Shown here: in pieces, positions 1 through 64,000 of the stretch | How the letters are laid out: each line of letters begins with the position of its first letter | Numbering within the stretch: position 1 is the stretch's first letter | Virus record (IMG/VR): IMGVR_UViG_3300022660_000063 | Span: 1-64,000 of that record | Reading direction: 5' to 3' (one strand) | Length of the DNA: 64,000 bases | From: a virus | Lineage: Duplodnaviria; Heunggongvirae; Uroviricota; Caudoviricetes | Translations under genes and position numbers: made by a program | Notes under the pieces: model-generated | What the model saw: the letters and a program-made list of their open reading frames with translations, nothing else | Databases searched by the model: none | What the model was told of the DNA's origin: nothing

Positions 1-22
1 GGAAGACAACTAAAAGTGTTAG

Positions 23-706
23 ACCAGATATAACCAACACTTAAAAGCATCTGAAATATATGCTCAAGAACATAGAAATCTATCATTACTTTATGAGGCA
101 ATTAATAAATATGGTAAGTGTAATTTCGGTGTCGAGACAATTGACACTGCCTCTACTATAGAAGAGTTAAATAAGAAAGAGATTTATTGAATAAAGTTTT
201 ATAGAGACTCATTTGGCAAAGAGTTTTGTTACAATATGGCATCGGGTGGAGATGGTGGGGATACAAACTCTGGCAAGACCCAATCAAAGGAATGGATAGC
301 TAAACGCTTGGCTAGTAGAGAAACTTATGATGTATCAGATGAAACTCGTGAGAAACAAAGACTAGCACATTTAAATCAAGTACCTTGGAATAAAGGCAAG
401 AAAATGTCAGCAGAGTATTGTGAGAAATGTAGAGAACGGAGTAAAGGTAACACTAATCATTTAGGGCATAAAGCAACTGAATTACAGAGAAAGCGTATGA
501 GTGACTCACATAAAGGTCAGATACCTTGGAATAAAGGTTTGAAGGGGTGTATTACCCAGTCAGAAGAAACAAAGAAAAAACGAGCAGATAAATTAAGAGG
601 GACTATTGGTATTAATGATGGCACCAAAAATACTCGAGTACCTAAAGAATACTTAGACAAGTATTTAAATGCAGGATGGTCGATTGGTTGATTAAAGAAA
701 AAATAG
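23..706 (+). CDS. GIY-YIG homing endonuclease, C-terminal part of catalytic domain plus NUMOD3-type DNA-binding repeats; 5' partial, possible frameshift near pos 20-30; two in-frame TGA (188-190, 689-691) read as Trp
   Basis: Translation gives '...LLYEAINKYGKCNFGVETIDTASTIEELNKKEIY[TGA=W]IKFYRDSFGKEFCYNMASGG', matching the I-TevI-like motif 'E.fWI..l....GYNi'. Two 'HxxSEETKxK / IPWNKG' NUMOD3-like repeats follow. ORF 236..691 continues through TGA to TAG at 704-706. Confidence 0.6.
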
Positions 707-1218
707 TATTTAATTCTAATCAAATAAAAGTTAAAGAGAGATTAGAAGAATCTTTAAGTAGCAGCAAACTAAATTTAAGTGAATACAATATAAAAGATAT
801 TTTGATAAATAACCCAGATTTATATAGAATATTATATGATGCTAGAATAGATAAGTATATGATAGGTAATTCATATGATATAATACATAGAGATTTAATA
901 ATAGATGCTTATAAGAAAGGTTATTATGAAAGTCAAAAAGATTTCATAGAAACTTTTGGCGCTATTGATAACTATATTGAAATAGGTTTAGATGGTTATT
1001 ATAATAAAGAGTTAGTAAATGAAACCATTGAACCTTTTATGTATCCGTTAGTATTTATTCCAAAAGGTAAAGAAGAAGAGATAGACATAGAAGCTGCTGA
1101 TGGTTATATAGAATTATTTGAATATGATTTTGGATATATCTTATCAAGAGAGAATGATTTTAGAGGAACAAGTTTGTATGATATATTAGTAGAACTAGTG
1201 TCAACTAAATACTTATAA
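676..1218 (+). CDS. hypothetical protein
   Basis: 180-aa ORF with no recognised motif; start uncertain, overlaps the homing-endonuclease 3' end. Confidence 0.4.
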   Translation: MVDWLIKEKIVFNSNQIKVKERLEESLSSSKLNLSEYNIKDILINNPDLYRILYDARIDKYMIGNSYDIIHRDLIIDAYKKGYYESQKDFIETFGAIDNYIEIGLDGYYNKELVNETIEPFMYPLVFIPKGKEEEIDIEAADGYIELFEYDFGYILSRENDFRGTSLYDILVELVSTKYL

Positions 1219-1249
1219 ACTGTATAATATATTAAGGAGATAAGAAAAG

Positions 1250-1969
1250 ATGATTAGTAATGATAAAAATTATATTAAAGAAATCGTAACAGATTTAGAA
1301 AAGCTTTCTAACAGATGTGATGAGGTAGATGTTAGAAAGAACAATGAAGCAGTTAGAGAAACAGTTGTTGAATTAAAACAAACTTTAAGAGAAAGTAAAA
1401 ATGGTGTAGGATTAGCTGCTCCACAAATTGGTAAAAAAGAAAGAATATTTGTAATCAATTTTAATGGGGATATTAGAGCATTTATCAACCCAATTATAAC
1501 TCAAACAAAAGGTATGAGTATTAATAGAGAGGGATGTTTAAGTTTACCAGGTAAAGAATATTTAGTGCCAAGATACAATCAAATTGAAGTTATGTACCAA
1601 ACTGCATTAGGTAAACCAGAGTCAAGAAGAATGGTTGGTATGGCTGCTTATGTATTCCAACATGAATTAGATCATTTAGAAGGCATCACACTTGCTGATA
1701 TTGGTCTTGAAGTTGGAGAAGATTTTGATAATGCTACTGATGAAGAAAGACAGCAAATTGTTGAGATGTATTTAGAATCTTTAGATTTGAAAAGAAAAGA
1801 ATTACAAAAAGAAATTGAAGAGGACCCAGAGTTAAAACAAACTGCAGATGCAATTGATTTTATGACTAAAGTACAAAAAGGTGAAGTTCAAGTAGAAGTA
1901 AATCAAGTAGATAATGAAACTCATGGACAAATTGCTGATAAAGTAGCTGAAGGGTTAAAAGAAGAATAA
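1250..1969 (+). CDS. def: peptide deformylase with acidic C-terminal extension
   Basis: Motifs GVGLAAPQIG, EGCLSLPG and QHELDHLEG (the three PDF signature motifs); RBS AAGGAG upstream. Confidence 0.85.
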   Translation: MISNDKNYIKEIVTDLEKLSNRCDEVDVRKNNEAVRETVVELKQTLRESKNGVGLAAPQIGKKERIFVINFNGDIRAFINPIITQTKGMSINREGCLSLPGKEYLVPRYNQIEVMYQTALGKPESRRMVGMAAYVFQHELDHLEGITLADIGLEVGEDFDNATDEERQQIVEMYLESLDLKRKELQKEIEEDPELKQTADAIDFMTKVQKGEVQVEVNQVDNETHGQIADKVAEGLKEE

Positions 1970-2502
1970 TGCAGTATTTTATTAGTGATACACATTTCTT
2001 CCATGAAAATGTAATTAGAATTTGTAATAGACCTTTTATAGATTTAGAAAGAATGCATGCGGTTCTAATACATAATTGGAATAAAAAAGTAAAACCTGAA
2101 GATGAGATTTATATATTAGGTGATTTATCTTACAAATGTCCAAATGGTGGTTATCAGCAGTTATTTACTTTAATTAAAAACTTAAATGGTAAGAAACATT
2201 TAATAATAGGCAATCATGATAGTAAATGGTTAAAAAGCTATAATAATCAATGTAAAGAAAAACTGTTTGAATCTATACAAATGTATAAAGATATCTATGA
2301 TGACAAAAATAGAAGAATTATAATGTTCCACTATCCTATAGAAGATTGGGATGGAATGTATAGAGGTAGTTATCATTTATATGGACATGTGCATAATGCA
2401 GATAATGGGTATAAAGTTATTCCAAATAGATTTAATGTTGGCGCAGATGTAATAGATTTTGAACCTAAAACACTTGATGAATTGATAGAAATAAACAAAT
2501 AA
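1969..2502 (+). CDS. calcineurin-like metallophosphoesterase (candidate RNA-end phosphatase/phosphodiesterase)
   Basis: DTHFFH, ILGDLSYK, IIGNHDSKW and YHLYGHVHN motifs (MPE blocks D-x-H, GD, GNHD, GHxH). Confidence 0.7.
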   Translation: MQYFISDTHFFHENVIRICNRPFIDLERMHAVLIHNWNKKVKPEDEIYILGDLSYKCPNGGYQQLFTLIKNLNGKKHLIIGNHDSKWLKSYNNQCKEKLFESIQMYKDIYDDKNRRIIMFHYPIEDWDGMYRGSYHLYGHVHNADNGYKVIPNRFNVGADVIDFEPKTLDELIEINK

Positions 2503-2535
2503 AATTGAAGTTTTAAATACTTCAATTTTTTATTT
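2501..2535 (+). terminator. intrinsic terminator hairpin
   Basis: aaaattgaag / cttcaatttt perfect 10-bp stem, 9-nt loop, followed by a T-run. Confidence 0.5.
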
Positions 2536-2538
2536 AAC

Positions 2539-2550
2539 TGCTAAATTTAT
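2539..2550 (+). promoter_or_regulatory. TGCTAAATTTAT motif (candidate late promoter element), copy 1
   Basis: One of 5 copies of this 12-mer; here 26 nt upstream of the ATG of a fiber-like gene. Confidence 0.4.
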
Positions 2551-2576
2551 TAGATGATAAATCAAGGAGACTTTAA

Positions 2577-3824
2577 ATGAATAATAGAATAAGATTAGCA
2601 AGAGGGACTTCAGATAAAAGAAAAGCAAGTGACTTAGAAATAGTCCCAGGTCAATTATTTTTCGAGACTGACACGAATTTATTATATTCAACTACCAACA
2701 ATAAAAACACCCCTCTTAAAAATGCTACAAGTATTTATAATAAAAATTTTATAGTATCTCTAGATAAACCTATACATCAAGATAATTTTGATATGTGGGC
2801 TAGTTTTAATTCTATAATAGATTCTTTTATAGGGGATTGGATTGGAGAAACAGTTGTATCTTCTACTAGAACAGATTTTATTAAATTTAAATATAACAAC
2901 GCAGGTCAAGTATATTTCAATATAAGTTGGAATGGATATTATGGTCATACTATTTTAGTAGATGATTCAAATCCTCCAATTTATTTTAAAACAGAAACTA
3001 ATAAGTTGATATTTCATTTTAAATTTACTCACCCACAGACTACCCTTACATATTATGGTAGATTAACTTTAAGTTCTGTTTCAGATAATGAGTCAATAAA
3101 TGCCTTATACGAATATGATAACCCAATAAATGGTTGGGAATCTATACTTAATTTAAATTTACTTAAACAAGAAGAAGATATAGAAGGCGATTTTGCGAAT
3201 TTAGATTATTCTAAACCAGTTGCATTAATGTATAAATACAATGAGGACTATGTAAATTATGTGCCAGAATTGGCAACTAATGTTGTAAATGCAATAAGGA
3301 ATAATGATGGAGAAAACAAAAGCTTAACTCTAAATAAAAATATATTGAATATAAATAATGCACCTTTAACTAACTATGATTATGACACAACAAACATACC
3401 TTATACAACATTATTATACACATTAGATTCTAGAGATGGTAATTATACCCCAGCAACTTTTTCTGATAATTTATACATAAAATTAGGTCAGTATGAGAGT
3501 CTTAATATTGAATTGATGATTAGAAGTACTTATACTTCTAATGGTGAATCTTTTACTTCCACGCATAAATTATCTTTTGATAATATAAATACTAGCACCT
3601 TTAGTTCAAGTTCTGTTTTAATACATAGTTACAATGAGGGAAATCAACTTATATCCTATATATTTACATGTAGATTATATGATTATGATTCAGCAACTGG
3701 CACTTATAGAATTGATTTTGGTCATGATGCTGGAACATTGATTTGGAAAAATACAAGTGCTTCATCAGACTACACAAATACAATTTCGATAGATTCAAGC
3801 TCAGTTAAAAGAGTATTTAAATAA
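2577..3824 (+). CDS. tail-fiber-like protein (conserved phage fiber N-terminal motif)
   Basis: N-terminus 'RIRLARGTSDKRKASDLEIVPGQLFFETDTNLLY' matches the widespread fiber N-terminal motif (RGT..w...n.vL..GElg.eTDT..l); remainder Asn/Thr/Ser-rich. Confidence 0.5.
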   Translation: MNNRIRLARGTSDKRKASDLEIVPGQLFFETDTNLLYSTTNNKNTPLKNATSIYNKNFIVSLDKPIHQDNFDMWASFNSIIDSFIGDWIGETVVSSTRTDFIKFKYNNAGQVYFNISWNGYYGHTILVDDSNPPIYFKTETNKLIFHFKFTHPQTTLTYYGRLTLSSVSDNESINALYEYDNPINGWESILNLNLLKQEEDIEGDFANLDYSKPVALMYKYNEDYVNYVPELATNVVNAIRNNDGENKSLTLNKNILNINNAPLTNYDYDTTNIPYTTLLYTLDSRDGNYTPATFSDNLYIKLGQYESLNIELMIRSTYTSNGESFTSTHKLSFDNINTSTFSSSSVLIHSYNEGNQLISYIFTCRLYDYDSATGTYRIDFGHDAGTLIWKNTSASSDYTNTISIDSSSVKRVFK

Positions 3825-4411
3825 TGAACAAGATACAATTAAATGGAATAATAAAAAATATAGAATATTCTCATTATATACAAGATATAGAATTTTATAA
3901 AGCTAATCTAATAACTAGAAGAGAAAATGGAAAAGAAGATATTATAAATTTAAAATTTAAAAAGTTTTCAAACCCATATAAAGAAAATCAAGAAATATCT
4001 ATTCTAGGTAATATTAGAACTTTTAATAGACAAGAAGAAGATAGAAATAAAGTAGAATTATTTGTATTTACTTATTTTGATGAAGCAGAAGAAAGTCCTA
4101 ATAATCTCGCATACATAGATGGTAGAATATGTAAAAAGAATAATTTAAGAAAAACATCATCTGGAAAAGATGTTTTAGATTTTATATTAGCAAACAATAT
4201 AGAAAATAATGGGCAAGTATTAAATGTATATTTACCTTGTGTTGCATGAGGGAAGTGTGCTAAGGCATTAAATAAATTAAATGTTGGGGACAAGATTTTA
4301 ATTCAAGGTCAATTACAATCGAGAGAGTATAAAAAGAGATTAACAGAAACTGATTATGAGATACGAGTTTGTCATGAACTGAGTGTAAATACTTTTGAAA
4401 CTTTACAGTAA
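3824..4411 (+). CDS. ssb: single-stranded DNA-binding protein (OB fold) with in-frame TGA=Trp at 4247-4249
   Basis: ORF 3824..4249 continues in frame through TGA: '...LPCVA[W]GKCAKALNKLNVGDKILIQGQLQSREYKKRLTETDYEIRV...'. This matches SSB 'CVtWrrqAEn....kKGs.v.v.GrLqtR.Y', whose Trp is invariant. Confidence 0.8.
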
Positions 4412-4517
4412 AAAGTTTACATAGGAGTTTACTATATTCTTTTTATTCTAAAAGGATTAATAAAATAAATATACTACTAAGTTTACATTAATAGTAAACT
4501 ATTAAGGATAATTTAAG

Positions 4518-4892
4518 ATGGAATTTAAATATTATTATGTACAAACATATTCAGATACACTAAATATAGAAAATTTGGGTAATTGTTTTATAGAGGCGTT
4601 CAGTGATAAAGGTGTTAAAGTATATTTATGGATAAGAACAGAATTAGGCTTTTCTAAAATACTTGAAGCTGGCCCTTATATAGATGATGGGAATATACCT
4701 TGCAAAGTTTGTGATATATCATTCTTTCAAACAGAGTTCTCCGAATCAAAGATAATAAAGAGAATTCAGAGTTTTTTGAATATGCCAAGGTATGCTATAA
4801 CTCAAGCATTTGATAAACAAGAAGAATATTCGGAAGAAGAGAAATTTCAAAAACTGTATAATATTATAAATTATATGGAGAAAGAAAACTAA
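4518..4892 (+). CDS. hypothetical protein
   Basis: 124-aa ORF, RBS present, no motif recognised. Confidence 0.4.
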   Translation: MEFKYYYVQTYSDTLNIENLGNCFIEAFSDKGVKVYLWIRTELGFSKILEAGPYIDDGNIPCKVCDISFFQTEFSESKIIKRIQSFLNMPRYAITQAFDKQEEYSEEEKFQKLYNIINYMEKEN

Positions 4893-5095
4893 TGCAAGAA
4901 GAAATAATAAGAGATTTTTATGGTAAAATTATAGGTTATATTCAAACTGATGATAAAGGAAATAAAGTCATAAGAGATTTTTATCGTAGGATACTTGGTA
5001 GATATGATAAAGCATCTAATGTTACAAGGGATTTTTATGGTAGGATAATTGCTAGAGGGGATCAAGCTTCTGGCCTATTGTATAGAGGAAAATAA
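4892..5095 (+). CDS. small protein with three 'RDFYG(K/R)II' repeats
   Basis: Triple internal repeat RDFYGKIIGYI / RDFYRRILGRY / RDFYGRIIARG. Confidence 0.4.
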   Translation: MQEEIIRDFYGKIIGYIQTDDKGNKVIRDFYRRILGRYDKASNVTRDFYGRIIARGDQASGLLYRGK

Positions 5096-5586
5096 TGAGA
5101 TTTTTAAGAGAAAATTCAAACATAGCTTTATATCAAGAAATTTTAAATTTATTTGATAATCAAATAAGCTTTGGTTATTTTGGTGGGGCTGCTTATATAC
5201 TGAAGGATGGTGAATATTTAAATATAGAGGAAGGATCTCACATGTGAGTAGATGATTTTCTTTATGATAATAATTTAATAGAGACTTCACCATTCGAACT
5301 AGACAAACTTATTCTTATAGACGATTTTAATTGCATAAGAGTAAATGATGGAGTATTAACAGATTCAGATCCTTACATAGAATTACCTACGAAATTACCT
5401 ACTTATTCTCAACTAGATACGTTAGAAAATTGGCTGACTAAATATCCTATTATATGAATAGGTATTAGAGGAGATAGAAAAGCTGGTAAGTATTTTAATA
5501 CAAAAGATATTTTACCAGAAGATATTATAAAAAAGATAAAAAGATATTATAGTTCTGGTATATTATACGAGAATTATAAGATATAA
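5095..5586 (+). CDS. hypothetical protein (163 aa), visible only when TGA is read as Trp (two in-frame TGA at 5245 and 5455)
   Basis: ATG at 5095 overlaps the previous stop (TAATG); continuous reading frame to TAA 5584-5586 with RBS-like GAGG upstream. In standard code this is a gene-free gap in an otherwise gapless region. Confidence 0.5.
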
Positions 5587-5610
5587 ATTCAAAGAAAAGG
5601 AGATATAGTA

Positions 5611-5668
5611 GTTCTTATGAACATTTAAAACGTTTATAAGAACTATTTTATTCACTGTATAAATCATA
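5611..5668 (+). promoter_or_regulatory. hairpin plus extended -10 (TGTATAAAT) upstream of nrdD
   Basis: Inverted repeat agttcttat...ataagaact followed by cactgTGtATAAAT. Confidence 0.35.
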
Positions 5669-5680
5669 AGGAGGATATCA

Positions 5681-8600
5681 ATGCAAATTATAAAACGAGA
5701 TGGATCAAAGCAAAAATTTGATGAGTATAAAATATGGAAAGCAATATTAGGTTGTTTTGAAGATTGTTGTCCTAAAGGTGAGTATGTTAATGATGGTGTG
5801 ATAACAGAATTAACAAATAAAGTAACACAACAATTAGATAAAAGAAAAAATTATACTGTAGAACAAATTCAAGATATTGTAGAACTAACTTTGATGGAAG
5901 CTAATAAATATGAACAAGCAAAAGCATACATAGAATATAGACAATTACATAAACTAGCTAGAAATAGTTATACTGAACTAATGAATAAAGTTAAAGCTAA
6001 ACTAGAAGCAAAGAATGTAGAAAATTCAAATGCAAACCTAGATGAAAATACTTTCAGTGGAAGAGAGAAAGAAGCATTTGGAACTATATTAAAAGAATAT
6101 GCACTTAATAATTTAGTATCAGAAACTACTAGAAATAATCATATTAATAATGAAATTTATATACATGATTTAGATGCTTATGCAAGTGGTATGCATAATT
6201 GTTTATCAATTCCTTTAGATGATTTATTAGCAAAAGGATTTAAAGTTAAACAGACAGATATAAGACCTGCTGGAACAGTAAATACAGCGATGCAATTGTC
6301 AGCTGTTATAATGCAATTACAAAGTTTATGTCAATTTGGTGGTGTATCATATACTCACTTTGATTGGTCAATGGTCCCTTATGTAAGAAAGAGTTTTTAT
6401 AAACATTATAAAGAAGGATTATATTGGTTCGGTAATGAAAAGTATTTAGAAGGAATTACAAAAGAAACTTCTATAATTGACGAAAAATATAAACTAAATC
6501 AAGATGCTTATGAATATGCTATGAGACAAACTGAAAAAGAAACACATCAAGCAGTTGAAGCATTATATCACAATTTAAATTCATTACAATCAAGAAGTGG
6601 ACAACAACTACCATTTAGCTCTATAAATTATGGAACTTGCACTTTACCAGAAGGTAGAATGATAACAGAAGAATTGTTAAATGTATCTATTGAAGGTTTA
6701 GGAAAATATCATAGAACAAGTATATTCCCTTGTGGTATATTCCAGTGCATGAAAGGTGTTAACAGAAAACCGGGCGATCCAAATTATGACTTATTTAAGT
6801 TAGCATTAAAATCAACTTCAAAGAGATTGTATCCAAATTATGCCTCAGTTGATTGGAGTGGTAATGCAGGTTACGATGTAAATGATCCAAAAACATATTT
6901 TAGTACAATGGGTGCTTTGAGTGGTCATGAACATCTAACAGTTAAAATAGGAAATGAAGAACCTATTGACTTATCTATCAGAGACTTATTTGATTATTGT
7001 AAAACAGATGATTTACAAAATTATAAGAAAACACAGATTTGGTATAACAGAGAAAAATTAAATGAAGAGCCTTTAGGTAGACATTATCAAGAAAAATCTG
7101 GATTACCTAATCTACCAGGTGTTTATTCAATAACTTATTTACCAGAAGATGTCACATATATTGGAAGTTCAAGTTCTATTTCTAGAAGATGCGCTGAGCA
7201 TAAATGTGCTATAGGCAAAACAGGTGGGATTGATGCAGGAATAAATTTTGGGGATATTGATACAGCTAATTATGAATTTAAAGTATTAGAAATAACTGAA
7301 GATTATAAAGAAGCTGAAAACCTTTATATTCAAAAGAATGCAAATATAAATCCTAGAGGAACAGATAAGAAATATTATAAGTTAATTACTCAAAAATCTA
7401 GGCATAGAGTATATGATAGACCTGTATTTAAAGTTGATTTGAGTAAAAAACAAGAATTGATTGATTTATCTGAATTTGATATTAAAGTATTAGATAGAGA
7501 TAATAAATGGGTAAAGATCAAACATATCTTTAAAAATGATAAATTAAATACTCCGTATATGATGCATATCTATTACAAAGAATACGATAAAGAATATTGT
7601 TTGTCTTGTACTGAAGATCACCCTCTATGGACAGGAGATAAATTTACAAGAGCAGATCAATTAAAAATAGGTGATAAACTTTATAGAGCTGATAATTTAG
7701 AGTTAGAAATAACTGATATATGTTGGCATTGGGAAGCAGTTGATAGCTACGATATAGGTACTGAAACTGGTTCATTTATAGGTTCAGATATTATAATGCA
7801 TAACTGTAGAACTGCAAATGGTTGGGATATTAATGGTTTAAAACAACAAAAAGATGGTAGAGGAAATATTGCACCTACTACTATTATATTACCAACAATA
7901 GCAATGAAATCTAAAGAATGTACAAGAGCTTCAGAAGAATCAGATATAGATGTATTTATGAGATTACTTGAATGTAAAATAAATGAAGCAAAAGACTCTT
8001 TGATAGAAAGATTTGAGCATATCTGTAGCCAATCACCTAAATCAGCCCCATTTATGTATGAAAATAACACAATGGCTGGTTATATTCCAGAAGAAGGAAT
8101 TAGGAGTGCTTTAAAACATGGAACATTAGTTATAGGTCAATTAGGTCTTGCTGAATGTTTACAAATATTAATTGGAAAAGACCATACTACAAAAGAAGGT
8201 ATGGAACTTGCTAAAAAGATAGAACAATTATTTAAAGATAAATGTGCTTATTTTAAAGAACAATATAAATTAAATTTTGGTGTTTATTATACTCCTGCAG
8301 AATCTTTATGTAAAACTGCTATGACTAAATTTAAAGAAAAATATGGTATTATTCCAAATATATCTGATAGAAAATATTTTACTAATTCAATGCATGTTCC
8401 AGTATACCATAACATAAATGCTTTTGATAAAATAGATATTGAAAGTCAATTAACAGGTTATTCTTCAGCTGGGTGTATTACTTATGTAGAATTAGATTCA
8501 TCTTCAATTCATAATATAGAAGCTATTGAAAAATTAGTTAATTATGCTATGGATAAAGATATACCTTACTTTGCTATAAACGTACCAAATGATGTTTGTA

Positions 8601-8776
8601 TGGACTGCGGACATCAAGAAGAAATGAATGATAAATGTCCAGAATGTGGTTCAGATAATATTGAAAGATTAAGAAGAGTTACAGGATATGTTTCTACAGA
8701 TTATCATAATTTTAATGAAGGTAAGATAGCGGAAGTAGAAGATAGAGTCAAACACACAGGAGTTCCTATTGAATAA
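5681..8776 (+). CDS. nrdD: anaerobic (class III) ribonucleoside-triphosphate reductase, interrupted by an in-frame intein
   Basis: 1031 aa (about 300 aa longer than typical). C-terminal glycyl-radical motif 'RRVTGYVSTDY' and Cys4 Zn site 'CMDCGH...CPECG'; internal intein/endonuclease segment (see next feature). Confidence 0.9.
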   Translation: MQIIKRDGSKQKFDEYKIWKAILGCFEDCCPKGEYVNDGVITELTNKVTQQLDKRKNYTVEQIQDIVELTLMEANKYEQAKAYIEYRQLHKLARNSYTELMNKVKAKLEAKNVENSNANLDENTFSGREKEAFGTILKEYALNNLVSETTRNNHINNEIYIHDLDAYASGMHNCLSIPLDDLLAKGFKVKQTDIRPAGTVNTAMQLSAVIMQLQSLCQFGGVSYTHFDWSMVPYVRKSFYKHYKEGLYWFGNEKYLEGITKETSIIDEKYKLNQDAYEYAMRQTEKETHQAVEALYHNLNSLQSRSGQQLPFSSINYGTCTLPEGRMITEELLNVSIEGLGKYHRTSIFPCGIFQCMKGVNRKPGDPNYDLFKLALKSTSKRLYPNYASVDWSGNAGYDVNDPKTYFSTMGALSGHEHLTVKIGNEEPIDLSIRDLFDYCKTDDLQNYKKTQIWYNREKLNEEPLGRHYQEKSGLPNLPGVYSITYLPEDVTYIGSSSSISRRCAEHKCAIGKTGGIDAGINFGDIDTANYEFKVLEITEDYKEAENLYIQKNANINPRGTDKKYYKLITQKSRHRVYDRPVFKVDLSKKQELIDLSEFDIKVLDRDNKWVKIKHIFKNDKLNTPYMMHIYYKEYDKEYCLSCTEDHPLWTGDKFTRADQLKIGDKLYRADNLELEITDICWHWEAVDSYDIGTETGSFIGSDIIMHNCRTANGWDINGLKQQKDGRGNIAPTTIILPTIAMKSKECTRASEESDIDVFMRLLECKINEAKDSLIERFEHICSQSPKSAPFMYENNTMAGYIPEEGIRSALKHGTLVIGQLGLAECLQILIGKDHTTKEGMELAKKIEQLFKDKCAYFKEQYKLNFGVYYTPAESLCKTAMTKFKEKYGIIPNISDRKYFTNSMHVPVYHNINAFDKIDIESQLTGYSSAGCITYVELDSSSIHNIEAIEKLVNYAMDKDIPYFAINVPNDVCMDCGHQEEMNDKCPECGSDNIERLRRVTGYVSTDYHNFNEGKIAEVEDRVKHTGVPIE
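6914..7804 (+). mobile_element. intein (about 297 aa) inside NrdD carrying a GIY-YIG endonuclease domain
   Basis: Block A-like 'ALSGHEHLTVKIGNEEPIDLSIRDL' and block B-like 'TEDHPLWTGDKFTRADQLKIGDKL'. Block F/G 'SYDIGTETGSFIGSDIIMHN' followed by Cys+1 'CRTANGW'. In between lies 'GVYSITYLPEDVTYIGSSSSISRRCAEHK' (GIY-YIG). N-terminal boundary is approximate (Ala1 at 6914 or Ser1 at 6920). Confidence 0.6.
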
Positions 8777-8813
8777 AATATTAAATTGATTTATTAAATC
8801 AATCTTAGCAGGA

Positions 8814-9398
8814 ATGTTTATAGGGATAGGCTGTTTAGCCTATCTATCATCTCCTGATAAAATAGTGGGTGCTTTCTTATTTACTGTAGGATTATTTGTT
8901 ATACTTACTTTTAAATTAAATTTATTCACAGGTAAGATTTGTTATGTTATAGAAAAGAAAAATTATTTAGAAGTAGTTATAACTTTACTTGGTAATTTTA
9001 TAGGAACATTATTACTAGCTTTAATGTGTAGAGCTACACGGTTAATTAATCTAATAGAGTATGCAAATGCAATATGTGAAATCAAATTAAGTGATTCCTA
9101 TATAAGTTTATTTATACTCGGAATTTTATGTAACATATTAATTTATATAGCGGTAGAAGGATACAATAAGTTCAAAGATATAAGAGGTATTTTATCTCTT
9201 TTCTTTGGAGTTATTATCTTTGTAGTTATAGGATTAGAACACTGTATTGCAGACATGTTTTACTTTAATTTTACTTTTATATATTCTTGAGAGGTATTAT
9301 TAAGATTATTAATTATAGTTTTAGGAAACGGTATAGGTGGAATAAGTATAAGATATTTATTTAGGAGACGTAATGAAATTTTTAAAGGAAGAGATTAA
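8814..9398 (+). CDS. formate/nitrite transporter (FNT, FocA/NirC-like) channel, compact 6-TM form; in-frame TGA=Trp at 9288-9290
   Basis: FNT signatures 'GAFLFTVGLFVILTFKLNLFTG', 'GILCNILIYIAV', 'IGLEHCIADMFYF' (FEHsIANMF) and, after the TGA, 'LGNGIGG' (LGNIVGG). Start uncertain: in-frame upstream sequence '..NWFIKSILAG' continues the TM1 pattern. Confidence 0.75.
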
Positions 9399-9945
9399 TA
9401 ATTTATACCACGCATATCATGGATCTAATGCAGAATTCGACAGATTTGAGCAGCAATTCATTGGAGCTCATGCATTAGGGCATGGATTTGGCTTTTACTT
9501 TACAGACGAAATTAATCAAGCTAAAAGTTATGGTGATTATGTTATAGAAGCAGATTTATTAATTAGAAAACCATTTTCAGATGACAGTATAACTATAGCT
9601 AAAAATCAAGTTAAAAATTATATTAGAAAATATGTAGATCCTATTGGAAAAGATTATTTATCTAACTATGGTTGGTATGAAGATGAAGGTTATGAAAATG
9701 TTTTAAATAATTGTGTAGAATCTTTATTTGCATATAACAATAGTGATAATGATATTATTAGTGAAATATTGTTTAATGTACAAAATAAATATACTGATGA
9801 AGCTTATGATGCTATATTTGAAATATTTGGAAAAGATGGAATTATATATCAAGGCTTTTCTGGCTGGCAAGGCGAACCTTTAACAAATTATTTAGTTTAT
9901 AGCAATTCACAAATATTAAATAAGAAAAAAATTAAGGTGAGATAA
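9373..9945 (+). CDS. PARP-like ADP-ribosyltransferase domain protein (H-Y-x class; catalytic Glu apparently replaced)
   Basis: 'LYHAYHGSNAEF....GHGFGFYFTDEINQAKSYG....TNYLVYSNSQI' parallels the PARP catalytic signature (HGS ... G.GiYFA ... KS.gY ... [E]YiVY) seen in ORF 21008..22177, but with Asn in place of Glu. Confidence 0.5.
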   Translation: MKFLKEEINNLYHAYHGSNAEFDRFEQQFIGAHALGHGFGFYFTDEINQAKSYGDYVIEADLLIRKPFSDDSITIAKNQVKNYIRKYVDPIGKDYLSNYGWYEDEGYENVLNNCVESLFAYNNSDNDIISEILFNVQNKYTDEAYDAIFEIFGKDGIIYQGFSGWQGEPLTNYLVYSNSQILNKKKIKVR

Positions 9946-9946
9946 T

Positions 9947-10399
9947 ATGAGATATCAACAAATTTTAGATTGCTCTATTGCAGATGGTGAAGGTGTCAGA
10001 GTTGTTTTATTTGTTACAGGCTGTTCACACTACTGCAAAGGCTGTCACAATCCAGAATGTTGGGACGAGACACGAGGTAAACTATTTACAGAAGAAACCA
10101 AACAAAAATTATTTGAATTATTAGATAGAGATTACATAGATGGGATTACATTTAGTGGTGGGGATCCATTTTATCCAGGAAACAGAGATGAAATTGTAGC
10201 TCTAACAAAAGAGATAAAAGAAAAATTTCCTAGTAAAACTATTTGGTTATATACTGGTTATTTGTATGAAGACATGAAAAACTTTGGTGTATTAAATTAC
10301 ATAGACGTTTTAGTGGATGGGAAATTTGAACAAGATAAAAGAGATATTACATTACCATTTAGAGGTTCCAGCAATCAAAGAATAATAAGATTAAATTAA
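9947..10399 (+). CDS. nrdG: anaerobic RNR activating protein (radical SAM)
   Basis: 'GEGVRVVLFVTGCSHYCKGCHNPECWD' (CxxxCxxC) and 'FSGGDPFY'; immediately follows nrdD. Confidence 0.85.
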   Translation: MRYQQILDCSIADGEGVRVVLFVTGCSHYCKGCHNPECWDETRGKLFTEETKQKLFELLDRDYIDGITFSGGDPFYPGNRDEIVALTKEIKEKFPSKTIWLYTGYLYEDMKNFGVLNYIDVLVDGKFEQDKRDITLPFRGSSNQRIIRLN

Positions 10400-10408
10400 T
10401 GTATTAAA

Positions 10409-10443
10409 AGATAGAGAAATCAGTTTACTTCTCTATCTTTTTA
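10409..10443 (+). terminator. intrinsic terminator after nrdG (stem agatagagaa/ttctctatct plus T-run)
   Basis: Perfect 10-bp inverted repeat with the -35 TTTACT in the loop, followed by TTTTT. Confidence 0.55.
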
Positions 10444-10452
10444 TTATATAAT
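10424..10452 (+). promoter_or_regulatory. sigma-70-like promoter P1 (TTTACT, 17 bp, TATAAT)
   Basis: -35 tttact 10424-10429, 17-nt spacer, -10 tataat 10447-10452. Confidence 0.6.
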
Positions 10453-10475
10453 ATATGATATAAAGAGGTGTTAAT

Positions 10476-10808
10476 ATGTTTATAGAAAAAGTAGAATTTA
10501 AACAAGATATAGCTTATGTATATGTAGCAGGATGTAGTAATAATTGCAAGCAATGCAGAAAGTCACCGCCAAAAGATAATAAGAATTTTAAGTATTTAGA
10601 TATTAAAAATACATTAATATCACAAATAAATAATAATGATATCTGTCAAGTTATAATAACAGGTAATGACCCTTTATATTGCGGTAATAAAAAAGATTTA
10701 CAAGATTTTGTGAGATCAATTTCTGTATTTAAGATCTCTATTATAAGCAAATATAATACTAACTGGTTTAACAATGAGAAACATATTGAGATTGTTTCAA
10801 ATGAATAA
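10476..10808 (+). CDS. short NrdG-like radical-SAM paralog (C-terminally truncated or degenerate)
   Basis: 'VAGCSNNCKQC' CxxxCxxC and 'ITGNDPLY' (compare nrdG FSGGDPFY); only 110 aa. Confidence 0.45.
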   Translation: MFIEKVEFKQDIAYVYVAGCSNNCKQCRKSPPKDNKNFKYLDIKNTLISQINNNDICQVIITGNDPLYCGNKKDLQDFVRSISVFKISIISKYNTNWFNNEKHIEIVSNE

Positions 10809-10882
10809 TTTTATATAAATATATTCAAAATCGGTTTGCTTTTTGTTAATGATAGTATATAATTATAATATAGGAGGTTAAC

Positions 10883-11260
10883 GTGATAAAATATAATATG
10901 AATCCAAAAGGCATAAAAGCTGGTGACTGTGTTATTCGTGCGATAGCTTATTCTCTAGATCAAACCTGGGAAGAAACCTATGATGATCTCTGCAAACTTG
11001 GAATGAAGATGAAAAGAATGCCGAATGAAAAACAAGTGTATGAAAAATACTTAGAACAAAAAGGTTGGGTAAAGCATAAGCAACCTAGAACATCATTTAA
11101 TACAAAATATACTGTATTTGAATTTATAGAGTATCAGATGGAGAGAAAAGCTATTATTTCAGTCGCTAATCATTTGACATGCGTCGATAATTTTGAATTA
11201 GTAGATACATGGGATTGTTCTAGAAAATCAATTGGTAATTATTGGACAAAGGAGGACTAA
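10883..11260 (+). CDS. hypothetical protein (GTG start)
   Basis: AGGAGG 5 nt upstream of GTG; 125 aa, no recognised motif. Confidence 0.4.
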   Translation: MIKYNMNPKGIKAGDCVIRAIAYSLDQTWEETYDDLCKLGMKMKRMPNEKQVYEKYLEQKGWVKHKQPRTSFNTKYTVFEFIEYQMERKAIISVANHLTCVDNFELVDTWDCSRKSIGNYWTKED

Positions 11261-11689
11261 ATGAAAAAACCTAGAGTGCTAGATGCTTATTTAAAAGAAT
11301 ATCAAAGAAAATTAAAAGAAGCTAGAGCTAATAAAAAAAGAAATAAAGATAAGCTATTTACTTTAACCGAAACTTCAATACAAACTATATTGCAAAATAA
11401 TATAAAAATTAAATATCCAGAGATTTCATTTAAAGTAGATAAATCTATATCCACTAATAGTTATTACATAATGTTCTTTTATGGTGATAGATATGTAACA
11501 ACAAGAATTAGTGATCATGAATCAAGAGTAGGGGCATTAGGAATCGTAGTTACACCTGATACAACTAAGAAAGAAGTTATTCAAGTTTTAGAGCAGCGCG
11601 TCATTGATTTAAAGTATAAATATAAAGCACATTTATTTAATAAATTTAAAGAAATAGAAAAGGAAAGAATATGAAAAAACAATACATAA
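11261..11689 (+). CDS. hypothetical basic protein; annotated TGA (11672) readable as Trp, extending 5 codons
   Basis: RBS AAGGAGG; ORF ends at TGA, then continues W-K-N-N-T-TAA. Confidence 0.4.
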
Positions 11690-11831
11690 TATCTTTTATA
11701 GATATTAATACAGGTTTACTAAGTTTTAATAAAAAATATGAATCCAACAGTAAGAAAGAAGCTTGTATTAAATTTAAACAAGATTATCCATATTGCCAAA
11801 TTATTACTGTATCTAAAATAGAGGTGAGTAA

Positions 11832-12134
11832 ATGAAATTAAAAGATTTAGAAAGACTTCTTAGAGGTAGCGTGAAATTTAAATTGCAAGCTAGAGTAGAA
11901 GATAGAATAGAAACATTAGATGAGGTATTAATTTATGAAATTAAATATTTGCCTTCTGGATTATTAAAAAGAGAAGTATTACAGATAGATTTAGATACTA
12001 ATGTGATTTTCTTGGATAAAATAAATGAAGAGGAGGCAGTCAAGAGATATGTAGAAATTGATTCTTTGCAATCTGTAGATGATTATAAAGAAAGTTTTTT
12101 AAATATTAAATATGAAGATTCTAATTTAATTTAA
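11832..12134 (+). CDS. hypothetical protein
   Basis: 100-aa ORF with RBS. Confidence 0.35.
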   Translation: MKLKDLERLLRGSVKFKLQARVEDRIETLDEVLIYEIKYLPSGLLKREVLQIDLDTNVIFLDKINEEEAVKRYVEIDSLQSVDDYKESFLNIKYEDSNLI

Positions 12135-12148
12135 GGAGATAAGAGAAA

Positions 12149-13195
12149 ATGAAAATTATATTCATTATTTTACCATTAATTTTATTAGCAGTAGGAATAA
12201 CTTGGGCTTGTTTTTCTGCTAAGAATTTGAAAGGACAAAAAGAAGTTGATACTCAAGTTGCTGAATATATTAGAGGAAAAAAGACAGTTACATATATTAA
12301 GAAACCAAAACTAATTCAATTGATTGCATCAAGCATACTTGCACTTGTAAGTTTCTTTGTGCTCATCATAGTACCAGGTAGCTATCATCAGATTGAAGCA
12401 GGACAAGTAGCTGTAGTAAAGATTTGGGGTGAAGCTAAAGAAGTTAGAACTCCAGGAATGCATTTTGATTTTTGGTTAAGTCATAAGTACGAAATTTATG
12501 ATACAAAAGTTCAACAGTCGACTATTCAAACACAGGCATATTCTAGTGATGGACAAACGATGGATATTGAGTTAGTAATTCAATTTCAAATTCAACAAGA
12601 AAATGCAATGAAAATAGCAACTAATTATGGTGGTCTTGAAATGCTACAATCAAGAATTGAAACAGTTGCTAATGAGAAAATGAAAAGTGTGTTATCTCAA
12701 AAATCCGCAATGAAAATAATTGAAACAAGAGCAACTGTATCACCAGATGTAGAAGAATCGATTAGAGCCGCAATTACAAACGACTATTATGTTAATATCA
12801 CAAGTGTTGTATTAACAGATATTAGTTTTAGTGATGCTTTTGAAAAAACCGTAGAAGATAAGATGATTGCAGAACAAGAAAAAATCAAAGCAGAGTATGA
12901 AAAAGAAAAAGCAATTATTCAAGCAGAACAACAACTAGAGGTTGCTAAAAAAGAAGCTGAAGCATTATTAGAAAAAGCAAAGAAAGAAGCTGAATCAGAG
13001 TTAGTACTTGCACAAGCAGAGGCAGAAGCTCTTGAAATAATGAATGCAACTTGGAATACTTTAACAGCAGAAGTTAAAGAAGCAATTTTAACTCAAATGG
13101 CGATAGACAAATGGGATGGTAAGTTACCTGAAACATTAGTAGGGGATGAATTCCTTAAAGAATTGTTAGGTTATATTGGAGGTTCAAATGCTTAG
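12149..13195 (+). CDS. SPFH/band-7 (HflC/stomatin-like) membrane protein
   Basis: N-terminal TM, 'GQVAVVKIWGEAKEVRTPGMHF' SPFH core, and a long Ala/Glu/Lys coiled-coil tail typical of HflK/C. Confidence 0.7.
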   Translation: MKIIFIILPLILLAVGITWACFSAKNLKGQKEVDTQVAEYIRGKKTVTYIKKPKLIQLIASSILALVSFFVLIIVPGSYHQIEAGQVAVVKIWGEAKEVRTPGMHFDFWLSHKYEIYDTKVQQSTIQTQAYSSDGQTMDIELVIQFQIQQENAMKIATNYGGLEMLQSRIETVANEKMKSVLSQKSAMKIIETRATVSPDVEESIRAAITNDYYVNITSVVLTDISFSDAFEKTVEDKMIAEQEKIKAEYEKEKAIIQAEQQLEVAKKEAEALLEKAKKEAESELVLAQAEAEALEIMNATWNTLTAEVKEAILTQMAIDKWDGKLPETLVGDEFLKELLGYIGGSNA

Positions 13196-13330
13196 TGCAT
13201 TATTCATAGTATCAGTATGGGTAACTTCTTGCCCACTTTGGTTTAGTATATTAGCTACTTGTTTGTGTGGACTTGACATATTAGCTGATGTTATAAAAGA
13301 TCATAAAGATAATTAATAATTTATACAAAA

Positions 13331-13364
13331 AGAATGAAATTTAGTTTACTTTTCATTCTTTTTA
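13331..13364 (+). terminator. terminator hairpin agaatgaaa...tttcattct plus T-run
   Basis: Perfect 9-bp stem with the -35 in the loop, then TTTTT. Confidence 0.55.
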
Positions 13365-13373
13365 TTATATAAT
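13345..13373 (+). promoter_or_regulatory. promoter P2 (TTTACT, 17 bp, TATAAT)
   Basis: tttact 13345-13350; tataat 13368-13373. Confidence 0.6.
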
Positions 13374-13404
13374 AATATTGTATAATAAATTTAGGAGGTA
13401 TTTT

Positions 13405-13806
13405 ATGACATTATTAGATTCTATAAATGGAGTAAATGTGATTGATGCTCATTATGCTTGGGGCAATCCTTATTACTGTAAATTAAATTTAGAGAATGGT
13501 GAAACTGTTACAATAACTACCGAAGAAGAGTTTAAAATTTTAAAACAAAAAGAAGAGGCTTTAATAGCAGAAAGAAAAGAAAAAGAAAGACTTGAGTGGA
13601 TAGAGCGAGAAAGAAATAGACCAATAGAATTTGGTCAGTATGTAATGTATGTTAGCTATAAGGATGGCTCTGGTAATGTTTTTGCTAGACATATTGAAAA
13701 AGATGAAATTGTTACTGAAAATTCAATAATGGCAGAACTTGAACTTGAATATGGTAAAAAAGTTAGCAATATTGATTTAGTTCCATTTTCAGAGATGGGG
13801 GATTAG
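13405..13806 (+). CDS. hypothetical protein
   Basis: GGAGG RBS then ATG 13405 (the track ORF 13378 starts upstream inside the promoter). Confidence 0.45.
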   Translation: MTLLDSINGVNVIDAHYAWGNPYYCKLNLENGETVTITTEEEFKILKQKEEALIAERKEKERLEWIERERNRPIEFGQYVMYVSYKDGSGNVFARHIEKDEIVTENSIMAELELEYGKKVSNIDLVPFSEMGD

Positions 13807-13808
13807 TA

Positions 13809-14897
13809 ATGTCTAATATAGATGAAGTAAGAACTCTAGCCAAATTAGTTGCTGATAAAATTAGAAAGGATAAATGTATGTTGAATATAAAAGAAATAAT
13901 AAGTAAACCTGAGTATAGATGGCTAGAAGAATATAAAGATAGATTATGCTTCTTAGTTATATCAGGTTCTCATGGATATGGTACTAATGTAGAAGGTAGT
14001 GATATTGATATAAGAGGAGTTATGCTACCCACTAAAGATGAATTGATTGGGTTAAAAACTTTTAAACAAAGAGAAGATTCGAGCACAGACACAACTATTT
14101 ATGAGTTTAATCAATTTATCAAACTTGCTATGGCAAATAACCCAAATGTGATTGAAATGTTAGGTTTCAAACATTATCTTATATTTAATGAAATTGGGCA
14201 TGACTTACTTGATAGTTTACCTTTATTATTAAGTAAAAAATGTTATCAAACATTTAATGGTTACGCAGTAGCGCAATTAAGAAAAATTGAAAATGCTTTA
14301 GCAAGTACTGAATATACTGAAGAAGAAAAAGTAAAACATATAAAGCAAACAATGGATGTTGCTATGATGAAACTATCTGAATCAAACAAATTATTTGCAG
14401 ACGGCTGTATAAATGTTACTGCAGATTTAGATAAACTTTATATTGACTGTAATATAAAACAAGCACCAATAGACCTAGTAAGAAGTTCTTTAAATGATAT
14501 ATTAACTATAGAAAAAAGTTATAATAAAATAAATCAAAGAAATACTAAACCAACTATGGAAAAATTGAATAAACATTGCATGCACTTATTTAGACTAATC
14601 ATAACTTGTTGTGAGATACTAGAGAAAGGTGTATTAAATTCTTATAGAGAAGATGATAGGGATTTTCTATTGGATATCAGAAATGGTAAGTTTATAAAAG
14701 ATGGTCATTTAACAGCAGAATTTACAAATACTTTAAATGGATTAAATAAAAGATTACAATTAGCAGAGAGACATTCTACATTGCAAAAAACACCTAATTA
14801 TGATGAATTGAATAAATTTGTCACCGATGTAAACAGTAAAGTTATAACTGATACTGTATTAAAATACAAAGAACCATTGGAGGAGATCATACTATAA
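13809..14897 (+). CDS. Pol-beta-superfamily nucleotidyltransferase domain protein
   Basis: 'LVISGSHGYGTNVEGSDIDIRGVM' (GS-x9-DxD minimal NTase motif) with a downstream acidic 'TDTTIYEF'; rest is helical. Confidence 0.55.
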   Translation: MSNIDEVRTLAKLVADKIRKDKCMLNIKEIISKPEYRWLEEYKDRLCFLVISGSHGYGTNVEGSDIDIRGVMLPTKDELIGLKTFKQREDSSTDTTIYEFNQFIKLAMANNPNVIEMLGFKHYLIFNEIGHDLLDSLPLLLSKKCYQTFNGYAVAQLRKIENALASTEYTEEEKVKHIKQTMDVAMMKLSESNKLFADGCINVTADLDKLYIDCNIKQAPIDLVRSSLNDILTIEKSYNKINQRNTKPTMEKLNKHCMHLFRLIITCCEILEKGVLNSYREDDRDFLLDIRNGKFIKDGHLTAEFTNTLNGLNKRLQLAERHSTLQKTPNYDELNKFVTDVNSKVITDTVLKYKEPLEEIIL

Positions 14898-15442
14898 TGA
14901 AAGTAGAAATTTTAAAACATCCAACCAAAGAAGATTGGAGATATGTTCGAAAATGTACGCTCAACACGGTAGGTAAAACATCTACAAAAGATGCAACGGA
15001 TGCTTGGAAAGTAAAATTACTTATGGCAGAACATTCACCTATAAGAGAATTATGGTTTGGTATTAAAATGGAGATACCTTATTATGTATCAGTTCATCTT
15101 GTAAGACATCATATTGGGGTTAATCATTATGTGCAAACACAAAGAGATGATAGAACAAATGATGCAACACCAAGAGCAGAAAAACCACAAGGTGCGATTG
15201 TATCTCATATTATGTCCATCAATGCACAAGAACTATTATTCTTGGCTCATAAAAGATTATGTAACCAAGCCTCACCTGAAACAAGAGATGTAGTAAAAGA
15301 AATCTGCAGACAAGTAATTGAGGTCAATCCAGAGTTCAAAGATTTACTTGTTCCACTTTGTGCATATAGAGGAGGCGTGTGCACAGAATTTAATCCATGT
15401 GGTTATAATAAAAAATTTCAAAATAGAGGTACCGAAAAATAA
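14897..15442 (+). CDS. ThyX-like (flavin-dependent thymidylate synthase family) protein with divergent motif
   Basis: 'HSPIRELWFGIKMEIPYYVSVHLVRHHIGVNHYVQTQRDDR' aligns to ThyX 'HeTPFEh..FtF.v.aPiFVarq.fRHRi.sYnE.SgRY'; RHR->RHH, S-x-R-Y->T-Q-R-D; 181 aa. Confidence 0.5.
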   Translation: MKVEILKHPTKEDWRYVRKCTLNTVGKTSTKDATDAWKVKLLMAEHSPIRELWFGIKMEIPYYVSVHLVRHHIGVNHYVQTQRDDRTNDATPRAEKPQGAIVSHIMSINAQELLFLAHKRLCNQASPETRDVVKEICRQVIEVNPEFKDLLVPLCAYRGGVCTEFNPCGYNKKFQNRGTEK

Positions 15443-15633
15443 TGGAGCAGAAGTTTTATGGGCAAGAGTGCTATTTCTGTGGAGGAGATTGTAAACATCA
15501 GATATTTGCAACTCCAGATGGTAGAATTTGTTGTAAAGAATGTGCAAATAAATTACAAAAAGGTGAGATGAGTTTAGATCCTAATGTAATAATATTATCT
15601 AAAGATGAATATGAAATAAAAGATTTTGAGTAA
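15442..15633 (+). CDS. small zinc-ribbon protein
   Basis: CYFCGGDC...CCKEC cysteine pairs. Confidence 0.4.
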   Translation: MEQKFYGQECYFCGGDCKHQIFATPDGRICCKECANKLQKGEMSLDPNVIILSKDEYEIKDFE

Positions 15634-15648
15634 ACTAATGAAAAATAG

Positions 15649-15677
15649 TTTACTTTTCTTTTTCAATAATATATAAT
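15649..15677 (+). promoter_or_regulatory. promoter P3 (TTTACT, 17 bp, TATAAT) preceded by inverted repeat GTAAACTA..TAGTTTAC
   Basis: tttact 15649-15654; tataat 15672-15677; inverted repeat 15630-15637 / 15646-15653. Confidence 0.6.
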
Positions 15678-15704
15678 ATTTATAATTAAAGGAGGAAAAT
15701 AAAT

Positions 15705-15899
15705 ATGTTTCATGATAATTATAAAGTATACCAAACAGGTTTTGGTGAATATGGGGTAGAGGTAGAGTTTTGGAATTTCATTAGTGAGAAAGTAGAAACT
15801 CTTAACTTTGATAAATTAAATGAAGAACATTTAAATAAATTGATTGATTTATTAACCAAACTTGATTTTGATGATAGAACACCAGATAAAGGAGAATAA
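15705..15899 (+). CDS. hypothetical small protein
   Basis: AGGAGG RBS; 64 aa. Confidence 0.4.
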   Translation: MFHDNYKVYQTGFGEYGVEVEFWNFISEKVETLNFDKLNEEHLNKLIDLLTKLDFDDRTPDKGE

Positions 15900-15902
15900 T
15901 AT

Positions 15903-16463
15903 ATGAATTATGAATATAAAGATGAAAATATATATTTAAAATTGATAGAGGGTAATATCTATCGAGTAAAAGATAATAAAGATGTTAAATTAACAGAAGG
16001 CTATCATATACCTTATTTTACTTTTATAACAGAATTTGATGATAAATTATATTTTAAATATGATGAAAAATCATTTTATTATGATAAAAAATATAATATA
16101 ATTTATTTTGAATCTAAAAATAAGTTTATCTATAAAATAAATGGTAAAGATGTATCAAAAGAACAATTTGAAATTGAATTTCAAAAGCGGGTAGAAACTT
16201 ATATACCTTACAGTGAATATTGGCCAAAGAAAGAAGATTTAAGAAAAAACTTGCAAGAGCGTAGGGAGATGTGGTTTCCAACCTATGATAAAAGATATAA
16301 AGATAAGTTAGTTATTATCGATAAAGATTACTTTATGGCATGCGAAGAAGAGATACTTGAAATTGCAAATCTTGTAGAAGAAAATGAATATGATCCAGAA
16401 GATAATGATTCACTTAGAATTGCTATTGCATTATGGAATGCAGGATATAGAAAAGGAGAGTAG
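15903..16463 (+). CDS. hypothetical protein
   Basis: 186 aa, Lys/Tyr-rich; RBS present. Confidence 0.4.
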   Translation: MNYEYKDENIYLKLIEGNIYRVKDNKDVKLTEGYHIPYFTFITEFDDKLYFKYDEKSFYYDKKYNIIYFESKNKFIYKINGKDVSKEQFEIEFQKRVETYIPYSEYWPKKEDLRKNLQERREMWFPTYDKRYKDKLVIIDKDYFMACEEEILEIANLVEENEYDPEDNDSLRIAIALWNAGYRKGE

Positions 16464-16464
16464 T

Positions 16465-16815
16465 ATGAAAAAGAAAGGAAGATGCTGTTTTTGCAATGTT
16501 GAATATGATAATTATGGAAATGACATAAGACCATTAATTACTACTTCTGGAGATAGATGTTGTGATAAATGCAATGTATTAATTGTAATTCCAAATAGAA
16601 TTAAATTCTGGTTTACAGACATGTATATGTATGTTATTAAAAATAGAGATACAGGTGAATTTATAAATGAGTATGGTTTAGGTACAAATTACACTAATAT
16701 TGCAGATCCTACTGTATTAAAATTTAAAACAGAAGAAGATGCTCAACATCATATCGATATTGACCAATTATTTAATTGTGAAATTGTTAGATTAATTGTA
16801 AGAGAGGACGATTAA
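16465..16815 (+). CDS. Cys-rich (zinc-binding) hypothetical protein
   Basis: ATG 16465 after GGAGAG; 'CCFCNVEY...CCDKCNV'. Confidence 0.4.
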   Translation: MKKKGRCCFCNVEYDNYGNDIRPLITTSGDRCCDKCNVLIVIPNRIKFWFTDMYMYVIKNRDTGEFINEYGLGTNYTNIADPTVLKFKTEEDAQHHIDIDQLFNCEIVRLIVREDD

Positions 16816-16816
16816 T

Positions 16817-18088
16817 ATGGAGATAAAATTACCAAAATATGTTGAATTACTAATAAACATGTTAAATGAAAATGGTTATGCAGCATATGCAGTTGGTGGC
16901 GCTATTAGAGATTCTATATTAGGTATTGAACCAAAAGATTGGGATATAGCAACAAGTGCTTTACCTGCTGAAACAAAGAAACTATTTGAAGATAATAGTT
17001 TTCACAAGAGTGATATGGATATTTATTTTAAAGTTATTCCAACAGGAGAAAAATATGGCACTATGACTATTGAAGTTATAGAAAAATATAAATTAAATAA
17101 ATATGAACATCTTGCAGGTATTTATGAAATAACCACATTTAGATATGATAGCGATTACACTGATGGTAGAAGACCAAATAATGTAACTTTTGGTGAATCT
17201 ATTATAGATGATTTAGATAGAAGAGATTTTACTATGAATGCTATTGCTTATAACCCATTAGTAGGTATAGTAGACCCACATAATGGTGTTGAAGATATTA
17301 AAAATAAAATAGTTAAAGCAGTAGGAGACCCACAGGTTAGAATAAAAGAAGATGCTTTGAGAATTTTAAGGGGCATTAGATTTGCTTGTAAGTATAATTT
17401 TGAGTTAGAGAATGCAACAAGCAATGTTATAGCGGGTACTGGTAGTCTCTTAAAGAATGTATCAAAAGAAAGAATTACTGAAGAAGTTAAGAAGATATTA
17501 GAATATTCAAAAGGTAATTCTGAAACTTTAAATTCAACAATAGAAACACTAGCAGAGATATTTGAGATACCTCAAAACAAAGTAAGTAAATGGGGTAGTA
17601 ACCAGGTCATCATAGATATAGATAATGACAACCCACCTATGTTAAAGTTGTATTCAATATTGAATAAGTATAAGTCAATGATAGATGCAGAAATTTGGAT
17701 GAGGTTATATAAATATAGTAACCAACAAATCAAAGAGGTTATTAGCTATTATAAGATGTCAAAGTTTATGGAAGATGTTCAGCAACAAGATATTGTCCTA
17801 ACAATCAAGCAACTATTCAATAAATTTGAACATGCATACGTATGCAAGTATTTGGGTATTTACACAAAAATAGAAGGAATAGATTTGTCAGAAATTACAA
17901 GTCAACCATATAGATTACAAGACTTGGCAATAGATGGGCACTTTCTTCAATCTACATTTGATATAAGTGGTGAGAAGATAGGTAAGGTTCTTAATTTCTT
18001 ATTAGGCAAAGTTATGGAGAATTCCCAACTAAACACAATAGAAACTTTATCTGAAATTACAAGGAGATACTTAAATGGAGAAAATTAA
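16817..18088 (+). CDS. cca: CCA-adding tRNA nucleotidyltransferase / poly(A) polymerase family
   Basis: Head-domain motifs 'AVGGAIRDSILG', 'DWDIAT' and 'RRDFTMNAIAY'. Confidence 0.8.
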   Translation: MEIKLPKYVELLINMLNENGYAAYAVGGAIRDSILGIEPKDWDIATSALPAETKKLFEDNSFHKSDMDIYFKVIPTGEKYGTMTIEVIEKYKLNKYEHLAGIYEITTFRYDSDYTDGRRPNNVTFGESIIDDLDRRDFTMNAIAYNPLVGIVDPHNGVEDIKNKIVKAVGDPQVRIKEDALRILRGIRFACKYNFELENATSNVIAGTGSLLKNVSKERITEEVKKILEYSKGNSETLNSTIETLAEIFEIPQNKVSKWGSNQVIIDIDNDNPPMLKLYSILNKYKSMIDAEIWMRLYKYSNQQIKEVISYYKMSKFMEDVQQQDIVLTIKQLFNKFEHAYVCKYLGIYTKIEGIDLSEITSQPYRLQDLAIDGHFLQSTFDISGEKIGKVLNFLLGKVMENSQLNTIETLSEITRRYLNGEN

Positions 18089-18485
18089 GATATATGCTGA
18101 TGGTGCTTGTAGAGGAAATCAATTTGCAGAAAACATAGGTGGTTATGGGATAGTGCTTCAGTACCAAGATCAATATAAAGAACTAAAAAATGCTTTTCGA
18201 AATACAACTAATAATAAAATGGAAATTTTATCTGTGATAGAAGGGTTAAAAGCATTAAAAGTATATGATATTCCTATTGAAGTATATTCAGATAGCCAAT
18301 ATGTAGTTAGTACAATTAATTTAAATTGGAATAAAAAAGCTAATTTAGATTTATGGGAAGAACTGTATACATATATAAATAAATTTAAAGATATTAGATT
18401 CATAAAAGTAAAAGGACACTCAGATAATGAATTTAATAACAGGGCAGATAAATTAGCAAATGAAGCTATGGATGCTTTAAAATAA
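18075..18485 (+). CDS. rnhA: ribonuclease HI
   Basis: 'IYADGACRGNQ', 'MEILS', 'YSDSQY', 'GHSDNEFNNRADKLA' (DEDD plus His). Confidence 0.85.
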   Translation: MEKIKIYADGACRGNQFAENIGGYGIVLQYQDQYKELKNAFRNTTNNKMEILSVIEGLKALKVYDIPIEVYSDSQYVVSTINLNWNKKANLDLWEELYTYINKFKDIRFIKVKGHSDNEFNNRADKLANEAMDALK

Positions 18486-18498
18486 AAGGAGAGAACAA

Positions 18499-19056
18499 AT
18501 GATCTATAATAGCATTTATTTGAATAAAAAACATGAAAAAGTTTGTAAGGAATTCTATAAAAGGTTTGCTTACGGTGAACAATATTTAAGTTTGAATCAT
18601 ATTGGTGAAATAGAAGAGATGCCTAGAGATTATTATTGGCAAGAAAGAGAGGTATATAATATAATATTACCTTATATAAATTTACTTAAAAATAAAGGGG
18701 TAAAGGATAAAGATTTATATGGCAGATATGGATTTGTATCTCTAGTATATAACCTACAAGTAGCTTATAATAAAGTTAAAAATAATGCTTTAACAATTAT
18801 AAATAGATATGCTTTCCCAACTGCTCTAATAGAAGATGGTTCAGTTGATATCGATAGCTTAGAAGAAGAGGGATTAGCTCCAGGGAAAATCTTAGTTTAT
18901 AGACAAGGTGCTCAAAAACCAGATACTAGTCAGGATTTCTTAAAAACAGATATTTTATTTTCATTATCTACTTATGAAGAGCACCTGGAAACTGAAATGC
19001 GTAAAATGTATGATTTATTCTTAGAAGGATGGTATAAAAACAATGAGAAAATATAA
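18499..19056 (+). CDS. hypothetical protein
   Basis: 185 aa with RBS. Confidence 0.4.
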   Translation: MIYNSIYLNKKHEKVCKEFYKRFAYGEQYLSLNHIGEIEEMPRDYYWQEREVYNIILPYINLLKNKGVKDKDLYGRYGFVSLVYNLQVAYNKVKNNALTIINRYAFPTALIEDGSVDIDSLEEEGLAPGKILVYRQGAQKPDTSQDFLKTDILFSLSTYEEHLETEMRKMYDLFLEGWYKNNEKI

Positions 19057-19681
19057 TAAAATTGAAGCAATTTATGCAAGAGATGAAGAAACTAAAAAGA
19101 CTATAGATAAATATAGAAACCCAACTATAGAATTTTTAAAAGATTTAACTTGGCAATTTACTGAAAAAGTGGATGGTACTAATGTTAGAGTTCATTGGGA
19201 TGGTCATAAAGTAACGTTTGGTGGAAGAACAGATAATGCATCAATGCCTGCATTTTTAGTAAATAGACTAAATGAATTATTCGGTGGTAATGCTAATGAA
19301 GAACTATTTGAACAAAAATTTGGTGAAATGGAAGTAACCTTATATGGTGAAGGATATGGACCTAAAATTCAATCAGGTGGAGCTTATAGAAATGATGTAG
19401 ATTTTATTTTATTTGATGTTCAAATAGGAGATAATTATCAACCAAGAGAATCTGTAGAAGATATAGCGAATTACTTTAAATTAGATATTGTACCTATTTT
19501 ATTTGAAGGTCCATTAAGTAGAGGGATCAACTATGTTAAAACAGAAAGAAGAAGTGCTATAGCAAAGAATGGGCACTTGATTGAAGGACTTGTTGCAAGA
19601 CCTAAATTTGAATTGAAAGATAGATGCGGGAATAGAATTATTGTTAAAATAAAATATGAAGATTTAAAGGATATATTATAA
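19043..19681 (+). CDS. minimal ATP-dependent RNA ligase (Rnl2/Rnl5-like nucleotidyltransferase)
   Basis: Motif I 'EKVDGTN', III 'FILFDV', IV 'EGLVAR', V 'RIIVKIK'; 212 aa. Confidence 0.65.
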   Translation: MRKYNKIEAIYARDEETKKTIDKYRNPTIEFLKDLTWQFTEKVDGTNVRVHWDGHKVTFGGRTDNASMPAFLVNRLNELFGGNANEELFEQKFGEMEVTLYGEGYGPKIQSGGAYRNDVDFILFDVQIGDNYQPRESVEDIANYFKLDIVPILFEGPLSRGINYVKTERRSAIAKNGHLIEGLVARPKFELKDRCGNRIIVKIKYEDLKDIL

Positions 19682-19682
19682 T

Positions 19683-19892
19683 ATGAAACAGTTTATTAGA
19701 AATAAGACTTTTGAAACAAACTCAAGTTCTACTCATAGTTTAACTTTGGATAACCATAATAAAATAACAGATCTACTATATGAAGCTATAAACAAAATTG
19801 AAAGTATAGATAGTATGGATGAAGTATATGCAATTCTTGGATTAATGAAACGAGCAGAACGTTTATTACTAGATAATTTAGGAGATTATTAA
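19683..19892 (+). CDS. member A (short, 69 aa) of the 'MKQxIRNxTFETNSSSxHSL' paralogous family
   Basis: N-terminus MKQFIRNKTFETNSSSTHSL. Confidence 0.5.
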   Translation: MKQFIRNKTFETNSSSTHSLTLDNHNKITDLLYEAINKIESIDSMDEVYAILGLMKRAERLLLDNLGDY

Positions 19893-19894
19893 AT

Positions 19895-20767
19895 ATGAAA
19901 CAACTTATTAGAAATTCAACCTTTGAAACAAATAGCAGTTCAATGCATAGTTTAGTTATATCTAAGAAAGTTAAACCTTACTCAGTTAGTGATAAATCAT
20001 TGCACTATTATGGCAATGATTTTGAACTATTTGGATGTTGTGATACTCATTCTTTTGGAAGAACACCTTTTGAAGTTTTATCTAGTCCAAAAGATAAACT
20101 AAGATATTATGTAGCACATTATGTAGGTTTCAAAAAAGAAAAAGAAAGGTTAAAAGAAGTTGAAGATCTTGTTTATGAGCTTACAGGATGTTCTAGGGAG
20201 AAAATAAAATTATATTGTGAAGAAGAATACCCTTGGAAAAAGAAACCAGAAAAATCTTATGGATATGCTGGTATAAATGACACAGGCGAAGATGTATTTG
20301 ATTATATTGAAAAGAATAATATATCTTTGAGAGAATTTATCCTTGACCCTAGGTACACTGTTATTGTAGATGGTGATGAATACCAAGAGTTTAAAAAATT
20401 ATTTAAAAAAGGTATTATTGATTTAGATAATATAGATTATATATCTAGTGGTAAGCATTTTTGGATTGATGATATTAAAACATTTAGTCTATATTACATT
20501 AATAGATTTGTAAATGATGATGTTTATAATGAATTTATGGAAGAGATAGATAATTATAATAATGAATTTATAAAATGTATTGAAATAGAAGATGAAGAGG
20601 ATGTTGATATAAATCAATCAGCTATGATAACATTTGCATCAGTATTAGAATGTTTTAAGCATTTAACTTATGGCAGAAATATACCAATCAAACTTATTCT
20701 TAAAACTCATTCACTAGATGATTTTAAACCAATATTAAAATATATAAGTTTAGAAGTTGATAATTAA
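19895..20767 (+). CDS. member B (290 aa) of the 'MKQxIRNxTFETNSSSxHSL' family
   Basis: N-terminus MKQLIRNSTFETNSSSMHSL, then unrelated acidic C-terminal region. Confidence 0.5.
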   Translation: MKQLIRNSTFETNSSSMHSLVISKKVKPYSVSDKSLHYYGNDFELFGCCDTHSFGRTPFEVLSSPKDKLRYYVAHYVGFKKEKERLKEVEDLVYELTGCSREKIKLYCEEEYPWKKKPEKSYGYAGINDTGEDVFDYIEKNNISLREFILDPRYTVIVDGDEYQEFKKLFKKGIIDLDNIDYISSGKHFWIDDIKTFSLYYINRFVNDDVYNEFMEEIDNYNNEFIKCIEIEDEEDVDINQSAMITFASVLECFKHLTYGRNIPIKLILKTHSLDDFKPILKYISLEVDN

Positions 20768-20800
20768 TTATCAACTTTTTTATTTTTCTGTTAAAATTAG

Positions 20801-20829
20801 TTTACTTTTTAATCATAATCTTATATAAT
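20801..20829 (+). promoter_or_regulatory. promoter P4 (TTTACT, 17 bp, TATAAT)
   Basis: tttact 20801-20806; tataat 20824-20829; preceded by ttaaaa/ttttaa hairpin and a T-run. Confidence 0.6.
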
Positions 20830-20853
20830 ATTTATAATTAAAAGGAGTAGCTA

Positions 20854-21009
20854 TGGTAGTAGTAAAAGAATCTTATAATATAAATAATGAATTAGAACTT
20901 AATATATGTTCTACTTTTCTGTATATTTTATATAAAGATAAGATAAACAAAGGTTTAGCAAATATCACATTTGAAAATAATATTTTATATTACAGGGAGA
21001 TTGTATAAT
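20854..21009 (+). CDS. possible small ORF (51 aa)
   Basis: AAGGAG RBS then ATG; fills the gap between P4 and the PARP gene. Confidence 0.3.
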
Positions 21010-22177
21010 GAATAAAAAGTTAATATGTGTTACACCTAACAATAATAATAAGTTTTACAATATGACAGATCTCGGTGACGGTACTTTCGAAGTTGAATAT
21101 GGAAGAGTTGGAGCTACAAGTGTAAAAACTTCTTACTCTATGTCTCAATGGGATAAAAAATACAATGAAAAAATAAAGAAAGGGTATGTTGATATAAGTG
21201 AATCTTTATCTCAAGACATTAAAAAAGCTTCTTTAAAGATAGATGATAAAGATGTTAAAGATTTAATTTCATTTCTTATGAGTTGTGCAAAACAGTCTAT
21301 CAAATCAAATTATGAAGTATCACTGGACTCAATTTCAGATATTCAAATAAATAAAGTCCAAGAAATATTAGACGAGTTGAATGACTTGGATTTAACAAAA
21401 TTACCTTATAATATTATAAATAACTATCTTCAAAAGGTGTATACAACTATACCAAGAAAAATGTATGATACAAGAGCTTTTTTCTTAAAACCTAATTACA
21501 CTAAACAAGAATTTATAGAATTATTACAAGAAGAACAAAATAAACTCAACACACTTAAATCACAAGTTAATTTGAATACCCAATCTAATAAAATTGAAGA
21601 TATAACATTAGAAACACTTGGGTTTGATTGTAGATTAGCAACGCAAGAAGAAAGAGAATTTATAGCTGCCAATACTGATTTTAGAGTTAATAATCAAAAA
21701 ATATTTAGAGTTACAAATCATGAAACTGAGAAAGTATTTAATCCAGATAATCTTAAAACAAGACTTTTATATCATGGAAGTAGAAATGAGAATTATCTAA
21801 GCATTATGCAAACAGGGTTAAAAATTAGACCTAAGGGTGTTGTCTTAACAGGTTCGATGTTTGGTAATGGTATATATGCAGCTAATAAAGCAAGAAAAAG
21901 CATTGGTTATACATCATTAAGAGGTAGTTATTGGGCATCTGGCTCAAGTAATAAAGCTTATCTAACTATATTTGAATTTGCTACAGGTCAAGAATGGCGA
22001 ATTTTAGATAATGAAAGTTATAAATCTTGGATGGGCAGGATTACTGAAGATCAAGTTAAATCACAAAAATGTAATTCAGTATTTGCTAGAGGTGGTGCTG
22101 ATTTAAGAAACGATGAATATATTGTATATAATAGTAATCAATGTACTATTAGATATATAATTGAAATAAATAATTAA
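21008..22177 (+). CDS. poly(ADP-ribose) polymerase-like protein (WGR domain plus PARP catalytic domain, H-Y-E triad)
   Basis: N-terminal WGR-like 'FYNMTDLGDGTFEVEYGRVGATSVKTSY...KIKKGY'. C-terminal 'LLYHGSRNENYLSIMQTGLKIRP', 'GSMFGNGIYAANKARKSIGY', 'NDEYIVYNSNQ'. Confidence 0.8.
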   Translation: MNKKLICVTPNNNNKFYNMTDLGDGTFEVEYGRVGATSVKTSYSMSQWDKKYNEKIKKGYVDISESLSQDIKKASLKIDDKDVKDLISFLMSCAKQSIKSNYEVSLDSISDIQINKVQEILDELNDLDLTKLPYNIINNYLQKVYTTIPRKMYDTRAFFLKPNYTKQEFIELLQEEQNKLNTLKSQVNLNTQSNKIEDITLETLGFDCRLATQEEREFIAANTDFRVNNQKIFRVTNHETEKVFNPDNLKTRLLYHGSRNENYLSIMQTGLKIRPKGVVLTGSMFGNGIYAANKARKSIGYTSLRGSYWASGSSNKAYLTIFEFATGQEWRILDNESYKSWMGRITEDQVKSQKCNSVFARGGADLRNDEYIVYNSNQCTIRYIIEINN

Positions 22178-22191
22178 GGAGATATGATATT

Positions 22192-22656
22192 ATGTTAATA
22201 GTTTTATTTTTAATTTCTGTAGGTATACTTATATCAGGTTTGTTAGTATATAAACTAACAGATTATGGAGATGAAAATCCATATAGTTATATAGGTATTA
22301 TTTTAGGCATTCTTTTATCGCTTGGTGCTTTTGTAACACTTATAGTAGGTGGGATAACTATATCAGAAAGTAGTATTATTGATGATAAAATACAAATGTA
22401 CACTGAGGAGAATACAAATATCGAAACAACTATCACAGCTACAGTAGAGAAATATCTTGAGCACGAATTAAACATATTTGATAGTTTACAAGGTGAAGAC
22501 ATACAAACGCTATTGGTAGTATACCCAGAAATTAATAGCAATGAGCTTGTTAAAGCACAAATAGAAGTGTTTATAGATAACAATAACAAAATAAAAGAAT
22601 TAAAAGAACAAAAACTAAATATTCAAGTTTGGAAATTTTGGGTTTATTTTGGATAG
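22192..22656 (+). CDS. membrane protein (2 TM)
   Basis: Two hydrophobic helices at the N-terminus. Confidence 0.45.
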   Translation: MLIVLFLISVGILISGLLVYKLTDYGDENPYSYIGIILGILLSLGAFVTLIVGGITISESSIIDDKIQMYTEENTNIETTITATVEKYLEHELNIFDSLQGEDIQTLLVVYPEINSNELVKAQIEVFIDNNNKIKELKEQKLNIQVWKFWVYFG

Positions 22657-22666
22657 GAGGAGAGAA

Positions 22667-23306
22667 AATGAGATCTATTTTAATTAGTATTAAACCTGAA
22701 TGGGTTGAGAAAATATTTACCGGTAAGAAAATTCTTGAAATCAGAAAATCAATCCCAAAATGCAATCTGCCTTGTAAAGTTTATATTTATTGTACTCAAT
22801 CTACTAAGTATGCTTTTTATCATATTAAAGATGAAAGATTCATGTTATATAAAGGTACTGGAAAGCAAGTAAATGGTAATTTGAGTTGCGGTACAAAATT
22901 AAATGGTAAAGTAGTTGCAGAATTTACATTGCATGATATTGAAACTATTGATAGAGATTATAATGATTGGCTACCAAAAAGAATGTATGATATAATGCCA
23001 AGTCAATTAGAGGCATCTTGTTTAACTGAAGAGCAACTAGATAATTATGGTAAAGGTAAAACTTTATACGCATGGTGTATAGATGATTTGAAAATTTATA
23101 AACAACCAAAAGCGTTAAATGAATTTAAAAAAGACTTAGATTGTGATGATTATCCTTGCAATAAAAATAGTGATTGTAAATATAACTATTATGACACAAG
23201 TGAAGGTTGTTGGGCTTGTGGGATCGACTTTGATGGTGCAAATTGTATTTATAAACAAATAAATAAAGCCCCACAAAGCTGGTGTTATGTAGAGGAGATT
23301 AAGTAA
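22667..23306 (+). CDS. ASCH-domain protein with Cys-rich C-terminus
   Basis: 'SIKPEWVEKIFTGKKILEIRK' and 'GKGKTLYAWCIDDLKIYKQP' ASCH/PUA-like pattern; ATG 22667 after GGAGGAG. Confidence 0.55.
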
Positions 23307-23307
23307 C

Positions 23308-24042
23308 ATGTATGATTATGAAGATTATTATAGAGAACCATCAGAGATAGAAGATTTATTTAATGAGTATTCAGCAAAATTACAAACAATGTTAAAGAAT
23401 GAGATTGTAAATAATGCTAAGAAATATGATGTAAATAAAGATGAAGTTAAAACTATGATGATGGTTGCGAATGGACTTAAAGAAGAGTATGAAAAGAAAC
23501 TTGAAGATTTTGATAATGAAATAAGTAAAGCAGCCCAAGAACAACATAATAAATGGTTAGAGAAATTACTCCACACTGATATTAAAGTTGGTGATACTGT
23601 TTATAAGATATATTCAAATGGGTATACTTATCTAACTTGTCCTTATTGTGAAAATGGAAAAGTTGCAGTCACTTTAGGTAATAGAATAGAATCTGTTGAT
23701 TGTCCTATTTGTAAAAATTATAGACCATCTCTACCTAAATATGAGTATAAAAAAGTTAGAGTAAGACAATTAAGTATGACTCTCACTTGTTCAGATAAGA
23801 ATGAAAAAGCTACTCCTTATGTTGATAATTGGGTAGATACATCTAATTATCCTTTTAATAAATTCCAATGTAATTGGTGCATTAGAGATGAGAATTGGGA
23901 CACTTTAACATCTGATAGAACTGCAAAAACAGAAGAACAGGCAAAACTACTTATTACTCATATTAAAGAAGAAGCAATAAGTAAATTAGAAGAAAAATAT
24001 GGTAAAGATAAAGTTCAAGATATGTTAAAGGAGATTGAATAA
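23308..24042 (+). CDS. hypothetical protein with zinc-ribbon motifs
   Basis: CPYCENGK...CPICKN and CNWC. Confidence 0.4.
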   Translation: MYDYEDYYREPSEIEDLFNEYSAKLQTMLKNEIVNNAKKYDVNKDEVKTMMMVANGLKEEYEKKLEDFDNEISKAAQEQHNKWLEKLLHTDIKVGDTVYKIYSNGYTYLTCPYCENGKVAVTLGNRIESVDCPICKNYRPSLPKYEYKKVRVRQLSMTLTCSDKNEKATPYVDNWVDTSNYPFNKFQCNWCIRDENWDTLTSDRTAKTEEQAKLLITHIKEEAISKLEEKYGKDKVQDMLKEIE

Positions 24043-24043
24043 A

Positions 24044-25360
24044 ATGGTTTTAAAAGTATTTGAAGAATTTGTAAATGAAATTAACTCTAGTAATTCTAGA
24101 TTATATAAAGAAGCTGTGTTAGATAAATATAAAGAAAATGAATATGTAAAACAAATAGTTCATTTTATATTCAACCCCTATATTGTCACAGGTATCTCAA
24201 AAAAGAAAATAGATAGAATTAAATCTTCATTTATAAGTAAAGAAGATATACCAGAAACTTATGATATATTTGACTTACTTAATTATGTTAAGTTGAATAA
24301 CACTGGTTCAGATTCAACTTTAATTGAAGTCTTAAAATGTGCTATGTCTAATAAAGATTATTCTGAACTTATATTTAAAATAGTTTCTAAAGATATTAAA
24401 TTGGGTATTCAATCAACAACTATAAATAAAATTTGGGGTGATAATTTTATACCTTGCTTCGACGTGATGTTAGCACAAAAATATTTTGACAATCCAGATA
24501 AACTTGTTCCAGAAGGGATTCAATTTATTTTGACTCCAAAGTTAGATGGTGTCAGATGTGTTTTAATTAACGATGGTTTTTCAGGTGCAAAATTCTTTTC
24601 CAGACAAGGTCAGTTAATAGAGCAATTGATAGAACTTGAAGAAGAAGCAAAACAGTTACCTATGGGTTATGTATATGATGGTGAACTACTGTTAGATAAC
24701 AAAGATAATTTAGAGAGTAAAGATTTATATAGGGCAACTGTAAAAGTTACTAGTGCAGATAAAGAAAAAACTAATCTTATATTCAATGTTTTTGACATGA
24801 TTCCAATTACAGATTTTCAAAATGGTTATTGTAATGCGCCTGCATCTTTAAGAAAAGAGCAATTATTAAAACAATTTACTTTTATGAAATTACCTCATAT
24901 AGTTGACGTTCCTATCTTATATTATGGTGATGATAAACAGGTTATTACTGAACAATTAGATATTATAACAGCTGCTGGAGGTGAGGGTGTCATGATTAAT
25001 ATTGCAGATGCCCCTTATGAATGTAAAAGAAGCAAAGGCTTACTTAAAGTTAAGAAAATGCAAACCTGCGATGTTAAAGTTGTTGGTATGGAAGAAGGTA
25101 CAGGAAAAAATAAAGGTAAACTTGGAGCATTAAAGATTGAATTTATTGGTCCTGATGGGTTTACTTATCAAAATGATGTAGGTTCGGGTTTGACTGATGA
25201 GGATAGAGAGTATTATTGGGATAACCCAGATAAAATTTTAAATAAAATAATTGAAATACAATATTTTGAAATATCAGCCAATCAACAAGGTACTTTTGGA
25301 TTAAGGTTTCCTGTATTCAAGTGGATAAGAGAAGATAAGACTGATATATCAATGTATTAA
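24044..25360 (+). CDS. ATP-dependent DNA ligase
   Basis: Motif I 'TPKLDGVRCV', III 'FNVFDM', IV 'EGVMIN', V 'LLKVKK'. Confidence 0.8.
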   Translation: MVLKVFEEFVNEINSSNSRLYKEAVLDKYKENEYVKQIVHFIFNPYIVTGISKKKIDRIKSSFISKEDIPETYDIFDLLNYVKLNNTGSDSTLIEVLKCAMSNKDYSELIFKIVSKDIKLGIQSTTINKIWGDNFIPCFDVMLAQKYFDNPDKLVPEGIQFILTPKLDGVRCVLINDGFSGAKFFSRQGQLIEQLIELEEEAKQLPMGYVYDGELLLDNKDNLESKDLYRATVKVTSADKEKTNLIFNVFDMIPITDFQNGYCNAPASLRKEQLLKQFTFMKLPHIVDVPILYYGDDKQVITEQLDIITAAGGEGVMINIADAPYECKRSKGLLKVKKMQTCDVKVVGMEEGTGKNKGKLGALKIEFIGPDGFTYQNDVGSGLTDEDREYYWDNPDKILNKIIEIQYFEISANQQGTFGLRFPVFKWIREDKTDISMY

Positions 25361-25371
25361 AGGGGGTTATT

Positions 25372-25710
25372 ATGGAATATATTTCAAAGAAAGACTGGGA
25401 GTGGATAAGTGACCGTTTTTTAACAGGTTGGGACTTTATTTTTAGTAATGGTGTTATATCTATTAAATGTGATAAGTTTACGAAAACTTACCCAAGAGAT
25501 GGGAAATATGTAACATTAGATATTCATTACTTGCATTTACATGATTTATACATAGATGCAAGTTCTAAAGAGAATATTGAATATATTTGTAATGAACTCC
25601 ATAAGTCTAATTCAAAGAAAACATATTTAAAACTTATAAAGAAAAATTTAGTTTCAAAGTATAGTTTCTTTTGTTTATATGAATTAAATCAATTGGGTTT
25701 ATTGGATTAA
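25372..25710 (+). CDS. hypothetical protein
   Basis: 112 aa with RBS. Confidence 0.4.
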   Translation: MEYISKKDWEWISDRFLTGWDFIFSNGVISIKCDKFTKTYPRDGKYVTLDIHYLHLHDLYIDASSKENIEYICNELHKSNSKKTYLKLIKKNLVSKYSFFCLYELNQLGLLD

Positions 25711-25739
25711 ACTGTATAATTATATAGGAGAATTTATAT

Positions 25740-26288
25740 ATGCATAAATTTACAAGAAATTATGTTTTTGGTAGAGTAGAGTATGTAATAGACCATTTAG
25801 ATACCTCTAAAAGTTCTATGCATATGGATATTGACTATGAATATACTCGAATGTTGATAGAGGAAGAAAAGAATCATAGGTGCACCCAAATATGGAGTGT
25901 TATATTTCTTATAATCTCTGTAGCTTTATCAGTTTTAAATGGCGTTTGTTTAAGTGCAGAGTCATACACCACTTTACTTGCTAATGTTATAGCAGCAATT
26001 ATAGAAACAATATTTGTTTTATTAAGTTTTGTATTGATAGTTTATGCTGGCTGTAATTTGGATGAGGATTCCAATATACGGAAATTAGAAGATTTGTATA
26101 CTATGACTGATGCAGGACTTGCTCAATTTTTGAAAGCAAAAGAAGAATATGAGTTAAAAGAAAAAGCAAAGAATGATTTAAAAGCAGATAAATTAATAAC
26201 AGTATACGATACACTAGATTCTGAATTAAGTAGACAGAGAAAACTTAAAATAATATCAAGTATTATAAAAGAAATGGAGAATGAATAA
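25740..26288 (+). CDS. membrane protein with coiled-coil tail
   Basis: Two TM helices then a charged helical region. Confidence 0.4.
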   Translation: MHKFTRNYVFGRVEYVIDHLDTSKSSMHMDIDYEYTRMLIEEEKNHRCTQIWSVIFLIISVALSVLNGVCLSAESYTTLLANVIAAIIETIFVLLSFVLIVYAGCNLDEDSNIRKLEDLYTMTDAGLAQFLKAKEEYELKEKAKNDLKADKLITVYDTLDSELSRQRKLKIISSIIKEMENE

Positions 26289-26882
26289 ATGAAACAAACT
26301 ATAAGATTAGAAACATTTGAGACTAATAGTTCAAGTTATCATAGCTTAGCCATTATTAAACAAAGTAAAGAAACTAAAAATGCAAGAGAAATAATTCCAG
26401 GACAAGATTTAGAGATAACAAGTAAAGTTTCTAGAAGGACAATGGGGTGGACAAGCTCATATCAATTTACCGCAAGAAGTACTTTTGATAAAGCACAAAC
26501 CTTGTTAAGATTTATTGCATCAGAAGTAGATGATCAATGTGATGAAATAGTAAAAGAATCAGAGTATACTAACTATGACGAGCCTAAATATTTAGAAGAT
26601 TATTATGATAGTAAAGGTTGTCATCACATAAAAACAAATCCAAAAAGATGTGATTATGAACTTAGAAGAAAACTTATGGATGAAAGATTTTATGAAGTAC
26701 CTTTAATCAAAGCATTTGTGAATGCAATAAAGAAATATATCGGTGAAGATAAACAAGTAATTATTCCAGAAAAAAGAGATTTAGAGCATCTGTATGATGA
26801 AGGTAAAGGATTAGATGATTTATTAATGATTCCAAGCTACGAACTTAAAAATGTAGAATTACTCACAAAGAAATTTTATTAA
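26289..26882 (+). CDS. member C (197 aa) of the 'MKQxIRNxTFETNSSSxHSL' family
   Basis: N-terminus MKQTIRLETFETNSSSYHSL. Confidence 0.5.
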   Translation: MKQTIRLETFETNSSSYHSLAIIKQSKETKNAREIIPGQDLEITSKVSRRTMGWTSSYQFTARSTFDKAQTLLRFIASEVDDQCDEIVKESEYTNYDEPKYLEDYYDSKGCHHIKTNPKRCDYELRRKLMDERFYEVPLIKAFVNAIKKYIGEDKQVIIPEKRDLEHLYDEGKGLDDLLMIPSYELKNVELLTKKFY

Positions 26883-26966
26883 ATAATATTTGACCCAGAT
26901 TATATACTGCAAGAAGATTGTGAAAGTAATGAATAATAAAATTTAAAGTAAACTAGTTAAAATTAG

Positions 26967-26995
26967 TTTACTTTTTCTTTTTATTGATATATAAT
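26967..26995 (+). promoter_or_regulatory. promoter P5 (TTTACT, 17 bp, TATAAT) with inverted repeat GTAAACTA..TAGTTTAC
   Basis: tttact 26967-26972; tataat 26990-26995; inverted repeat 26948-26955 / 26964-26971. Confidence 0.6.
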
Positions 26996-27028
26996 ATTAA
27001 TGTATATATAAATAAAGGAGAAAAAACT

Positions 27029-27336
27029 ATGTTAGATGCAGCATACATAAAAATAAACATTATACATTGCATAAAGATTCTTATGCTAATAATGGTTCAT
27101 TAGCGGTATTTTTATCAGATAACAAGGAAATGATAGCAGTATTAACAGTAAATATAGATGCTAGTGATTGTATAGGTGATGAAGCATGTGCTTATATAGA
27201 TACTAACAATATCCCATGGGTTGAGGATTTTTTACAAGAGAATAAAATAGCTTATCCGACAGGTGAGTATGGATTTAGTGGGTTCTGTGCTTACCCTTTA
27301 TATAGATTTGATTTAAGTAAACTCGAGGAGGTTTAA
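27029..27336 (+). CDS. hypothetical protein; apparent frameshift in an A5 run (27048-27052) between the RBS-proximal ATG 27029 and the long ORF 27067..27336
   Basis: AAAGGAG then ATG 27029 opens a 23-codon ORF; one extra A in the run would fuse it to the 89-aa ORF in the neighbouring frame. Confidence 0.35.
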
Positions 27337-27340
27337 TAAT

Positions 27341-27658
27341 ATGGATAGAACATATGTAGTATGTCAAGAATGGGATTATTACGATAAACATGAAAAATGT
27401 GTGATAACATATACATCTGCTGATATTGAAGATTATGATGGTTACAATATGATAGGACATAAAGGTTTTGAAGGATGTAGTATTGACATATATCCAACAT
27501 TAGAAGAAGCTATAATTAAGTCTCATTTTAATCCACAGGCTATTGATTTTCAACTAGATGAAAAAGATTTAATAGAAGCAAAAGATATAATTTCAAGATA
27601 TGATTGGAGTTATGAAAAAGGATTAATTAAAAAAGGAGATGAAGATGCAATTAACTAA
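27341..27658 (+). CDS. hypothetical protein
   Basis: GAGGAGG RBS; 105 aa. Confidence 0.4.
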   Translation: MDRTYVVCQEWDYYDKHEKCVITYTSADIEDYDGYNMIGHKGFEGCSIDIYPTLEEAIIKSHFNPQAIDFQLDEKDLIEAKDIISRYDWSYEKGLIKKGDEDAIN

Positions 27659-27998
27659 AGAATCAATATTAATAGATACCCAACCAGGTTTTGCTTTTAT
27701 GCTTCATTATAACTGGGAAAAAGGAGTTATCTGGTTATCTAAGAATAGTTCCAAGAGTAAAAAAGTTAGATTAACTACAAAAGATGTTTATATAAGTGAA
27801 GGTGAAAAGGATAAATTTTATAGATCTAGAACTGGATACGGTCCTGATGTCGAACTAGGTTTGCTTAAACCTTGTTCTTATATAACCAAAAAAGATAATG
27901 AAAATATATTTAATTATTGGGTAAAATTTATGTATGATAGATATATGAATCTTAAACACAAGCAAGAAGTTATAGATAAAGGAGTTTATAATGGATAA
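27645..27998 (+). CDS. hypothetical protein
   Basis: Second ATG (27645) has proper RBS spacing. Confidence 0.4.
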   Translation: MQLTKESILIDTQPGFAFMLHYNWEKGVIWLSKNSSKSKKVRLTTKDVYISEGEKDKFYRSRTGYGPDVELGLLKPCSYITKKDNENIFNYWVKFMYDRYMNLKHKQEVIDKGVYNG

Positions 27999-28081
27999 AT
28001 ATTTAGATAAAGTAGAGAAGAATGGTTCTTTCAAGAAAAATTATTTTCTTGAAAAAGTAGAATTATATGAGGAGGAAGAAA

Positions 28082-29236
28082 ATGCTTAAAACTATTCAAT
28101 TTATGAAGAGTCATGAAAATTGGAGAGAGTTGCTACAAGCTGCTCCTTATAATTTATTCATAAACGAAGATGAAAATTATGTATTATTAAAATATAATCA
28201 AATAAACTCAGATTTTAATGAAGATATATGCAGAGAATGTAGAGGTCTTATTATAGACAAAAATATTTTAGAGCCAGCAGCTTTATCTTTCTATAAATTT
28301 TTTAATGTCCAAGAAAGTTTTGCTGATAAGATAGACTGGGATAGTGCAAAAGTATTAGAAAAAGTAGATGGATCTAAGATGCTTGTGTGGTATGATGATT
28401 ACTTACATAAATGGAGGGTGTCTACTTCAAGTGAATTAGATGCAAGTAATGCTCCTGTTGGAGACTTTGGAATATCTTTTAGAGATTTATTTGACAGAGC
28501 TCTCTCAAATTATACTTTTCCAAACAATTCTTCTATGTTTGAATGCTTGAATAGATTATACTGCTATACATTTGAATTAGTAACTCCAGAATCTAGAGTA
28601 GTTGTTCCATATAGAAAAGATGCTTTATACTTGATTGGCGTAAGATGCAAATTCGCATTTGAAGAGTTAGATCCAAATTCTCTTGAGTTGAGTAAATTTA
28701 TTAAAACTCCAAAACAATTTCCTTTTCAAAATTTAAAAGAATGCTTGAATAGAGTAGAATATATGGGCTATGATGAAGAAGGATTTGTTGTAGTAGATAA
28801 ATATTGGAAAAGAATTAAGATTAAATCACCTGCATACGTAGCTGCACATTATTTAAAAAATAATGGAGTTAATTCAAGAGCAAAAATTCTTTCAATTATA
28901 GAAAAGAATGAGCAATCAGAATTTTTAGGACTATTCCCAGAATATACTGATTTATTTAATGAAATAGAAACTAAATATAAAGAAATGCAAAATAAAATAT
29001 ATGATGCTATTGATGATATGTTATTTAAAAGTAATACTTTCCTCTATGAAAATGAAAAAGAAAAACGAAAAGAACTAGCTAATTATATTTTAACTGAACA
29101 TAAAGACTTATCAGGGTTTCTATTTAAATATTTAGATATAGACCCAATAGAATATTTTATAAAGCAAGAATGGAAAGAATTATCTAAAGATAAGAAAATG
29201 AATTTATTAGGTTATAAATTAGAAAAAGAAGATTAA
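28082..29236 (+). CDS. RNA ligase 1 (T4 RnlA-like)
   Basis: 'ECRGLIID' (T4 ECRGIMF), 'KFFNVQES' (KFFNLNENP) and motif I 'EKVDGSKML' (TKEDGSLVS); GAGGAGG RBS then ATG 28082. Confidence 0.75.
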   Translation: MLKTIQFMKSHENWRELLQAAPYNLFINEDENYVLLKYNQINSDFNEDICRECRGLIIDKNILEPAALSFYKFFNVQESFADKIDWDSAKVLEKVDGSKMLVWYDDYLHKWRVSTSSELDASNAPVGDFGISFRDLFDRALSNYTFPNNSSMFECLNRLYCYTFELVTPESRVVVPYRKDALYLIGVRCKFAFEELDPNSLELSKFIKTPKQFPFQNLKECLNRVEYMGYDEEGFVVVDKYWKRIKIKSPAYVAAHYLKNNGVNSRAKILSIIEKNEQSEFLGLFPEYTDLFNEIETKYKEMQNKIYDAIDDMLFKSNTFLYENEKEKRKELANYILTEHKDLSGFLFKYLDIDPIEYFIKQEWKELSKDKKMNLLGYKLEKED

Positions 29237-29264
29237 AAATTTTAAAGTAAACTATGAAAATTAG

Positions 29265-29293
29265 TTTACTTTTTTATTATAATATTATATAAT
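29265..29293 (+). promoter_or_regulatory. promoter P6 (TTTACT, 17 bp, TATAAT) with inverted repeat GTAAACTA..TAGTTTAC
   Basis: tttact 29265-29270; tataat 29288-29293. Confidence 0.6.
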
Positions 29294-29321
29294 ATAAATA
29301 TAATTAAGTAGGAGATATAAT

Positions 29322-29750
29322 ATGTTTGAATATGCACCAGATATTAAAGTCGGAGATGTATTTACTAGAATTGATAAAAATGGTAAAGTTTGGAAAGCTG
29401 AAGTTATTAACAGAACAGAGTATTTTGTTGATGTTAAGAAAACTCAACAATACCAAATTAAAGTATGTGATGTTGAACCAATAAGACAAAGGAGATTTTA
29501 TAATAGTACTTGGCATTCTAAGGATGTTGGCGGTGTGTTTCATTATGAAGATGCTGAACCTACTTCTGAAAGGGCTCAAATAAATATTGAATATGAAGAG
29601 TATGAGACAGGTGAAATAGAAGAAAGTATATGGGGTACATATAAGAAAACCGCAAAAAGACCTACTGGTAAATATTTTATAGCTATTAAAGAAGATTATA
29701 GCAAATATTCACAATATGATAAATTATATTTTATAGATAAAAGGAGTTAA
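29322..29750 (+). CDS. hypothetical protein
   Basis: RBS present; 142 aa. Confidence 0.4.
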   Translation: MFEYAPDIKVGDVFTRIDKNGKVWKAEVINRTEYFVDVKKTQQYQIKVCDVEPIRQRRFYNSTWHSKDVGGVFHYEDAEPTSERAQINIEYEEYETGEIEESIWGTYKKTAKRPTGKYFIAIKEDYSKYSQYDKLYFIDKRS

Positions 29751-29751
29751 T

Positions 29752-30129
29752 ATGTTAAATAAAATTTGGAAAGTAAAAGGAAATGAGATCAACACAGTAG
29801 CAGAAGTTAAAGATGCTATATATGGTATCATTCTAGAGAATAAATTTGGATCTAGTGTTTATGATAAAGAATTAATTACCGGTTATAAATTCTCTTATTC
29901 AGATGAAGAGATATTTAATAAATTAAATGATTTAAAATTGAATTATAAAATATTTGCTTTAAAGGAAATAAAACGACCTGCAATATTCACAGAAGAGATA
30001 GATAATATCATAAATGATATCGTAATTGAGAATAAAGATGAATTAGAAGAGTATTCGATTACTGAAACAAATATGGATAATCTACTTAAAAAGTTAAAAG
30101 AAAAATTGGACATTAAATTAAAGGAGTAG
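29752..30129 (+). CDS. hypothetical protein
   Basis: RBS present; 125 aa. Confidence 0.4.
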   Translation: MLNKIWKVKGNEINTVAEVKDAIYGIILENKFGSSVYDKELITGYKFSYSDEEIFNKLNDLKLNYKIFALKEIKRPAIFTEEIDNIINDIVIENKDELEEYSITETNMDNLLKKLKEKLDIKLKE

Positions 30130-30134
30130 TAAAT

Positions 30135-32066
30135 ATGATAAATGAATTAAATGAAATATTTGAAGCATATTTAAAGGCTACTGGAAAAGATCCTACAGAT
30201 AATTCTATTAGGTTTGGTGTTGAAAGTGATGCTCTTTGCCATAAAGCAAAAAATTATTTAGATATAGATAATACTGGACTATTAAGTGTATTAACTATGA
30301 GAGAAGCTTACAAATCTTTTATTAAAGAACATTACTATACTATTGAAGAATTACTTGATGGTAATTGGTATGAAGAAAAGAAAAAATTTGTTCATGTTGA
30401 ATATTTATTGAATTCAGGTAAAGCCGGAGAAGTGTACCATAAATTCATAGATTTAATCATTAAACATGCTTCAGTGTTAGGTAAAAATTATACAGAAGAA
30501 GATATTGAATCTATTAAAAAGATAGAAAATATCATAACTAAAGCTATTGAAAAGTTTAATAATAAATATTCTTTTAAGCATGAGAAATTTAGTGAAGGTG
30601 AAATTAAAATAAATAAAAATGTAACAATACTCCCTAGATTATATAGATTTCAACATTTAAAATTATTTGTAGATAAAATGAAAAATGCAAGTGAAGATAA
30701 TTTTATATGTATGGCTTTGATAGATAGAACAAACGAAAAGATTGAAGATGAATACTATGATAATAACTTAGATTCTTTCTTTGCTTTTGGTTTTAAGAAT
30801 AATGGTGTCGTATGGGTAGTATCAGATAGGGTAACTTATGATAGTCCTGAAGGTGCTTTTAAGTCTAGAAACCCTGGCAGAGCTATGAGAGATAAGATAG
30901 ACTATGATTGGTTACCTTATTATAAATTAGATAAGATAAAGCAATCAAATGAGCATGTGAATCAAGTATTATTACCTTTTAATGATAACGCAAAAGAAAG
31001 TGGCTATAATATAGTTGATCTATTTGATGATGAAGGTGTTATATATTCTACTTTAATAATGACTTTAATTTACAACAAATATTTCTGCAATTCAATAGAA
31101 GAAAACTTTAATAGGAAATACTTCTCGTCTGAAGTAAAATTATTACCACTCAATGATTCTAAAGCTTTAGTATCTTCTAATGAGCTACAGTTGCCTATTC
31201 TTCCGAATAATATCAAAGCAGATACTTATATCTATGAAGGTAAATCATATTCAAATTCATTATTTGATTATTTAATTGATCAATACCCATTAAAAACAGA
31301 ATTACCTATATTAAAAAGTTTTATTGGAGATAAGGAAACAGCTGAAAAATATATCTGGTGGAATATCAGAAAACAACAAAAGGATCATATAGAAGCTTGT
31401 TTAAAAGAGCAAGATAACTATGAAGGGCGTAAAAAATTAGAAGACTGGCACCAAAATAATATTTCTAAAAATATTAAATCCATAGTTAAAATAATGATAG
31501 AAACACCTGATAGAGATGGGTTTAAAGATAACTATAAGAATAGTTATTCTAACAATAATCAAGATAATAGAAAAATGTTTTGGGAAGCATTTAGAGATAA
31601 TGACGATTTAAATACTTATAGTTTAAAAACTTTTGAAAATGAGCATAAACAATCTTTTGCTAGATATGATGGTTATACTGAAACTGACTATGGTAATATT
31701 TACTATAGTTTATATGGTACGAGAAATTATATTTGGTTTGCTAATGACAATGATAGAAAGTACTGTGAAATAGAATTAATATTAAGAAGCCATAGCGATT
31801 TAGAAAAATTTTTTAATATAACAAATGAAGAAATACCTCAGGTACTGAGAAAACATTTTTATTCTAGATCTAGTGCATGTACATTATATTCATGGAAACC
31901 TTATACTGGAAATAGTATTTTAGAATTTACTGATCCAATGAATGAGATAAAAGATCCATTTGAAGATTTTGGGTGTCATATAAGTATAGTATTATCTAAA
32001 TCAAAATTAAAAGAGTTAAAAAGAAAAATTCAGATAAAAGCTCATGAAATTAATTTACTTTTATAA
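30135..32066 (+). CDS. large hypothetical protein (643 aa)
   Basis: Long ORF with RBS; no motif recognised. Confidence 0.45.
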   Translation: MINELNEIFEAYLKATGKDPTDNSIRFGVESDALCHKAKNYLDIDNTGLLSVLTMREAYKSFIKEHYYTIEELLDGNWYEEKKKFVHVEYLLNSGKAGEVYHKFIDLIIKHASVLGKNYTEEDIESIKKIENIITKAIEKFNNKYSFKHEKFSEGEIKINKNVTILPRLYRFQHLKLFVDKMKNASEDNFICMALIDRTNEKIEDEYYDNNLDSFFAFGFKNNGVVWVVSDRVTYDSPEGAFKSRNPGRAMRDKIDYDWLPYYKLDKIKQSNEHVNQVLLPFNDNAKESGYNIVDLFDDEGVIYSTLIMTLIYNKYFCNSIEENFNRKYFSSEVKLLPLNDSKALVSSNELQLPILPNNIKADTYIYEGKSYSNSLFDYLIDQYPLKTELPILKSFIGDKETAEKYIWWNIRKQQKDHIEACLKEQDNYEGRKKLEDWHQNNISKNIKSIVKIMIETPDRDGFKDNYKNSYSNNNQDNRKMFWEAFRDNDDLNTYSLKTFENEHKQSFARYDGYTETDYGNIYYSLYGTRNYIWFANDNDRKYCEIELILRSHSDLEKFFNITNEEIPQVLRKHFYSRSSACTLYSWKPYTGNSILEFTDPMNEIKDPFEDFGCHISIVLSKSKLKELKRKIQIKAHEINLLL

Positions 32067-32110
32067 GTAATTATTGTATAATATAAATAATTAATAAGGA
32101 GATTATAAAA

Positions 32111-32581
32111 ATGGATAAAGAATTCGAAAAACAGTTAGAGGATTTTTATCAAGGTTATAGGGATAGAGCCAACTGGCCTTTGTGCGATGGGATACGGGTT
32201 GACGACCTTGCAAGAGACACCGCCAAATTTTTTAAAAAATTTAAAAGCGTGCAATTTACTAATACTAAAGATGAGCAAATTAAAAGAAGAATTGCTATCT
32301 ATGAAAAACAATTTATTGAGCAAACCAATGAGAATTACGAACTCAAACAACAACTTGCAGAGAAAGAAAAAGAGTTTAATTGGCTACATCAAAAGTTTGC
32401 AAAATTTGTAGAAAGCAACCAAGATAAAATCTCATTCGCAGTAGAGCGAATTAAAAATTTAAAATCGTTGATATTAAATAGCTGGCGAAAGAATTATTGT
32501 AACTTATTTTTAGACGATATTGAAGAAATAATCGACAACCAAGTAGAACAACTCAAAAAGGAGATGATGAAAAGTGAGTAA
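32111..32581 (+). CDS. coiled-coil hypothetical protein
   Basis: Heptad-rich; RBS present. Confidence 0.4.
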   Translation: MDKEFEKQLEDFYQGYRDRANWPLCDGIRVDDLARDTAKFFKKFKSVQFTNTKDEQIKRRIAIYEKQFIEQTNENYELKQQLAEKEKEFNWLHQKFAKFVESNQDKISFAVERIKNLKSLILNSWRKNYCNLFLDDIEEIIDNQVEQLKKEMMKSE

Positions 32582-33062
32582 ATGTGTTAAATGCGGAAAT
32601 GAAATTTTAACAGGAGATATCCATTGGGAAATGGGCTTATGTAACAACTGTTATAATGAATTATATAAAGACCATAAAACTCATATTAGTTTGGATAATA
32701 TGTGGTTGAAACTTGCTCAAGATTTTAGAGATGAGAACGAAAAATTGCAAGACAAGGTAACCGACCTAGAAGCAAAACTAGTATTGAAATCTTCATTTAG
32801 TAAGTTTACATTATCTGACGAGTTATATAAATTATATATAAATTTGGAAAGAGAATATACAAAATCAAGCCAAGAAATTGCTGAGAGAGGTAAAGAAATT
32901 GAAAAATTAAGAGTTATGTTAGATACCTCTTTAACAAAACTCCATAAAGCAAGGAGGAAAATAAATAGAGTATTATTGAAAATAGCTAAATTTGAAGCCG
33001 AATTAGATAATTATACTATACAAAATGAAACTTTCTTAAAGAGAGGCAATCAGCATGAATAA
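32574..33062 (+). CDS. zinc-ribbon plus coiled-coil hypothetical protein (GTG start)
   Basis: CVKCGN...CNNC. Confidence 0.35.
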   Translation: MSKCVKCGNEILTGDIHWEMGLCNNCYNELYKDHKTHISLDNMWLKLAQDFRDENEKLQDKVTDLEAKLVLKSSFSKFTLSDELYKLYINLEREYTKSSQEIAERGKEIEKLRVMLDTSLTKLHKARRKINRVLLKIAKFEAELDNYTIQNETFLKRGNQHE

Positions 33063-34035
33063 AGATATAAAAATAATAGGATTAGACATAGCAGAAGATA
33101 GGTTACCTAAACTGGTTGTGATGTGTGGTTTGCAAGGTTCCGGTAAATCAACTATTGCAGAAGAATTGAGTTTGAAATATAACATGATTGTATTATCTAG
33201 TGATAAATTAAGAAAAGAATTTCCAGATGAGAACAATGAATTTATTTTTAGACGCTTATATAATCAAGCAAATATAGCTTTGAAACAAGGATTAAATGTT
33301 ATCCTAGATGCAACTAATATTACAATTAAATCTAGAAAACAAATATTTTTAAATATAAAAGAACCTTGTAAAAAGATTTGTTACATAGTAAACACGCCTT
33401 ATGAAGTATGTATAGAAAGAGTTAAAAAAAGAAATGAAGATATAAATTCTCATCAAGTTCCATTAGAAGTGGTTAGAAGATATTTAGAATCTTTTGAAGT
33501 ACCTTTTTATGAAGAAGGATGGGACAACATATTACTGTATAATATTATAGGGCATAATGAGTCTGTAGAAAATTTTAATAATATGATGAAATCTGCATTT
33601 GGATTTGACCAACATAATAAACATCATACTCAATTATTACATGAACATTTAGAATCGGTTGCTAATCAATTATATGATATAGATAATGTTTTATATGAAG
33701 CAGGATTATTACATGATATAGGCAAACTTGATACGCAGACATATAAAGAAAATGACCCTAATGCACATTACTATAATCATGCCAATGTTGGTGCTTATAA
33801 AGTATTATGTAATTATATGTCTTGGTATATGATAGAACAATTAGGAGAAGATTATCCTAAATATGATACTACATTAGATATAGTATTTTACATAAATTAT
33901 CATATGCATATGTATAATATTAAAACTGAAAAATCTGAAAGGAAGTGGAGACAAGTATTTGGGGATATAAAATTTAATAATTTAAAATTGTTAAATGAAG
34001 CTGACCAATTTAATCATAGTAAGGAGATAAAATAA
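33055..34035 (+). CDS. polynucleotide 5'-kinase (T4 Pnk-like P-loop) fused to an HD phosphohydrolase domain
   Basis: Walker A 'MCGLQGSGKST' and 'ILDATNITIKSRKQ' (Pnk-like); C-terminal 'HHTQLLHEHL....GLLHDIGKL....YNHANVGAY' HD motifs. Confidence 0.75.
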   Translation: MNKDIKIIGLDIAEDRLPKLVVMCGLQGSGKSTIAEELSLKYNMIVLSSDKLRKEFPDENNEFIFRRLYNQANIALKQGLNVILDATNITIKSRKQIFLNIKEPCKKICYIVNTPYEVCIERVKKRNEDINSHQVPLEVVRRYLESFEVPFYEEGWDNILLYNIIGHNESVENFNNMMKSAFGFDQHNKHHTQLLHEHLESVANQLYDIDNVLYEAGLLHDIGKLDTQTYKENDPNAHYYNHANVGAYKVLCNYMSWYMIEQLGEDYPKYDTTLDIVFYINYHMHMYNIKTEKSERKWRQVFGDIKFNNLKLLNEADQFNHSKEIK

Positions 34036-34703
34036 TGACAGATTTGGAAATGAAGAAATTAGCAGAATGTACAAGAGAAGAATTAATTGATATAATTATC
34101 AGTATGGATAAACAATTAGAATCAAATAATTCTTTAAAAGAAAGTATTGCAAGAGGAATTAAAGAAGGTTTAACACCACCTAATACTTTAGATATAAAAG
34201 ATGGGCAAATTTATGTGAAAAGCAATAATGATTGGTCTTTCCAAGATTGTAGTTATGCAGTCACTTCTCAATTAGATGAATTTAAAAGACTTGCAAAAGA
34301 AGCTCAAGAAATAAATAAAGAAATAGATTTTGTTATTAAAGATAAATTTTTAAATTATAAATTTATTAGCGGTAAAGATGATAGATTTAAAATAGGTAAG
34401 TTAGAAGTCTTAGACCCATTTAATGTAACTGACACAGAAATTAATGCACGAAAAGAAACATTAAAAAATTTAAAGTTATTAATGTCTGCTTACAAATTAG
34501 GTTTTGATGATTTTGCAAAAAATAACTATTTTATTGCTTATACTCATTTCAAAGAAATAATAAAAGAATCTAAATTAAAAGAGAAACATAAAGAAGATAT
34601 TTTGAATAAAGCTTGGAAAGATTATGCTAATTATTGGGATCTTTATAATACGCCTATATATGTAAATATTGATACCACAAAAGAGGGTTCTGTGAATGAA
34701 TAA
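34035..34703 (+). CDS. hypothetical protein
   Basis: 222 aa with RBS. Confidence 0.4.
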   Translation: MTDLEMKKLAECTREELIDIIISMDKQLESNNSLKESIARGIKEGLTPPNTLDIKDGQIYVKSNNDWSFQDCSYAVTSQLDEFKRLAKEAQEINKEIDFVIKDKFLNYKFISGKDDRFKIGKLEVLDPFNVTDTEINARKETLKNLKLLMSAYKLGFDDFAKNNYFIAYTHFKEIIKESKLKEKHKEDILNKAWKDYANYWDLYNTPIYVNIDTTKEGSVNE

Positions 34704-34929
34704 AGACCAAGAATTGCTAATGAAGATAATGTTTGATAAACAACTTTCAAAAAGAGATGATAAAACTATTTTAGAAAGCATTAAAACTGAGATAAAATCA
34801 GAAGAATTAAAATTAGAAGATACTTCGTACAATTCTGCTTTTTCAGCTGGTTGGATACTCGGTTCTATCCATACATATCATAAAGTAGAAGAAATATTGG
34901 ATAAATGATTGAAAGGTTTATAAAAAGAT
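34696..34929 (+). CDS. hypothetical small protein; TGA at 34906 readable as Trp, extending 7 codons
   Basis: ORF continues ...DKW LKGL then TAA. Confidence 0.35.
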
Positions 34930-35075
34930 ATAAAATTTTTAAAAAGGAATTAATTATGATAGAAGGGTTACTAATTCTTATAGCGACATTATTATTTTTT
35001 TTAGTTGCGATTATTTTAGTAAAATATTAACTAAGGAATTAATATTATTAAAAATAACAAGGAGAAATTAATAAA

Positions 35076-35630
35076 ATGAATCAAAAAATTAGAAATAATA
35101 CATTCGAAACAAATAGTTCATCTATTCATAGCTTAGCAATTTGCAAAACGGATAAAACAGATACCCAGTTTGAATTATTAGCTTCAGAATATGAAGTAAA
35201 TATTCCATTGGAAAATTTTGATTATGATATGATACTAGATGAGCCTTATGATATATTATCATATTTATATAGTTACTCGGTAGTATCTAAATATTGGAAG
35301 CTATATGATCTAATTATCAAAACTTTTCCAAATTGCATTTTTGAAAAACCTAGATATGATTTGCCTTGGAATAGTAAAAAAGGTTATTGTAATGATAGAT
35401 CTATAATAAGTTTTTGTGATGTTATAAATTGTCATATGGCACCATTATTAGAAAAAAATGCGCAAGAATATATTTTAGATCATCTTGCAAAAGTTGTTTT
35501 TTCAAGTAAAATATGTATAATGAGAGATCTAAATTTTGGTAATTATATAGATGAAAGAGATGATATAATTGACAAAGAAAAATATAAAAAAGAAAATTTT
35601 GAAATAATATTTGATGAAGAAGAATTTTAA
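35076..35630 (+). CDS. member D (184 aa) of the 'MKQxIRNxTFETNSSSxHSL' family
   Basis: N-terminus MNQKIRNNTFETNSSSIHSL. Confidence 0.5.
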   Translation: MNQKIRNNTFETNSSSIHSLAICKTDKTDTQFELLASEYEVNIPLENFDYDMILDEPYDILSYLYSYSVVSKYWKLYDLIIKTFPNCIFEKPRYDLPWNSKKGYCNDRSIISFCDVINCHMAPLLEKNAQEYILDHLAKVVFSSKICIMRDLNFGNYIDERDDIIDKEKYKKENFEIIFDEEEF

Positions 35631-35658
35631 ATAATTCTTCTTTTTTAATGAAATTTAG

Positions 35659-35687
35659 TTTACTTTTTATTTTGTATAATATATAAT
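35659..35687 (+). promoter_or_regulatory. promoter P7 (TTTACT, 17 bp, TATAAT)
   Basis: tttact 35659-35664; tataat 35682-35687 (an extended -10 TGTATAAT also lies at 35673-35680). Confidence 0.55.
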
Positions 35688-35711
35688 ATGGATGATTAAA
35701 TAGGAGGTATT

Positions 35712-35921
35712 ATGGTAGTTACATGCAAAGTAATTAGTCTATTCAAGACAAGCAAAGAAGATAGAATGTTTATACCAGAGAAAGATTTTAGTTTTGAAGA
35801 CTTGATTAGATGGGTTTATAGGAATTGCCCAGGAGAAAGAAAGATAATAATTGAAGATAATTGTGTTCAAGCGCATTATGAAGAGCGTGTGGAACTGTAT
35901 TATATAAGAGAAGGAGAATAA
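35712..35921 (+). CDS. hypothetical small protein
   Basis: AGGAGG RBS; 69 aa. Confidence 0.4.
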   Translation: MVVTCKVISLFKTSKEDRMFIPEKDFSFEDLIRWVYRNCPGERKIIIEDNCVQAHYEERVELYYIREGE

Positions 35922-35922
35922 T

Positions 35923-36951
35923 ATGTTTAAAGATGTAATAGAAGAATTAGGATTAACTGAAGAACAACTTAAAGACAAAGAAATTTGTAATTTTGCTATG
36001 CAATATGCATATAGAAAACAACAAGGAGATTGGATTCAATTTAAAAATGGAAATGGTATCTGCGAGATAAATAGAAAAGATGGAACACAAATAACTACTG
36101 TTTTATCAGATGAAGAATTTAAAGCAGATTTTCCACTTAATTGTGATATGTCTATATCTGAAAGATGTAACATGGGTTGTAAATTCTGTTATTTGGAGTG
36201 TACACCAAATGGTAAAGAAGCTAACATTAAAAAATTTATTGAAGATAAAAATAGTTTCTTATACTCTTTGCACCCTGGCACTGAATTGGCAATTAATGGT
36301 AATGAACCTTTACATGAAGATTTAGATTTATTATTAGAATTTTGTAAAGAAAGAGACATACTTGCAAATTTAACTGTTAATGAAATTACTTTGATGAGAA
36401 ATAAAGAAATTATCGAGAAATGGTTAGATGATAGTTATATTCATGGTATTGGTGTTAGTCCATCTACTTACACACAAAATATGATTGATTGGTGTAAAGA
36501 ACATTCAACATCTGTTATTCATACTATTGCAGGTATAACCACAGCAGAGCAATATAACCAATTGAAAGACCAGGGTTTAAAGATACTTATTTTAGGGTAT
36601 AAAGAATTTGGTAGAGGTGTAGATTACAATTTATTTTTAGGAGACAAAGTTTCTAAAAATATCAAATGGTTAAAAGAAAATATATTAGATTTAACTGAAC
36701 ATTTTGAAGTAACATCTTTTGATAACTTAGCTATCGAACAACTTGAGATGAAAGGGAAATTAAGTGAGAAAACATGGTCATCTTTTTATAGAGGAGATGA
36801 AGGTTCACATACAATGTATATAGATTTAGTTAATGAAACTTTTGCTAAAAATAGCATTCAATCAAGAAGTAATCATTATAAATTAAAAAATAATATAAAT
36901 GAGATGCTTGAAATCGTTCAATGCCCTGAATTAAATCAAATTTGGAGATAA
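35923..36951 (+). CDS. radical SAM domain protein
   Basis: 'CNMGCKFCYLEC' CxxxCxxC cluster about 85 aa from the N-terminus; 342 aa. Confidence 0.65.
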   Translation: MFKDVIEELGLTEEQLKDKEICNFAMQYAYRKQQGDWIQFKNGNGICEINRKDGTQITTVLSDEEFKADFPLNCDMSISERCNMGCKFCYLECTPNGKEANIKKFIEDKNSFLYSLHPGTELAINGNEPLHEDLDLLLEFCKERDILANLTVNEITLMRNKEIIEKWLDDSYIHGIGVSPSTYTQNMIDWCKEHSTSVIHTIAGITTAEQYNQLKDQGLKILILGYKEFGRGVDYNLFLGDKVSKNIKWLKENILDLTEHFEVTSFDNLAIEQLEMKGKLSEKTWSSFYRGDEGSHTMYIDLVNETFAKNSIQSRSNHYKLKNNINEMLEIVQCPELNQIWR

Positions 36952-36952
36952 T

Positions 36953-37414
36953 ATGACTATATATGAAATTCGCGATGATAAGAAGTATTACAAAAATAAT
37001 AAACATGTTAGCAAAAAATCTGTTTTAGAAGCATTAAAACCATATCAATTAGCCAAATTAAATGAAAATAAAATTTGTAAAGTTAGAGATAAACAAGAGC
37101 AGCTTGTCTCACAACAGAAAACATATCAAGATTCAATCAAACAGCCTAATATTAATAAATTTACTGTAAATGAATTAAAACCTAGAGAATTAAAGATTAT
37201 TGAAAAAGTAAAATCTAAATATAAAGTAGAGAGGATATTTTACATAAGAAAGGGATATCAAGATGAGTTATGGAGAAAGAATCCAAAAGGATATTGGAAC
37301 TTTGTTTGCATACTATCTAATACTCTAGAACTAACAGTTAATAAGGCGATTCTAGAAGATATAAAAATGCAGAAAAAAGAAGCGTCTAAAATTAATAAAG
37401 AAAGTGCATTCTAG
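36953..37414 (+). CDS. hypothetical basic protein
   Basis: 153 aa. Confidence 0.4.
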   Translation: MTIYEIRDDKKYYKNNKHVSKKSVLEALKPYQLAKLNENKICKVRDKQEQLVSQQKTYQDSIKQPNINKFTVNELKPRELKIIEKVKSKYKVERIFYIRKGYQDELWRKNPKGYWNFVCILSNTLELTVNKAILEDIKMQKKEASKINKESAF

Positions 37415-37426
37415 GAGATTTATTGT

Positions 37427-37750
37427 ATGATTACATATTTTAACAAAACTTTTAAGCAGTTCACTGTTGGTGATAAGATTGATGTAAGTATTATCGCTTA
37501 TGAGATATCTGAGGAAGATATGATTAAATTAAGTCAAGAACAATCTATAAGTTATGAGCCATTGAAAATAGGATTAATTGCTAAAGAATGTGATAATCTG
37601 ATTGACTTAGCAGTAGATAATATTGAGGATGGAAGAATAATTGAGGGTGGTTTGACATCAGAGGGTAAATTTATGTTAAATCAGTATATAGTACACAAAG
37701 GCTTAAATGAATTTTTAAAGATGAAACAGCTAGGAGGGTCTAATGAATAA
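37427..37750 (+). CDS. hypothetical protein
   Basis: 107 aa with RBS. Confidence 0.4.
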   Translation: MITYFNKTFKQFTVGDKIDVSIIAYEISEEDMIKLSQEQSISYEPLKIGLIAKECDNLIDLAVDNIEDGRIIEGGLTSEGKFMLNQYIVHKGLNEFLKMKQLGGSNE

Positions 37751-37853
37751 AGAAGAATTATTAGCAATGAGTGATATATCAATATTTTACTAGTATCTTG
37801 CATTAGGAAATGTAATTACATTTAATAATGGTCTTGCAGATTTTGAATTAACT

Positions 37854-38090
37854 ATGACAGAAAGTCCATATTTTAGAGTATTGGCAAGAAACATGAACTA
37901 TCCAGAATTTGAACCTTATGTATATGATGATATGTTATATGTAGGGAATGTACTTGGTATTATTGATTATTTAAAGCGACAACCTAGTACTATAAATCCA
38001 CACCTAAAAGAAGATAATAGATGGAATGAAATTAAAACTATTGTTGGAATGACAGTAGGTCTAAATGAATTTAATTATAAAAAGAGGTAG
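37854..38090 (+). CDS. hypothetical protein
   Basis: 78 aa; weak RBS. Confidence 0.3.
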   Translation: MTESPYFRVLARNMNYPEFEPYVYDDMLYVGNVLGIIDYLKRQPSTINPHLKEDNRWNEIKTIVGMTVGLNEFNYKKR

Positions 38091-38092
38091 AT

Positions 38093-38263
38093 ATGTGTTG
38101 GTTCTGTAAACATAAATATAAGATTATAAAAGTAGTGCAAGTTTATGATGATGATTTTAATCATTGGTTAAAAACAAATAATACAAAAAATGATTTACCA
38201 ATATATCATAAGTATGTTCTTCAATGTGTAAACTGCGGTAAACTTAAAACTAAAAAAGTATAA
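38093..38263 (+). CDS. small zinc-ribbon protein (57 aa, below ORF-track threshold)
   Basis: MCWFCKHK...CVNCGK; ATG overlaps the previous stop (TAGATATG). Confidence 0.35.
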   Translation: MCWFCKHKYKIIKVVQVYDDDFNHWLKTNNTKNDLPIYHKYVLQCVNCGKLKTKKV

Positions 38264-38566
38264 AAAAGTAAACTCCAGTGTAAACCTTACTTAAATAATT
38301 AAAGTTTGCTACAAAGCTTCTATATAAGCGCTTATATAAATATATTATAGAGACTTAAAGTCTCTATAAATAATATTAATATATATAATATATGCTTGAT
38401 ATAGATTGATTATGATAGCTATAGCGCAGCAAAAATTATGAAAAATAATATTTATGTAAACTCTAAACGAGTTTACAGCGCTAAAATTAAAAAATTTAAT
38501 CCAAACAGAATTTAATTTCAAAAGTTTTAGCTAAATTTATCGTAAAGAGGAGATACTAGAAGATAG
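38264..38566 (+). promoter_or_regulatory. palindrome-rich intergenic hub between early and late-type regions
   Basis: Perfect palindromes tatataagcgcttatata (38321-38338) and tatagagactt-a-aagtctctata (38346-38368). Inverted repeat gtaaactc-taaac-gagtttac (38456-38476). Four GTAAAC direct repeats at 38228-38285. AGCTAAATTTAT motif at 38529-38540. Confidence 0.5.
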
Positions 38567-40036
38567 ATGAATGCAATAGCTAGAATATATGGTAATAGTA
38601 AACATCCAGATATAAGTGGAGAAGTTAAATTTACCCAGTTGGACGATAAAGTAAAAATTACAGCTGATATAAAAGGATTACCAAAATCAACTTTCTTAGG
38701 ATTTCATATACATGCTAAAGGTAATTGCTCAGGAGATGAGCAAGATGAATTTAAAGATGTAGGTAAGCATTACAATCCAGATAGAAAAAGACATCCAAAT
38801 CATAAAGGTGATTTATCTTCTATAAATACATCAACCGGAAAAGTTCATATAGAACAAGAAACAGATAGATTTACAGTCGATGAAATCATTGGAAAAGCAA
38901 TTATATTGCATTCACAGAGAGATGATTTTACAAGTCAACCAGCAGGTGATGCTGGAGATAAGATAGCATGTGGAGTGATAAGAGAAATGAAATTATTAGA
39001 AAATGAATCAAAAAATCCTTTAAAAGATGCAGAAGAATTTGCTAAAAAGCATCAAAAAGGATTAGGAGCATTTGTTAAGTTGAACGCTGGTAATGTAGAA
39101 AAAGGGATAGCAACATTTAATAAAAATATGGGATCTAGTGAAACAAGTACATCTAGCACAGCTATGAGTGAAAGCATAGAATATAAAGGAATTGAATTAA
39201 CTTCAAATAATAAAGAAGAATCAAAAGAAGATATAATAGATAATTTATCAGGCATTGTTGATGATATAGTAAGGGCTGGTTATTTTAACTATTCTGATAT
39301 AATTAGAGTAGAAGAAGTTATAGATGAAAAAACCTTTGATAACTCGCATTTAATTATAACAACGAAAGATGAAGGACCTAAATTATTTACATATGTTGGT
39401 GGTAGGCTGTACAACTACGAACCAAGAGAATATATTAATAGGGGAGTTGAATCAAAGATGAATATCAGAGAAGAATTAAATAAGATTGATATGGATACTT
39501 GCGAAACCGATTTAGTTAATATGTATGAAGCTTGTAAGTTAACAAATGAGGATAAAAAACAAATAGTCGCATTGTTGCAAGAAAATAAAGTAGAAGATCT
39601 AAATAAATTTTTAGAATCTAAATTATTTGAAGATGAACTTGATCCTGAAACATTAGATGAAAATGATTATTCTGAAGAAGATTTAAAAATGTTTGCTAAT
39701 ATGATTAGAGTAAATAGTCCGCGTTTTAGAGGTGATCCATATCCTCCATTCGCAGAAACAAAGATAAATGAATCTAATATCCCAGATAATATGAGATTTA
39801 AAATGTGGGATAGTGAAGTTACAAGTGATGATGTTATCGAATTTACTTGGATAACTCAAGGAGAGTTTACAACTGAAGATTCAGAAATGTTTATAAAAGA
39901 AATAAAAAGAGCTATTAATGCTTTAATAGACAGTTCTAGATTCGATCAACCATTTACTCTTGCCCTAGAAGTAAGATCAAGATCAGGATATGAAAATGGG
40001 CATTTAGTGATAGATTTAGATTTTAACCGAGAATAA
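38567..40036 (+). CDS. Cu/Zn superoxide dismutase (SodC) domain fused to a 350-aa C-terminal region of unknown function; no signal peptide
   Basis: 'GFHIHAKGNC', 'GKHYNP', 'RKRHPNHKGDL', 'AIILHSQRDD' and 'GDAGDKIACGVI'. These reproduce every Cu and Zn ligand position of SOD1/SodC (H46, H48, H63, H71, H80, D83, H120); the R143 equivalent is Lys. Confidence 0.8.
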   Translation: MNAIARIYGNSKHPDISGEVKFTQLDDKVKITADIKGLPKSTFLGFHIHAKGNCSGDEQDEFKDVGKHYNPDRKRHPNHKGDLSSINTSTGKVHIEQETDRFTVDEIIGKAIILHSQRDDFTSQPAGDAGDKIACGVIREMKLLENESKNPLKDAEEFAKKHQKGLGAFVKLNAGNVEKGIATFNKNMGSSETSTSSTAMSESIEYKGIELTSNNKEESKEDIIDNLSGIVDDIVRAGYFNYSDIIRVEEVIDEKTFDNSHLIITTKDEGPKLFTYVGGRLYNYEPREYINRGVESKMNIREELNKIDMDTCETDLVNMYEACKLTNEDKKQIVALLQENKVEDLNKFLESKLFEDELDPETLDENDYSEEDLKMFANMIRVNSPRFRGDPYPPFAETKINESNIPDNMRFKMWDSEVTSDDVIEFTWITQGEFTTEDSEMFIKEIKRAINALIDSSRFDQPFTLALEVRSRSGYENGHLVIDLDFNRE

Positions 40037-40045
40037 GGAGGTTGA

Positions 40046-40858
40046 ATGAAATTTTTATCAAATTCAACAAAAATAAAATGCATCGTGGCCAGTGTTTTAA
40101 CTGGCCTTGCATTCATTACTTTAATAATGCTAACAAGTTTATTAACAGTTACATTTGAAAGTAAATTGACTATGACTTTTATATACACAATAAGTTTAAT
40201 GTTAATTTTACTTATTTGGCAAGGTATATTACAAATAAATGTATTTACTGATTATAAAGCTAAACGAAATTATCTATGTGCAGATGGTATATTAACCTTA
40301 TGTATGGGTGCTTTAATAATTATAAGCGGTATATTATTAAGTGTATTGCAATTAGATAAAATAATGCATGGTATATTTATAGGTACTTCAGACATAAGAA
40401 TATTCTTAACTTGTTTTCTTTCAGTTATAGGTATATGGAAAATATTTGTTACAATTAGAAGTATAAAAGAAAAACATTTCAATTGGTGGTGTGAATTATT
40501 ATTTAGTATATTATGGATTGGATTAGCAATTACTTGTTTATTAACAATGTTTATAAGTTCACAAGCACTGCTTTGGATTATGATTTCAATTGCTTGGGCT
40601 TTAATAGTTCTTACAATATTCTATATGCTTTATAGTTATGTAATTAAAAAACCAGACTACTTAGAAACAGAAGAAGCTATAAAAGAATTAGAAGAACAAA
40701 TGGAAGAAGAACAAGCAAAGAAAGATAAAAATCAAAAAATAACTTCTTCATTTAGACTTCAAGATAAGTTAAGAAAGTTAAAAGAATTGAAAGATAACAA
40801 TTTAATAACAGAAGAAGAATATAATCAAAAGAAAAATCAATTATTAGATACTTTGTAA
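40046..40858 (+). CDS. polytopic membrane protein with C-terminal SHOCT-like motif
   Basis: About 6 TM helices; C-terminus 'KLKELKDNNLITEEEYNQKKNQLL'. Confidence 0.45.
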   Translation: MKFLSNSTKIKCIVASVLTGLAFITLIMLTSLLTVTFESKLTMTFIYTISLMLILLIWQGILQINVFTDYKAKRNYLCADGILTLCMGALIIISGILLSVLQLDKIMHGIFIGTSDIRIFLTCFLSVIGIWKIFVTIRSIKEKHFNWWCELLFSILWIGLAITCLLTMFISSQALLWIMISIAWALIVLTIFYMLYSYVIKKPDYLETEEAIKELEEQMEEEQAKKDKNQKITSSFRLQDKLRKLKELKDNNLITEEEYNQKKNQLLDTL

Positions 40859-40872
40859 GGAGAGAAGAATAA

Positions 40873-41265
40873 ATGGCACTATCAAATATAATCAGCAAAA
40901 TAACTTTAGGGGAATGGTTACAAACAGATTCAGATAATTTTAATTACTGCTATCTAATAGCAATTAAGGGTACTAAACAAGAAGGTGATACTATAGATCC
41001 TAAAGATGTTAGAAGAATAACTTTTGAATTAGGTATCGATTGCGGTATAAGTCAAAAACCTTTAACTATTCAAAGATTTACAATTAACTTTAATGATGAA
41101 ATATCGCCTAATAATGAATTAAACGATATAGCTAGAGGTGTTAGATTAACTAATATACCAAATGAATTTTATATTAAAGTTGTTTCAGTAGATGATGGTA
41201 AGAAAGAAATAGCTGAAGGTACTGTTGCTATAGAAATTAATATGAATTCAATGCAATTAGTTTAA
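40873..41265 (+). CDS. hypothetical protein
   Basis: 130 aa with RBS. Confidence 0.4.
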   Translation: MALSNIISKITLGEWLQTDSDNFNYCYLIAIKGTKQEGDTIDPKDVRRITFELGIDCGISQKPLTIQRFTINFNDEISPNNELNDIARGVRLTNIPNEFYIKVVSVDDGKKEIAEGTVAIEINMNSMQLV

Positions 41266-41303
41266 AAAATTAAAATAGGAGCAGGTTATTTAATCTAATA
41301 ACC

Positions 41304-41315
41304 TGCTAAATTTAA
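41304..41315 (+). promoter_or_regulatory. TGCTAAATTTAA motif copy, preceded by hairpin gcaggttat..ataacctgc
   Basis: Perfect 9-bp inverted repeat 41281-41289 / 41298-41306; motif ends 25 nt upstream of ATG 41341. Confidence 0.4.
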
Positions 41316-41340
41316 TGTATAAAATAAGGAGAATATAATA

Positions 41341-41952
41341 ATGATGGGTATCATATTTCCAATAATAGTTAATTTAGTATTAGTTAGTGTATTTGTATCA
41401 TCTATACTAATTGGTAAGAAACTTGGATGGAAAGCAAGTTTAGTGAATTTATTCATAACAGTTGGTTCGCTTATAGGTGGTTATTATCTTTCCAAAATAG
41501 ATTTCTTTACAAATATACATGCTACTTATTTATCAATATTAAGTGACTTAATGTTTAAAGTAACTTTTGCAAGTTTGTTTGCAACTATTGTATATGTTAT
41601 TGAAGTTATAATTAGTGTTATAATATATAGAAAGAAAAATTTAATTAAAGCAGAAGTTTTAAATACTGCTAAGATAAAAAGAGCAAAAGCAATAGATAAA
41701 AAAGTAGAAAAACTAATTAAAAAACAAGAAAGACAAGCTGAAAAAGTAAATAGAGTTTATAGAAAATTAACTACTAAATCAAGAGTATTTGGTGCTTTAA
41801 TCTGTGTTTTAACAGGTTTATTACTTACTTGTACTTCTTACGTAGGTATAAAAGCAATATGTATCTATGCCCAAGATAAAACTCAAGTTGAATGGTTAGA
41901 TGAGGGTTATATCTATACTTTACCAGGTCAATTGGATAAAGTAATTAAATAA
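41341..41952 (+). CDS. membrane protein
   Basis: Multiple TM helices plus a basic helical segment. Confidence 0.4.
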   Translation: MMGIIFPIIVNLVLVSVFVSSILIGKKLGWKASLVNLFITVGSLIGGYYLSKIDFFTNIHATYLSILSDLMFKVTFASLFATIVYVIEVIISVIIYRKKNLIKAEVLNTAKIKRAKAIDKKVEKLIKKQERQAEKVNRVYRKLTTKSRVFGALICVLTGLLLTCTSYVGIKAICIYAQDKTQVEWLDEGYIYTLPGQLDKVIK

Positions 41953-41964
41953 GGAGAATATAAA

Positions 41965-43689
41965 ATGATATTGAATGAAAATATAGGACTTGCTCCAGTA
42001 GAGAAAGAAGATCATGGTGAAGTTGATCAAACTTATGCAGCTGCTATCAGAGATATAGAAAAAGCAGAAAAAAAGAAAGCAGAGTTCACTAAAATACAAG
42101 CAGAACCTAAACATGATGAAAAACCAAAAAATCCTAAAATGGTTAGTGGTGCAAAGAAAATGCATTTAGATGAAAGTTTGTTTGAAGATATTTTAGATGA
42201 AAAGAAAGAGAAAACTAAAGAAGATATATTAGATGATTTATATGATGAATTACGTAAAGCTAAATATCTAGTTAACGCAGATCCAATTGGCTATAGGATA
42301 GGAAAGAGACAACCTGAAGGTCAGATACAACTTAGTAGAAAAGATAAATCATACGAATTTATAAAAGATGAAAAAGATCTTGATGATGCTAAAGCAATCG
42401 TAGATAAGTATGGCTTTAAGTATTATGTTAAATCAACATTAGGTATACCTTCTCTTTATATAGACACTGAAAGCTTAGAAGAAGAAATATATAGCACTTC
42501 TGGCGCAGCCGGCAAAGAAATGTCTTTTGATATAAAAGATGATGGAACTATCGTAATATATGATGGTGATAAAATAGTTAAGCAAAGCAAAACAAATCCA
42601 ACATATGCTAAACAAGTTTTAAAAGATTTGGGGTTTAAAGAAAAAGAAATTATTAAAGAAGATATTAATAATTTAGAAAAAGAATTTACTATTCATTATA
42701 ATAGAGAGGGATTTGAATATGGTGGATATGGTGCAGTAAGAGTTAAAGCTTCTAATGAAAAAGAAGCTAAAGAGAAATTCTTAGATGAGAAACCCGATAA
42801 AGATATTGAAATAACTTCTGTAAGACCAACTGAAAATGAAGATATTAGAAAAGGTATCAGATTGTTAGAAGATACTGAGATAGTTAAAGAATCTTTTGAA
42901 GACTTCTATGCTCAATTTGATATTAGACCTGAAAGAAAAATAAAAGAAGTTTACGCAGAAATATCCCCAGAAGAATTTCAATTAGATAAAATACACCCAA
43001 CAAAAACTATCGCTGATATATGGTCAGAAATGCAATCAGGAGAAGATTTTTATAGAATAGCTTCAGAAGATGGAGAAGGCTTCGATAGCGCAGTAAGAGA
43101 AGGCATATTTGAAATTATATCTAAAGCTTTTAAAATCCCATATGATACAGTTTATTTAACTTGGAGAAATGGTGGCAAGTTAGAAGAATCTTTTGAAGAT
43201 GAACAAAAAGCGGCAGAAGAAAGAGCGAGAGAAGAGACTATTAAAAAAATGGTTAAAGAAAGAGAAGAAGGTTCTCTCGGTGACAGAATTGAAGCTGCAG
43301 AATTAGAACAAGAATTAAAAGAAGATTATACTGATGGAACTACTATCGAGGATGGGGGTGAAATAACACCAGATTCAATTCAACCAGGTCCAGAAGCAGG
43401 ATTAGCAGCTGAATTAACTAAACTAATTAAAGAAGAATGAGACGCAATTCAAGATTATAATGATGCTATAGTAGCAGCAGAATTAGAAGGTTATCATGAT
43501 ATTGCAAAAGTATTTAAAGATATAGTTAATGAAGAAATGAACCATGTAGGCATGCTTGAAACTTCTTTAAGCACAATATCTCCTAATACCCAGACTATAG
43601 AAGACGGAGAAGCAGAAGCTTCTGATATATTAAATGAAATACCTCACGAAGTTATGGATGAAGACCCTGAAGAAGGTATGCATTATTAA
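41965..43689 (+). CDS. large acidic protein (574 aa) with in-frame TGA=Trp at 43438; C-terminal ferritin-like 'EExxH' segment
   Basis: ORF 41965..43440 continues through TGA: '...LIKEE[W]DAIQDYNDAIVAAELEGYHDIAKVFKDIVNEEMNHVGMLE...' to TAA 43687-43689. Confidence 0.5.
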
Positions 43690-43711
43690 TATTTAAAAGG
43701 AAGATAAGAAT

Positions 43712-44137
43712 ATGGAAATATTTGGATGGATTATGTTAGCTTTATTAGCAGCATTTGGAATATTTATTTTAGTTTTATTTGTTATTCCATTTATTGTAAG
43801 CGAAAGTAAAGCACTTGGTTATAAAATTAAAAAAGCAGTTCAAGATAAAAGAGAAGATATTGATAAAAGATCTGAAGCAAGAAAACATAGAGATGAAATT
43901 AAACGTCAAAGAGACTTTGAACTTGCTGATAAAAAACTAGATGCAAAACTTTTGAAAGTTGACAAACAAATAGAATTGCATAATAAAAAATTAAAACTTG
44001 CTAATGAACTAAAAGATGCAACTAAATCAAGAAAAGAGATTTTAAGAAAAGAAAATACACTTAAACATGTAGAAGAACCAATATACGCAGTTCCAGAAGA
44101 AGATGAAGCTTCAGAAGTTAAAGATATAGAAGAATAA
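43712..44137 (+). CDS. membrane-anchored charged coiled-coil protein
   Basis: N-terminal TM then a Lys/Glu/Asp-rich helix. Confidence 0.4.
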   Translation: MEIFGWIMLALLAAFGIFILVLFVIPFIVSESKALGYKIKKAVQDKREDIDKRSEARKHRDEIKRQRDFELADKKLDAKLLKVDKQIELHNKKLKLANELKDATKSRKEILRKENTLKHVEEPIYAVPEEDEASEVKDIEE

Positions 44138-44145
44138 TTAGTAAA

Positions 44146-44178
44146 GAAGCTATTGATTTAAATATAGCTTCTTTTATT
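44146..44178 (+). terminator. intrinsic terminator
   Basis: aagaagctat / atagcttctt 10-bp stem then a T-rich tail. Confidence 0.55.
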
Positions 44179-44191
44179 TTAAGGAGATAGT

Positions 44192-45058
44192 ATGTCATAT
44201 AATTTATTACTTGATACAAAATTTGAAAACGATCAATGAAAATTTATAAACTGCAGATATGAAAATGGCAAACTTACTTCTAGTTCAAAAATATTTGGTA
44301 TTGAACAAGAATTGATTTTACCAGATCTAACAAAATTATATTTCAGATGTAATTATATGACTGCTTCGAAAGATATCACAGAAGTTAAGATAGGCATACT
44401 TAATAAAAATACTTTGGATATAGATAAACGTTTCCCAAAATATTTAAAATGGAATAATATATCAGTCATAGATTACAGCAAGCAAGAGAAAATAAAAGTA
44501 CATCTAATATTTGAGTCTACAGAAGATATCAACGAAGTATATATAAAAGAACCAATATTAGTAGATTTAAATTATTTACATAAATCTACATGGTTAAAAA
44601 TAATACTAGATAGAACTATAAATTATCTACCTGGCTATTCATATAAAAATGAGTATAAAGAATTACAATTAACTGAAAATAATACTGATTTTAATGTGCT
44701 AAATAGAGAACAAGCTAAAATAGGTTTAATAATTAAAGAAAGTGAAAATAAAGAAGTTACTTTAAATGCTAAATTTATTAGTAATAGGTATTATCTCGTT
44801 AAACTAGATTTTGAAGAAATAAATCAATTAGGTAACCTTTATTTCAAATATGGTTTTTTGAAATCAACTAGAATAAAAGATCAAATATATTTAGTGTTTA
44901 AAGCTAGAGAAAATGAAGACTTAAAATTAATAATTGAACCTAATTCAGAATTATCTTACTGGTTAAATATAAAACATCTGATGATAATTGAGATAACGAA
45001 ATTAAAATTATTAAGAGAAGATATAATAAATCTTCCATATATTGAAGGAGACGCATAA
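44192..45058 (+). CDS. hypothetical protein (288 aa) with in-frame TGA=Trp at 44237
   Basis: AAGGAG RBS then ATG 44192; 'MSYNLLLDTKFENDQ[W]KFINCRY...' joins in frame to track ORF 44312..45058. Confidence 0.5.
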
Positions 45059-45927
45059 TGCAATTTAAAAAATTATTAGAAGATATTAACGACGGGTGGG
45101 AGTTAGAAGATAACTATGATGTTGATTTAAATGTATTAGATGACATGAATAGTTTTATCTATGAGATAAGAAATACTATAAGAGGCGCATATACTAAAGC
45201 AACTACTTATAAAGAATTAGCTACATATATTAGAAATGATCTAATACAGCCGTTAGAATACTTAGCTCAAGATATTGAAAATATAAAAGAAAATGATATA
45301 GATGAATCATTAAAAGAATCTAACGAGGAAATAGAAGATATATCTTATTTAATATTCGATAGTACATACGGCAATAAAGAAGTAGAAGAATTAGATGTTT
45401 CATCCCTTAGTGAAGTAGATCATTATTATAAACTAATTAAAACAGTCAATGAAGCTGAAAAATTTAATTATCACTCAGATTACTGAGGTTATGATGAAGA
45501 TTATCAAGAACAAAATACTGAATTAATAAAGGCTTTAAGTCCTTTTATAAATAAAACTGTTGAAATTGAATATGAAGATGGTTATATAAGAGGTAAACTT
45601 TTAGGTATAGCGATTGATAGACAATATAATAGTATAAGTCACACTAAGGTTATCTTAGATACAATCGAAGAAGTAGCAGAAGAATCTCTAAATGAAACAG
45701 CTGAATTAGATAAAAAAGTATCTATATTAAGAAAGAAAATAAGTATGCTAGATGATAAGGGCTATAAAGAAGGATATGATAAAGTAATAATATCTAACAA
45801 TATAAAAGATACCATTGAAAATCATTTAACAAGATATAAAGATGAGTTAGCAAAAATTTATGATAGTGAAGAATTCTTCGAAGAAGATAAATTAGATTTA
45901 GATGAAGCGCATGGGTTAAAGGAGTAA
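45058..45927 (+). CDS. hypothetical acidic protein (289 aa) with in-frame TGA=Trp at 45484
   Basis: Track ORFs 45058..45486 and 45745..45927 are in the same frame and continuous, with no other stop: '...NYHSDY[W]GYDEDYQEQ...'. Confidence 0.55.
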
Positions 45928-45929
45928 GA

Positions 45930-48182
45930 ATGAAATTATTAAAAGAAGCTGTTGCAGCTAGTAGCACAGAAGAGATAATAGATAGAGTTAGTAAAGCGTT
46001 AGCTGATGCAAGAATTTATCCAGATATTTGGCCTACAGGCAAAGATTCATTCGCAGTATCTATCAGTTGGGGAGATTGGAAACATGATCATTTGTATGCT
46101 GATAAAATAATTGAAGATACTTTAGGTGATATAGATTTCAGTATTGAAAAAGAAGTCACTGAAGAAGATGGTTCTGATACTTATAGTGCTATTCACAATG
46201 TTACTATTTATCCACCTAAAGCTAATTTAGATGAATTAGAAGAAGATATCGATACTATGCCATCAATGGAACATACTTTATATGTTCTTCATAATATAAT
46301 AGGTTGGGAAAGAGATTATTCGCCTAAAGACCTATCAGACGTAAAAGCAGTAGCTGCTGCATGTCATATCTATGACCCAGATTATTCTACACAAGAATTT
46401 TTAGAAGCCATAGAATATTATGATTTATTTGACGATGAAGGTAATGTAATTAGTGAATTAAATGAAGATATAAATGCTCCTTTATATCATTATAGCGACA
46501 CTGAATATAAAGTAGGTGATATTATAAATAAAACTTACAAATTAAGCTCTGAAGTTATTGATGCTTATAAAGATCAATTAAATTTAGATCCTGAACATCT
46601 CATACATATGCTTGATCATAAAGATGAAGATTATGCTAATACTTATAAATATTGTTATGAAGTAGAAGCTCCTGAAACAAGAAAAGCTAAAATGGATTTT
46701 TGCCCAGTACTATGCCAAGATTACTTAGACAGAATAAATAAAAAATACTTGCCAGAAGAGATAGCTAAAGAATTTGCTAAGATGTATGCTGGTTATGAAC
46801 AAAATTCTAGCTTATTAACTTTACTTGGATTAGAACCTTCTGATAAAGAAGAATTCATAGCTGATAGCAATGTTAAAGTAATCAGAAAATGCGATGAAAG
46901 TTTAACAGAAGATATAAATATAGTTTCTTTAAAACAAGAAATTAAACAAGCTGTAAGAGAGAGGTTCTCAGGTTTAGATGAAGAAGATTATAATGATTTA
47001 ATTGGAGATTATCTTTATGTAGATATTATTCCAATTAATAATTTTCAAACAAGGGTGGAAGTTAGAGCACAGTTGCCTTACACTCAAATGGATAAATTAG
47101 CAAATAAGTTAGACTTAATTATCCAAAAATATGATGACAGCGCTTATTTTGATCATGAAGATCTTGGAATTATAACTGCTTATTTAAAAACAGATGCTTA
47201 TAGAAAATGGCATAAAAAAGAAGATGTTGAATTATTAGAAGCTCTATCTATTGAAGATGCAAAAAGAAAAATAGATCAATCTCCTTATCAAATAACTATT
47301 AAAGCAGAAGCAGAAGATGAATTTAAAGATTTTCTATTATCAAAAAATATTTCATTTATAATTGACGATCATTTAACTGCATATGGAAAACACGGTAAAA
47401 ATTCTACTTTTCATTTAAAATATCCTAAGCATAAAGATTTAACAGAAGATACTCATTTAATTAATTCATATTATATAGTAGATTCAGATGGTGAAATTAA
47501 AGGTGATAATTTAACTAGGGAAGAAGCTAGAGAATTAACTAATAAATTAAAAGAAACTGCAGAAGATTATATTTATGTAACTAGAAACGCCACTTATGAA
47601 GTAGAAGGAAGCACAGAAACTGATTTCGAAGATATCATTGATGTAGACATACATGGTTCGGAATTTATTGTTCATAAAGATCTATTTAAATTATTTAGTA
47701 ACAAATTGCAAGAAGGTAGAGCAGACATCTATACTCAATTAGAAGATGAGTATTTTACAGCTTTATCTAGAGCCGAAGAGAAAGGAATCGTTACATTTAC
47801 TGTAGACAAAGATGGCGAACAAGAAGATGAATTTGATTCATTTGATGCTGCTGTTGAATATGCTAAAGAAATAGGTAAAGATAAAATACATGTAAGCAGT
47901 TTTGGTGAATGCTATGGTGCATATTGTGATGGTGAATATGAAGAGCACGATGAACATGTTCTTGATTTAAATAGAAATATAGTTGAAAAACTTATTCAAT
48001 CATCTTCAGAAGAAGCATTTAAGAAAAATGTAGAAACAGAAATAGAAGCAGGTAAAGATCCAAAACAAGCAGTTGCTATAGCACATTCAGTTAAAGAAAA
48101 GAATGAAGATATAGGTGAAGAAACAATTATCTCGGATGAAGATTTTTATAATATAGATGATGATCCAGATATTAGATTATAG
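45930..48182 (+). CDS. large acidic protein (750 aa)
   Basis: Long Asp/Glu-rich ORF with RBS; no motif recognised. Confidence 0.45.
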   Translation: MKLLKEAVAASSTEEIIDRVSKALADARIYPDIWPTGKDSFAVSISWGDWKHDHLYADKIIEDTLGDIDFSIEKEVTEEDGSDTYSAIHNVTIYPPKANLDELEEDIDTMPSMEHTLYVLHNIIGWERDYSPKDLSDVKAVAAACHIYDPDYSTQEFLEAIEYYDLFDDEGNVISELNEDINAPLYHYSDTEYKVGDIINKTYKLSSEVIDAYKDQLNLDPEHLIHMLDHKDEDYANTYKYCYEVEAPETRKAKMDFCPVLCQDYLDRINKKYLPEEIAKEFAKMYAGYEQNSSLLTLLGLEPSDKEEFIADSNVKVIRKCDESLTEDINIVSLKQEIKQAVRERFSGLDEEDYNDLIGDYLYVDIIPINNFQTRVEVRAQLPYTQMDKLANKLDLIIQKYDDSAYFDHEDLGIITAYLKTDAYRKWHKKEDVELLEALSIEDAKRKIDQSPYQITIKAEAEDEFKDFLLSKNISFIIDDHLTAYGKHGKNSTFHLKYPKHKDLTEDTHLINSYYIVDSDGEIKGDNLTREEARELTNKLKETAEDYIYVTRNATYEVEGSTETDFEDIIDVDIHGSEFIVHKDLFKLFSNKLQEGRADIYTQLEDEYFTALSRAEEKGIVTFTVDKDGEQEDEFDSFDAAVEYAKEIGKDKIHVSSFGECYGAYCDGEYEEHDEHVLDLNRNIVEKLIQSSSEEAFKKNVETEIEAGKDPKQAVAIAHSVKEKNEDIGEETIISDEDFYNIDDDPDIRL

Positions 48183-48194
48183 AGAGATTTTATA

Positions 48195-48722
48195 ATGAAT
48201 TATATAAAAGATATTAGATTAAAAGAAGATTCTGCATATGCAGGAATCATTGAAATCCCTAAAGGGACAAACAGTAAATATGAATTAGTTGAACCTAATA
48301 ATGATCATGTAATCTGCGTAAGGAAAGTAATAGGAAAATATCCATTTTATTATGGATGTTTTCCAGAAACTTTTGCTGGAGATGGTGACCCATTGGATAT
48401 GATATTATTATCTAACAAGCAAAGAGGCATTTTAGATATTGTTTCAGTTCAGCCGATAGGAGTTATTAAAACAATTGATGATGGTGAAGTTGATGATAAA
48501 GTATTAGTTATTGCAAACGATGAACCAATCGATCATATAGATAAATTAGAAAAGAAGACTTTAAAATTTCTTAAGAGATATAAAGGTAAAAAATCTAATA
48601 TGATATTAGATGAAACCATATATGATGCTATAGAAGCTATTAAAATAATAAATCAAGCAAACAAGAATTATAAAGAAAAATTTAGTAAAGTAAATTCTAA
48701 TAAAAATTTATCTAGCTTTTAG
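48195..48722 (+). CDS. ppa: inorganic pyrophosphatase (family I)
   Basis: 'IIEIPKGTNSKYE', 'YGCFPETFAGDGDPLDMILL' and 'DDGEVDDKVLVI' match the Ppa active-site pattern. Confidence 0.75.
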   Translation: MNYIKDIRLKEDSAYAGIIEIPKGTNSKYELVEPNNDHVICVRKVIGKYPFYYGCFPETFAGDGDPLDMILLSNKQRGILDIVSVQPIGVIKTIDDGEVDDKVLVIANDEPIDHIDKLEKKTLKFLKRYKGKKSNMILDETIYDAIEAIKIINQANKNYKEKFSKVNSNKNLSSF

Positions 48723-48732
48723 GAGATTATAA

Positions 48733-49038
48733 ATGAAATTTTTAAGAGAAGACTTTGGAGAATCGGAAGAATTAAATACTTTTGTATCTCAAATAGAAAG
48801 AAGATTTAGAAAATACTATGAAGTTACTTTATCTTTAAATGGTAATGTAAGTAGAAGATATTTTGCTTTTGAAGAAGCTGCTAGAAAATACTATGATGGA
48901 TTAGTTAAAGAAGCTCAAGCAGATATAGAATATTATGATGGAGCAAATATAGAATTTAAAGCAGTAGAAGTATTAAGAGATGAAGAAGAATTAGATTCTA
49001 TATTAATAGATAAAGAAGAAAATTTTGAAGAAGTATAA
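48733..49038 (+). CDS. hypothetical acidic protein
   Basis: 101 aa. Confidence 0.35.
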   Translation: MKFLREDFGESEELNTFVSQIERRFRKYYEVTLSLNGNVSRRYFAFEEAARKYYDGLVKEAQADIEYYDGANIEFKAVEVLRDEEELDSILIDKEENFEEV

Positions 49039-49051
49039 AGGAGAGTAAGTA

Positions 49052-49540
49052 ATGCCAAATATGTTTTCAAATTACGAAAATATACCAGACATGTATATAC
49101 CAAGTAATAGACCTACTTGCCCACCTCCAGAAAAATGTTGTCCAAATTTAGACCTATGTAAACCAACAAGACCTTATTATGCTGATTATGATATAGAAGG
49201 TAATTTAGTTGGTTATTGGTGGTATTATGGCAATACTTTTGACTTAGAATTTAATATAGAAGGTGAAATTACAGTTGAAGGAAGCCTTCAATGGTCTCCA
49301 ATAGATGAATTTATAGATGGAAAATTAGTTACTATGAATTTATATAATTTTAGAAGAGAGATTATATACACACAGGTAATTAAAGCAACATCTAGTAAAG
49401 TAATTTTTTCTATAGATCAAGAGTTATCTAATAAATTAGTTAGAGGAGTTTATTATTGCTCTCTAAGTATAAGTGATGAAAAATTAGGTTTTGACCAAAC
49501 AGTTCTTCAAATGGAAGATTGTGTGCTAAATGTTAAATAA
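49052..49540 (+). CDS. hypothetical protein
   Basis: 162 aa with RBS. Confidence 0.4.
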   Translation: MPNMFSNYENIPDMYIPSNRPTCPPPEKCCPNLDLCKPTRPYYADYDIEGNLVGYWWYYGNTFDLEFNIEGEITVEGSLQWSPIDEFIDGKLVTMNLYNFRREIIYTQVIKATSSKVIFSIDQELSNKLVRGVYYCSLSISDEKLGFDQTVLQMEDCVLNVK

Positions 49541-49549
49541 GGAGGTAAG

Positions 49550-50065
49550 ATGGAACCAATAAGAATTAGAGCTAAATTATCTGCTTATACAAAAGGTCTT
49601 ATACCTACTAAAGTTAGTCAATTAGATAATGATGAAAACTTTGTAAAAGACCTAGATGAATCTCAATCAAACAATCTTTATTATGTGAGAGTTAGAGAAC
49701 CTAATTCTACAGAAGGTAAATGGGTTCAGATAAATAGTGATTCATTTGGTGATGAAATTAAACTTTTAGAAAAATCTGGCTTAATACTTGACAAAGAAGG
49801 TAATGTAGCTAAGTTAAAAATAGATCAATACATTTTATCTCAAGAAGAGTTTAATAGATTATCTAAATTAGATGATAATGCTACATATTATGTGTATGAA
49901 AACACACCTGATTTATATATAAATGGTGGAACAGCTTTTTCTGATGGCGGCAATGAATATGTTGATTTAAGTCAATATGGGTTAGAGATAAGTGGTGGTA
50001 GAGCAGATTCAATTTTTGAATTAGAATTATTGCCAATAAATGCTAAAGGAGTATATAATGGATAA
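49550..50065 (+). CDS. hypothetical protein
   Basis: 171 aa, AGGAGG RBS. Confidence 0.4.
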   Translation: MEPIRIRAKLSAYTKGLIPTKVSQLDNDENFVKDLDESQSNNLYYVRVREPNSTEGKWVQINSDSFGDEIKLLEKSGLILDKEGNVAKLKIDQYILSQEEFNRLSKLDDNATYYVYENTPDLYINGGTAFSDGGNEYVDLSQYGLEISGGRADSIFELELLPINAKGVYNG

Positions 50066-50681
50066 AAAAATAACTAAAATAATATTCAGACAAGATGATA
50101 TTGCTAATATGAAAGATGTTGTATTAGCAAAAGGTGAGCCAGCTATTGCTTTTAATGGAACTACTTATGACTTTAAAATAGGTGATGCTATTCATACTTT
50201 TGAAAATTTACCAGTTATAAAAACAGACCATGTTATAACAGAGCCAATTGAAGATGGTGAATACTTAAGAAAGAAACAAGGAGATATTTATTCTTGGGTT
50301 ACAATAGAAGATTCAAGAAAGACATTAGCGGACTTGTTAGTACAACCTTATGGTGAAGAATTAGATATGGGTTATAATATAATTGACTCATCAAATACAA
50401 CTAGAAGAGTATTTGGCATTAGAAAATCATTCATAGTAAGCATAAATGCAAATCAAAAAGTTACAAATGAAATAACATCTGATACATATTCTATTATAGA
50501 ATGTGGTGGATATGTAGTAGCAGGCAATGATGGCAGGGTTAGTGTAACATCTGGTTCAGATTTATGTAAATCAGAGATATATGTAACACCTGAAAATAAA
50601 TTAGATATATCTACTGTAACAAAATGTGATAGATTAGATAATTTAATAGATGTTTGGGTATTATATACAAAAGTTCAATAA
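50058..50681 (+). CDS. hypothetical protein
   Basis: ATG 50058 after GGAG. Confidence 0.4.
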   Translation: MDKKITKIIFRQDDIANMKDVVLAKGEPAIAFNGTTYDFKIGDAIHTFENLPVIKTDHVITEPIEDGEYLRKKQGDIYSWVTIEDSRKTLADLLVQPYGEELDMGYNIIDSSNTTRRVFGIRKSFIVSINANQKVTNEITSDTYSIIECGGYVVAGNDGRVSVTSGSDLCKSEIYVTPENKLDISTVTKCDRLDNLIDVWVLYTKVQ

Positions 50682-50816
50682 TGACAATAGAAGAACAAAT
50701 ATATAAAGCAAATAGAATAAGATTAGATATACTCTTAGAGGCTAAAGAAATAACCTTAGATGAATATTATTATCAACTTAATATAAATAATAAAAAACTT
50801 TATAAAGAGGCCTAAA
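50682..50816 (+). CDS. possible small ORF (44 aa) followed by terminator
   Basis: ATG directly after TAA; followed by a weak hairpin and TTTTTT (50806-50832). Confidence 0.25.
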
Positions 50817-50830
50817 AAGCTTCTTTTTTA

Positions 50831-50842
50831 TTGCTAAATTTA
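50831..50842 (+). promoter_or_regulatory. TGCTAAATTTAT motif copy upstream of the tail-fiber cluster
   Basis: Exact 12-mer. Confidence 0.4.
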
Positions 50843-50936
50843 TTGATAATTAAAATAAAGCTTGTTGAACTAGAGATAGTTACTGTATAGCGAAAATTAA
50901 AATTGAATAAATTCAGCCTATTTTATATAGGTAATT

Positions 50937-50975
50937 TTTGCTATAATATCTTACTATCTATCACAAGTAGATGTA
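50937..50975 (+). promoter_or_regulatory. extended -10 promoter TGCTATAAT plus downstream palindrome cttactatcta..tagatgtaag
   Basis: tttttGCTATAAT followed by a near-perfect inverted repeat overlapping the likely transcript start; 30 nt upstream of gene 51006. Confidence 0.4.
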
Positions 50976-51005
50976 AGATATTTTTTATTTTATAACGAGG
51001 AAATA

Positions 51006-52784
51006 ATGGGAATAGTTAAAAAAGTAGACAACCAAATAAAAGAGATTGCTAATAAATCAGTAATAGACCACAGTCAACTATCAAATAGAAATGCTTACGG
51101 TGCTCATAGCATAGATGCTATTAGAAAATTACCAGAGAAATTAACTTCTTTAAAAGATAAAGATACTTATTTAGACACTAAAATTGATGCAGAGATCACT
51201 AGTAGAATAGAAGCAGATAATGTACTTCAAACAAATATAAACCTCGAAGAAGCTGCTAGAATTGCTAAAGATTCAGAGATTGAAAGAAAAGCAAAACAAA
51301 TAAATATAGAAGAAATTAATGGTACAGGTAAATTAAGGTTTTATAACTATGGTAGGGAAAATCATGGCGTAGAAATACAAGCTGGGTTTTTACCAGATAA
51401 TGATACTCTTGAATTAGTAGGCGAAGAAGAGAATAAAAAACTTGCTTTAAAAGGTGTATATGTAGATGGTAAGACTATAGTTGGTACTGGTGCAAGACCT
51501 TTTGATGTTCATGTAGAAGATAAAGAAATAGATTCTTCTTCTATAATATCTTTTGAAATAGATACTATCAAATTTATAGAAAAAATTCATGATTTTAACA
51601 TGCATATTAAGAATGGATCTGAGATTCAACTTCAATATGTAGACGCTGCGGATACTGGTAAACTACAAACTTCACAAACAGCGGATACTTTACATATAAC
51701 AGCAGTCCCTGAATTAGTAATTACAGATGGTACTTTAGATATATCAAATTCCCCAACTTGGAAATTATTAAATATAGATGTAATAGCTACTGCGAATGAA
51801 TTTGGATTAACTATTGAAGGAACTCCAGTAGTAAATGATATTATTTCATTCATTATTTATACTGGTGAAAATGAATTACAAGCAGTTGCAATAGGTGATC
51901 CAACTGGAGTAATTACACCTTCAGATGTGAGAGAATTGCAGGCGGATAATGAAGTTAATACTGAAAATATAAATGAATTATTTCAAAGGGTAGATGCGAT
52001 AGAAGGTGTTGGAGGATATTTAAATCCTTATGATTTTGATACAACAACTCCAGATCTACCAACTGATAATATAGTATTAGATTCTGAAGGTAATTATGAT
52101 GCATCAGCATCTACATTAAGTGAATTAACACAATATGCTTTAGACCAAATAACTAGTATAGATGACCCAAGAGAAATATGGAATGGTACTCGTGTTACTA
52201 ACTTAGAAGACAATCATACTTGGATTTTAAATAATAATTATCCAAATGATTTTAGTTGGACAGATTTAGGTCAAGCATTGGTAGGAGTAGCAACTACAGA
52301 AACATTAGGTGTTGTTAGATCTTCTACAGAAAATCTAAAGATAAATGTTGATTTAAATGGTGAGATGTCAGTTAATAATTTAGGAGATAAATTATCTGAT
52401 ATAGAATCAAACTTAAATTATTTGATTGTGCAAACACTTTTAGAAAGAAATGCTTTAACAAATAAATATGATGGACTAAAAGTATATGTTAGAGATAATG
52501 ATATAACTTATTTATATCAAAATAATGCTTGGATTCAAGAAAACAATTATATAAATTCAGATAAAGCAAAAGTAGATAAAATAATAACTTCTGGTAGTGG
52601 TAATAGTTATTTATCAGATGATGGTACTTATAAAGAAATAATAATTCCAGAAGTAGAATTAGATGATATAACAATCACTAGAAATAATGAAAATAAATTA
52701 CAATCAATTGCAATGACGAATGGCACAGATGTGATTGATTATAACATTTTATATCAAGCAATAAGTACTAACTGGGAGGTATAG
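51006..52784 (+). CDS. tail fiber protein (coiled-coil N-terminus; C-terminal domain shared with 58548..59705)
   Basis: C-terminus '...ITITRNNENKLQSIAMTNGTDVIDYNILYQAISTNWEV' versus '...TTITRNNSDSIQAVGLTNGSVNLTCDNIYDALASDWEV'. Confidence 0.55.
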   Translation: MGIVKKVDNQIKEIANKSVIDHSQLSNRNAYGAHSIDAIRKLPEKLTSLKDKDTYLDTKIDAEITSRIEADNVLQTNINLEEAARIAKDSEIERKAKQINIEEINGTGKLRFYNYGRENHGVEIQAGFLPDNDTLELVGEEENKKLALKGVYVDGKTIVGTGARPFDVHVEDKEIDSSSIISFEIDTIKFIEKIHDFNMHIKNGSEIQLQYVDAADTGKLQTSQTADTLHITAVPELVITDGTLDISNSPTWKLLNIDVIATANEFGLTIEGTPVVNDIISFIIYTGENELQAVAIGDPTGVITPSDVRELQADNEVNTENINELFQRVDAIEGVGGYLNPYDFDTTTPDLPTDNIVLDSEGNYDASASTLSELTQYALDQITSIDDPREIWNGTRVTNLEDNHTWILNNNYPNDFSWTDLGQALVGVATTETLGVVRSSTENLKINVDLNGEMSVNNLGDKLSDIESNLNYLIVQTLLERNALTNKYDGLKVYVRDNDITYLYQNNAWIQENNYINSDKAKVDKIITSGSGNSYLSDDGTYKEIIIPEVELDDITITRNNENKLQSIAMTNGTDVIDYNILYQAISTNWEV

Positions 52785-54134
52785 ATGGGAAGAATACTTA
52801 ACAAAAGCCCTCTTAGCAATAAACTTTTTAGTTTAGAATCGGTAAACTTTGTTACTACAGCTAAAGTTTCTACAGGCACTTATTTATGCCGCGCAGTTGA
52901 TATTGACGGGACAGTTTTAAAAGAAGAATGGCTTAATACTGGAGACATTTTTACTTTGCCTGCCTTACCAACTAATCATGATAGATTAGTTGCAACCGGT
53001 TGGGTGAGCTCATGTCCTGATTTAGACCAAGCAGGAACCTCGACAGTTGTAACTAAAAGAGATATAATGGCTGGACCAGTTTATGAAACTAAGAGCGGAA
53101 TGGTTGAAGTAATAGTTGAAATAACTGAAGATATTGCTCCTAATATAGAAACTGAGGGACACACAGTTACTGTAAATTTTAACGGTACTAAATATTGGGA
53201 TTACGAGGGAGATAAAACCATTACTGACACCACTAACACTCATACTTATTATTCATATGGGACTTATATTATCGCGATTGAGGGAGCAACAGGATATGAT
53301 AGTACAGAATATATATTGTCATCACATGCTATAAGAAAATTGTATTTTACATCGAGTGATAATGGGCCAGAAACTTTAATGAACATAGGTCATCGCTATA
53401 ATTGTTCAAATTTAACAGAACTATCATTGGGAGCAAAGATAAAAAGTCATATAACTGGTCACTTTAATTATGTATTTCCGAAAGCGGTTATATATCCCGC
53501 TGGATTGGAGTCTTTTCAAAACATTTTAACGAATGCTAATGACCTAGTTATTCCATCTACGGCAGTTTTTACACTTTCTGCTAATATCGCACCATCGGGC
53601 ATTATCAAATACCCCACATTAGTATTTGATAAATGTAATACGACTGGTCACTATTTGCGATTAGCATCTATAAGAAATTCTGTTGCAAGGCTTAATTGGC
53701 CTAGAGAAAACTATGGGACAGACTCTATACTACAAACTCTCACTGAAGGAACTCATATAGTTGACTTGGGTTGTATTACAAGTGTGCCAGCGATAAGTTT
53801 TTCACCAGATGAGACTCTTGTTTTTCCTGCTACAGTAACTAGTTTGTACGCTAGTACACAATTCCGAAATTGTTATAATTTAACAAAAATTATATTTGAA
53901 GGTGATATAACTGATGTCGGTAGCACTCCTTTTAATTACTTAGAGAGAATTCAAATTATAGACTTTTCTAAAAATACAGTGGTTCCAACCTGTTCTAGTT
54001 TTAGTGATACATATCTATCAACCAATTATAAAATTATTGTACCAGATAGTTTATATGATGAATGGATTTCTACCGCTCCATGGAATATTGTTGCAAATCA
54101 TATCTATAAGAAAAGTGAAATAAATTATAGTTAA
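52785..54134 (+). CDS. BspA-like leucine-rich-repeat protein (putative receptor-binding/adhesin), locally higher GC
   Basis: Repeats such as 'NCYNLTKIIFEGDITDVGSTPFNYLERIQIIDFSKNTVV' fit the BspA/TpLRR pattern. Confidence 0.45.
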   Translation: MGRILNKSPLSNKLFSLESVNFVTTAKVSTGTYLCRAVDIDGTVLKEEWLNTGDIFTLPALPTNHDRLVATGWVSSCPDLDQAGTSTVVTKRDIMAGPVYETKSGMVEVIVEITEDIAPNIETEGHTVTVNFNGTKYWDYEGDKTITDTTNTHTYYSYGTYIIAIEGATGYDSTEYILSSHAIRKLYFTSSDNGPETLMNIGHRYNCSNLTELSLGAKIKSHITGHFNYVFPKAVIYPAGLESFQNILTNANDLVIPSTAVFTLSANIAPSGIIKYPTLVFDKCNTTGHYLRLASIRNSVARLNWPRENYGTDSILQTLTEGTHIVDLGCITSVPAISFSPDETLVFPATVTSLYASTQFRNCYNLTKIIFEGDITDVGSTPFNYLERIQIIDFSKNTVVPTCSSFSDTYLSTNYKIIVPDSLYDEWISTAPWNIVANHIYKKSEINYS

Positions 54135-54225
54135 ATTTTCAATCATAAGCTCTATAACATGTAAAGTCATTTTACAGCATATTTATAAAAGTGTTATATA
54201 TAAAATTAATTAAAAAGGTAAAATA

Positions 54226-54543
54226 ATGGAACAATTAAATAAACAAGCTTGGGTAGGAACAAAGGAAAAATTCTTACAACTAGCAGAAATAGAAACAAAT
54301 AAATCTTATTACATAACCGACTTAGCTACATTTGGAATAAGTAGTGCTGATATGGAACTAGCAACATCTACTGAAGCTTCTTTATATGATGTGGGTAGTA
54401 TATTTATTTGTTATGATGATGGCATATATTTAAGTGGGCATGTTTACAAGTTCACTGGTAATAGTTGGGAAGATATAAGCTATGCATACACTAAATCAGA
54501 AATAGATGCATTATTACCAAAAGCAGTTATAGTGGAGGATTAG
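54226..54543 (+). CDS. small fiber-module protein, paralog of the N-terminus of 63208..
   Basis: 'WVGTKEKFLQLA...SSADMELATSTEASLYDVGSIFICYDDGIYLSGHVYKF' versus 'WYGTKAQYLALS...SNADMELATTIESSLYKTGDVFICKDSGTYLQGHIYKF'. Confidence 0.5.
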   Translation: MEQLNKQAWVGTKEKFLQLAEIETNKSYYITDLATFGISSADMELATSTEASLYDVGSIFICYDDGIYLSGHVYKFTGNSWEDISYAYTKSEIDALLPKAVIVED

Positions 54544-54548
54544 GATAA

Positions 54549-56183
54549 ATGCCAATATATTTTAATAATAATAAAGTTGGAGCGGCTTTAGAGTTAAAAA
54601 ATTTACAAGAAAAAACTGTTACTGAAAATAATATAACAGTTACTCCAGACCCTGGTTATAATGGTTTATCTTCTGTTGATGTAAATATTGTTACTGGTGA
54701 TTATAATATAGACCAAATCATAGATGGCGATGAATGTGAACTTATTATTTCTACACCAACTGGAGATATAACTATTGATCTACCTGAAGCGTTTGCAAAT
54801 ATGACAACCTTATATTATTTTATTGTAAATAAAGATACGATTTTAATTAGCAGTAATATAACTGATATCGGCGTTTGGGTATATACTGTAAGTACTAACA
54901 CGATTGAACAAAAATATACTATTGGTTCTAGTTGGCGATATTTCCAGATGGTAGGTAACGATTGTTTAATTGGAGGAAATATCTCGTCTTCTGTCGGAGT
55001 ATTATTATTTAATAACACTACCAAAACAATAGAACTAAACTATGCATCAGGATATCATTGGGACACTTTTAAGATAATAGATAATGATTGCTTTATTAGC
55101 AATAGTCTTAATCATAGTGGTTATGGAGTAGGGCTTTTGCTATACGATAGTGCTACAAAAACAATTGAACTAAAACATCCATCAGGATATCACTGGGATA
55201 AGTTTACTGAAATAGGCGATGATGTTTTAATTAGTGGATTATATGCTACTGGAATTTTACTTTATAATAAAATAACAAAGACCTTAGAACAAAAGTATAC
55301 AAACTTTCTAAATTGGAATCATTTTTATGTAGATGGTAGCAATTGTTGGATTGGAAATGATACGGCTGATACAGGAATATTATTTTATGATGGTTCAATT
55401 AAAACAATTGAACAAAAATACGATATCGGTGCTTGGGCTTATTTTCAAAAGATTGGCGATGATGTTTTAATTGGTGGCAGGTCTAGAAATGGTATTTTGT
55501 TATACGATGGAATAGATAAAAGCTTTATTCAAAAATATACTAGCAGTGATGATTGGTATTTGTTTACTCCAGTTAATAATGATGTTGTAATAAGTTGTAG
55601 TTCTACAGGAATATTATTATATGATGGAGCCACTAAAACAATTGAACAAAAATATACTATTGGTTCTTATTGGCAATATGTTCAAGTTGTCGGTAATGAT
55701 GTTTTACTTTGTAGTGCTACAACTAATACTGGTGTGGTAGTCTATGATGGTTTGACTAAAACTATAACTCAAAAATACACTAGCGGTGCTTGGCTATATT
55801 TTCAAATTGTAGGTAATGATTGTTTAATTGCTACAACAACTGCTAATGCTGGGCTTTTACTATATGATAGTATATTAAAAGAAATAAGTAAAATATATAG
55901 TAGGGAAACTGGTTGGAGAAATTTTAAATTAGTGGGTAATGATTGTTTAATTGGCTCTTCGGGTAGATATGGTACGGATGGGCGAGGACTTTTATTATAC
56001 AATAGTGATACTAAAACAGCAACGATATTAAACAGCCAATTTAGCTTATGGAATACGTTTATAGAAGATGGTGATAACTGTTATATTGAGTCAAGCAATA
56101 AGTCTTTAAACCCATATATAATCTATTATAATGCTACAACAAAAACTGCCAAATTCGCAAAATACTATATAGGGAAGGTGTAA
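54549..56183 (+). CDS. beta-propeller-like repeat protein (about 12 repeats of roughly 40 aa), tail fiber/receptor-binding candidate
   Basis: Repeating 'GILLYDGxTKTIEQKYTxGxxWxxFQxVGNDVLIG'; C-terminus 'AKFAKYYIGKV' shared with 56362..57990. Confidence 0.5.
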   Translation: MPIYFNNNKVGAALELKNLQEKTVTENNITVTPDPGYNGLSSVDVNIVTGDYNIDQIIDGDECELIISTPTGDITIDLPEAFANMTTLYYFIVNKDTILISSNITDIGVWVYTVSTNTIEQKYTIGSSWRYFQMVGNDCLIGGNISSSVGVLLFNNTTKTIELNYASGYHWDTFKIIDNDCFISNSLNHSGYGVGLLLYDSATKTIELKHPSGYHWDKFTEIGDDVLISGLYATGILLYNKITKTLEQKYTNFLNWNHFYVDGSNCWIGNDTADTGILFYDGSIKTIEQKYDIGAWAYFQKIGDDVLIGGRSRNGILLYDGIDKSFIQKYTSSDDWYLFTPVNNDVVISCSSTGILLYDGATKTIEQKYTIGSYWQYVQVVGNDVLLCSATTNTGVVVYDGLTKTITQKYTSGAWLYFQIVGNDCLIATTTANAGLLLYDSILKEISKIYSRETGWRNFKLVGNDCLIGSSGRYGTDGRGLLLYNSDTKTATILNSQFSLWNTFIEDGDNCYIESSNKSLNPYIIYYNATTKTAKFAKYYIGKV

Positions 56184-56185
56184 TA

Positions 56186-56359
56186 TGGAAATATATTTAA
56201 TTAACAACGAAACAAATGAAATAATACAAATATATCAAAATGTTGAAAAATGGGGTTATAACTTCGTTGAGTATAAGAATAATGGTATGCGTGGCAAAAT
56301 TTATTGTGATATGGAGACTGAACATTTTTCAGATACAAAACCAGAAATAATGGAGTAGT
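56186..56359 (+). CDS. possible small ORF (57 aa)
   Basis: ATG right after TAA; fills the gap between the two repeat-protein paralogs. Confidence 0.3.
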
Positions 56360-56361
56360 AA

Positions 56362-57990
56362 ATGATAACAGATTTAAATAAAAAAGTTAAAAAGATAACA
56401 GTAGATGGCGTTACAATGGAGCTTAAACCTAAAGTTCTCGGTGGTGATTATAACCTTGAAAGTGTACTTTTAGAAGATGGTACTCAAAAAATGGTTGCTA
56501 CTTTTGTTGGTACTGAAGGTCAGGAGATTGAAGTTGAGCTACCTGAAGAGTTCCAATCAGAAGGTAGTTATGGCATTGTTACATTTATATATAAAAATAC
56601 TATATTGATGAGTACTACTTCAGCTGATGTTGGATTATGGGTTTATAATATAGACACTGATAAATTTACTAAATTAAGGAATGAGGCTCAATGGAATTCA
56701 TTTTATGAAGTATCAGATGGGGTTTTATTATCTAGTAAGTCTTCAAATACGGGTCTACTTCATTTTGATGGTATAAACTTAACTCAAATAGAAGGTTCTT
56801 CAAGTTATTATAATATTAATATTGGGCATACTCTTAAAAATGGAGATTATTTATTTAGTTCTCAAAATTTACAAAATGTAGGTTTATGTTATTATAATAA
56901 TGAAACAAAAACATTAACTCATATTGGTTCAGATACAGTAAATAATTTTTATGAATTAGAAAATGGTGATACTTTATGCTCTTATAGTTCATCTGCAAGT
57001 ATTGGTTTATGGTTGTTTGATTTTAATTTAAAAATAGCGACAGAATTAGACTCTATGATAGCTAGATTAACTTGGACACCGCTATCTGATGGTAATTTAG
57101 TCGGTACAAGTTCTATTTCAGGTGCTGCTGGTGGTTTGCTAGTATATTATAAAGAAACCAAAACTACAACTAGATTTCTAACAGCCAACTATGCAGATCA
57201 AACTGAGTTCACAGTAGTGAAACCTCTATTAAATGGGGATTTTATAGTAAGTAGATCAAACTCAAATACTCAAGGTGTTTATTTATATAAAGCGAATGAT
57301 ATGACTTTTAATAAAATATTTGAAGAAGGTTATAATTTTAATAGTTGCACAGTATTAGAAAGTGGTAACGCAATAATCAGCAGTAGTTCTTCAAATGTTA
57401 AAGGGATTTATTTTTATAATAATACCAACAATACTATAAGTCAAATATATCAAGATGGATATGGTTACAGTAATCGACATGTAGTATCAAGTGACTTGTT
57501 GTTGCTATCTAATTCAAGTTCATATTATGGGACAGGTTTGTTTTTATATGATGATAGTACTAATACTATTACTCCTCTATTAACAGATGAGTATAACATG
57601 TATGGGTTAAACACAAAAAATGGTGCATTAATAGAGCAATATAATGGTTCAAAGATTTGGTTTTTTAACAAAACATCTAAAGAACTTAATGTATTGCTAG
57701 AGGTGTCAACTTATGCTAATATATTTGATAATTTAATCAAGCCTAATGAAAATATTATATTATTCAATACTAACAGCGTATATTCAGCACCATTATTTCT
57801 ATACAATGAAAGTGAACATAGTATAGAAAGATTATTAACTAGTTCAGGTAGTCAGTTAGATAGATACTTTATCAAAGATAATCTTGTTAATCTATGGTCA
57901 AGTAAAAAGAGTAGTCAACCAAAAACATTCGAATATAATATTGATACTAATACAATAAAACTAGTAAAATACTATATAGGAAAAATATAA
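56362..57990 (+). CDS. beta-propeller-like repeat protein, paralog of 54549..56183
   Basis: Similar roughly 40-aa repeats and C-terminus 'IKLVKYYIGKI'. Confidence 0.5.
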   Translation: MITDLNKKVKKITVDGVTMELKPKVLGGDYNLESVLLEDGTQKMVATFVGTEGQEIEVELPEEFQSEGSYGIVTFIYKNTILMSTTSADVGLWVYNIDTDKFTKLRNEAQWNSFYEVSDGVLLSSKSSNTGLLHFDGINLTQIEGSSSYYNINIGHTLKNGDYLFSSQNLQNVGLCYYNNETKTLTHIGSDTVNNFYELENGDTLCSYSSSASIGLWLFDFNLKIATELDSMIARLTWTPLSDGNLVGTSSISGAAGGLLVYYKETKTTTRFLTANYADQTEFTVVKPLLNGDFIVSRSNSNTQGVYLYKANDMTFNKIFEEGYNFNSCTVLESGNAIISSSSSNVKGIYFYNNTNNTISQIYQDGYGYSNRHVVSSDLLLLSNSSSYYGTGLFLYDDSTNTITPLLTDEYNMYGLNTKNGALIEQYNGSKIWFFNKTSKELNVLLEVSTYANIFDNLIKPNENIILFNTNSVYSAPLFLYNESEHSIERLLTSSGSQLDRYFIKDNLVNLWSSKKSSQPKTFEYNIDTNTIKLVKYYIGKI

Positions 57991-58002
57991 GGGAGATAAT
58001 AA

Positions 58003-58515
58003 ATGAGTAATTTAGACACGACAACACCAATAAGCGAGTTTGAAGTAGATGGTGTTAGTATACCTTTAAGCTCAAAAATAGATATATTAAAAACTGATAC
58101 TTCAACTATTCCAGAAATATATAATTTATTACAAACAAAATTTAATGAAAACAAATCCGTAAGTTTTACTTTAAAATATATTGGGTATACATTAGGTGCA
58201 AGTGTGCCATCATACGGATATGACCCAAATGTAATGGAAATAGAGCCTTATAACATTAATTTACAATTATTAAATGATACTCAAAGAACATATCTTCCTT
58301 GTAAAGTAATAGGTATTTCAAATTCAAGAATACAGTGCCCTTTTGAAACTATTGATGCAGTAGGGTCATTTGAAATAGCAGAAAATAACATTTATGGATT
58401 ATCACTTAATTATCAACATGTAGTAAGTGAAAAATATGCTATTGGTTGTGATTTTAATGAACTTGCATTATCAAGTAGTGATAGAAATTATGGGTTAAGT
58501 ATACTTAGTTGTTAG
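58003..58515 (+). CDS. hypothetical structural protein
   Basis: 170 aa, GGGAG RBS. Confidence 0.4.
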   Translation: MSNLDTTTPISEFEVDGVSIPLSSKIDILKTDTSTIPEIYNLLQTKFNENKSVSFTLKYIGYTLGASVPSYGYDPNVMEIEPYNINLQLLNDTQRTYLPCKVIGISNSRIQCPFETIDAVGSFEIAENNIYGLSLNYQHVVSEKYAIGCDFNELALSSSDRNYGLSILSC

Positions 58516-58522
58516 AGATATC

Positions 58523-58534
58523 TGCTAAATTTAT
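58523..58534 (+). promoter_or_regulatory. TGCTAAATTTAT motif copy
   Basis: Exact 12-mer 13 nt upstream of ATG 58548. Confidence 0.4.
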
Positions 58535-58547
58535 TAAGGAGAAAATA

Positions 58548-59705
58548 ATGACTCAAAATTTTAAAGGAATAGTAAGACTATCTAATGAAAATTATTTAAC
58601 ATTATCTACAACAGGAACTCTTACCTTAAAAGATGGTTCTACTTTAACATTTGACCCAACATCTACTTTATATATAACACCAGATTCAACTATTGATTTT
58701 ACTCAAGAAGATAAAGATAAAGTAGAAGTTATAGATATATCTGGAGATGGTACTCAATTTTTATCTAATGATGGTAGTTATAAAACCATTAGTGGGGTAG
58801 AAGTAATAACAGGTACACGTTCAAATCCTGTAAATTGTAAAAACCTAGAAATAAATAAATTATATAATGTACAAGGTTATATAGTAGGGACATCTTCTCA
58901 AAGTAATCCTACTTATATTATAGATAATTCTCTATTTATTTTTAGATTAGATAGTACTAGTCTAGTTTCATTTAATTATATTTATTCTATTAATGGGTTT
59001 AATCGATGTTTAGGTGGTTCATCATATTTTGATATCAATGAGAATGGATATATGACTAGCGGAGGTTCTGGTTGCGCAATAAATATGTTTAATGGAAAGT
59101 ATGGTGAAAATAATATTATGATCTATGCTCCAACTTCAAGTGGTATTACAGGACAGGTATTGCAATCGAATGGCTCTAGTGCTGCACCAACCTGGATAGA
59201 CTTGCCAGATGCTTTACTACAATTAAATGGTACCGAAGATACTCCTATTAATTTATACAATGATTTAGAAGTAAATAAATTATATTCGATAAGTGGAGTT
59301 ATTTATAACTCAGATAATAATCTAACAGCAAATGATTCAATATTAACTTACAAGACAAATACCAATTTATTGTATTTAATTGGTGGAAAAATAGATTTGT
59401 TAACAAATGAGTTATCATTCCAACCAAATTACTTTACAATAGCAGAAGTAGAAGCTACAGGAGAAATAAGTACACATCAATCTAGTATTGCTCCAGTTAA
59501 TTCAGGGACATCTGGTCAAGTACTAACAAGTAACGGCCCAGATCAAGAACCAACTTGGGAAAATAGTTCTTCTGTAAATATAGACAACACAACTATAACA
59601 AGAAATAACTCGGATAGCATTCAAGCAGTTGGCTTAACAAATGGGTCCGTAAATCTAACTTGTGATAATATCTACGATGCCCTAGCAAGTGACTGGGAGG
59701 TGTAA
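58548..59705 (+). CDS. tail fiber protein sharing C-terminal domain with 51006..52784
   Basis: AAGGAG RBS; C-terminal 'ITRNN...NIY.A...WEV' domain. Confidence 0.5.
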   Translation: MTQNFKGIVRLSNENYLTLSTTGTLTLKDGSTLTFDPTSTLYITPDSTIDFTQEDKDKVEVIDISGDGTQFLSNDGSYKTISGVEVITGTRSNPVNCKNLEINKLYNVQGYIVGTSSQSNPTYIIDNSLFIFRLDSTSLVSFNYIYSINGFNRCLGGSSYFDINENGYMTSGGSGCAINMFNGKYGENNIMIYAPTSSGITGQVLQSNGSSAAPTWIDLPDALLQLNGTEDTPINLYNDLEVNKLYSISGVIYNSDNNLTANDSILTYKTNTNLLYLIGGKIDLLTNELSFQPNYFTIAEVEATGEISTHQSSIAPVNSGTSGQVLTSNGPDQEPTWENSSSVNIDNTTITRNNSDSIQAVGLTNGSVNLTCDNIYDALASDWEV

Positions 59706-59706
59706 A

Positions 59707-59931
59707 ATGGGACAAGTTATAGTAAAAAGTCCATCTTCTGGAAGTACCTTTAATCTTATGTCATGTGTTTCAATGGGAGATATGACATTTAAAGATGCTG
59801 TTCAATTTTATGATATGACTTTTAAATTATATAAAACAAATTACACGATAAATGAACAGGATTATTCAGAAGAAAATTTAGAAGAATTATCCAGTATTTT
59901 ATCTACATTAGCATTTGGAGGAAATAATTAA
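59707..59931 (+). CDS. small hypothetical protein
   Basis: GGGAGG RBS then ATG 59707. Confidence 0.35.
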   Translation: MGQVIVKSPSSGSTFNLMSCVSMGDMTFKDAVQFYDMTFKLYKTNYTINEQDYSEENLEELSSILSTLAFGGNN

Positions 59932-59932
59932 T

Positions 59933-61243
59933 ATGACAATGACAGCAAGTCAACTTTTTAAAGTTACATCAATTTTAGAAACTGCAAGACAAGATGGCGT
60001 TAAGAATTTAAAAGCAAAAGGTATAACTATTCCAGATAGTTCAAGTATTCCTGCTATTATTGGTAATATAAACAATATAACAGGTCAAACTATCATAAAT
60101 ACTACGGAATTAAAAGCAACTGGGGATAGAATAATTACAGCAGCAGACCTACCTAATACAACTTTTACTTTGTACAAAGATGATAGTTTACTACAAACAC
60201 TAACAAATGCTGATGAAGCTTATGTGGTAGCGTTTTCAGTTACTGATGATGGTGAGTATATAATAAAAGCAACCAGAGATTCTGAAGAAAAATGGCAAAA
60301 TAGTATCAATGTACAAGGTGTTGGTCAATACAAATGCACTATGAAATACTATAATGAAGTAACTAAATCTGCAATAGGTAATTACATACCAACTTATAAA
60401 TCTTTAAAATATACATGGGAAGAATTGCAGGAAATTTCTGAAGCAGGATTTGGAGAATATGTATTTGAATTTGATGGATTTGAATACATGCAAACTAATT
60501 TTATGGCTAAAGGAGCAACAAGTGAATATAGCAGAGCTTATTTAGTGCATATAGATGAAGAAAATAACTTAATATTTTGTTATTATAATTTCAATAGCAC
60601 ATATAAAATGTTTAATACATCTGGAACAAATAGTAATGGTATATCTTGGATGGGATGCATACCAAGAACAAATTCATTACCAGCAGGCGCTACTCAATAC
60701 ATATATGATTGGACAGTTACTGATTCAACAAATGGTACATATTATAAATACGAAATAGAAGCTTCTACATTTGTTCCTGTATTATTACCAGATGAGTACA
60801 ATAATGAAACAAAATATTACAAGAAAACAGAAATTGCTGAAGATGGTGTGTTCTTAGCTTCATTAAAAGAACAATTAGGAACAGTTAGCCCAAGATTAAA
60901 AAATATCAAAACATGGCAAGGTTGTGGTGCTGGGGTTACAGTGAGCACAGATGATTTAATATTAACAACTCAAGATTATATGTGGCTACCTAGTGATAGC
61001 AATATATTTGGTGACACTAAGAGATTTGATGATTACTCTAAATTCTGGCTTGAAGGAGAAACATTTAAAGCATTTAAGAATTATAACGAGATATTATTTA
61101 GATTCTCAAGTAGTGCTAGATGGCTTAGATCCCCTTACGTTCCCTCTTCTTCGAACTATTTCTGTACTTGGTACATCCATGGTTATTCGTCCAACACCAA
61201 TATGACGACTAGTTTTTCTGTTCCTCTCTGCTTTTCAATCTAA
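59933..61243 (+). CDS. DGR target (variable) protein, receptor-binding candidate; VR occupies the last about 35 codons
   Basis: C-terminus '...SPYVPSSSNYFCTWYIHGYSSNTNMTTSFSVPLCFSI' corresponds codon-for-codon to TR 'YPYVNSSSNNFCNWNNNGYSNNNNMTNSNYVPL' (AAY codons in TR). Confidence 0.75.
   Translation: MTMTASQLFKVTSILETARQDGVKNLKAKGITIPDSSSIPAIIGNINNITGQTIINTTELKATGDRIITAADLPNTTFTLYKDDSLLQTLTNADEAYVVAFSVTDDGEYIIKATRDSEEKWQNSINVQGVGQYKCTMKYYNEVTKSAIGNYIPTYKSLKYTWEELQEISEAGFGEYVFEFDGFEYMQTNFMAKGATSEYSRAYLVHIDEENNLIFCYYNFNSTYKMFNTSGTNSNGISWMGCIPRTNSLPAGATQYIYDWTVTDSTNGTYYKYEIEASTFVPVLLPDEYNNETKYYKKTEIAEDGVFLASLKEQLGTVSPRLKNIKTWQGCGAGVTVSTDDLILTTQDYMWLPSDSNIFGDTKRFDDYSKFWLEGETFKAFKNYNEILFRFSSSARWLRSPYVPSSSNYFCTWYIHGYSSNTNMTTSFSVPLCFSI
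61132..61236 (+). repeat. DGR variable repeat (VR)
   Basis: About 105 bp; 17 mismatches to TR, every one at a TR adenine. Confidence 0.8.
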
Positions 61244-61256
61244 TAATCTAAATAAT

Positions 61257-61278
61257 CTGTTCGCCGAAAGGTGAACAG
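61257..61278 (+). promoter_or_regulatory. hairpin with GAAA tetraloop immediately 3' of VR (DGR target-recognition stem-loop)
   Basis: ctgttcgcc-gaaa-ggtgaacag: 9-bp stem (one G-T pair). Confidence 0.6.
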
Positions 61279-61303
61279 TGAGTATATAAAAGGAAATTTT
61301 AAC

Positions 61304-61699
61304 ATGGTTCCATCGTATATGAGAACATTAAGTAAAACTCAATATGTTTATGAAAGTGTTATGCTTAGAAAATTAGTAGCAAGCACTATTGTTAATAAAT
61401 TCTCTAAAAAATATACTTTCTATGGGCTACAATCAACATTTAAATTAATAGATAGAGTTATGCAATGTTGCGTACTTGCTAATCAATGTGATTTGACAAC
61501 AAGTTTTGAAAAACGAAGAGAATTATTGACAGAAGCTCTACACACTTTAAATTTATTCTCTATTGAATTTGAATGCATATTGGAGTATAATAATACTATC
61601 ACAGATGGAATGCTTAATAAGATATTTGAAAAAACTGACTACCTAGAAAAATTAATTAAAGGTGTTATAAACTCGGATAAGAAACGAGTTTCAAAATAA
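61304..61699 (+). CDS. avd: DGR accessory variability determinant (Avd-like, 131 aa)
   Basis: Small basic helical ORF between VR and TR, the canonical position and size for Avd; AAGGA RBS. Confidence 0.6.
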   Translation: MVPSYMRTLSKTQYVYESVMLRKLVASTIVNKFSKKYTFYGLQSTFKLIDRVMQCCVLANQCDLTTSFEKRRELLTEALHTLNLFSIEFECILEYNNTITDGMLNKIFEKTDYLEKLIKGVINSDKKRVSK

Positions 61700-61721
61700 C
61701 ATTGGTGTGCGGTTGATTATA

Positions 61722-61826
61722 CCCTTACGTTAACTCTTCTTCGAACAATTTCTGTAATTGGAACAACAATGGTTATTCGAACAACAACAATATGACGAAT
61801 AGTAATTATGTTCCTCTCTGATTTTA
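61722..61826 (+). repeat. DGR template repeat (TR)
   Basis: Non-coding copy of VR, rich in AAC/AAT. Confidence 0.8.
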
Positions 61827-61979
61827 CTTAAATAATGCCAGACATAGTAGATATTTATTGAAACCGGCTAAATTAATAAAAGGAACCGCACTTCCATAGC
61901 AATTAAAAGCTAAAAATAAAAACCTCCTAATATATTTTACTCAAGATTAGGAGTAACTAATATTACATAGGAGATTATA

Positions 61980-62993
61980 TTGAAAAATAAAACTTTTAAA
62001 GAAGTTTTTACATATAAAAATTTATTGGTTTGTGCTAATCTATGCTTTAGAAATGTTAGATGAAAGCAAAGCATCCAAAATTTTGAAATTCAAAAGCATA
62101 GATTAGTAAATAGAATATTTAGACAATTGCATGCTGGGAGTTACAAATCACCTGGATACTTTGAATTCACTAAAAGCTGCAGAGGAAGAACTAGAAATAT
62201 AAAAGCTGCACATATTAGTGAAAGAATTGTACAAAAATGCTTATGTAGATATTACTTAAACAATCTACTCGGAAGATCCTTAATATATGATAATGGAGCT
62301 ACAATAAATGGTAAAGGCTATATATTTACTTTAGATAGATTATTTGTACATTTAAATAAATACTATAAAAGATATCATACTAATGAAGGTTATATATTAA
62401 AGATAGATTTTAGCAAATATTTTGATAATATAGATCATAATATTCTATTAAGTAAAGCAAGAAATTATATAAAAGACGATAAGATATATAATCTGTATAA
62501 ACATTTTATAGAGAAAGCCAGTAGAGAGAAAGGAATAGCATTAGGAAGCGAAATTTCGCAGATAAATTCTTTGTTCTATGTTAATGAGTTAGATCATTTA
62601 ATCAAAGAAAAATTACATATTAAATTTTATGGTAGATATGTAGATGATTGTTATCTGATATGCAGTAGTAAAGAAGAATTAAAAAACTGTCTGCGAGTAA
62701 TATACGAAGTTTGTAATAAATTAAAAATAATTATAAATAAAAATAAGACAACTATCAGTAAATTAAAACAATTTACTTGGTTAAAAATTCAATTCCGTTT
62801 ACAATCTAATGGTAAAATAACAAATAAAAATTCATATAAAACTCGAAAGAACTTATTTAGAAAAGAGAAATACCTTAGATCAAAATATGGGATAAATAGC
62901 AACCAATACACCAATTATAAAGGTTCATTTGAAGGTTATATAAAGGAGTATATACATGTTCAAGGTAAAAGACGAAATAAAAATACCTTTTAA
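61980..62993 (+). CDS. DGR reverse transcriptase (337 aa; TTG start, in-frame TGA=Trp at 62061)
   Basis: RT motifs 'ILKIDFSKYFDNIDHNIL' (A/2), 'GIALGSEISQINSLFYVNELD' (B') and 'YGRYVDDCYLI' (C, YxDD). The N-terminal 'FKEVFTYKNLLVCANLCFRNVR[W]KQ' DGR-RT-like region is reached only by reading through the TGA; AGGAG sits 7 nt upstream of TTG 61980. Confidence 0.8.
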
Positions 62994-63204
62994 AAATATA
63001 TCTAATAATATATTAGCAAATGGTAATGAATTAACATTAATTGATAATGAGGGTACTTTTATTTATACAAACAATAAGTGGTACTTGAGTAACGAATACG
63101 TTAATAATATGTTTATGGGTTATGGATTCAAACCTAACTTCTCTCTAGAAACTAAAATTGAGAAAGAAGGCTTTGACGACATATTCGAAGAAATTAAGGA
63201 GTAG
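62956..63204 (+). CDS. small hypothetical protein
   Basis: 82 aa, overlaps the RT 3' end. Confidence 0.35.
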   Translation: MFKVKDEIKIPFKNISNNILANGNELTLIDNEGTFIYTNNKWYLSNEYVNNMFMGYGFKPNFSLETKIEKEGFDDIFEEIKE

Positions 63205-63207
63205 TAA

Positions 63208-64000
63208 ATGAAAGTTCTTAATAAAGCAGATTGGTATGGTACAAAAGCTCAATATTTAGCTTTATCTTCTATTGATTCAAGTAAAAAATATTTTATAATA
63301 GATTTACCTAATTATAGTATCTCTAATGCGGATATGGAATTAGCTACAACCATAGAATCTAGTTTATACAAGACAGGAGATGTGTTTATATGTAAAGATT
63401 CTGGCACCTACTTGCAAGGACATATATATAAATTTAATAAAGATACAACAAGCTCTAACTGGATAGATATTTCAAGTAGTATTGGTGCTACAGGGAGTTC
63501 CTCATTAGTTTCAGATAGTGGTCAATTAACCTTTAGCGTTGATTCGGTATCAGATGTAGCATATTTAAAAAGTAATAAACCATTGCATATAGGTGAAGGA
63601 GCTACTGACTTAAGTTTAGATTGTGATACTTTTCAAGTATTCACTGAAGATGGATGGAATTGGGAAAGTACAATAACAGATGAAAATGGGGATGAAGATA
63701 CTGCTAGATTCTCATTCCAGATGGGAAATATAACTTTATCTAATAGTAATCAGGGTGTGCATTTAAATAAAGCAACAGACCAAATAATTCTTCAAGCTAG
63801 TTCTATTAGAGCAAATACAAGTACAGCTGATTTAGGTACTTCCGCTTTACCTTGGAATAATATATATGGTAAAACTATCTACCAAAATGGTCAACAAGTT
63901 GCAACAAAAGCAGAGGCTGCTTTATATAAGCATAATGTCTCAATAAATGGCACAAATGATTCTGGCCAACAAATAAATGCTAGAGTAGTTGGTTTAAATA
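63208..64000 (+). CDS. tail-fiber-module protein, 3' partial (runs off window); N-terminus paralogous to 54226..54543
   Basis: AAGGAG RBS; open frame to the window end. Confidence 0.5.
   Translation, partial: MKVLNKADWYGTKAQYLALSSIDSSKKYFIIDLPNYSISNADMELATTIESSLYKTGDVFICKDSGTYLQGHIYKFNKDTTSSNWIDISSSIGATGSSSLVSDSGQLTFSVDSVSDVAYLKSNKPLHIGEGATDLSLDCDTFQVFTEDGWNWESTITDENGDEDTARFSFQMGNITLSNSNQGVHLNKATDQIILQASSIRANTSTADLGTSALPWNNIYGKTIYQNGQQVATKAEAALYKHNVSINGTNDSGQQINARVVGLN

Follow-up and report, generated by a model that had tools for sequence, protein, structure and literature searches.

PARPs encoded by phages have been documented before (Perina 2014, PMC4245714; Iyer 2021, PMC7824862; Iyer 2022, PMC9503650), and the PARP genes of Cellulophaga phage phi4:1 and of jumbo phages are part of that literature (PMC4245714, PMC7824862). 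Surveys count PARPs among the more frequent viral ADP-ribosyltransferase (ART) families. A functional study of any phage PARP, biochemical or genetic, was not found in the literature searched. Among the bacterial enzymes, the PARPs of Herpetosiphon and Clostridioides difficile make PAR in vitro, and the Herpetosiphon enzyme requires DNA (PMC8120803). At DNA breaks, PARP1-3 attach ADP-ribose to terminal phosphates, and ligases can use a 5'-phosphate modified by PARP3; PARylation is credited only to PARP1, PARP2 and the tankyrases, and PARP3 MARylates (PMC8385414).

The stretch of DNA analysed here, called the window in the following, comprises 64,000 nucleotides (positions 1 to 64,000 of IMG/VR record IMGVR_UViG_3300022660_000063) from an uncultured and abundant phage of the Caudoviricetes, whose genome of roughly 154 kb is apparently complete. 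It carries a gene whose product is predicted, from its sequence and a structural model, to be a compact three-domain PARP of PARP1/2/3 type within the bacterial and phage branch. A phage PARP is a known kind of gene that has been catalogued in PHROG 23333, in the surveys and in GenBank, where homologs already bear the name poly(ADP-ribose) polymerase; the new lead is its context.

The PARP gene and its three domains

The gene and its parts are located as follows.

20853-21008, plus strand: 51-aa ORF upstream of PARP, its stop overlapping the PARP start as TAATG
20994-20999, plus strand: Shine-Dalgarno-like AGGGAG, 8 nt upstream of the PARP ATG, read from the sequence
21008-22177, plus strand: PARP gene, an ATG-to-TAA ORF of 389 aa (44.9 kDa, pI 8.7)
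21008-21199, plus strand: WGR domain, aa 1-64, of the "YGR" variant (N14-K15-F16-Y17, Y31-G32-R33-V34-G35, K58-G59-Y60)
21239-21592, plus strand: predicted divergent helical regulatory domain (HD, the PARP_reg equivalent), about aa 78-195, from model helices, Foldseek and the family profile
21623-22171, plus strand: ADP-ribosyltransferase (PARP catalytic) domain, aa 206-388, with the Pfam match at aa 225-388
21773-21775, 21875-21877 and 22115-22117, plus strand: catalytic codons of H256, Y290 and E370 (codons checked)

The protein matches Pfam PARP (PF00644; E=3.8e-24; 85.7 bits, gathering score 26.7), PHROG 23333 over its full length (E=7e-51) and PARP2 in the PDB (E=2e-14), where H256, Y290 and E370 fall on the PARP2 triad. 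Chance does not account for matches of this strength. A first, sequence-only reading had proposed a WGR-domain PARP encoded by a phage, and sequence, profile and structure evidence bear this out. The motifs it quoted were all found: HGS is H256-G257-S258, GNGIYAA...KSIGY holds Y290, K297, S298 and Y301, and DEYIVY holds E370. The overlap with the 51-aa ORF, which is without a family match, makes translational coupling possible. A promoter scan gave 75 promoter-like sites where 58 would be expected, and a terminator scan gave 0; both scans are uninformative in DNA with 27% GC.

Taken alone, the WGR domain is a borderline Pfam match (E=3.2e-4; 21.2 bits, 0.8 bit under the cutoff of 22), but it is backed by matches in 30 of 41 PARP relatives (best E=1.6e-8; all 41 match PARP), by the family profile, in which NNNK(F/Y)Y...(Y/W)GRVG aligns to the PARP2 WGR, and by a fold match. 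In the AlphaFold (AF2) model of the protein (pLDDT 86.6, pTM 0.78), this region forms a beta-sheet, after which residues 45-57 are helical. The YGR variant is known from bacterial PARPs (PMC5966428). The best Foldseek matches of the model are the WGR-HD-CAT regions of PARP1 and PARP2 on DNA breaks (7s6m_B at 9e-20, 6x0l_P and 4dqy_C), with TM scores of 0.60-0.65 across some 470 aligned columns. In PARP2 chain 7aeo_A, the family profile (E=8e-35) finds three separate stretches, namely the WGR, the HD plus ART, and the strand with the catalytic Glu.

The helical regulatory domain between the WGR and the catalytic domain had been overlooked in the sequence-only reading, and it is recognised here at the level of structure and profile only. 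Pfam PARP_reg has no match in the protein and weak matches in only 2 of the 41 relatives. The model predicts four long helices and one short one within aa 81-192 (helices at 81-101, 111-126, 134-147 and 166-192), and both Foldseek and the family profile align the region to the HD of PARP1 and PARP2, including the Y..IP motif, which is part of a conserved Y..IPRKM (P149, R150). The domain matters for the mechanism, since its presence would imply an autoinhibition that is relieved by nucleic-acid binding.

In the catalytic domain, H256, G257, Y290, S298, Y301 and E370 align to PARP2 residues, that is to the triad and to the Gly, Ser and Tyr of the nicotinamide pocket; S258, M284 and K297 are further residues of this domain. 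Judged from these residues, the predicted NAD+ pocket is complete (H256-G257, Y290, K297-S298, Y301 and the catalytic E370). Invariant among 41 sequences of 32-69% identity are N14, G32, R33, G59, Y102, N138, P149, R150, E176, H256, G257, G282, Y290, K297, Y301 and E370, so that the H-Y-E triad is intact as had been claimed. An assignment to a different ART clade lacking the Glu, which would have spoken against that claim, was not obtained: the profile match is to PARP and E370 is present. An identity as KptA/Tpt1 was rejected, with a score of 15.3 bits for NCBIfam NF002013, the cutoff of which is 231, and the triad H-Y-E, and one of the T4 Alt/Mod type was rejected as the wrong clade.

PARP3 and PARP4 carry H-Y-E as well. 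The triad is needed but not enough for polymer synthesis, and the sequence is compatible with the addition of single units as well as of chains. Polymer synthesis by the phage enzyme is uncertain because its catalytic domain falls short of the PARP1 one by an estimated 45 residues or so and because the position of PARP1 Y986 is taken by an invariant Asn (N368).

Distribution and gene neighbourhood

At least 24 public contigs, up to 154.6 kb long, encode exactly this PARP protein. All catalytic residues are retained in more than 100 full-length relatives with identities of 48-98%, the conservation of the NAD+-pocket residues is strong across hundreds of relatives, and 467 clusters were obtained at E<=1e-30. 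On one near-identical contig of 154,387 bp, the gene was called as 53 + 299 aa, which suggests that PARP may be dispensable. Genomic relatives come from Saprospiraceae, Cytophagales and Clostridia, with at most 49% identity to any genomic homolog found. Among phage isolates, homologs were found in 16 of 50,697 phage records, and the rarity in phages that had been noted at first is thus fair in relative terms. Megablast of the 19-26 kb stretch of the window against the same number of phage records gave no match, so this is not a deposited phage. Its lytic lifestyle, which had been assumed from the start, is plausible from the gene content, with 0 integrase families in Pfam scans and precomputed Pfam marks over the 84 kb examined.

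The following genes provide the context.

9373-9945: ART-PolyVal, a second ART of the phage that is unrelated to PARP
13809-14897, plus strand: RlaP, RNA-ligase-associated Pol-beta nucleotidyltransferase
16817-18088, plus strand: nucleotidyltransferase of the CCA-adding / poly(A) polymerase family
18075-18485, plus strand: RNase H
19043-19681, plus strand: RNA ligase (PF09414), 1.3 kb upstream of PARP
24035-25360, plus strand: ATP-dependent DNA ligase (Pfam DNA_ligase_A_M plus OB_2), 1.9 kb downstream of PARP
33055-34035, plus strand: P-loop kinase (AAA_33) plus HD phosphohydrolase, polynucleotide-kinase-like

PARP lies within a block of genes, all on one strand, for the processing of nucleic-acid ends (RlaP, CCA-adding enzyme, RNase H, RNA ligase, DNA ligase and kinase-HD). 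Its immediate neighbours (19683-20767, 20853-21008 and 22192-24042) match only families of unknown function or, weakly, ASCH in PHROG and Pfam. The ATP-dependent DNA ligase is a candidate functional partner of PARP. In a 68%-identical relative, the same block is found, the linkage of PARP and ligase is kept and the kinase-HD gene also lies downstream of PARP. In Cellulophaga phi4:1, the PARP of which is 30% identical, the order is CCA enzyme, PARP, a hypothetical ORF of 154 aa and DNA ligase, as it is here, and between the 154-aa ORFs that follow PARP in the two phages homology is not detectable (E=0.41).

In a comparison of 48 distant viral PARP groups, DNA ligase emerged as the most frequent neighbour family (19/48, in both orders), and the PARP-linked viral ligases all cluster with the ATP-dependent ligase of the window. 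Other neighbours are a 2H-like protein (16/48), an RNA ligase of a PF09414 subtype different from that of the window (14/48) and RlaP within 6 kb of PARP (12/48); at least one of these families, DNA ligase included, is found in 28 groups, and a TARG1-like macrodomain lies near PARP in six. When PARPs were grouped at 60% identity, five of the 19 groups had a ligase. A small number of related phage clades accounts for much of the linkage, which could be explained by shared ancestry or by a general clustering of replication genes. That the linkage is universal in phages was rejected, as ligase and RNA-repair genes are absent near the PARP genes of XacN1, Klebsiella 05F01, Stenotrophomonas RAS14 and LR756500. 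The partners of bacterial PARP homologs are an unknown protein of 115 aa and a macrodomain.

Pfam scans of about 90 window ORFs gave no Macro, PARG, ARH, NADAR, Nudix or NAD salvage family, HMMs built from the PARP-linked macro and 2H-like clusters had 0 matches in the six-frame translated window, and the precomputed Pfam marks for 10 kb on either side held no PARG, macrodomain, ARH or NADAR eraser. The search for erasers thereby covered 84 kb (window and 10-kb flanks) of the roughly 154-kb genome, and the lack of an eraser over this length is odd for a reversible signalling system. PADLOC (PADLOC-DB) gave no defence-system match for PARP.

Possible roles in infection

The most likely function, put forward here with moderate confidence, is a break-activated ADP-ribosylation in the repair or replication of phage nucleic acids. 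The mechanism is modelled by homology on PARP1-3 and the pair of bacterial PARPs with activity in vitro. In phage DNA that is damaged or being replicated, and possibly also in RNA, the WGR domain would bind a strand break or a 5'-phosphorylated end, upon which the autoinhibitory helical domain would unfold. The catalytic domain would then use NAD+ to ADP-ribosylate PARP itself, proteins in the vicinity and/or the terminal phosphate at the break, and this modification might mark or protect the break and assist sealing by the phage ligase. That both WGR and HD are retained argues for such a nucleic-acid-gated activity rather than a free-running transferase.

A role in host takeover has been put forward for phage PARPs in surveys (PMC7824862, PMC9503650). 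[quoted passage not shown] The second, unrelated ART makes ADP-ribosylation of host targets a plausible part of the strategy of this phage, and PARP neighbourhoods vary between phages. However, the break-sensing WGR motifs and the HD are strictly conserved, which would be needless in a simple protein modifier, and the commonest identifiable neighbours are nucleic-acid end-joining enzymes. PARP is also neither near head or packaging genes nor fused to MuF or polyvalent modules, where many host-directed phage ARTs occur (PMC9503650), and takeover is regarded as rather unlikely. If host proteins were modified after all, poly- or mono-ADP-ribosylation by an H-Y-E enzyme would join the takeover tools of phages.

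Tentatively, and with more doubt, PARP may be a nucleic-acid end modifier that is coupled to the ATP-dependent DNA ligase of the phage, and perhaps also to its RNA ligase. It would sense a 5'-phosphorylated nick or break and ADP-ribosylate the terminal phosphate, leaving a protected, AMP-like activated end that could be sealed by the ligase or would be proof against host nucleases. If true, this would be a counterpart in a prokaryotic virus of the PARP3-type ADP-ribosylation of DNA ends, so far seen mainly in vitro, and would give the reaction a physiological role.

An action on RNA ends in phage tRNA repair appears improbable. PARP would here cap 5'-phosphorylated ends with ADP-ribose or replace the ART-fold 2'-phosphotransferase KptA/Tpt1 after ligation. 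RlaP, the CCA-adding enzyme, RNA ligase and kinase-HD are close by, and no KptA was seen in the window; the RNA ligase, 2H-like, RlaP and TARG1-like macrodomain genes at viral PARP loci recall a KptA-2H-Macro pathway (PMC9503650). RNA 5'-phosphates are substrates for ADP-ribosylation by several PARPs and TRPT1 in vitro (PMC8385414), and the protein has a weak NCBIfam match to RNA 2'-phosphotransferase (E=0.011). Against this stand the triad, which is H-H-h in KptA, the KptA match far under its cutoff, the macro and 2H partners missing from the window, and an architecture with best structural matches to PARP1 and PARP2 bound to DNA breaks.

Of the functional ideas in the sequence-only reading, which also named DNA-damage signalling mimicry and counter-defence, NAD+ depletion ranks last. 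Hyperactivated by breaks in degraded host DNA, PARP would consume host NAD+ and deprive the NAD+-dependent host ligase and NAD+-using defences of it, while the phage would rely on its own ATP-dependent ligase. The ATP dependence of the nearby ligase, with which all PARP-linked viral ligases cluster, and the lack of NAD+ salvage genes in the window are in line with such a drain, but break repair explains the ligase linkage equally well. Depletion of NAD+ is, on the contrary, a means by which host abortive-infection systems stop phages. As the autoinhibitory architecture is conserved and a NADase-like loss of regulation is not apparent, the drain is held to be very improbable. That PARP is a passenger, dispensable or decaying and without a role in infection, is hardly credible, as the split calls of the PARP gene and, in another near-identical contig, of the ART-PolyVal gene are countered by the intact exact protein on many contigs and by the wealth of full-length relatives with all catalytic residues.

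A compact natural WGR-HD-ART enzyme, together with a cultured relative that has the PARP-ligase arrangement (Cellulophaga phi4:1), makes the role of phage PARPs directly testable. If break-activated ADP-ribosylation cooperates with the phage ligase, PARP-type break signalling or DNA-end ADP-ribosylation would work outside eukaryotes, and this would be relevant to the proposal that eukaryotic PARPs originated from phages and bacteria.

Comparison with known systems

KptA/Tpt1 also has an ART fold, uses NAD+ and occurs in phage RNA-repair neighbourhoods, but belongs to the H-H-h clade, in contrast to the H-Y-E of phage PARP. T4 Alt, ModA and ModB are phage-encoded NAD+-dependent ADP-ribosyltransferases, as is predicted for the PARP described here, but they are R-S-E-clade enzymes without WGR or HD that act as mono-ARTs on host proteins, and some of them are packaged in the head (PMC8120803, PMC9503650).

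With human PARP1, PARP2 and PARP3 (e.g. PDB 7aeo, 6x0l, 4dqy and 7s6m), phage PARP shares the order and fold of WGR, HD and ART at about 20% identity, whereas zinc fingers, BRCT domain and N-terminal tail are missing. The H-Y-E triad and the WGR motifs NNNK(F/Y)Y and (W/Y)GRVG are common to both; differences are the Y for W in the WGR motif, an HD that Pfam does not recognise, the shorter catalytic domain and the Asn in place of PARP1 Y986. The phage enzyme further has equivalents of K903, S904, Y907 and M890 of PARP1.

Bacterial PARPs of Clade 1, from Cytophagales and Clostridiales, are compact WGR-(helical)-PARP proteins with the YGR variant and a G-Y after the WGR helix, like phage PARP, and Pfam finds no PARP_reg in them although the domain is helical by modelling, exactly as in phage PARP (PMC5966428). 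The bacterial enzymes that have been tested, from Herpetosiphon aurantiacus and Clostridioides difficile CD160, are of Clade 2 and, unlike phage PARP, have a recognisable PARP_reg. The annotated phage PARPs, namely Cellulophaga phi4:1 gp031, Xanthomonas XacN1 ORF414 (BBA65562.1), that of Xoo-sp13 and Klebsiella 05F01 gene_103, are full-length homologs with 24-33% identity.

Gene, domains and family of the window PARP

The PARP gene (21008-22177, + strand) is a single ORF of 389 aa with an ATG start and a TAA stop. An AGGGAG ribosome-binding site lies 8 nt 5' of the ATG, and the start overlaps the stop of an upstream 51-aa ORF as TAATG. All motifs quoted in the sequence-only reading were found in its translation, namely HGS (H256-G257-S258), GNGIYAA...KSIGY (containing Y290, K297, S298 and Y301) and DEYIVY (containing E370). 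The proposal of a WGR-domain PARP with an intact H-Y-E triad was borne out by Pfam, PHROG, PDB alignment, family conservation and an AlphaFold2 model. Pfam recognised the PARP catalytic domain clearly (E=3.8e-24, 85.7 bits, gathering score 26.7); the WGR match was borderline (E=3.2e-4, 21.2 bits, 0.8 bit short of the cutoff) and is backed by 30 of 41 relatives. A PHROG 23333 match spans the whole protein (E=7e-51). The best PDB sequence matches were catalytic fragments of PARP2 and PARP1 (2e-14), in which H256, Y290 and E370 pair with the H-Y-E residues of PARP2.

A public-database search returned 4,947 homologs at E<=1e-5, and the best 120 of these are all about 385-400 aa long and 48-98% identical, many on contigs of 140-165 kb. 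When 1.84 billion cluster representatives were searched exhaustively, 3,105 clusters matched at E<=1e-3, of which 467 reached E<=1e-30; among the best 150 clusters listed, nearly all measure 370-430 aa and give an end-to-end alignment. From these counts, the uniform lengths and the end-to-end alignment, the protein belongs to a large family of compact PARPs. Across 38 close relatives 84 columns are invariant, and 16 residues are invariant in 41 sequences spanning 32-69% identity: N14, G32, R33 and G59 in the WGR region, Y102, N138, P149, R150 and E176 in the middle domain, and H256, G257, G282, Y290, K297, Y301 and E370 in the catalytic domain. Position 31 is Y among close relatives and W among more distant ones; a 'YGR' variant of WGR was already described for bacterial PARPs (PMC5966428).

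Pfam domains in individual scans of the same 41 family members
PARP: 41/41, best E=2.5e-27
WGR: 30/41, best E=1.6e-8
PARP_reg: 2/41, best E=0.0014

The AlphaFold2 model, computed from the family alignment, was confident (pLDDT 86.6, pTM 0.78). In it, aa 1-62 form a beta-rich N-terminal domain, aa 81-192 a helical bundle and aa 206-388 a C-terminal domain of alpha/beta type. The model's top Foldseek PDB matches were multi-domain WGR-helical-catalytic PARP1/PARP2 chains on DNA double-strand breaks, in the order 7s6m_B (9e-20), 6x0l_P, 7aeo_A and 4dqy_C, with query TM-scores mostly of 0.60-0.65 (7aeo_A 0.50) over about 470 alignment columns. The family profile matched PARP2 chain 7aeo_A (E=8e-35) in three stretches: the WGR with NNNK(F/Y)Y...(Y/W)GRVG aligned, the helical plus catalytic part including the Y..IP(R/H) motif, and the strand bearing the catalytic Glu. 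On the basis of profile, Foldseek and model domains, this is a WGR-HD-ART PARP, with a helical regulatory domain (HD) before the catalytic ADP-ribosyltransferase (ART) domain. Both ends of the layout first proposed, WGR and catalytic, thus held, and the middle regulatory domain had been missed. Pfam misses this middle domain too, just as has been reported for 'Clade 1' bacterial PARPs (Cytophagales, Clostridiales; PMC5966428).

Gene neighbourhood and its recurrence

The gene lies within a same-strand run of nucleic-acid end-processing genes.

Genes around the window PARP, all on the PARP strand (+)
13809-14897: RlaP
16817-18088: CCA-adding / poly(A) polymerase family enzyme
18075-18485: RNase H
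19043-19681: RNA ligase
21008-22177: PARP
24035-25360: ATP-dependent DNA ligase
33055-34035: P-loop kinase + HD protein

The same block is present in a relative with a 68%-identical PARP. In Cellulophaga phage phi4:1, at just 30% PARP identity, the order is CCA-enzyme, PARP, 154-aa ORF and DNA ligase; homology between the 154-aa ORFs of window and phi4:1 was not detectable. Between RNA ligase and PARP, two adjacent ORFs (19683-19892, 69 aa; 19895-20767, 290 aa) have a common N-terminus, MKQ.IRN.TFETNSSS.HSL (18/30 identical), and no Pfam, PHROG or PADLOC match.

Linkage was assessed in 80 IMG/VR loci with PARPs 36-43% identical to that of the window and in 80 bacterial/archaeal genome-assembly loci. 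ORFs were called up to 6 kb from PARP and clustered by BLASTP, and merging PARPs at 90% identity gave 48 viral groups.

Neighbour families of PARP among 48 viral groups
ATP-dependent DNA ligase: 19/48, the commonest, upstream or downstream of PARP
237-aa protein, unknown family: 18/48
174-aa protein with two HxS/T motifs: 16/48, 2H-phosphoesterase-like by eye, no Pfam match
PF09414 RNA ligase: 14/48
RlaP: 12/48
TARG1-like macrodomain: 6/48, median 10 nt upstream of PARP, Pfam Macro E=6e-4

Of the 48 groups, 28 have one or more of ligase, RNA ligase, 2H-like protein, RlaP and CCA enzyme. Since the DNA ligase is found on either side of PARP, this is not one frozen block. With grouping at 60% PARP identity the ligase occurs in 5 of 19 groups, a weaker signal after allowing for relatedness, and XacN1, Klebsiella 05F01, Stenotrophomonas RAS14 and LR756500 have no ligase/RNA-repair neighbours near their PARPs. 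The immediate neighbour of the XacN1 PARP is a vWA-domain protein.

Bacterial-genome PARPs have different partners from viral ones. In 39 of 71 groups PARP is followed on its own strand, after about 100 nt, by a 115-aa protein of unknown family; 9 of 71 have a macrodomain nearby. The conserved 115-aa partner was seen in Bacteroidota loci (L085-L164; e.g. L110 11655-12002), some of which also carry a TARG1-like macrodomain upstream (median distance 10 nt). Jumbo phage LR756500 (L169 22449-23916) has homologs of both next to each other, some 9 kb away from its PARP. HMMs built from the PARP-partner clusters found no macro, 2H-like, 115-aa or 237-aa homologs in the six-frame window. Likewise, no Macro, PARG, ARH, NADAR or Nudix domain appeared in Pfam scans of about 90 window ORFs or in precomputed Pfam annotation of 10 kb on either side.

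The phage, its host and further genes

The window has a GC content of 25-32%, with nearly all genes on one strand, and no DNA-level match for its 19-26 kb stretch was found among 50,697 deposited phage genomes. The exact PARP protein is present on at least 24 public contigs. Several of these measure 154,386-154,576 bp with differing start points, which points to a complete genome of about 154.4 kb that is circularly permuted. A Bacillota host is likely, as an anaerobic ribonucleotide reductase suggests that the host is anaerobic, Geobacillus and Bacillus phage ligases are the nearest to the DNA ligase (about 40% identity), and the closest PARP from genome assemblies lies on an Oscillospiraceae MAG contig (49% identity). 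No integrase was found in Pfam scans or precomputed Pfam marks of the 84 kb examined, and the lytic lifestyle assumed in the sequence-only reading is plausible.

The reductase, NrdD (5681-8776, 1031 aa), contains an internal GIY-YIG domain (aa 480-555) that looks like a homing-endonuclease insertion, and a NUMOD3-motif ORF lies at 236-691. A second ADP-ribosyltransferase, unrelated to PARP (9373-9945, Pfam ART-PolyVal E=4e-11), has a weak PADLOC PDC-M13A match; in the near-identical contig L168 its gene is called as two fragments (68 + 58 aa). L168 also encodes a 501-aa DUF2828 + DUF7788 protein at 3380-4885, some 6 kb before the window begins, with two further proteins nearby, a PDDEXK_5 nuclease and a Metallophos protein. 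Host-like metabolic genes (1250-1969, 8814-9290, 38567-40036, 48195-48722) encode a peptide deformylase, a 158-aa formate/nitrite-transporter-like protein, a 489-aa protein with an N-terminal Cu/Zn superoxide dismutase domain, and an inorganic pyrophosphatase with a DGDPLD motif. A diversity-generating retroelement occupies 59915-62993.

Parts of the retroelement
59915-61243: target ORF
61129-61235: variable repeat, at the 3' end of the target ORF
61271-61699: Avd-like ORF
61719-61825: template repeat
62127-62993: reverse transcriptase (RVT_1)

All template/variable mismatches fall on template adenines in a core of about 107 nt. Downstream of the retroelement the analysis placed several large LRR_5 proteins, of the BspA leucine-rich-repeat type and with repeats within their DNA (window 52785-54134, L167 14264-20272); they are probably receptor-binding or tail-fibre proteins.

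Possible function and relation to known phage PARPs

We lean towards break-activated ADP-ribosylation that would serve phage nucleic-acid repair or replication. This reading builds on the complete NAD+ pocket and catalytic Glu, the conserved WGR motifs, a helical domain that has been kept, conservation in hundreds of lineages, and the repair and replication gene context; with the ligase adjoining, the enzyme may act where phage DNA is nicked or broken. By homology, the WGR would bind a break or 5'-phosphorylated end, whereupon the helical domain would unfold; in PARP1-3 it is this domain that bars NAD+ access. The catalytic domain might then ADP-ribosylate itself, neighbouring proteins and/or the terminal phosphate. 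The model draws on two bacterial PARPs that made PAR in vitro, of which the Herpetosiphon enzyme required DNA (PMC8120803), on the ADP-ribosylation of terminal phosphates at DNA breaks by PARP1-3, and on the use of a PARP3-modified 5'-phosphate by ligases (PMC8385414). Such DNA-end marks are removable by PARG, TARG1, MacroD2 or ARH3 (PMC8385414).

The catalytic domain is shorter than that of PARP1, and the equivalent of PARP1 Y986 is an invariant Asn in the family. PARP3 carries H-Y-E. Since PARP3 nevertheless MARylates (PMC8385414), and in view of these two differences, mono versus poly activity cannot be called from the sequence.

Modification of host proteins, the view taken in PMC7824862 and PMC9503650, is unlikely here; that the sensor has been kept as well as the autoinhibitory domain speaks against a free-running protein modifier or NADase. 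That PARP and the phage ligase work together, PARP modifying the ends of DNA or RNA, is quite doubtful. An RNA-end or KptA-like role fits the gene context but not the triad and profile, and is improbable. A NAD+ drain combined with ATP-ligase independence appears very improbable. One near-identical 154,387-bp JGI contig has PARP called as 53 + 299 aa products, either a frameshift/nonsense variant or an assembly error, which hints that the gene may be dispensable; a decaying passenger gene, the reading that this call would favour, can hardly be credited beside break-activated ADP-ribosylation.

Perina et al. 2014 reported PARP genes for two phages, Aeromonas phage Aeh1 and Cellulophaga phage phi4:1; they found four viral PARPs, and in three of them the H-Y-E triad is fully conserved (PMC4245714). 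Iyer et al. 2021 cite PARPs in a few jumbo phages, with BBA65562.1 as the example (PMC7824862), and Iyer et al. 2022 rank PARP with the ART families that are most frequent in viruses (PMC9503650). BBA65562.1 is XacN1 ORF414. Rarity, as first supposed, was confirmed among isolates: of 50,697 phage records, 16 gave a tblastn homolog, full-length or partial, and most of these 16 already annotate the gene as poly(ADP-ribose) polymerase. A BFVD phage homolog (TM 0.78) is named NAD(+) ADP-ribosyltransferase. Because phage PARPs are already present in the literature, GenBank annotations and BFVD, this is not a new system type; it is a known one, rare among isolates. It is worth following, as the literature searched for a functional study of any phage PARP yielded none, the PARP-DNA-ligase and RNA-repair neighbourhood, unmentioned in the available parts of all three papers, is recurrent, and a culturable relative has the same arrangement.

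Follow-up and report, generated by a model that had tools for sequence, protein, structure and literature searches.

What is a Cu/Zn superoxide dismutase (SOD) domain doing at the head of a phage protein that lacks a signal peptide and runs on for another ~350 residues? The gene concerned lies in a 64-kb window, the whole stretch of DNA analysed here, of a gut phage genome of ~154 kb. An earlier note, made from this DNA alone, had proposed a complete SOD domain, fused to an unknown domain and preceded by a late-gene motif, possibly as part of the virion. The claimed ORF and its SOD domain are both real (Table 1). The Pfam model Sod_Cu (PF00080) is covered in full by residues 16-138 (E=1.4e-31; 110.1 bits against a cut-off of 28.9), with every metal ligand present; the best PDB match of the domain is 7b4o (E=2e-21), and PHROG 1975 'superoxide dismutase precursor' matches it as well (E=3.7e-13). 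An identical copy of the 489-aa protein is indexed in 38 assembly-collection blocks, and the 24 carrying contigs that were read include three JGI contigs of about 154.3-154.4 kb; an assembly artefact as the origin of the fused ORF was rejected on these grounds. Among known phages, megablast with 8 kb of the locus returned no match, and tblastn with the 489-aa protein returned just three, all of them confined to the SOD. A related-locus search of viral, genome and metagenome collections with the full protein and an alignment of the C domain (see below) gave no match, and Rfam and tRNA scans of the 64-kb window were empty.

Table 1. Sequence features of the SOD gene and of the region preceding it (window coordinates)
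Feature	Position	Strand	Remarks
Palindromic terminator-like hairpin	38345..38369		In the 300-nt intergenic region before the SOD gene
Promoter-like motif GCTAAATTTAT	38530..38540	+	Preceded by A, not T; ends 26 nt before the ATG
Shine-Dalgarno GAGGAG	38548..38553	+	13 nt before the ATG; read from the sequence
ORF of the SOD-L-X-N-C mosaic protein	38567..40036	+	489 aa; ATG start, TAA stop
Cu/Zn-SOD domain, leaderless Clostridia-type subfamily	38573..38983	+	Residues 3-139; Pfam, PDB match, alignments
Metal-binding core, H47-D82	38705..38812	+	H47, H49, C54, H68, H76, H79, D82; short H-P-N-H subloop; alignments
Fusion junction	38972..38989	+	GGAG, then ATG 11 nt on (M141, 'EMKLLEN'); read from the sequence
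Module L	39014..39145	+	Residues 150-193, 'NPLKDAEEFAKKHQKGLGAFVKLNAGNVEKG...'; 79/170 collected proteins, usually upstream of N
Module X, rare	39215..39430	+	Residues 217-288; 5/170 proteins, including small stand-alone ones
Module N	39458..39619	+	Residues 298-351, 'NIREELNKIDMD...'; 69/170 proteins
Module C, orphan alpha/beta domain	39686..40009	+	Residues 374-481; GPxYRGA, INExxIPDNMRxK, TQExF and RDGxxYG motifs

Ligands were assigned by aligning the domain to human SOD1 and E. coli SodC with MAFFT, and this check, which the earlier note had called for, placed all seven on canonical sites with no misalignment. The Cu histidines H47, H49, H68 and H115 correspond to human H46, H48, H63 and H120, and the Zn ligands H68 (bridging), H76, H79 and D82 to human H63, H71, H80 and D83. 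Furthermore, D119 aligns with the bridging D124 of the human enzyme, and the disulfide pair shows the prokaryotic placement, C54 occupying the E. coli SodC position and C135 that of human C146. The seven ligands are invariant in 13/13 phage-family domains (48-67% identical) and in 53/53 further homologues, which argues for selection on metal binding; the first cysteine is present in 51 of these 53 homologues and the second in all of them. At the position of Arg143, described as 'very highly conserved' in other CuZnSODs (PMC8382915), the phage domain has Lys132 in place of the catalytic arginine. Lysine is likewise found there in 12 of the 13 phage-family domains and in 37 of the 53 homologues, 13 of which have arginine. 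The Zn subloop between the second and third Zn ligands comprises 2 residues (H-P-N-H), as in all 53 homologues, versus 8 in human SOD1, canonical length being taken as 7-8 residues. All three NCBIfam equivalog models of periplasmic SodC (NF007628, NF047631 and NF047632) scored far below their cut-offs (44.2 against 165, 52.3 against 230 and 47.9 against 250 bits). Judging from these comparisons, either Lys132 or the shortened subloop could lower or alter activity.

The lysine, the subloop truncated in every member and the scores far under the equivalog cut-offs raise the question of whether the domain is a dismutase at all; it could instead be a metal-binding module (for Cu/Zn buffering, or chaperone-like) or a purely structural beta-barrel. 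Inactive SOD folds, namely chains of CCS domain II and B. subtilis YojM, do occur among the PDB matches. Moreover, relative L003 lacks 101 nt across the metal-binding core (window positions 38692-38792), with a consequent frame shift, and has kept the modules downstream of the lesion intact, indicating that the SOD domain is dispensable. Comparison of the window with the two SOD remnants of L003 gives 7 synonymous to 9 nonsynonymous and 10 to 9 differences, numbers too small to judge relaxed constraint. Against a non-enzymatic role, sequences that are only 40-68% identical have strictly conserved the seven ligands, the D124 position and both disulfide cysteines, whereas the known non-catalytic SOD-like proteins (YojM, CCS domain II and the poxvirus SOD-like proteins) have lost ligands, and human SOD1 carrying Arg143Lys retains substantial activity. 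We regard a loss of dismutase function as unlikely.

The absence of a signal peptide is confirmed: the first strand of the SOD fold begins at residue 3 and an in-frame TAG (38564-38566) abuts the ATG, so that there is no N-terminal extension and a signal peptide is impossible. This does not set the phage protein apart from its bacterial relatives, as had been supposed, for the 53 closest homologues are all leaderless, stand-alone SODs from gut Clostridia, and the 80 bacterial loci inspected are leaderless too. We define this subfamily by an H-P-x-H-x-G-D Zn subloop, a DDF[TK]SQP[AS]G motif and the lack of a hydrophobic N-terminal segment; both motifs are common to all 53 homologues and to loci in at least 581 bacterial species genomes, which encode stand-alone leaderless SODs of this type. 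The phage domain carries them as HPNHKGD and DDFTSQPAG, and the protein departs from the stand-alone form by its 350 extra residues. The best 80 of the at least 581 genome loci come nearly all from gut Clostridia. Their N-terminal extension is at most 32 aa long in 77 cases and none of the 80 has a hydrophobic stretch; the C-terminal tail is at most 12 aa in every one, with no fusion among them, and one bacterial copy has quite ordinary chromosomal surroundings. A Tat or Sec signal in these homologues was considered and rejected, since the RR motifs that do occur have no hydrophobic region after them. The leaderless state is thus, on the evidence of these alignments, inherited and no phage novelty. 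The GC3 of the phage SOD domain (12.1%) equals that of the phage nrdD (12.1%), indicating a long residence in the phage, and a recent horizontal acquisition was rejected because this value is fully phage-like. Taken together, the SOD part is shown to be a long-resident phage copy of a leaderless subfamily widespread in strictly anaerobic gut Clostridia, for which our searches found no biochemically characterised member.

By sequence, the ~350 residues that follow matched nothing in Pfam, PHROG, NCBIfam or the PDB, a PDB search with residues 141-489 returning only noise. To this extent the description of an unknown 350-aa domain is borne out, but the region resolves into four separable modules, here termed L, X, N and C, and not into one domain. 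Arranged in other orders, these modules reappear in about 170 protein clusters, whose carriers are short metagenomic contigs and large (about 115-165 kb), mostly phage-like contigs; sequence comparison shows them as small, mobile modules shuffled among proteins. A survey of 70 module partners uncovered almost nothing known. One module among L, N and C, an orphan domain, could be modelled with confidence and has polar residues that are invariant, and module N is helical in a low-confidence single-sequence model, while a single-sequence AlphaFold model of the whole protein reached a pLDDT of only 43 and was unusable. Module C had no match in known phages even at E<=1, and a profile search with it recovered no named proteins. 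Genes encoding a solo C domain come after a GH25 lysozyme gene, which is uninformative.

Several relatives retain M-K/R-F/L-L/I-K directly after the end of the SOD, which is also where the stand-alone SODs end, and the ATG of M141 is probably a relic start of a once separate downstream gene. Across relatives the SOD occurs as a stand-alone protein (for example, a separate 154-aa gene in L010), at internal or C-terminal locations (it lies at other positions in P0003, P0008 and P0013-15), broken by the 101-nt deletion, or not at all. From its sequence, the gene is best described as two phage genes, once separate, that have become fused in frame, and the fusion is evolutionarily labile. A rival view is that the fusion is functionless, loss of a stop codon having joined sodC to the next gene, with L-X-N-C still being made separately from M141 and the full-length protein a tolerated by-product. 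Such an origin would account for a relic 'MKLLEN' start with its Shine-Dalgarno sequence exactly at the end point of stand-alone SODs, for the recurrence of M-K-F/L-L/I-K-E junctions in other fusions and for the alternation of close relatives between stand-alone and fused SODs. Similarly, segments that P0005 and P0006 carry in fused form stand in the window as two ORFs of their own (45046-45483 and 45487-45924). However, the same fused ORF recurs unchanged throughout the assembly blocks and contigs mentioned above, and the clade has retained SOD fusions of several distinct architectures, which suggests that these do no harm, at the least, and may even be favoured. A meaningless fusion is very doubtful in our estimation.

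The region upstream bears on when the gene might be expressed. The motif noted there is real and recurring and does end at the reported distance from the ATG, but positions 38529-38540 read AGCTAAATTTAT and not TGCTAAATTTAT. Its 11-mer GCTAAATTTAT has 5 exact copies in the window, all on the + strand, against 0.31 expected, and L003, L008 and L009 have retained it 25-27 nt ahead of the orthologous gene; being both enriched and conserved in this position, it is promoter-like. A sigma-70 promoter with a -35 box before the SOD gene was rejected, with no -35 box listed or visible by eye. The layout of a terminator followed by the motif is repeated at 41280-41315 and at about 50810-50843. Its interpretation as a 'late' or 'tail-fibre' pattern, by contrast, finds no support: the genes that follow the motif are heterogeneous, one of them lying between a phosphoesterase gene and nrdD, none has demonstrable tail-fibre homology, the two putative 'tail-fibre' ORFs had no match in known phages, and the recognisable neighbours upstream of the SOD gene encode nucleotide and RNA-repair enzymes. 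The motif is present as well in front of genes close to a protein that is diversified by a DGR and probably binds a receptor.

Among the window ORFs that were searched, all larger ones included, there was no structural-protein family and no capsid, portal, terminase or tail gene; the sole match in a 'tail' category was the T4 RNA-ligase family, and for most of the neighbouring ORFs searched Pfam, PHROGs and NCBIfam gave nothing structural. The phage NrdD carries Gly_radical and ATP-cone domains. At 35923-36951, 1.6 kb upstream of the SOD gene, lies an ORF for a probable radical-SAM/Fe-S protein; it is matched by a PHROG Fe-S oxidoreductase/radical SAM family and contains a CxxxCxxC motif. Ligase, RNA ligase and kinase genes, a ~340-aa ORF in the place of the probable radical-SAM gene, and the modular gene stand in conserved synteny in related loci; for the ~340-aa ORF, none of these loci has a recorded Pfam match. 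L008, one of the syntenic loci, encodes an LPD11 polyvalent-associated domain about 7 kb downstream.

[quoted passage not shown] The beads-on-a-string layout, in which the heads vary while L, N and C recur, would fit such a device. P0013-15 join the SOD to a weak Pol-beta nucleotidyltransferase match and, as judged by eye, to a ParB/Srx-like 'EGRHR' motif, domain types known from polyvalent proteins (PMC5512222). The LPD11 gene of L008 and the motif copies near the DGR-diversified protein point the same way, and a precedent exists in PBCV-1, whose SOD is late and packaged (PMC7019647). On the other hand, the protein is devoid of any hallmark polyvalent domain (MPTase, MuF, LPD, helicase or methylase), the module partners are almost devoid of anything known, and SOD is absent from the domains described in the polyvalent-protein survey (PMC5512222). 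The structural genes are missing among the searched window ORFs, and the upstream neighbours are metabolic and RNA-repair genes. Further, the separate SOD gene of L010 implies that targeting by fusion is not obligatory. We consider such a packaged, injected enzyme rather improbable. The bolder version, in which L, N and C would be the address or scaffold of an undescribed cargo-delivery system of ~135-165 kb phages, probably with gut Firmicutes as hosts, and an active SOD head would be injected with the DNA, we judge to be a long shot.

We tentatively favour, with a confidence just short of an even chance, a cytoplasmic accessory SOD joined to non-catalytic mobile modules and sheltering oxygen-sensitive phage enzymes. 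Within the cytoplasm of an infected host the SOD domain would bind Cu and Zn and dispose of superoxide, presumably just like its homologues in bacteria, and would do so as a dispensable accessory function. When the anaerobic host meets oxygen, it might shield oxygen- or superoxide-sensitive phage enzymes encoded nearby, namely the glycyl-radical ribonucleotide reductase NrdD and the probable radical-SAM/Fe-S protein, to which it is tied by co-occurrence in one genome only. The C-terminal modules would be unneeded for catalysis and would at most tether or localise the SOD. It speaks against this role that the cytoplasm of bacteria is a reducing environment in which hardly any copper is available, so that a Cu enzyme with a disulfide is unexpected there; the accessory-SOD view also leaves the recurrent fusion to L, N and C unexplained. 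Even so, a cytoplasmic accessory SOD is the most likely role, and packaging in the virion is less likely.

As an enzyme the SOD is nothing new, since Cu/Zn SODs of viruses and prophages are already known, nor is this a new kind of system; the fused phage SOD is a curious variant. Its wider interest is that the phage domain draws attention to leaderless Cu/Zn SODs as a large subfamily that has apparently not been studied. The Cu/Zn SODs of bacteria are usually regarded as periplasmic or surface, extracytoplasmic enzymes, a view that activity of the Clostridia SODs in the cytoplasm would contradict; that these form a widespread cytoplasmic Cu/Zn-SOD class is more likely to be true than the cargo-delivery system. 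That a phage of an anaerobe keeps such an SOD along with a glycyl-radical reductase and what is probably a radical-SAM protein offers a testable idea of how phages of anaerobes contend with gut oxygen, and cargo delivery, if true, would mean that the phage carries an antioxidant of its own into a strictly anaerobic cell on entry. The gene also brings to light the L, N and C modules as a family that is shuffled among proteins and carries no annotation anywhere.

Among known systems, the polyvalent proteins (Iyer, Burroughs, Anantharaman and Aravind 2017, PMC5512222) are likewise phage-encoded and assembled from unrelated modules in variable order, and the present protein resembles them in having five separable modules and relatives with other orders. 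It is much smaller than a typical polyvalent protein, and SOD is no described component of these. Zincin-like MPTase, LPD, DdrB-ParB, SNF2, methylase, MuF and ART domains are all lacking from it, Pfam giving only Sod_Cu, and no polyvalent hallmark domain appeared in any of the 70 module partners; the hints among relatives are the weak nucleotidyltransferase match, in P0013, and the LPD11 gene near the L008 locus.

Among SODs, the CuZnSOD of Bacteroidetes bacterium GWA2_30_7 (7b4o/7b4p; Mol Biol Evol 2021, PMC8382915) shares with the phage domain the bacterial fold, the prokaryotic disulfide position and the short electrostatic loop, but is periplasmic with a leader, keeps Arg143 and has a full-length Zn subloop. 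The prophage SodCs (SodCI of Salmonella Gifsy-2 and SodC-F of E. coli O157:H7, the subject of PMC2569942) are also phage-borne accessory Cu/Zn SODs. They are made as secreted, stand-alone precursors with signal peptides, expressed from the prophage and acting in the periplasm against host-derived oxidants, whereas the SOD described here is leaderless, fused and encoded by a large phage, and among the window ORFs searched, in a general survey not aimed at integration genes, no integrase was recognised. The giant-virus enzymes, PBCV-1 A245R and that of Megavirus chilensis (chain 4u4i, a PDB match at E=1.5e-9), are leaderless viral Cu/Zn SODs like the phage copy; A245R is a late gene whose packaged product lowers superoxide early in infection (PMC7019647). 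These are eukaryote-type, stand-alone SODs of viruses with aerobic hosts, for which packaging is experimentally shown, in contrast to the phage copy, which is fused and belongs to a phage that probably has an anaerobe as host. The leaderless SODs of gut Clostridia (e.g. MBS1479677.1 / PWM63827.1 of Christensenellaceae, and others from Oscillospiraceae, Acutalibacteraceae and Lachnospiraceae MAGs annotated as 'superoxide dismutase family protein') belong to the same subfamily and are 42-51% identical to the phage domain. They share with it the seven ligands, the Cys pair, the 2-residue H-P-x-H subloop, the lack of a signal peptide and, frequently, lysine at the Arg143 position. The Clostridia proteins are stand-alone (141-185 aa) and chromosomal, whereas the phage copy is joined to four added modules and has a phage-like codon composition.

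Residues 16-138 of the SOD-L-X-N-C protein (hereafter the query) match the full Pfam Sod_Cu model (PF00080; E=1.4e-31, 110 bits, the cut-off being 28.9). A second family match is to PHROG 1975 'superoxide dismutase precursor', and the top match among solved structures is PDB 7b4o (E=2e-21), the CuZnSOD from Bacteroidetes bacterium GWA2_30_7 (PMC8382915). Aligned by MAFFT to human SOD1 and mature E. coli SodC, the query has H47, H49, H68 and H115 at the Cu-ligand positions and H68, H76, H79 and D82 at the Zn-ligand positions; D119 aligns on D124, and C54 and C135 fall on the prokaryotic disulfide pair. A signal peptide is impossible because strand 1 of the SOD domain starts at residue 3 and a TAG codon immediately precedes the ATG. 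The earlier note, which had described a leaderless SOD with all its Cu and Zn ligands, is borne out on both points, but it overlooked that the catalytically important Arg143 position is taken by Lys132 and that the second and third Zn ligands are spaced by 2 residues (H-P-N-H) as against 8.

A homologue search with residues 1-142 recovered 53 proteins, 40-68% identical and mostly stand-alone with 141-185 aa, in all of which the seven ligands are invariant and the Zn subloop is exactly 2 residues long; at the Arg143 position 37 have Lys and 13 have Arg. Their N-terminal extensions span 0-26 aa in 51 of the 53, the exceptions being P0173 (81 aa, hydrophilic) and P0175 (41 aa), and are hydrophilic except in P0175, with a maximal 10-residue Kyte-Doolittle mean below 1.9; the signal peptide of E. 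coli SodC reaches 2.99. One homologue cluster, named 'superoxide dismutase family protein [Christensenellaceae bacterium]', occurs on 669 contigs, the longest of 1.43 Mb, and another bacterial copy is surrounded by housekeeping genes. Scanning species-representative genomes with two subfamily motifs, DDF[TK]SQP[AS]G and HPxH[AS]GDLP[PS], yielded at least 581 confirmed loci. The best 80 of these are nearly all from gut Clostridia (Oscillospiraceae, Acutalibacteraceae, Lachnospiraceae, Ruminococcus, Christensenella, Monoglobus) and are 42-51% identical to the phage SOD domain. Reading each of these 80 loci onward from the nearest stop codon before it leaves room for an N-terminal extension of no more than 32 aa in 77; all 80 lack a hydrophobic N-terminal stretch and end within 12 residues of the SOD domain. 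As the bacterial homologues are leaderless and stand-alone, the leaderless state of the phage SOD is inherited and the phage-specific trait is the fusion. The query scores far under the cut-offs of three NCBIfam SodC equivalog models, which indicates a divergent subfamily. Recent import into the phage is ruled out by the GC3 of the SOD domain, which equals that of the phage nrdD (12.1% in both); the domain is a long-term resident of the phage lineage.

The stand-alone leaderless SODs of strictly anaerobic gut Clostridia (P0174-P0222 among the collected proteins and the bacterial loci L012-L091) make up a large subfamily, with a Zn subloop of 2 residues and, in most members, Lys at the Arg143 position. 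The subfamily appears uncharacterised, our literature searches having found no published description of it, and unlike textbook bacterial Cu/Zn SODs its members would be cytoplasmic.

The remainder of the query had been described as a 350-aa unknown domain. Pfam, PHROG, NCBIfam and PDB sequence searches indeed match nothing in it, but iterated HMMs on 170 collected sequences resolve it into four mobile modules, L, X, N and C (table). The full-length search gave 18 clusters with pieces of the query in differing orders, and an exhaustive search with residues 141-489 gave 200 proteins at E<=1e-3. Module L usually lies N-terminal to N, with a gap of 15-300 residues; C occurs in any position, alone (about 100-150 aa) or within proteins as long as 1751 aa. 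The position of the SOD domain varies as well: it is N-terminal in the query, P0004, P0005 and P0010-12, and has 68 residues in front of it in P0006, P0007 and P0009; P0003 and P0013-15 carry it internally, and P0008 and P0058 at the C-terminus. Pfam recognised almost nothing in 70 module-partner proteins (alignment A1), apart from single matches to LRR_5, DUF7678, WWE_4 and zinc ribbons and a weak Ferritin-like match in one protein (E=4.6e-4). The last, if real, would be a second metal or oxidative-stress domain on L/N/C modules. Among the SOD-bearing relatives, P0004-P0006 contain DUF4428-like zinc ribbons, P0009 contains LRR_5, and P0013 gives a weak Pol-beta nucleotidyltransferase match.

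Coordinates of the SOD-L-X-N-C gene, its modules and other features of the window
Feature	Position	Description
SOD-L-X-N-C gene	38567-40036 (+)	ATG start, 489 aa
SOD	query residues 3-139	21/170 proteins
Module L	query residues 150-193	79/170 proteins
Module X	query residues 217-288	5/170 proteins
Module N	query residues 298-351	69/170 proteins
Module C	query residues 374-481	114/170 proteins
NrdD	5681-8776	1031 aa; ATP-cone and glycyl-radical domains
CCA-adding enzyme	16817-18088	
DNA ligase	24035-25360	
RNA ligase	28067-29236	
AAA_33 kinase	33055-34035	
Probable radical-SAM/Fe-S protein	35923-36951	PHROG match and CxxxCxxC motif; no Pfam match
Membrane protein	40046-40858	270 aa, multi-pass
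DGR cassette	59915-62993	complete
DGR target ORF	59915-61243	442 aa
DGR variable repeat	61129-61235	107 nt, 3' end of target ORF
ORF at Avd position	61271-61699	142 aa
DGR template repeat	61719-61825	
DGR reverse transcriptase	62127-62993	PHROG 1423 E=3.8e-57; Pfam RVT_1 E=2.3e-20
Peptide deformylase; phosphoesterase; nucleotidyltransferase; polymerase-like protein; inorganic pyrophosphatase		recognised in window

At the junction, the SOD end '...ACGVIRE' coincides with the terminus of stand-alone SODs and is directly followed by 'MKLLEN', with a GGAG 11 nt upstream of its ATG; M-K/R-F/L-L/I-K is retained at the same junction in several other fusions. The fusion is labile and probably originated when a stop codon was lost. 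That it is functionally neutral, the downstream part being translated separately from M141, is in our estimate decidedly improbable; for the SOD half this reading is compatible with the accessory role considered below. The locus is syntenic across the phage clade, running from DNA ligase through RNA ligase, AAA_33 kinase, an ORF of about 340 aa (the probable radical-SAM protein in the window, with a Pfam match on record in none of the syntenic loci) and small ORFs to the modular gene and a conserved 130-aa ORF. In the syntenic locus L010 the SOD has a 154-aa gene of its own (P0171, 68% identical), after which a separate LRR protein and then a 551-aa protein are encoded, and in L008 the protein at the equivalent position (P0016) has L, C and N and no SOD. 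The syntenic relative L003 (Logan SRR12711116), about 88% identical in DNA, conserves the promoter motif and start codon of the SOD gene (L003 9487-9925); 101 nt (window 38692-38792) are missing, with short homology at the deletion junction, so that the region around H47-H76 in the metal-binding core is lost and the frame shifted, and about 830 nt are inserted between SOD and module L. Window ORFs 45046-45483 and 45487-45924 are separate versions of segments fused to SOD in P0005 and P0006 (47-62% identical), and ORF 16378-16812 resembles the zinc-ribbon segment of P0004-7 and P0016-17 (31-38% identical); the modules thus occur as genes of their own as well as in fusions. The fusion is no assembly artefact, since the exact protein occurs in 38 blocks of the assembly collection. 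The 24 contigs read include three from JGI, 154.3-154.4 kb long, in which the offset of the gene differs; this is consistent with a complete, circularly permuted genome.

Upstream of the gene, 38529-38540 reads AGCTAAATTTAT, ending 26 nt before the ATG. The spacing and the recurrence of the element claimed in the earlier note hold, but the match to its 12-mer is 11 of 12 positions and not exact. All 5 copies of GCTAAATTTAT are on the + strand; the expected number is 0.31, and 100 shuffles never gave more than 2. Allowing one mismatch, the 12-mer has six + strand copies (2539, 38529, 41304, 44767, 50832 and 58523). Of the six, four are followed after 13-26 nt by a start codon that has a Shine-Dalgarno sequence, and for a fifth the distance to the following ORF is 163 nt; the remaining copy is inside ORF 44312-45058 (exact, 44768-44778), at a position conserved in L003. 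Three come after terminator-like hairpins, those at 41280-41315 and about 50810-50843 standing directly before the GCTAAATTTAT/A motif in a terminator-then-promoter arrangement. L003, L008 (P0016) and L009 (P0012; one mismatch) keep the motif 25-27 nt in front of their orthologous modular gene, and it is likewise conserved ahead of the orthologue of the ORF at 41341. Enrichment and conservation in relatives mark it as a real regulatory element, which would most simply be a promoter with a -10-like TAAATT; no -35 box was seen with it, and an RNA-level leader element is a further candidate. The reading of the motif as 'late' and linked to tail fibres is unsupported: copy 2539 lies between the phosphoesterase gene and nrdD, and none of the genes that follow a copy has a match among known structural proteins. 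A receptor-binding neighbourhood is indicated only indirectly, by copy 58523, which precedes the ORF immediately upstream of the DGR (diversity-generating retroelement) target, and by weak LRR_5 and beta-propeller matches of the ORFs at 52785 and 54549.

The two DGR repeats are 85% identical, each core mismatch being an A in the template copy, and the target ORF probably encodes a diversified binding protein. NrdD carries an in-frame insert of ~300 residues between two halves of the NRDD match, with a GIY-YIG endonuclease domain at residues 480-555; it may be a homing-endonuclease insertion, either intein-like or derived from an intron. Rfam found no group I intron.

The window has a G+C content of 27.8% and nearly all its ORFs of >=90 aa on the + strand. 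Of the ORFs searched, none was recognisable as a capsid, portal, terminase or tail protein. None of 50,697 deposited phage records is a near relative of the phage; one relative comes from Hadza human gut metagenomes, and the host is likely an anaerobic Firmicute. The CCA-adding tRNA nucleotidyltransferase, ATP-dependent DNA ligase, T4-type RNA ligase and polynucleotide-kinase-like AAA_33 protein form a nucleic-acid repair set; such sets repair tRNAs cut by host anticodon nucleases. The order of the ligases and kinase is repeated in related loci, the CCA-adding enzyme falling outside the fetched stretches. The membrane protein encoded directly downstream of the SOD gene (hydrophobic segments judged by eye) carries SHOCT at its C-terminus (E=6.5e-10) and weakly matches EAD11, an effector-associated domain; its gene is missing from the equivalent position in some relatives. 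Downstream of the modular gene in L008 (16292-17335) and L007 (13608-18220) lie an AAA_5 (MoxR-like) ATPase, a DUF2201_N protein and several BspA-type LRR_5 proteins; L008 also encodes a protein with LPD11, a polyvalent-protein-associated domain.

The SOD domain combines a conserved metal-ligand set with membership of a bacterial cytoplasmic-type subfamily, is variably fused, and is lost in some relatives. We tentatively propose, at somewhat less than an even chance, that it would serve as an accessory enzyme dismutating superoxide inside the infected cell, thereby shielding the oxygen- and superoxide-sensitive glycyl-radical NrdD and probable Fe-S/radical-SAM protein whenever oxygen reaches the anaerobic host. 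Against this stand the Lys at the Arg143 position and the truncated Zn loop; moreover, bacterial cytoplasm is reducing and copper-poor. A non-catalytic SOD-like module, metal-binding or structural, is in our view unlikely. A packaged and injected enzyme carried by an L/N/C 'cargo' scaffold would resemble polyvalent proteins (PMC5512222) and the packaged SOD of PBCV-1 (PMC7019647), but neither a hallmark polyvalent domain nor, among the ORFs searched, a structural-gene context was found and we regard it as quite improbable. The observation in the earlier note is confirmed, its interpretation only in part; the chief value of the gene lies less in the virion-SOD idea than in drawing attention to a leaderless SOD subfamily that is uncharacterised and to the family of L/N/C modules. 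Compared with known systems, it is a viral Cu/Zn SOD, a known class, here of an unusual leaderless Clostridial type joined to orphan mobile modules.

Follow-up and report, generated by a model that had tools for sequence, protein, structure and literature searches.

Diversity-generating retroelements (DGRs) are frequent among gut phages, so an element of this kind is in itself not new. One system with which the locus analyzed here can be compared is that of Bordetella phage BPP-1, with the gene order mtd-avd-TR-brt. This phage is said, in work by Guo and colleagues from 2011, to have a hairpin with a GAAA loop just downstream of the variable repeat (VR). The BPP-1 element carries the RT-10 RNA (PMC5737381). 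Another group is formed by phages of gut Clostridia: the Faecalibacterium phages Lelie, Roos, and Pioen, nd4 and nd12, and Roseburia phage Shimadzu. The DGRs of Shimadzu and of the Faecalibacterium phages have been described (PMC11792537), and in Clostridia gut-phage DGRs the VR lies at the C-terminus of DUF6273, a C-type-lectin-like domain known from DGR targets (PMC10743442, PMC11792537).

Phages with an altered genetic code provide two further comparisons. In published large gut phages with suppressor tRNAs, a recoded stop codon lies inside the gene of the DGR reverse transcriptase (RT), and gene calling under the standard code hides or truncates the RT. The "Agate" phages of animal guts read TGA as Trp, and the paper devoted to them does not mention retroelements (Borges et al., bioRxiv 10.1101/2021.08.26.457843).

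The locus lies within a window of 64,000 nucleotides, which corresponds to positions 1 to 64,000 of the IMG/VR record IMGVR_UViG_3300022660_000063 and belongs to a gut phage with an AT-rich genome (28% G+C) of ~154 kb. We interpret the cassette as a complete and recently active DGR, and estimate the probability of this reading at about 0.92. The layout proposed in the earlier note, from the target gene and VR through a hairpin, avd, and the template repeat (TR) to the RT, could be traced in the sequence part by part, with a structured spacer between TR and RT and an avd-like ORF in the place of avd (Table 1). Judging by sequence comparison, the RT, accessory protein, target domain, and spacer RNA are homologous to DGR components. 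A megablast search of the annotated phages of INPHARED with region 59000-64000 gave no match, and a scan of metagenome_contigs and IMG/VR with the RT profile retrieved only relatives at <=43% identity.

As in BPP-1, a target with a C-terminal VR is followed by avd, TR, and RT, the two repeats differ only at adenines, a GAAA-loop hairpin stands just downstream of VR, and a structured RNA separates TR from the RT. Unlike BPP-1, the locus has no G+C-rich IMH, its target is a DUF6273 protein rather than Mtd, the identity of the RTs is low, the RT gene has a TTG start and a recoded TGA, and the carrier is a ~154-kb AT-rich phage; the spacer RNA is related to RT-2, and not to RT-10. With the Clostridia gut phages the locus shares the position of VR at the C-terminus of DUF6273, and in many relatives from that clade an RT-2-type RNA is also found upstream of the RT. 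However, those phages have genomes of 33-55 kb with the standard code, whereas the one considered here is of ~154 kb and TGA-recoded, and has a different N-terminal part of the target, a very divergent Avd, and an RT-2 shorter by about 90 nt.

Table 1. Features of the DGR cassette (coordinates are those of the window).
Feature	Coordinates	Strand	Basis or remark
DGR target gene, 436 aa	59933..61243	+	ORF; 436-aa gene call in six independent assemblies
Variable repeat (VR)	61129..61236	+	Last ~36 codons of target; TR comparison
VR 3' end, invariant A-free stretch GTTCCTCTCTG, then C-TTTT-C	61219..61236	+	Fixed VR/TR difference
DNA hairpin/cruciform candidate	61257..61278	+	9-bp stem, GAAA loop
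Accessory gene, divergent Avd-like protein, 131 aa	61304..61699	+	ORF, homologues, model
Template repeat (TR)	61719..61826	+	Non-coding; 13 AAY codons in VR frame
Structured spacer RNA, shortened relative of Rfam RT-2 (RF03077)	61833..61973	+	Covariance-model match
DGR reverse transcriptase, 337 aa	61980..62993	+	TTG start; TGA (Trp) at codon 28, 62061-62063
Small conserved ORF, 82 aa	62956..63204	+	Overlaps RT 3' end; cassette-linked

VR and TR align without gaps, each position of TR lying 590 nt after its counterpart in VR. For 61132-61236 against 61722-61826, the earlier note had counted 17 mismatches, all at TR adenines. The restriction to adenines holds, while the count in this interval is 16 (16/16 with A in TR); the seventeenth mismatch, 61131 C against 61721 A, appears when the repeat is extended by 3 nt upstream, to 61129/61719, and also falls on a TR adenine (17/17). 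Given 34 A in the 105 nt of TR, 16 mismatches placed at random would all hit an A with a probability of about 7e-10. At ten of the AAC/AAT codons of TR, VR reads P, Y, T, Y, I, H, S, T, T, and F, which agrees with the earlier list of replacements of Asn (P, Y, T, I, H, S, F). Four diverged related cassettes have the same order of elements, and in them the mismatches at TR adenines are 17/17, 19/19, 16/16, and 22/22. Neither a second TR-like copy nor a second VR for this TR is present in the window, which covers 64 kb of the ~154-kb genome.

Natural variation of VR was read from assembled consensus sequences, not from reads. An exact-pattern search of metagenome_contigs with the flank of VR gave no further variants, this phage being absent from that collection. 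Many of the samples may have a common source. Another assembly of the same phage, L004, differs from the window at 12 positions over 8,068 nt, all 12 of them in VR at TR-A sites; three of these differences are reversions to A, as is expected of a fresh copy from TR. A further assembly, L005, has two differences, again both in VR at TR-A sites. The L006 assembly has the same VR as the window and three ordinary SNPs elsewhere. Thus, the invariant VR named in the earlier note as an observation against a DGR is not what is found: genomes that are alike in all else have different VRs, the changes being confined to positions of TR adenines. As near-identical natural genomes differ in VR alone and there only at TR adenines, activity of the element is directly documented. 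TR is identical across the six assemblies examined. Taken together, the three VR variants have 24 of 36 TR adenines substituted in at least one of them, and the sites varying in populations lie within 61137-61218. No A-to-G change occurs in any of the three variants, which could reflect selection or a bias of the RT.

These observations bear on two other explanations of the repeats. One would be an ordinary tandem duplication without a retroelement, the two copies having drifted apart by chance or through mutation driven by composition. Nothing speaks for it beyond the presence of a 107-nt repeat; the mismatches all fall on A of a single copy, the same asymmetry recurs in the four diverged relatives, and next to the repeats lie genes for an RT and an Avd-like protein as well as an RNA of the kind associated with RTs. 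The adenine asymmetry and the population variation have effectively refuted this explanation.

The other explanation is a fossil DGR, now inactive, whose VR variants are old alleles distributed by lineage sorting or by recombination. Such a scenario would account for the single VR shared by 22 of about 26 contigs, with three VR alleles found in all, and agrees with the YVDD of the RT, where 117/119 relatives have YMDD, and with the strong reduction of the spacer RNA relative to RT-2. However, L004 and L005 have no differences outside VR over 8 kb. Since genomes with different VRs are otherwise identical, while L006, with the same VR, has three SNPs, VR changes faster than the background. In addition, no copy shows damage to, or any difference in, TR, RT, avd, or the hairpin, and all 14 VR differences are at TR-A sites, with no decay at other sites. 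We therefore regard a fossil element as very unlikely and retain the reading of a recently active DGR, although its activity may be infrequent given that one identical VR dominates the contigs.

The 3' boundary of VR lacks a G+C-rich IMH of the BPP-1 type. VR TGC against TR TGA at this end is kept in 5/5 cassettes, and positions 61231 and 61236 are constant across all VR variants. Hence, the last two VR/TR mismatches are probably fixed IMH/IMH* markers and not products of mutagenesis, and 61219-61236 probably serves as an IMH-like boundary of information transfer.

Past the target stop (TAA at 61241-61243), and starting 13 nt after it, is the 9-bp hairpin with a GAAA tetraloop reported in the earlier note. 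Its sequence is CTGTTCGCC-GAAA-GGTGAACAG, and one of its nine pairs is G-T; the folding energy of the DNA is -7.9 kcal/mol (z = -6.4 against shuffles). The four related cassettes have hairpins with 4-nt loops (GGAA, GAAA, GAAA, and GTAA) in the same place, two of them weak, so that the position is conserved in 5/5 cassettes. As there is no T-run after the stem, the hairpin is not an intrinsic terminator. A scan for promoters and terminators gave nothing above chance.

The ORF of Avd size recognized earlier between VR and TR encodes a protein that itself has no relevant match in Pfam, NCBIfam, PHROGs (E <= 1), or PDB sequences; searches of PDB with the single sequence and with profiles yielded chance matches only (gp41, WD40 designs, agrin). 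Exhaustive phmmer was needed to find homologues, as a word-based search found none, and 13 of the 17 phmmer homologues match phrog_3206, "Avd protein of DGR". An hhalign comparison with the accessory proteins of distant RT relatives gave a probability of 97.5% (E = 5.5e-12). In a single-sequence AF2 model (pLDDT 79) the protein is folded into four helices. Foldseek with this model ranked 2gsc and 2rld at the top, followed by Avd itself (4dwl_E, TM 0.81, rmsd 2.4), all with weak E-values; the superposition on Avd 4dwl is a further similarity to BPP-1. On homology and on the model, the accessory protein is assigned as a predicted Avd-type four-helix bundle.

The spacer between TR and RT scores 28.8 bits against RT-2 (E = 6e-4 in 5 kb and 5e-5 in 401 nt); as this is below the 40 bits of the gathering score, it is filed as RT-2-like and not as a member of the family. 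It resembles RF03077 in its location between TR and RT and in the presence of a 5' hairpin, an AAAAGGA..CUUCC segment, a small hairpin, and a closing stem. In contrast to RF03077, the internal domain is reduced, with 13 nt in place of 102 model positions. The close relatives L007, L009, L028, and L030 have RT-2 matches of 24.4-38 bits at the same position, and RT-2 at 133-167 bits occurs directly upstream of the RT in 9/20 distant relatives; L011 has a match of 68.8 bits. The support for the spacer thus consists of five syntenic RT-2 matches, the five-sequence MAFFT alignment being out of register at the inner helices.

The RT matches Pfam RVT_1 with E = 1.6e-19 and has the motifs reported earlier: LGSEISQ at residues 188-194, in agreement with the DGR-type motif 4 [LIV]GxxxSQ, and YVDD at 220-223, with LGSxxSQ and YxDD conserved in 119 homologues. 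The number of homologues at E <= 1e-5 is 542. The best relative of solved structure is the bRT of BPP-1 (8ub7_A, E = 5e-10, aligned from residue 8), and the nearest RTs of annotated phages, with 30-35% identity, are those of Roseburia phage Shimadzu and the Faecalibacterium phages.

The reading frame is open over 61971-62993, with a single in-frame TGA. The earlier note had assumed a TTG start and TGA = Trp for this gene, and both assumptions are borne out: the Shine-Dalgarno sequence AGGAGA (61969-61974) lies 5 nt upstream of the TTG, the column of TGA codon 28 is Trp in 116/116 homologues (W28 is invariant), and TGA is a sense codon window-wide. The alternative is that the RT is a pseudogene, cut by TGA after 27 codons or started at TTG 62127 and devoid of its N-terminus, so that the cassette would not be self-sufficient; under the standard code a 288-aa ORF from 62127 is indeed obtained, and public gene calls are identical to it. 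Against this, 119 RTs and bRT have N-termini homologous to the 27 codons before TGA, there is no Shine-Dalgarno sequence before 62127, and TGA is read through in conserved domains elsewhere in the window. Moreover, the TGA codon is kept in six assemblies and recurs at the same codon, for the same invariant Trp, in the RT of L007 (52% identical), and the phage encodes a tRNA(UCA). A pseudogene is thus extremely improbable; with TGA read as Trp, the RT gene is intact.

The apparent premature stop is a Trp codon because the whole phage, on the evidence of its sequence, reads TGA as Trp (translation table 4). Pfam matches to SSB, Form_Nir_trans, and Rubrerythrin span in-frame TGAs at 4247, 9288, and 43438, respectively. 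Under table 4, each of the 84 genes of the window is terminated by TAA or TAG, the coding fraction goes up from 0.896 to 0.911, and coding sequence fills the gaps 4893-5680, 43441-43711, and 45487-45929. In the window, 10 in-frame TGA stand beside 209 TGG (about 5% of Trp codons), whereas in L007 nearly all Trp codons are TGA; L007 TGA codons correspond to Trp of the window at 5/9 target positions, 1/1 position of the small ORF, and the same RT codon. The reading of TGA as Gly (code 25) was rejected, since TGA aligns with Trp. On the same contig, some 4.1 kb before the start of the window, a tRNA with the anticodon UCA is encoded (L096 5205-5301); its long variable arm is unlike that of a Trp tRNA.

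A recoded stop inside a DGR RT gene is thus common to this phage and the large gut phages with suppressor tRNAs. Unlike the latter, where amber (TAG) is found in seven RT genes, the recoded codon here is opal (TGA), and the gene content is not crAss-like. The crAss-like identity was rejected on gene content, which includes NrdD, DNA ligase, and an RNA-repair set, and, in relatives, a portal of the T4 type. The genome size of about 154 kb and TGA = Trp liken the phage to Agate phages, by size and code only; in both, close relatives differ greatly in the number of TGA codons used.

The target belongs to a family of seven members, six of which match DUF6273. The match of VR variant P0002 covers residues 343-436 at 27.7 bits (gathering score 23.5); the window's own variant has no match in curated families. 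From these matches, the C-terminal ~95 residues of the target are predicted to belong to the DUF6273-type (C-type-lectin-like) domain, which carries VR. Structure prediction, named earlier as a check for a lectin fold, was of low confidence (AF2 with a seven-sequence alignment, pLDDT 53 and <50 across VR), and the lectin-like fold of the target is a prediction from the Pfam DUF6273 assignment and the literature. The target yielded chance matches only against PDB sequences, in single and profile searches, and no match among annotated phages by tblastn. An additional component may be the 82-aa ORF, which has homologues in 5/5 related cassettes and no family match; in L009 its homologue lies between target and avd, and not after the RT.

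For the target, the domain type suggests that it may bind a host receptor; tropism switching by target diversification, as initially proposed, is extrapolated from the same domain type and goes beyond the evidence. The earlier "tail-fibre cluster" likewise exceeds the evidence: no neighbour matches a tail-fibre family in Pfam or PHROGs. The element may also be a real DGR whose target is not a tail receptor-binding protein, and instead is another virion-surface or secreted adhesin, such as a decoration protein or a "tentaclin"-like protein, diversified for reasons other than host-range switching. Such a target would fit the lack of tail-fibre matches also in the protein itself, its weak Ig-like matches at residues 72-115, and the presence of DUF6273 in non-tail DGR targets, e.g., tentaclins (PMC10743442). 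On the other hand, the gene lies within a block of large repeat proteins, with LRR_5 at 52785-54134, two ~543-aa beta-propeller-like paralogues, and an LRR_5 protein downstream. In the relatives only a few kb at most separate the target from a T4-type portal, and in L007 also from an Mtd_N-domain protein. Mtd, moreover, is built with VR at the C-terminus of a lectin-like domain. We consider a non-tail target possible, with a minor but appreciable likelihood.

By analogy with BPP-1, the element as a complete DGR could operate as follows. The RT would be translated from TTG, with TGA at codon 28 decoded as Trp because TGA is a sense codon phage-wide and a tRNA with the UCA anticodon is encoded. 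The transcript of TR and the RT-2-like spacer would be bound by the RT with the Avd-like four-helix-bundle protein, and the RT, after priming, would copy TR into cDNA with misincorporation opposite adenines only. Retrohoming of this cDNA might recode up to 13 AAY codons and a few other A-containing codons in the DUF6273 (C-type-lectin-like) ligand-binding domain. The TR-to-VR direction would probably be set by the VR 3' end together with the GAAA-loop hairpin 20 nt downstream, the probable determinant of directionality being TGC-TTTT-C in VR against TGA-TTTT-A in TR.

Standard-code calling truncates the RT, and all components except the RT escape curated profiles; hence, such elements are under-counted in recoded, AT-rich phages. 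The compact RT-2 spacer and the very divergent Avd could help to identify the indispensable parts of the DGR ribonucleoprotein. A more speculative scenario, which we consider rather unlikely, is that in a standard-code host the synthesis of the RT depends on the phage UCA tRNA, so that retrohoming would be on only under the phage code change, and the TGA shared with L007 would be a conserved control point and not synonymous drift. If true, stop-codon recoding would be coupled to hypermutation, linking two phage-specific innovations.

The variable repeat (VR) and template repeat (TR) of the diversity-generating retroelement (DGR) align without gaps at a constant offset of 590 nt. Base-by-base comparison gives 16 mismatches over this alignment, each with A in the TR and C or T in the VR. 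The earlier note had counted 17; that number holds once the repeat is lengthened by 3 nt upstream (61129/61719). Adenines occupy 34 of the 105 TR positions, and the probability that all 16 mismatches fall on adenines is about 7e-10. In the frame of the 436-aa target gene, the TR contains 13 AAC or AAT codons, ten of which are recoded in the VR (to P, Y, T, Y, I, H, S, T, T, and F). The observation of the earlier note, a gapless repeat with mismatches at TR adenines and replacement of TR asparagines by P, Y, T, I, H, S, or F, is thereby confirmed, the number of mismatches being slightly corrected.

Variation of the VR in populations, proposed earlier as a check, was found. The exact 131-aa accessory protein occurs on at least 24 contigs, drawn from many samples; several of them measure ~154.4 kb, which places the window in a phage genome of ~154 kb. 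Clustering at 90% identity puts the target protein in a set of four members whose differences fall nearly all within the final 36 residues. The DNA of three other assemblies of the same phage was compared base by base with the window. The ENA assembly L004 shows 12 differences in 8,068 nt, all of them inside the VR at TR-A positions; three are reversions to A, as expected if a fresh TR copy overwrote the VR. Assembly L005 differs at two positions, both at TR-A sites in the VR, and L006 has the same VR as the window and three ordinary SNPs elsewhere. The TR is identical in all assemblies compared, and one or more of the three VR alleles carry a substitution at 24 of 36 TR adenines. These data, which come from consensus assemblies rather than reads, support recent mutagenic retrohoming. 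One and the same VR is present on 22 contigs, which may reflect slow VR turnover or a relationship between the samples. In the window VR and the L004 and L005 alleles (61129-61236), every substituted TR adenine has become C or T. No A-to-G change occurs among the 17-21 substitutions per VR allele, whereas relatives such as L007 do have G; selection on the encoded residues or a misincorporation bias of the reverse transcriptase (RT) could account for this absence.

The same cassette order is conserved in four diverged relatives (L007, L009, L028, and L030), where all TR/VR mismatches lie at TR adenines (17/17, 19/19, 16/16, and 22/22, respectively). The hairpin with a GAAA loop reported shortly after the target stop is present 13 nt past it, as CTGTTCGCC-GAAA-GGTGAACAG; folded as DNA, it yields -7.9 kcal/mol (z = -6.4) and is not followed by a T-run. 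Hairpins with a four-base loop are found a few nucleotides past the target stop in all four relatives, two of them being weak. In all five cassettes, 4-5 bases before the homology ends, the VR has TGC, encoding an invariant Cys, where the TR has TGA (61229-61231 and 61819-61821 in the window). Because this TGC/TGA pair is constant and positions 61231 and 61236 are both invariant among the VR alleles of the phage, we infer that the adenine mismatches at these two positions are fixed IMH/IMH*-type markers distinguishing VR from TR, rather than products of adenine mutagenesis. If so, information transfer would stop on the 5' side of 61231, either within the A-free stretch GTTCCTCTCTG or ahead of it.

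A small ORF (82-87 aa) with the motif M[FY][KR][VL]K ... KW[YF] ... GYG..P.F ... FE is found with each of the five cassettes, in most cases overlapping the 3' end of the RT gene and in L009 lying between the target and avd. No family match was found for this ORF, which may be one more part of the cassette or just a linked structural gene.

Coordinates of the DGR cassette and other features (window positions unless a contig is named)
Feature	Position	Remark
Target gene	59933-61243	436 aa
VR	61132-61236	
Hairpin	61257-61278	
131-aa ORF	61304-61699	Between VR and TR
TR	61722-61826	
RT, open frame	61971-62993	AGGAGA at 61969-61974, TTG at 61980
Small ORF	62956-63204	
Small ORF in relatives	L009 5036-5299; L007 6965-7219; L028 7041-7289; L030 7007-7270	
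In-frame TGA codons	689, 4247, 5245, 5455, 9288, 11672, 34906, 43438, 44237, 45484, 62061	Last one in RT
LRR_5 protein	52785-54134	
Two adjacent paralogous repeat proteins	54549-56183, 56362-57990	~543 aa; just upstream of DGR target
LRR_5 protein		959 aa; downstream of target
NrdD	5681-8776	1,031 aa
RNA/tRNA-repair gene set	13809-14897, 16817-18088, 28067-29236, 33055-34035	
PARP-like ADP-ribosyltransferase, SPFH protein, peptide deformylase	21008-22177, 12149-13195, 1250-1969	

The RT frame contains a single TGA, and translation from the TTG with this codon read as Trp produces a protein of 337 aa. It matches Pfam RVT_1 (E = 1.6e-19). Among solved structures, the BPP-1 DGR RT is the closest (8ub7_A, E = 5e-10), in an alignment that begins ahead of the TGA, at residue 8. 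Trp occupies the TGA column in all 116 covering homologues (119 aligned), within the conserved motif V-x-W-K-x-S-V-Q. LGSxxSQ, the hallmark of DGR RTs, and YxDD are also conserved among the 119 homologues. The TTG start and the reading of TGA as Trp, both suggested earlier, are thus upheld; the RT is intact, its TGA being explained by genome-wide recoding. The catalytic motif is YVDD here (62637-62648, RT residues 220-223) and YMDD in 117 of the 119 homologues, and two short contigs carry a Tyr-to-Asp change five residues upstream of YVDD (residue 215, 62622-62624; KFYGRYVDD to KFDGRYVDD).

The Avd-sized ORF described between the VR and TR is present. Its protein alone has no match in Pfam, NCBIfam, PHROGs, or PDB sequences, and a word-based homologue search returned nothing. 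An exhaustive phmmer search detected only 21 representatives, 17 of them full-length, and 13 of these 17 match phrog_3206 ('Avd protein of DGR'). A profile of the accessory proteins from the five closest cassettes has an end-to-end hhalign match (97.5%, E = 5.5e-12) to accessory proteins adjoining distant RT relatives. The single-sequence AF2 model (pLDDT 79, one of five models) consists of four long helices, and its nearest solved folds are 2gsc, 2rld, and then Avd (4dwl_E, TM 0.81, rmsd 2.4), with the weak E-values that are usual for helical bundles in fold searches. Based on the phrog_3206 homologues, the profile match, and the four-helix model, the protein is accepted as a divergent Avd.

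[quoted passage not shown] Kept from the model are the 5' hairpin, the AAAAGGA..CUUCC segment, a small hairpin, and the closing stem, and 13 nt stand for 102 internal model positions. At the same position, the four related cassettes score 24-38 bits. RT-2 is located directly upstream of the RT in 9 of 20 distant relatives (133-167 bits), and another relative, L011, scores 68.8 bits. The RT motifs were reported as RNAs associated with RTs, and RT-10 lies between the TR and brt in BPP-1 (PMC5737381). Given the sub-threshold match over the full model and the occurrence of RT-2 at the same place in relatives, the spacer is regarded as a reduced RT-2-like RNA; by the Rfam criterion it is not an RT-2 member.

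Only seven homologues of the target protein were found, and the C-terminal frame W-x-R-S-P ... F-C-x-W ... P-x-C-F is invariant among the seven family members. Six of the seven match Pfam DUF6273, described in the literature as a C-type-lectin-like domain in which DGR targets of Clostridia gut phages carry their VR (PMC10743442, PMC11792537). The VR variant P0002 scores above the gathering threshold (residues 343-436), whereas the window's own allele has no DUF6273 match; VR content therefore moves the DUF6273 score. The AF2 model of the target is too poor over the VR to judge the fold. No tail-fiber family match was obtained among the neighboring genes. The ~543-aa paralogs contain repeated 'G(I/L)LLY(D/N)..TKT(I/L)E.KY' units, both terminate in KYYIGK(V/I), and one of the two weakly matches a beta-propeller; both are candidates for host recognition. 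Relatives encode an Mtd_N-domain protein and a T4-type portal near the cassette. The assignment of the target, in the earlier note, to receptor-binding proteins of a tail-fiber cluster is plausible.

The system resembles the BPP-1 DGR in how it works, and its closest known counterparts are found in Clostridia gut phages. Among annotated RTs, the nearest belong to Roseburia phage Shimadzu (34.5%) and Faecalibacterium phages (about 30%), and no close relative was found among annotated phages. Judged by its genes, this appears to be a large myovirus-like phage. A crAss-like identity was rejected on gene content, namely NrdD, DNA ligase, an RNA-repair set, and PARP-like and SPFH proteins. In NrdD, the anaerobic ribonucleotide reductase, an in-frame GIY-YIG nuclease domain (residues 480-555) separates the NRDD domain halves, and this insertion could be intein-like or intron-ORF-like. 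The RNA/tRNA-repair set comprises an RlaP-like nucleotidyltransferase, a CCA-adding enzyme, an RnlA-like RNA ligase, and a kinase with an HD domain; together with the PARP-like, SPFH, and deformylase genes, it is typical of large phages countering tRNA-targeting defenses.

Throughout the window, TGA acts as a sense codon (Trp) and nowhere as a stop. Six genes seemingly ending in TGA stay open in the same frame until a TAA or TAG; the SSB, formate/nitrite transporter (FNT), and rubrerythrin matches in Pfam span the TGAs at 4247, 9288, and 43438, respectively; and the otherwise empty gaps 4893-5680, 43441-43711, and 45487-45929 turn coding with TGA as sense. No gene of the window needs TGA as a stop. 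In-frame TGAs are rare, numbering about 10-11 against 209 TGG codons. Because TGA is a sense codon, standard-code gene calls truncate or miss several genes (e.g., 5095-5586, 41965-43689, and 45058-45927). TGA-recoded ~150-kb animal-gut phages ('Agate') have been described previously (Borges et al., bioRxiv 10.1101/2021.08.26.457843). Recoded stop codons in DGR RT genes are also known, from zeta crAss-like phages (PMC12386605), where the codon is amber rather than TGA as here.

Upstream of the window, the same contig carries a 12-tRNA cluster that includes tRNA-Trp(CCA) (L096 367-1926). It is accompanied on that contig by a 97-nt tRNA with anticodon UCA (L096 5205-5301), about 4.1 kb before window base 1, which is labeled SeC by ARAGORN, scores 38 bits with the Rfam tRNA model, and has a long variable arm of 6 bp. 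This tRNA is likely an opal suppressor; its type-II-like shape is at odds with what is expected of a Trp tRNA. A host with the standard code is suggested by the affinity of the RT to Clostridia and by the presence of both tRNA-Trp(CCA) and tRNA(UCA) in the phage. Such a host would be required if the phage's own suppressor gated RT synthesis and hence hypermutation, a scenario that we regard as unlikely. In L007, a 149-kb contig whose RT is 52% identical, Trp is encoded mainly by TGA, also at the matching RT codon. Almost all Trp codons are TGA in L007 (312-12868; nine TGA to one TGG in the target), compared with ~5% in this phage. Therefore, the lineage spans very different degrees of recoding.
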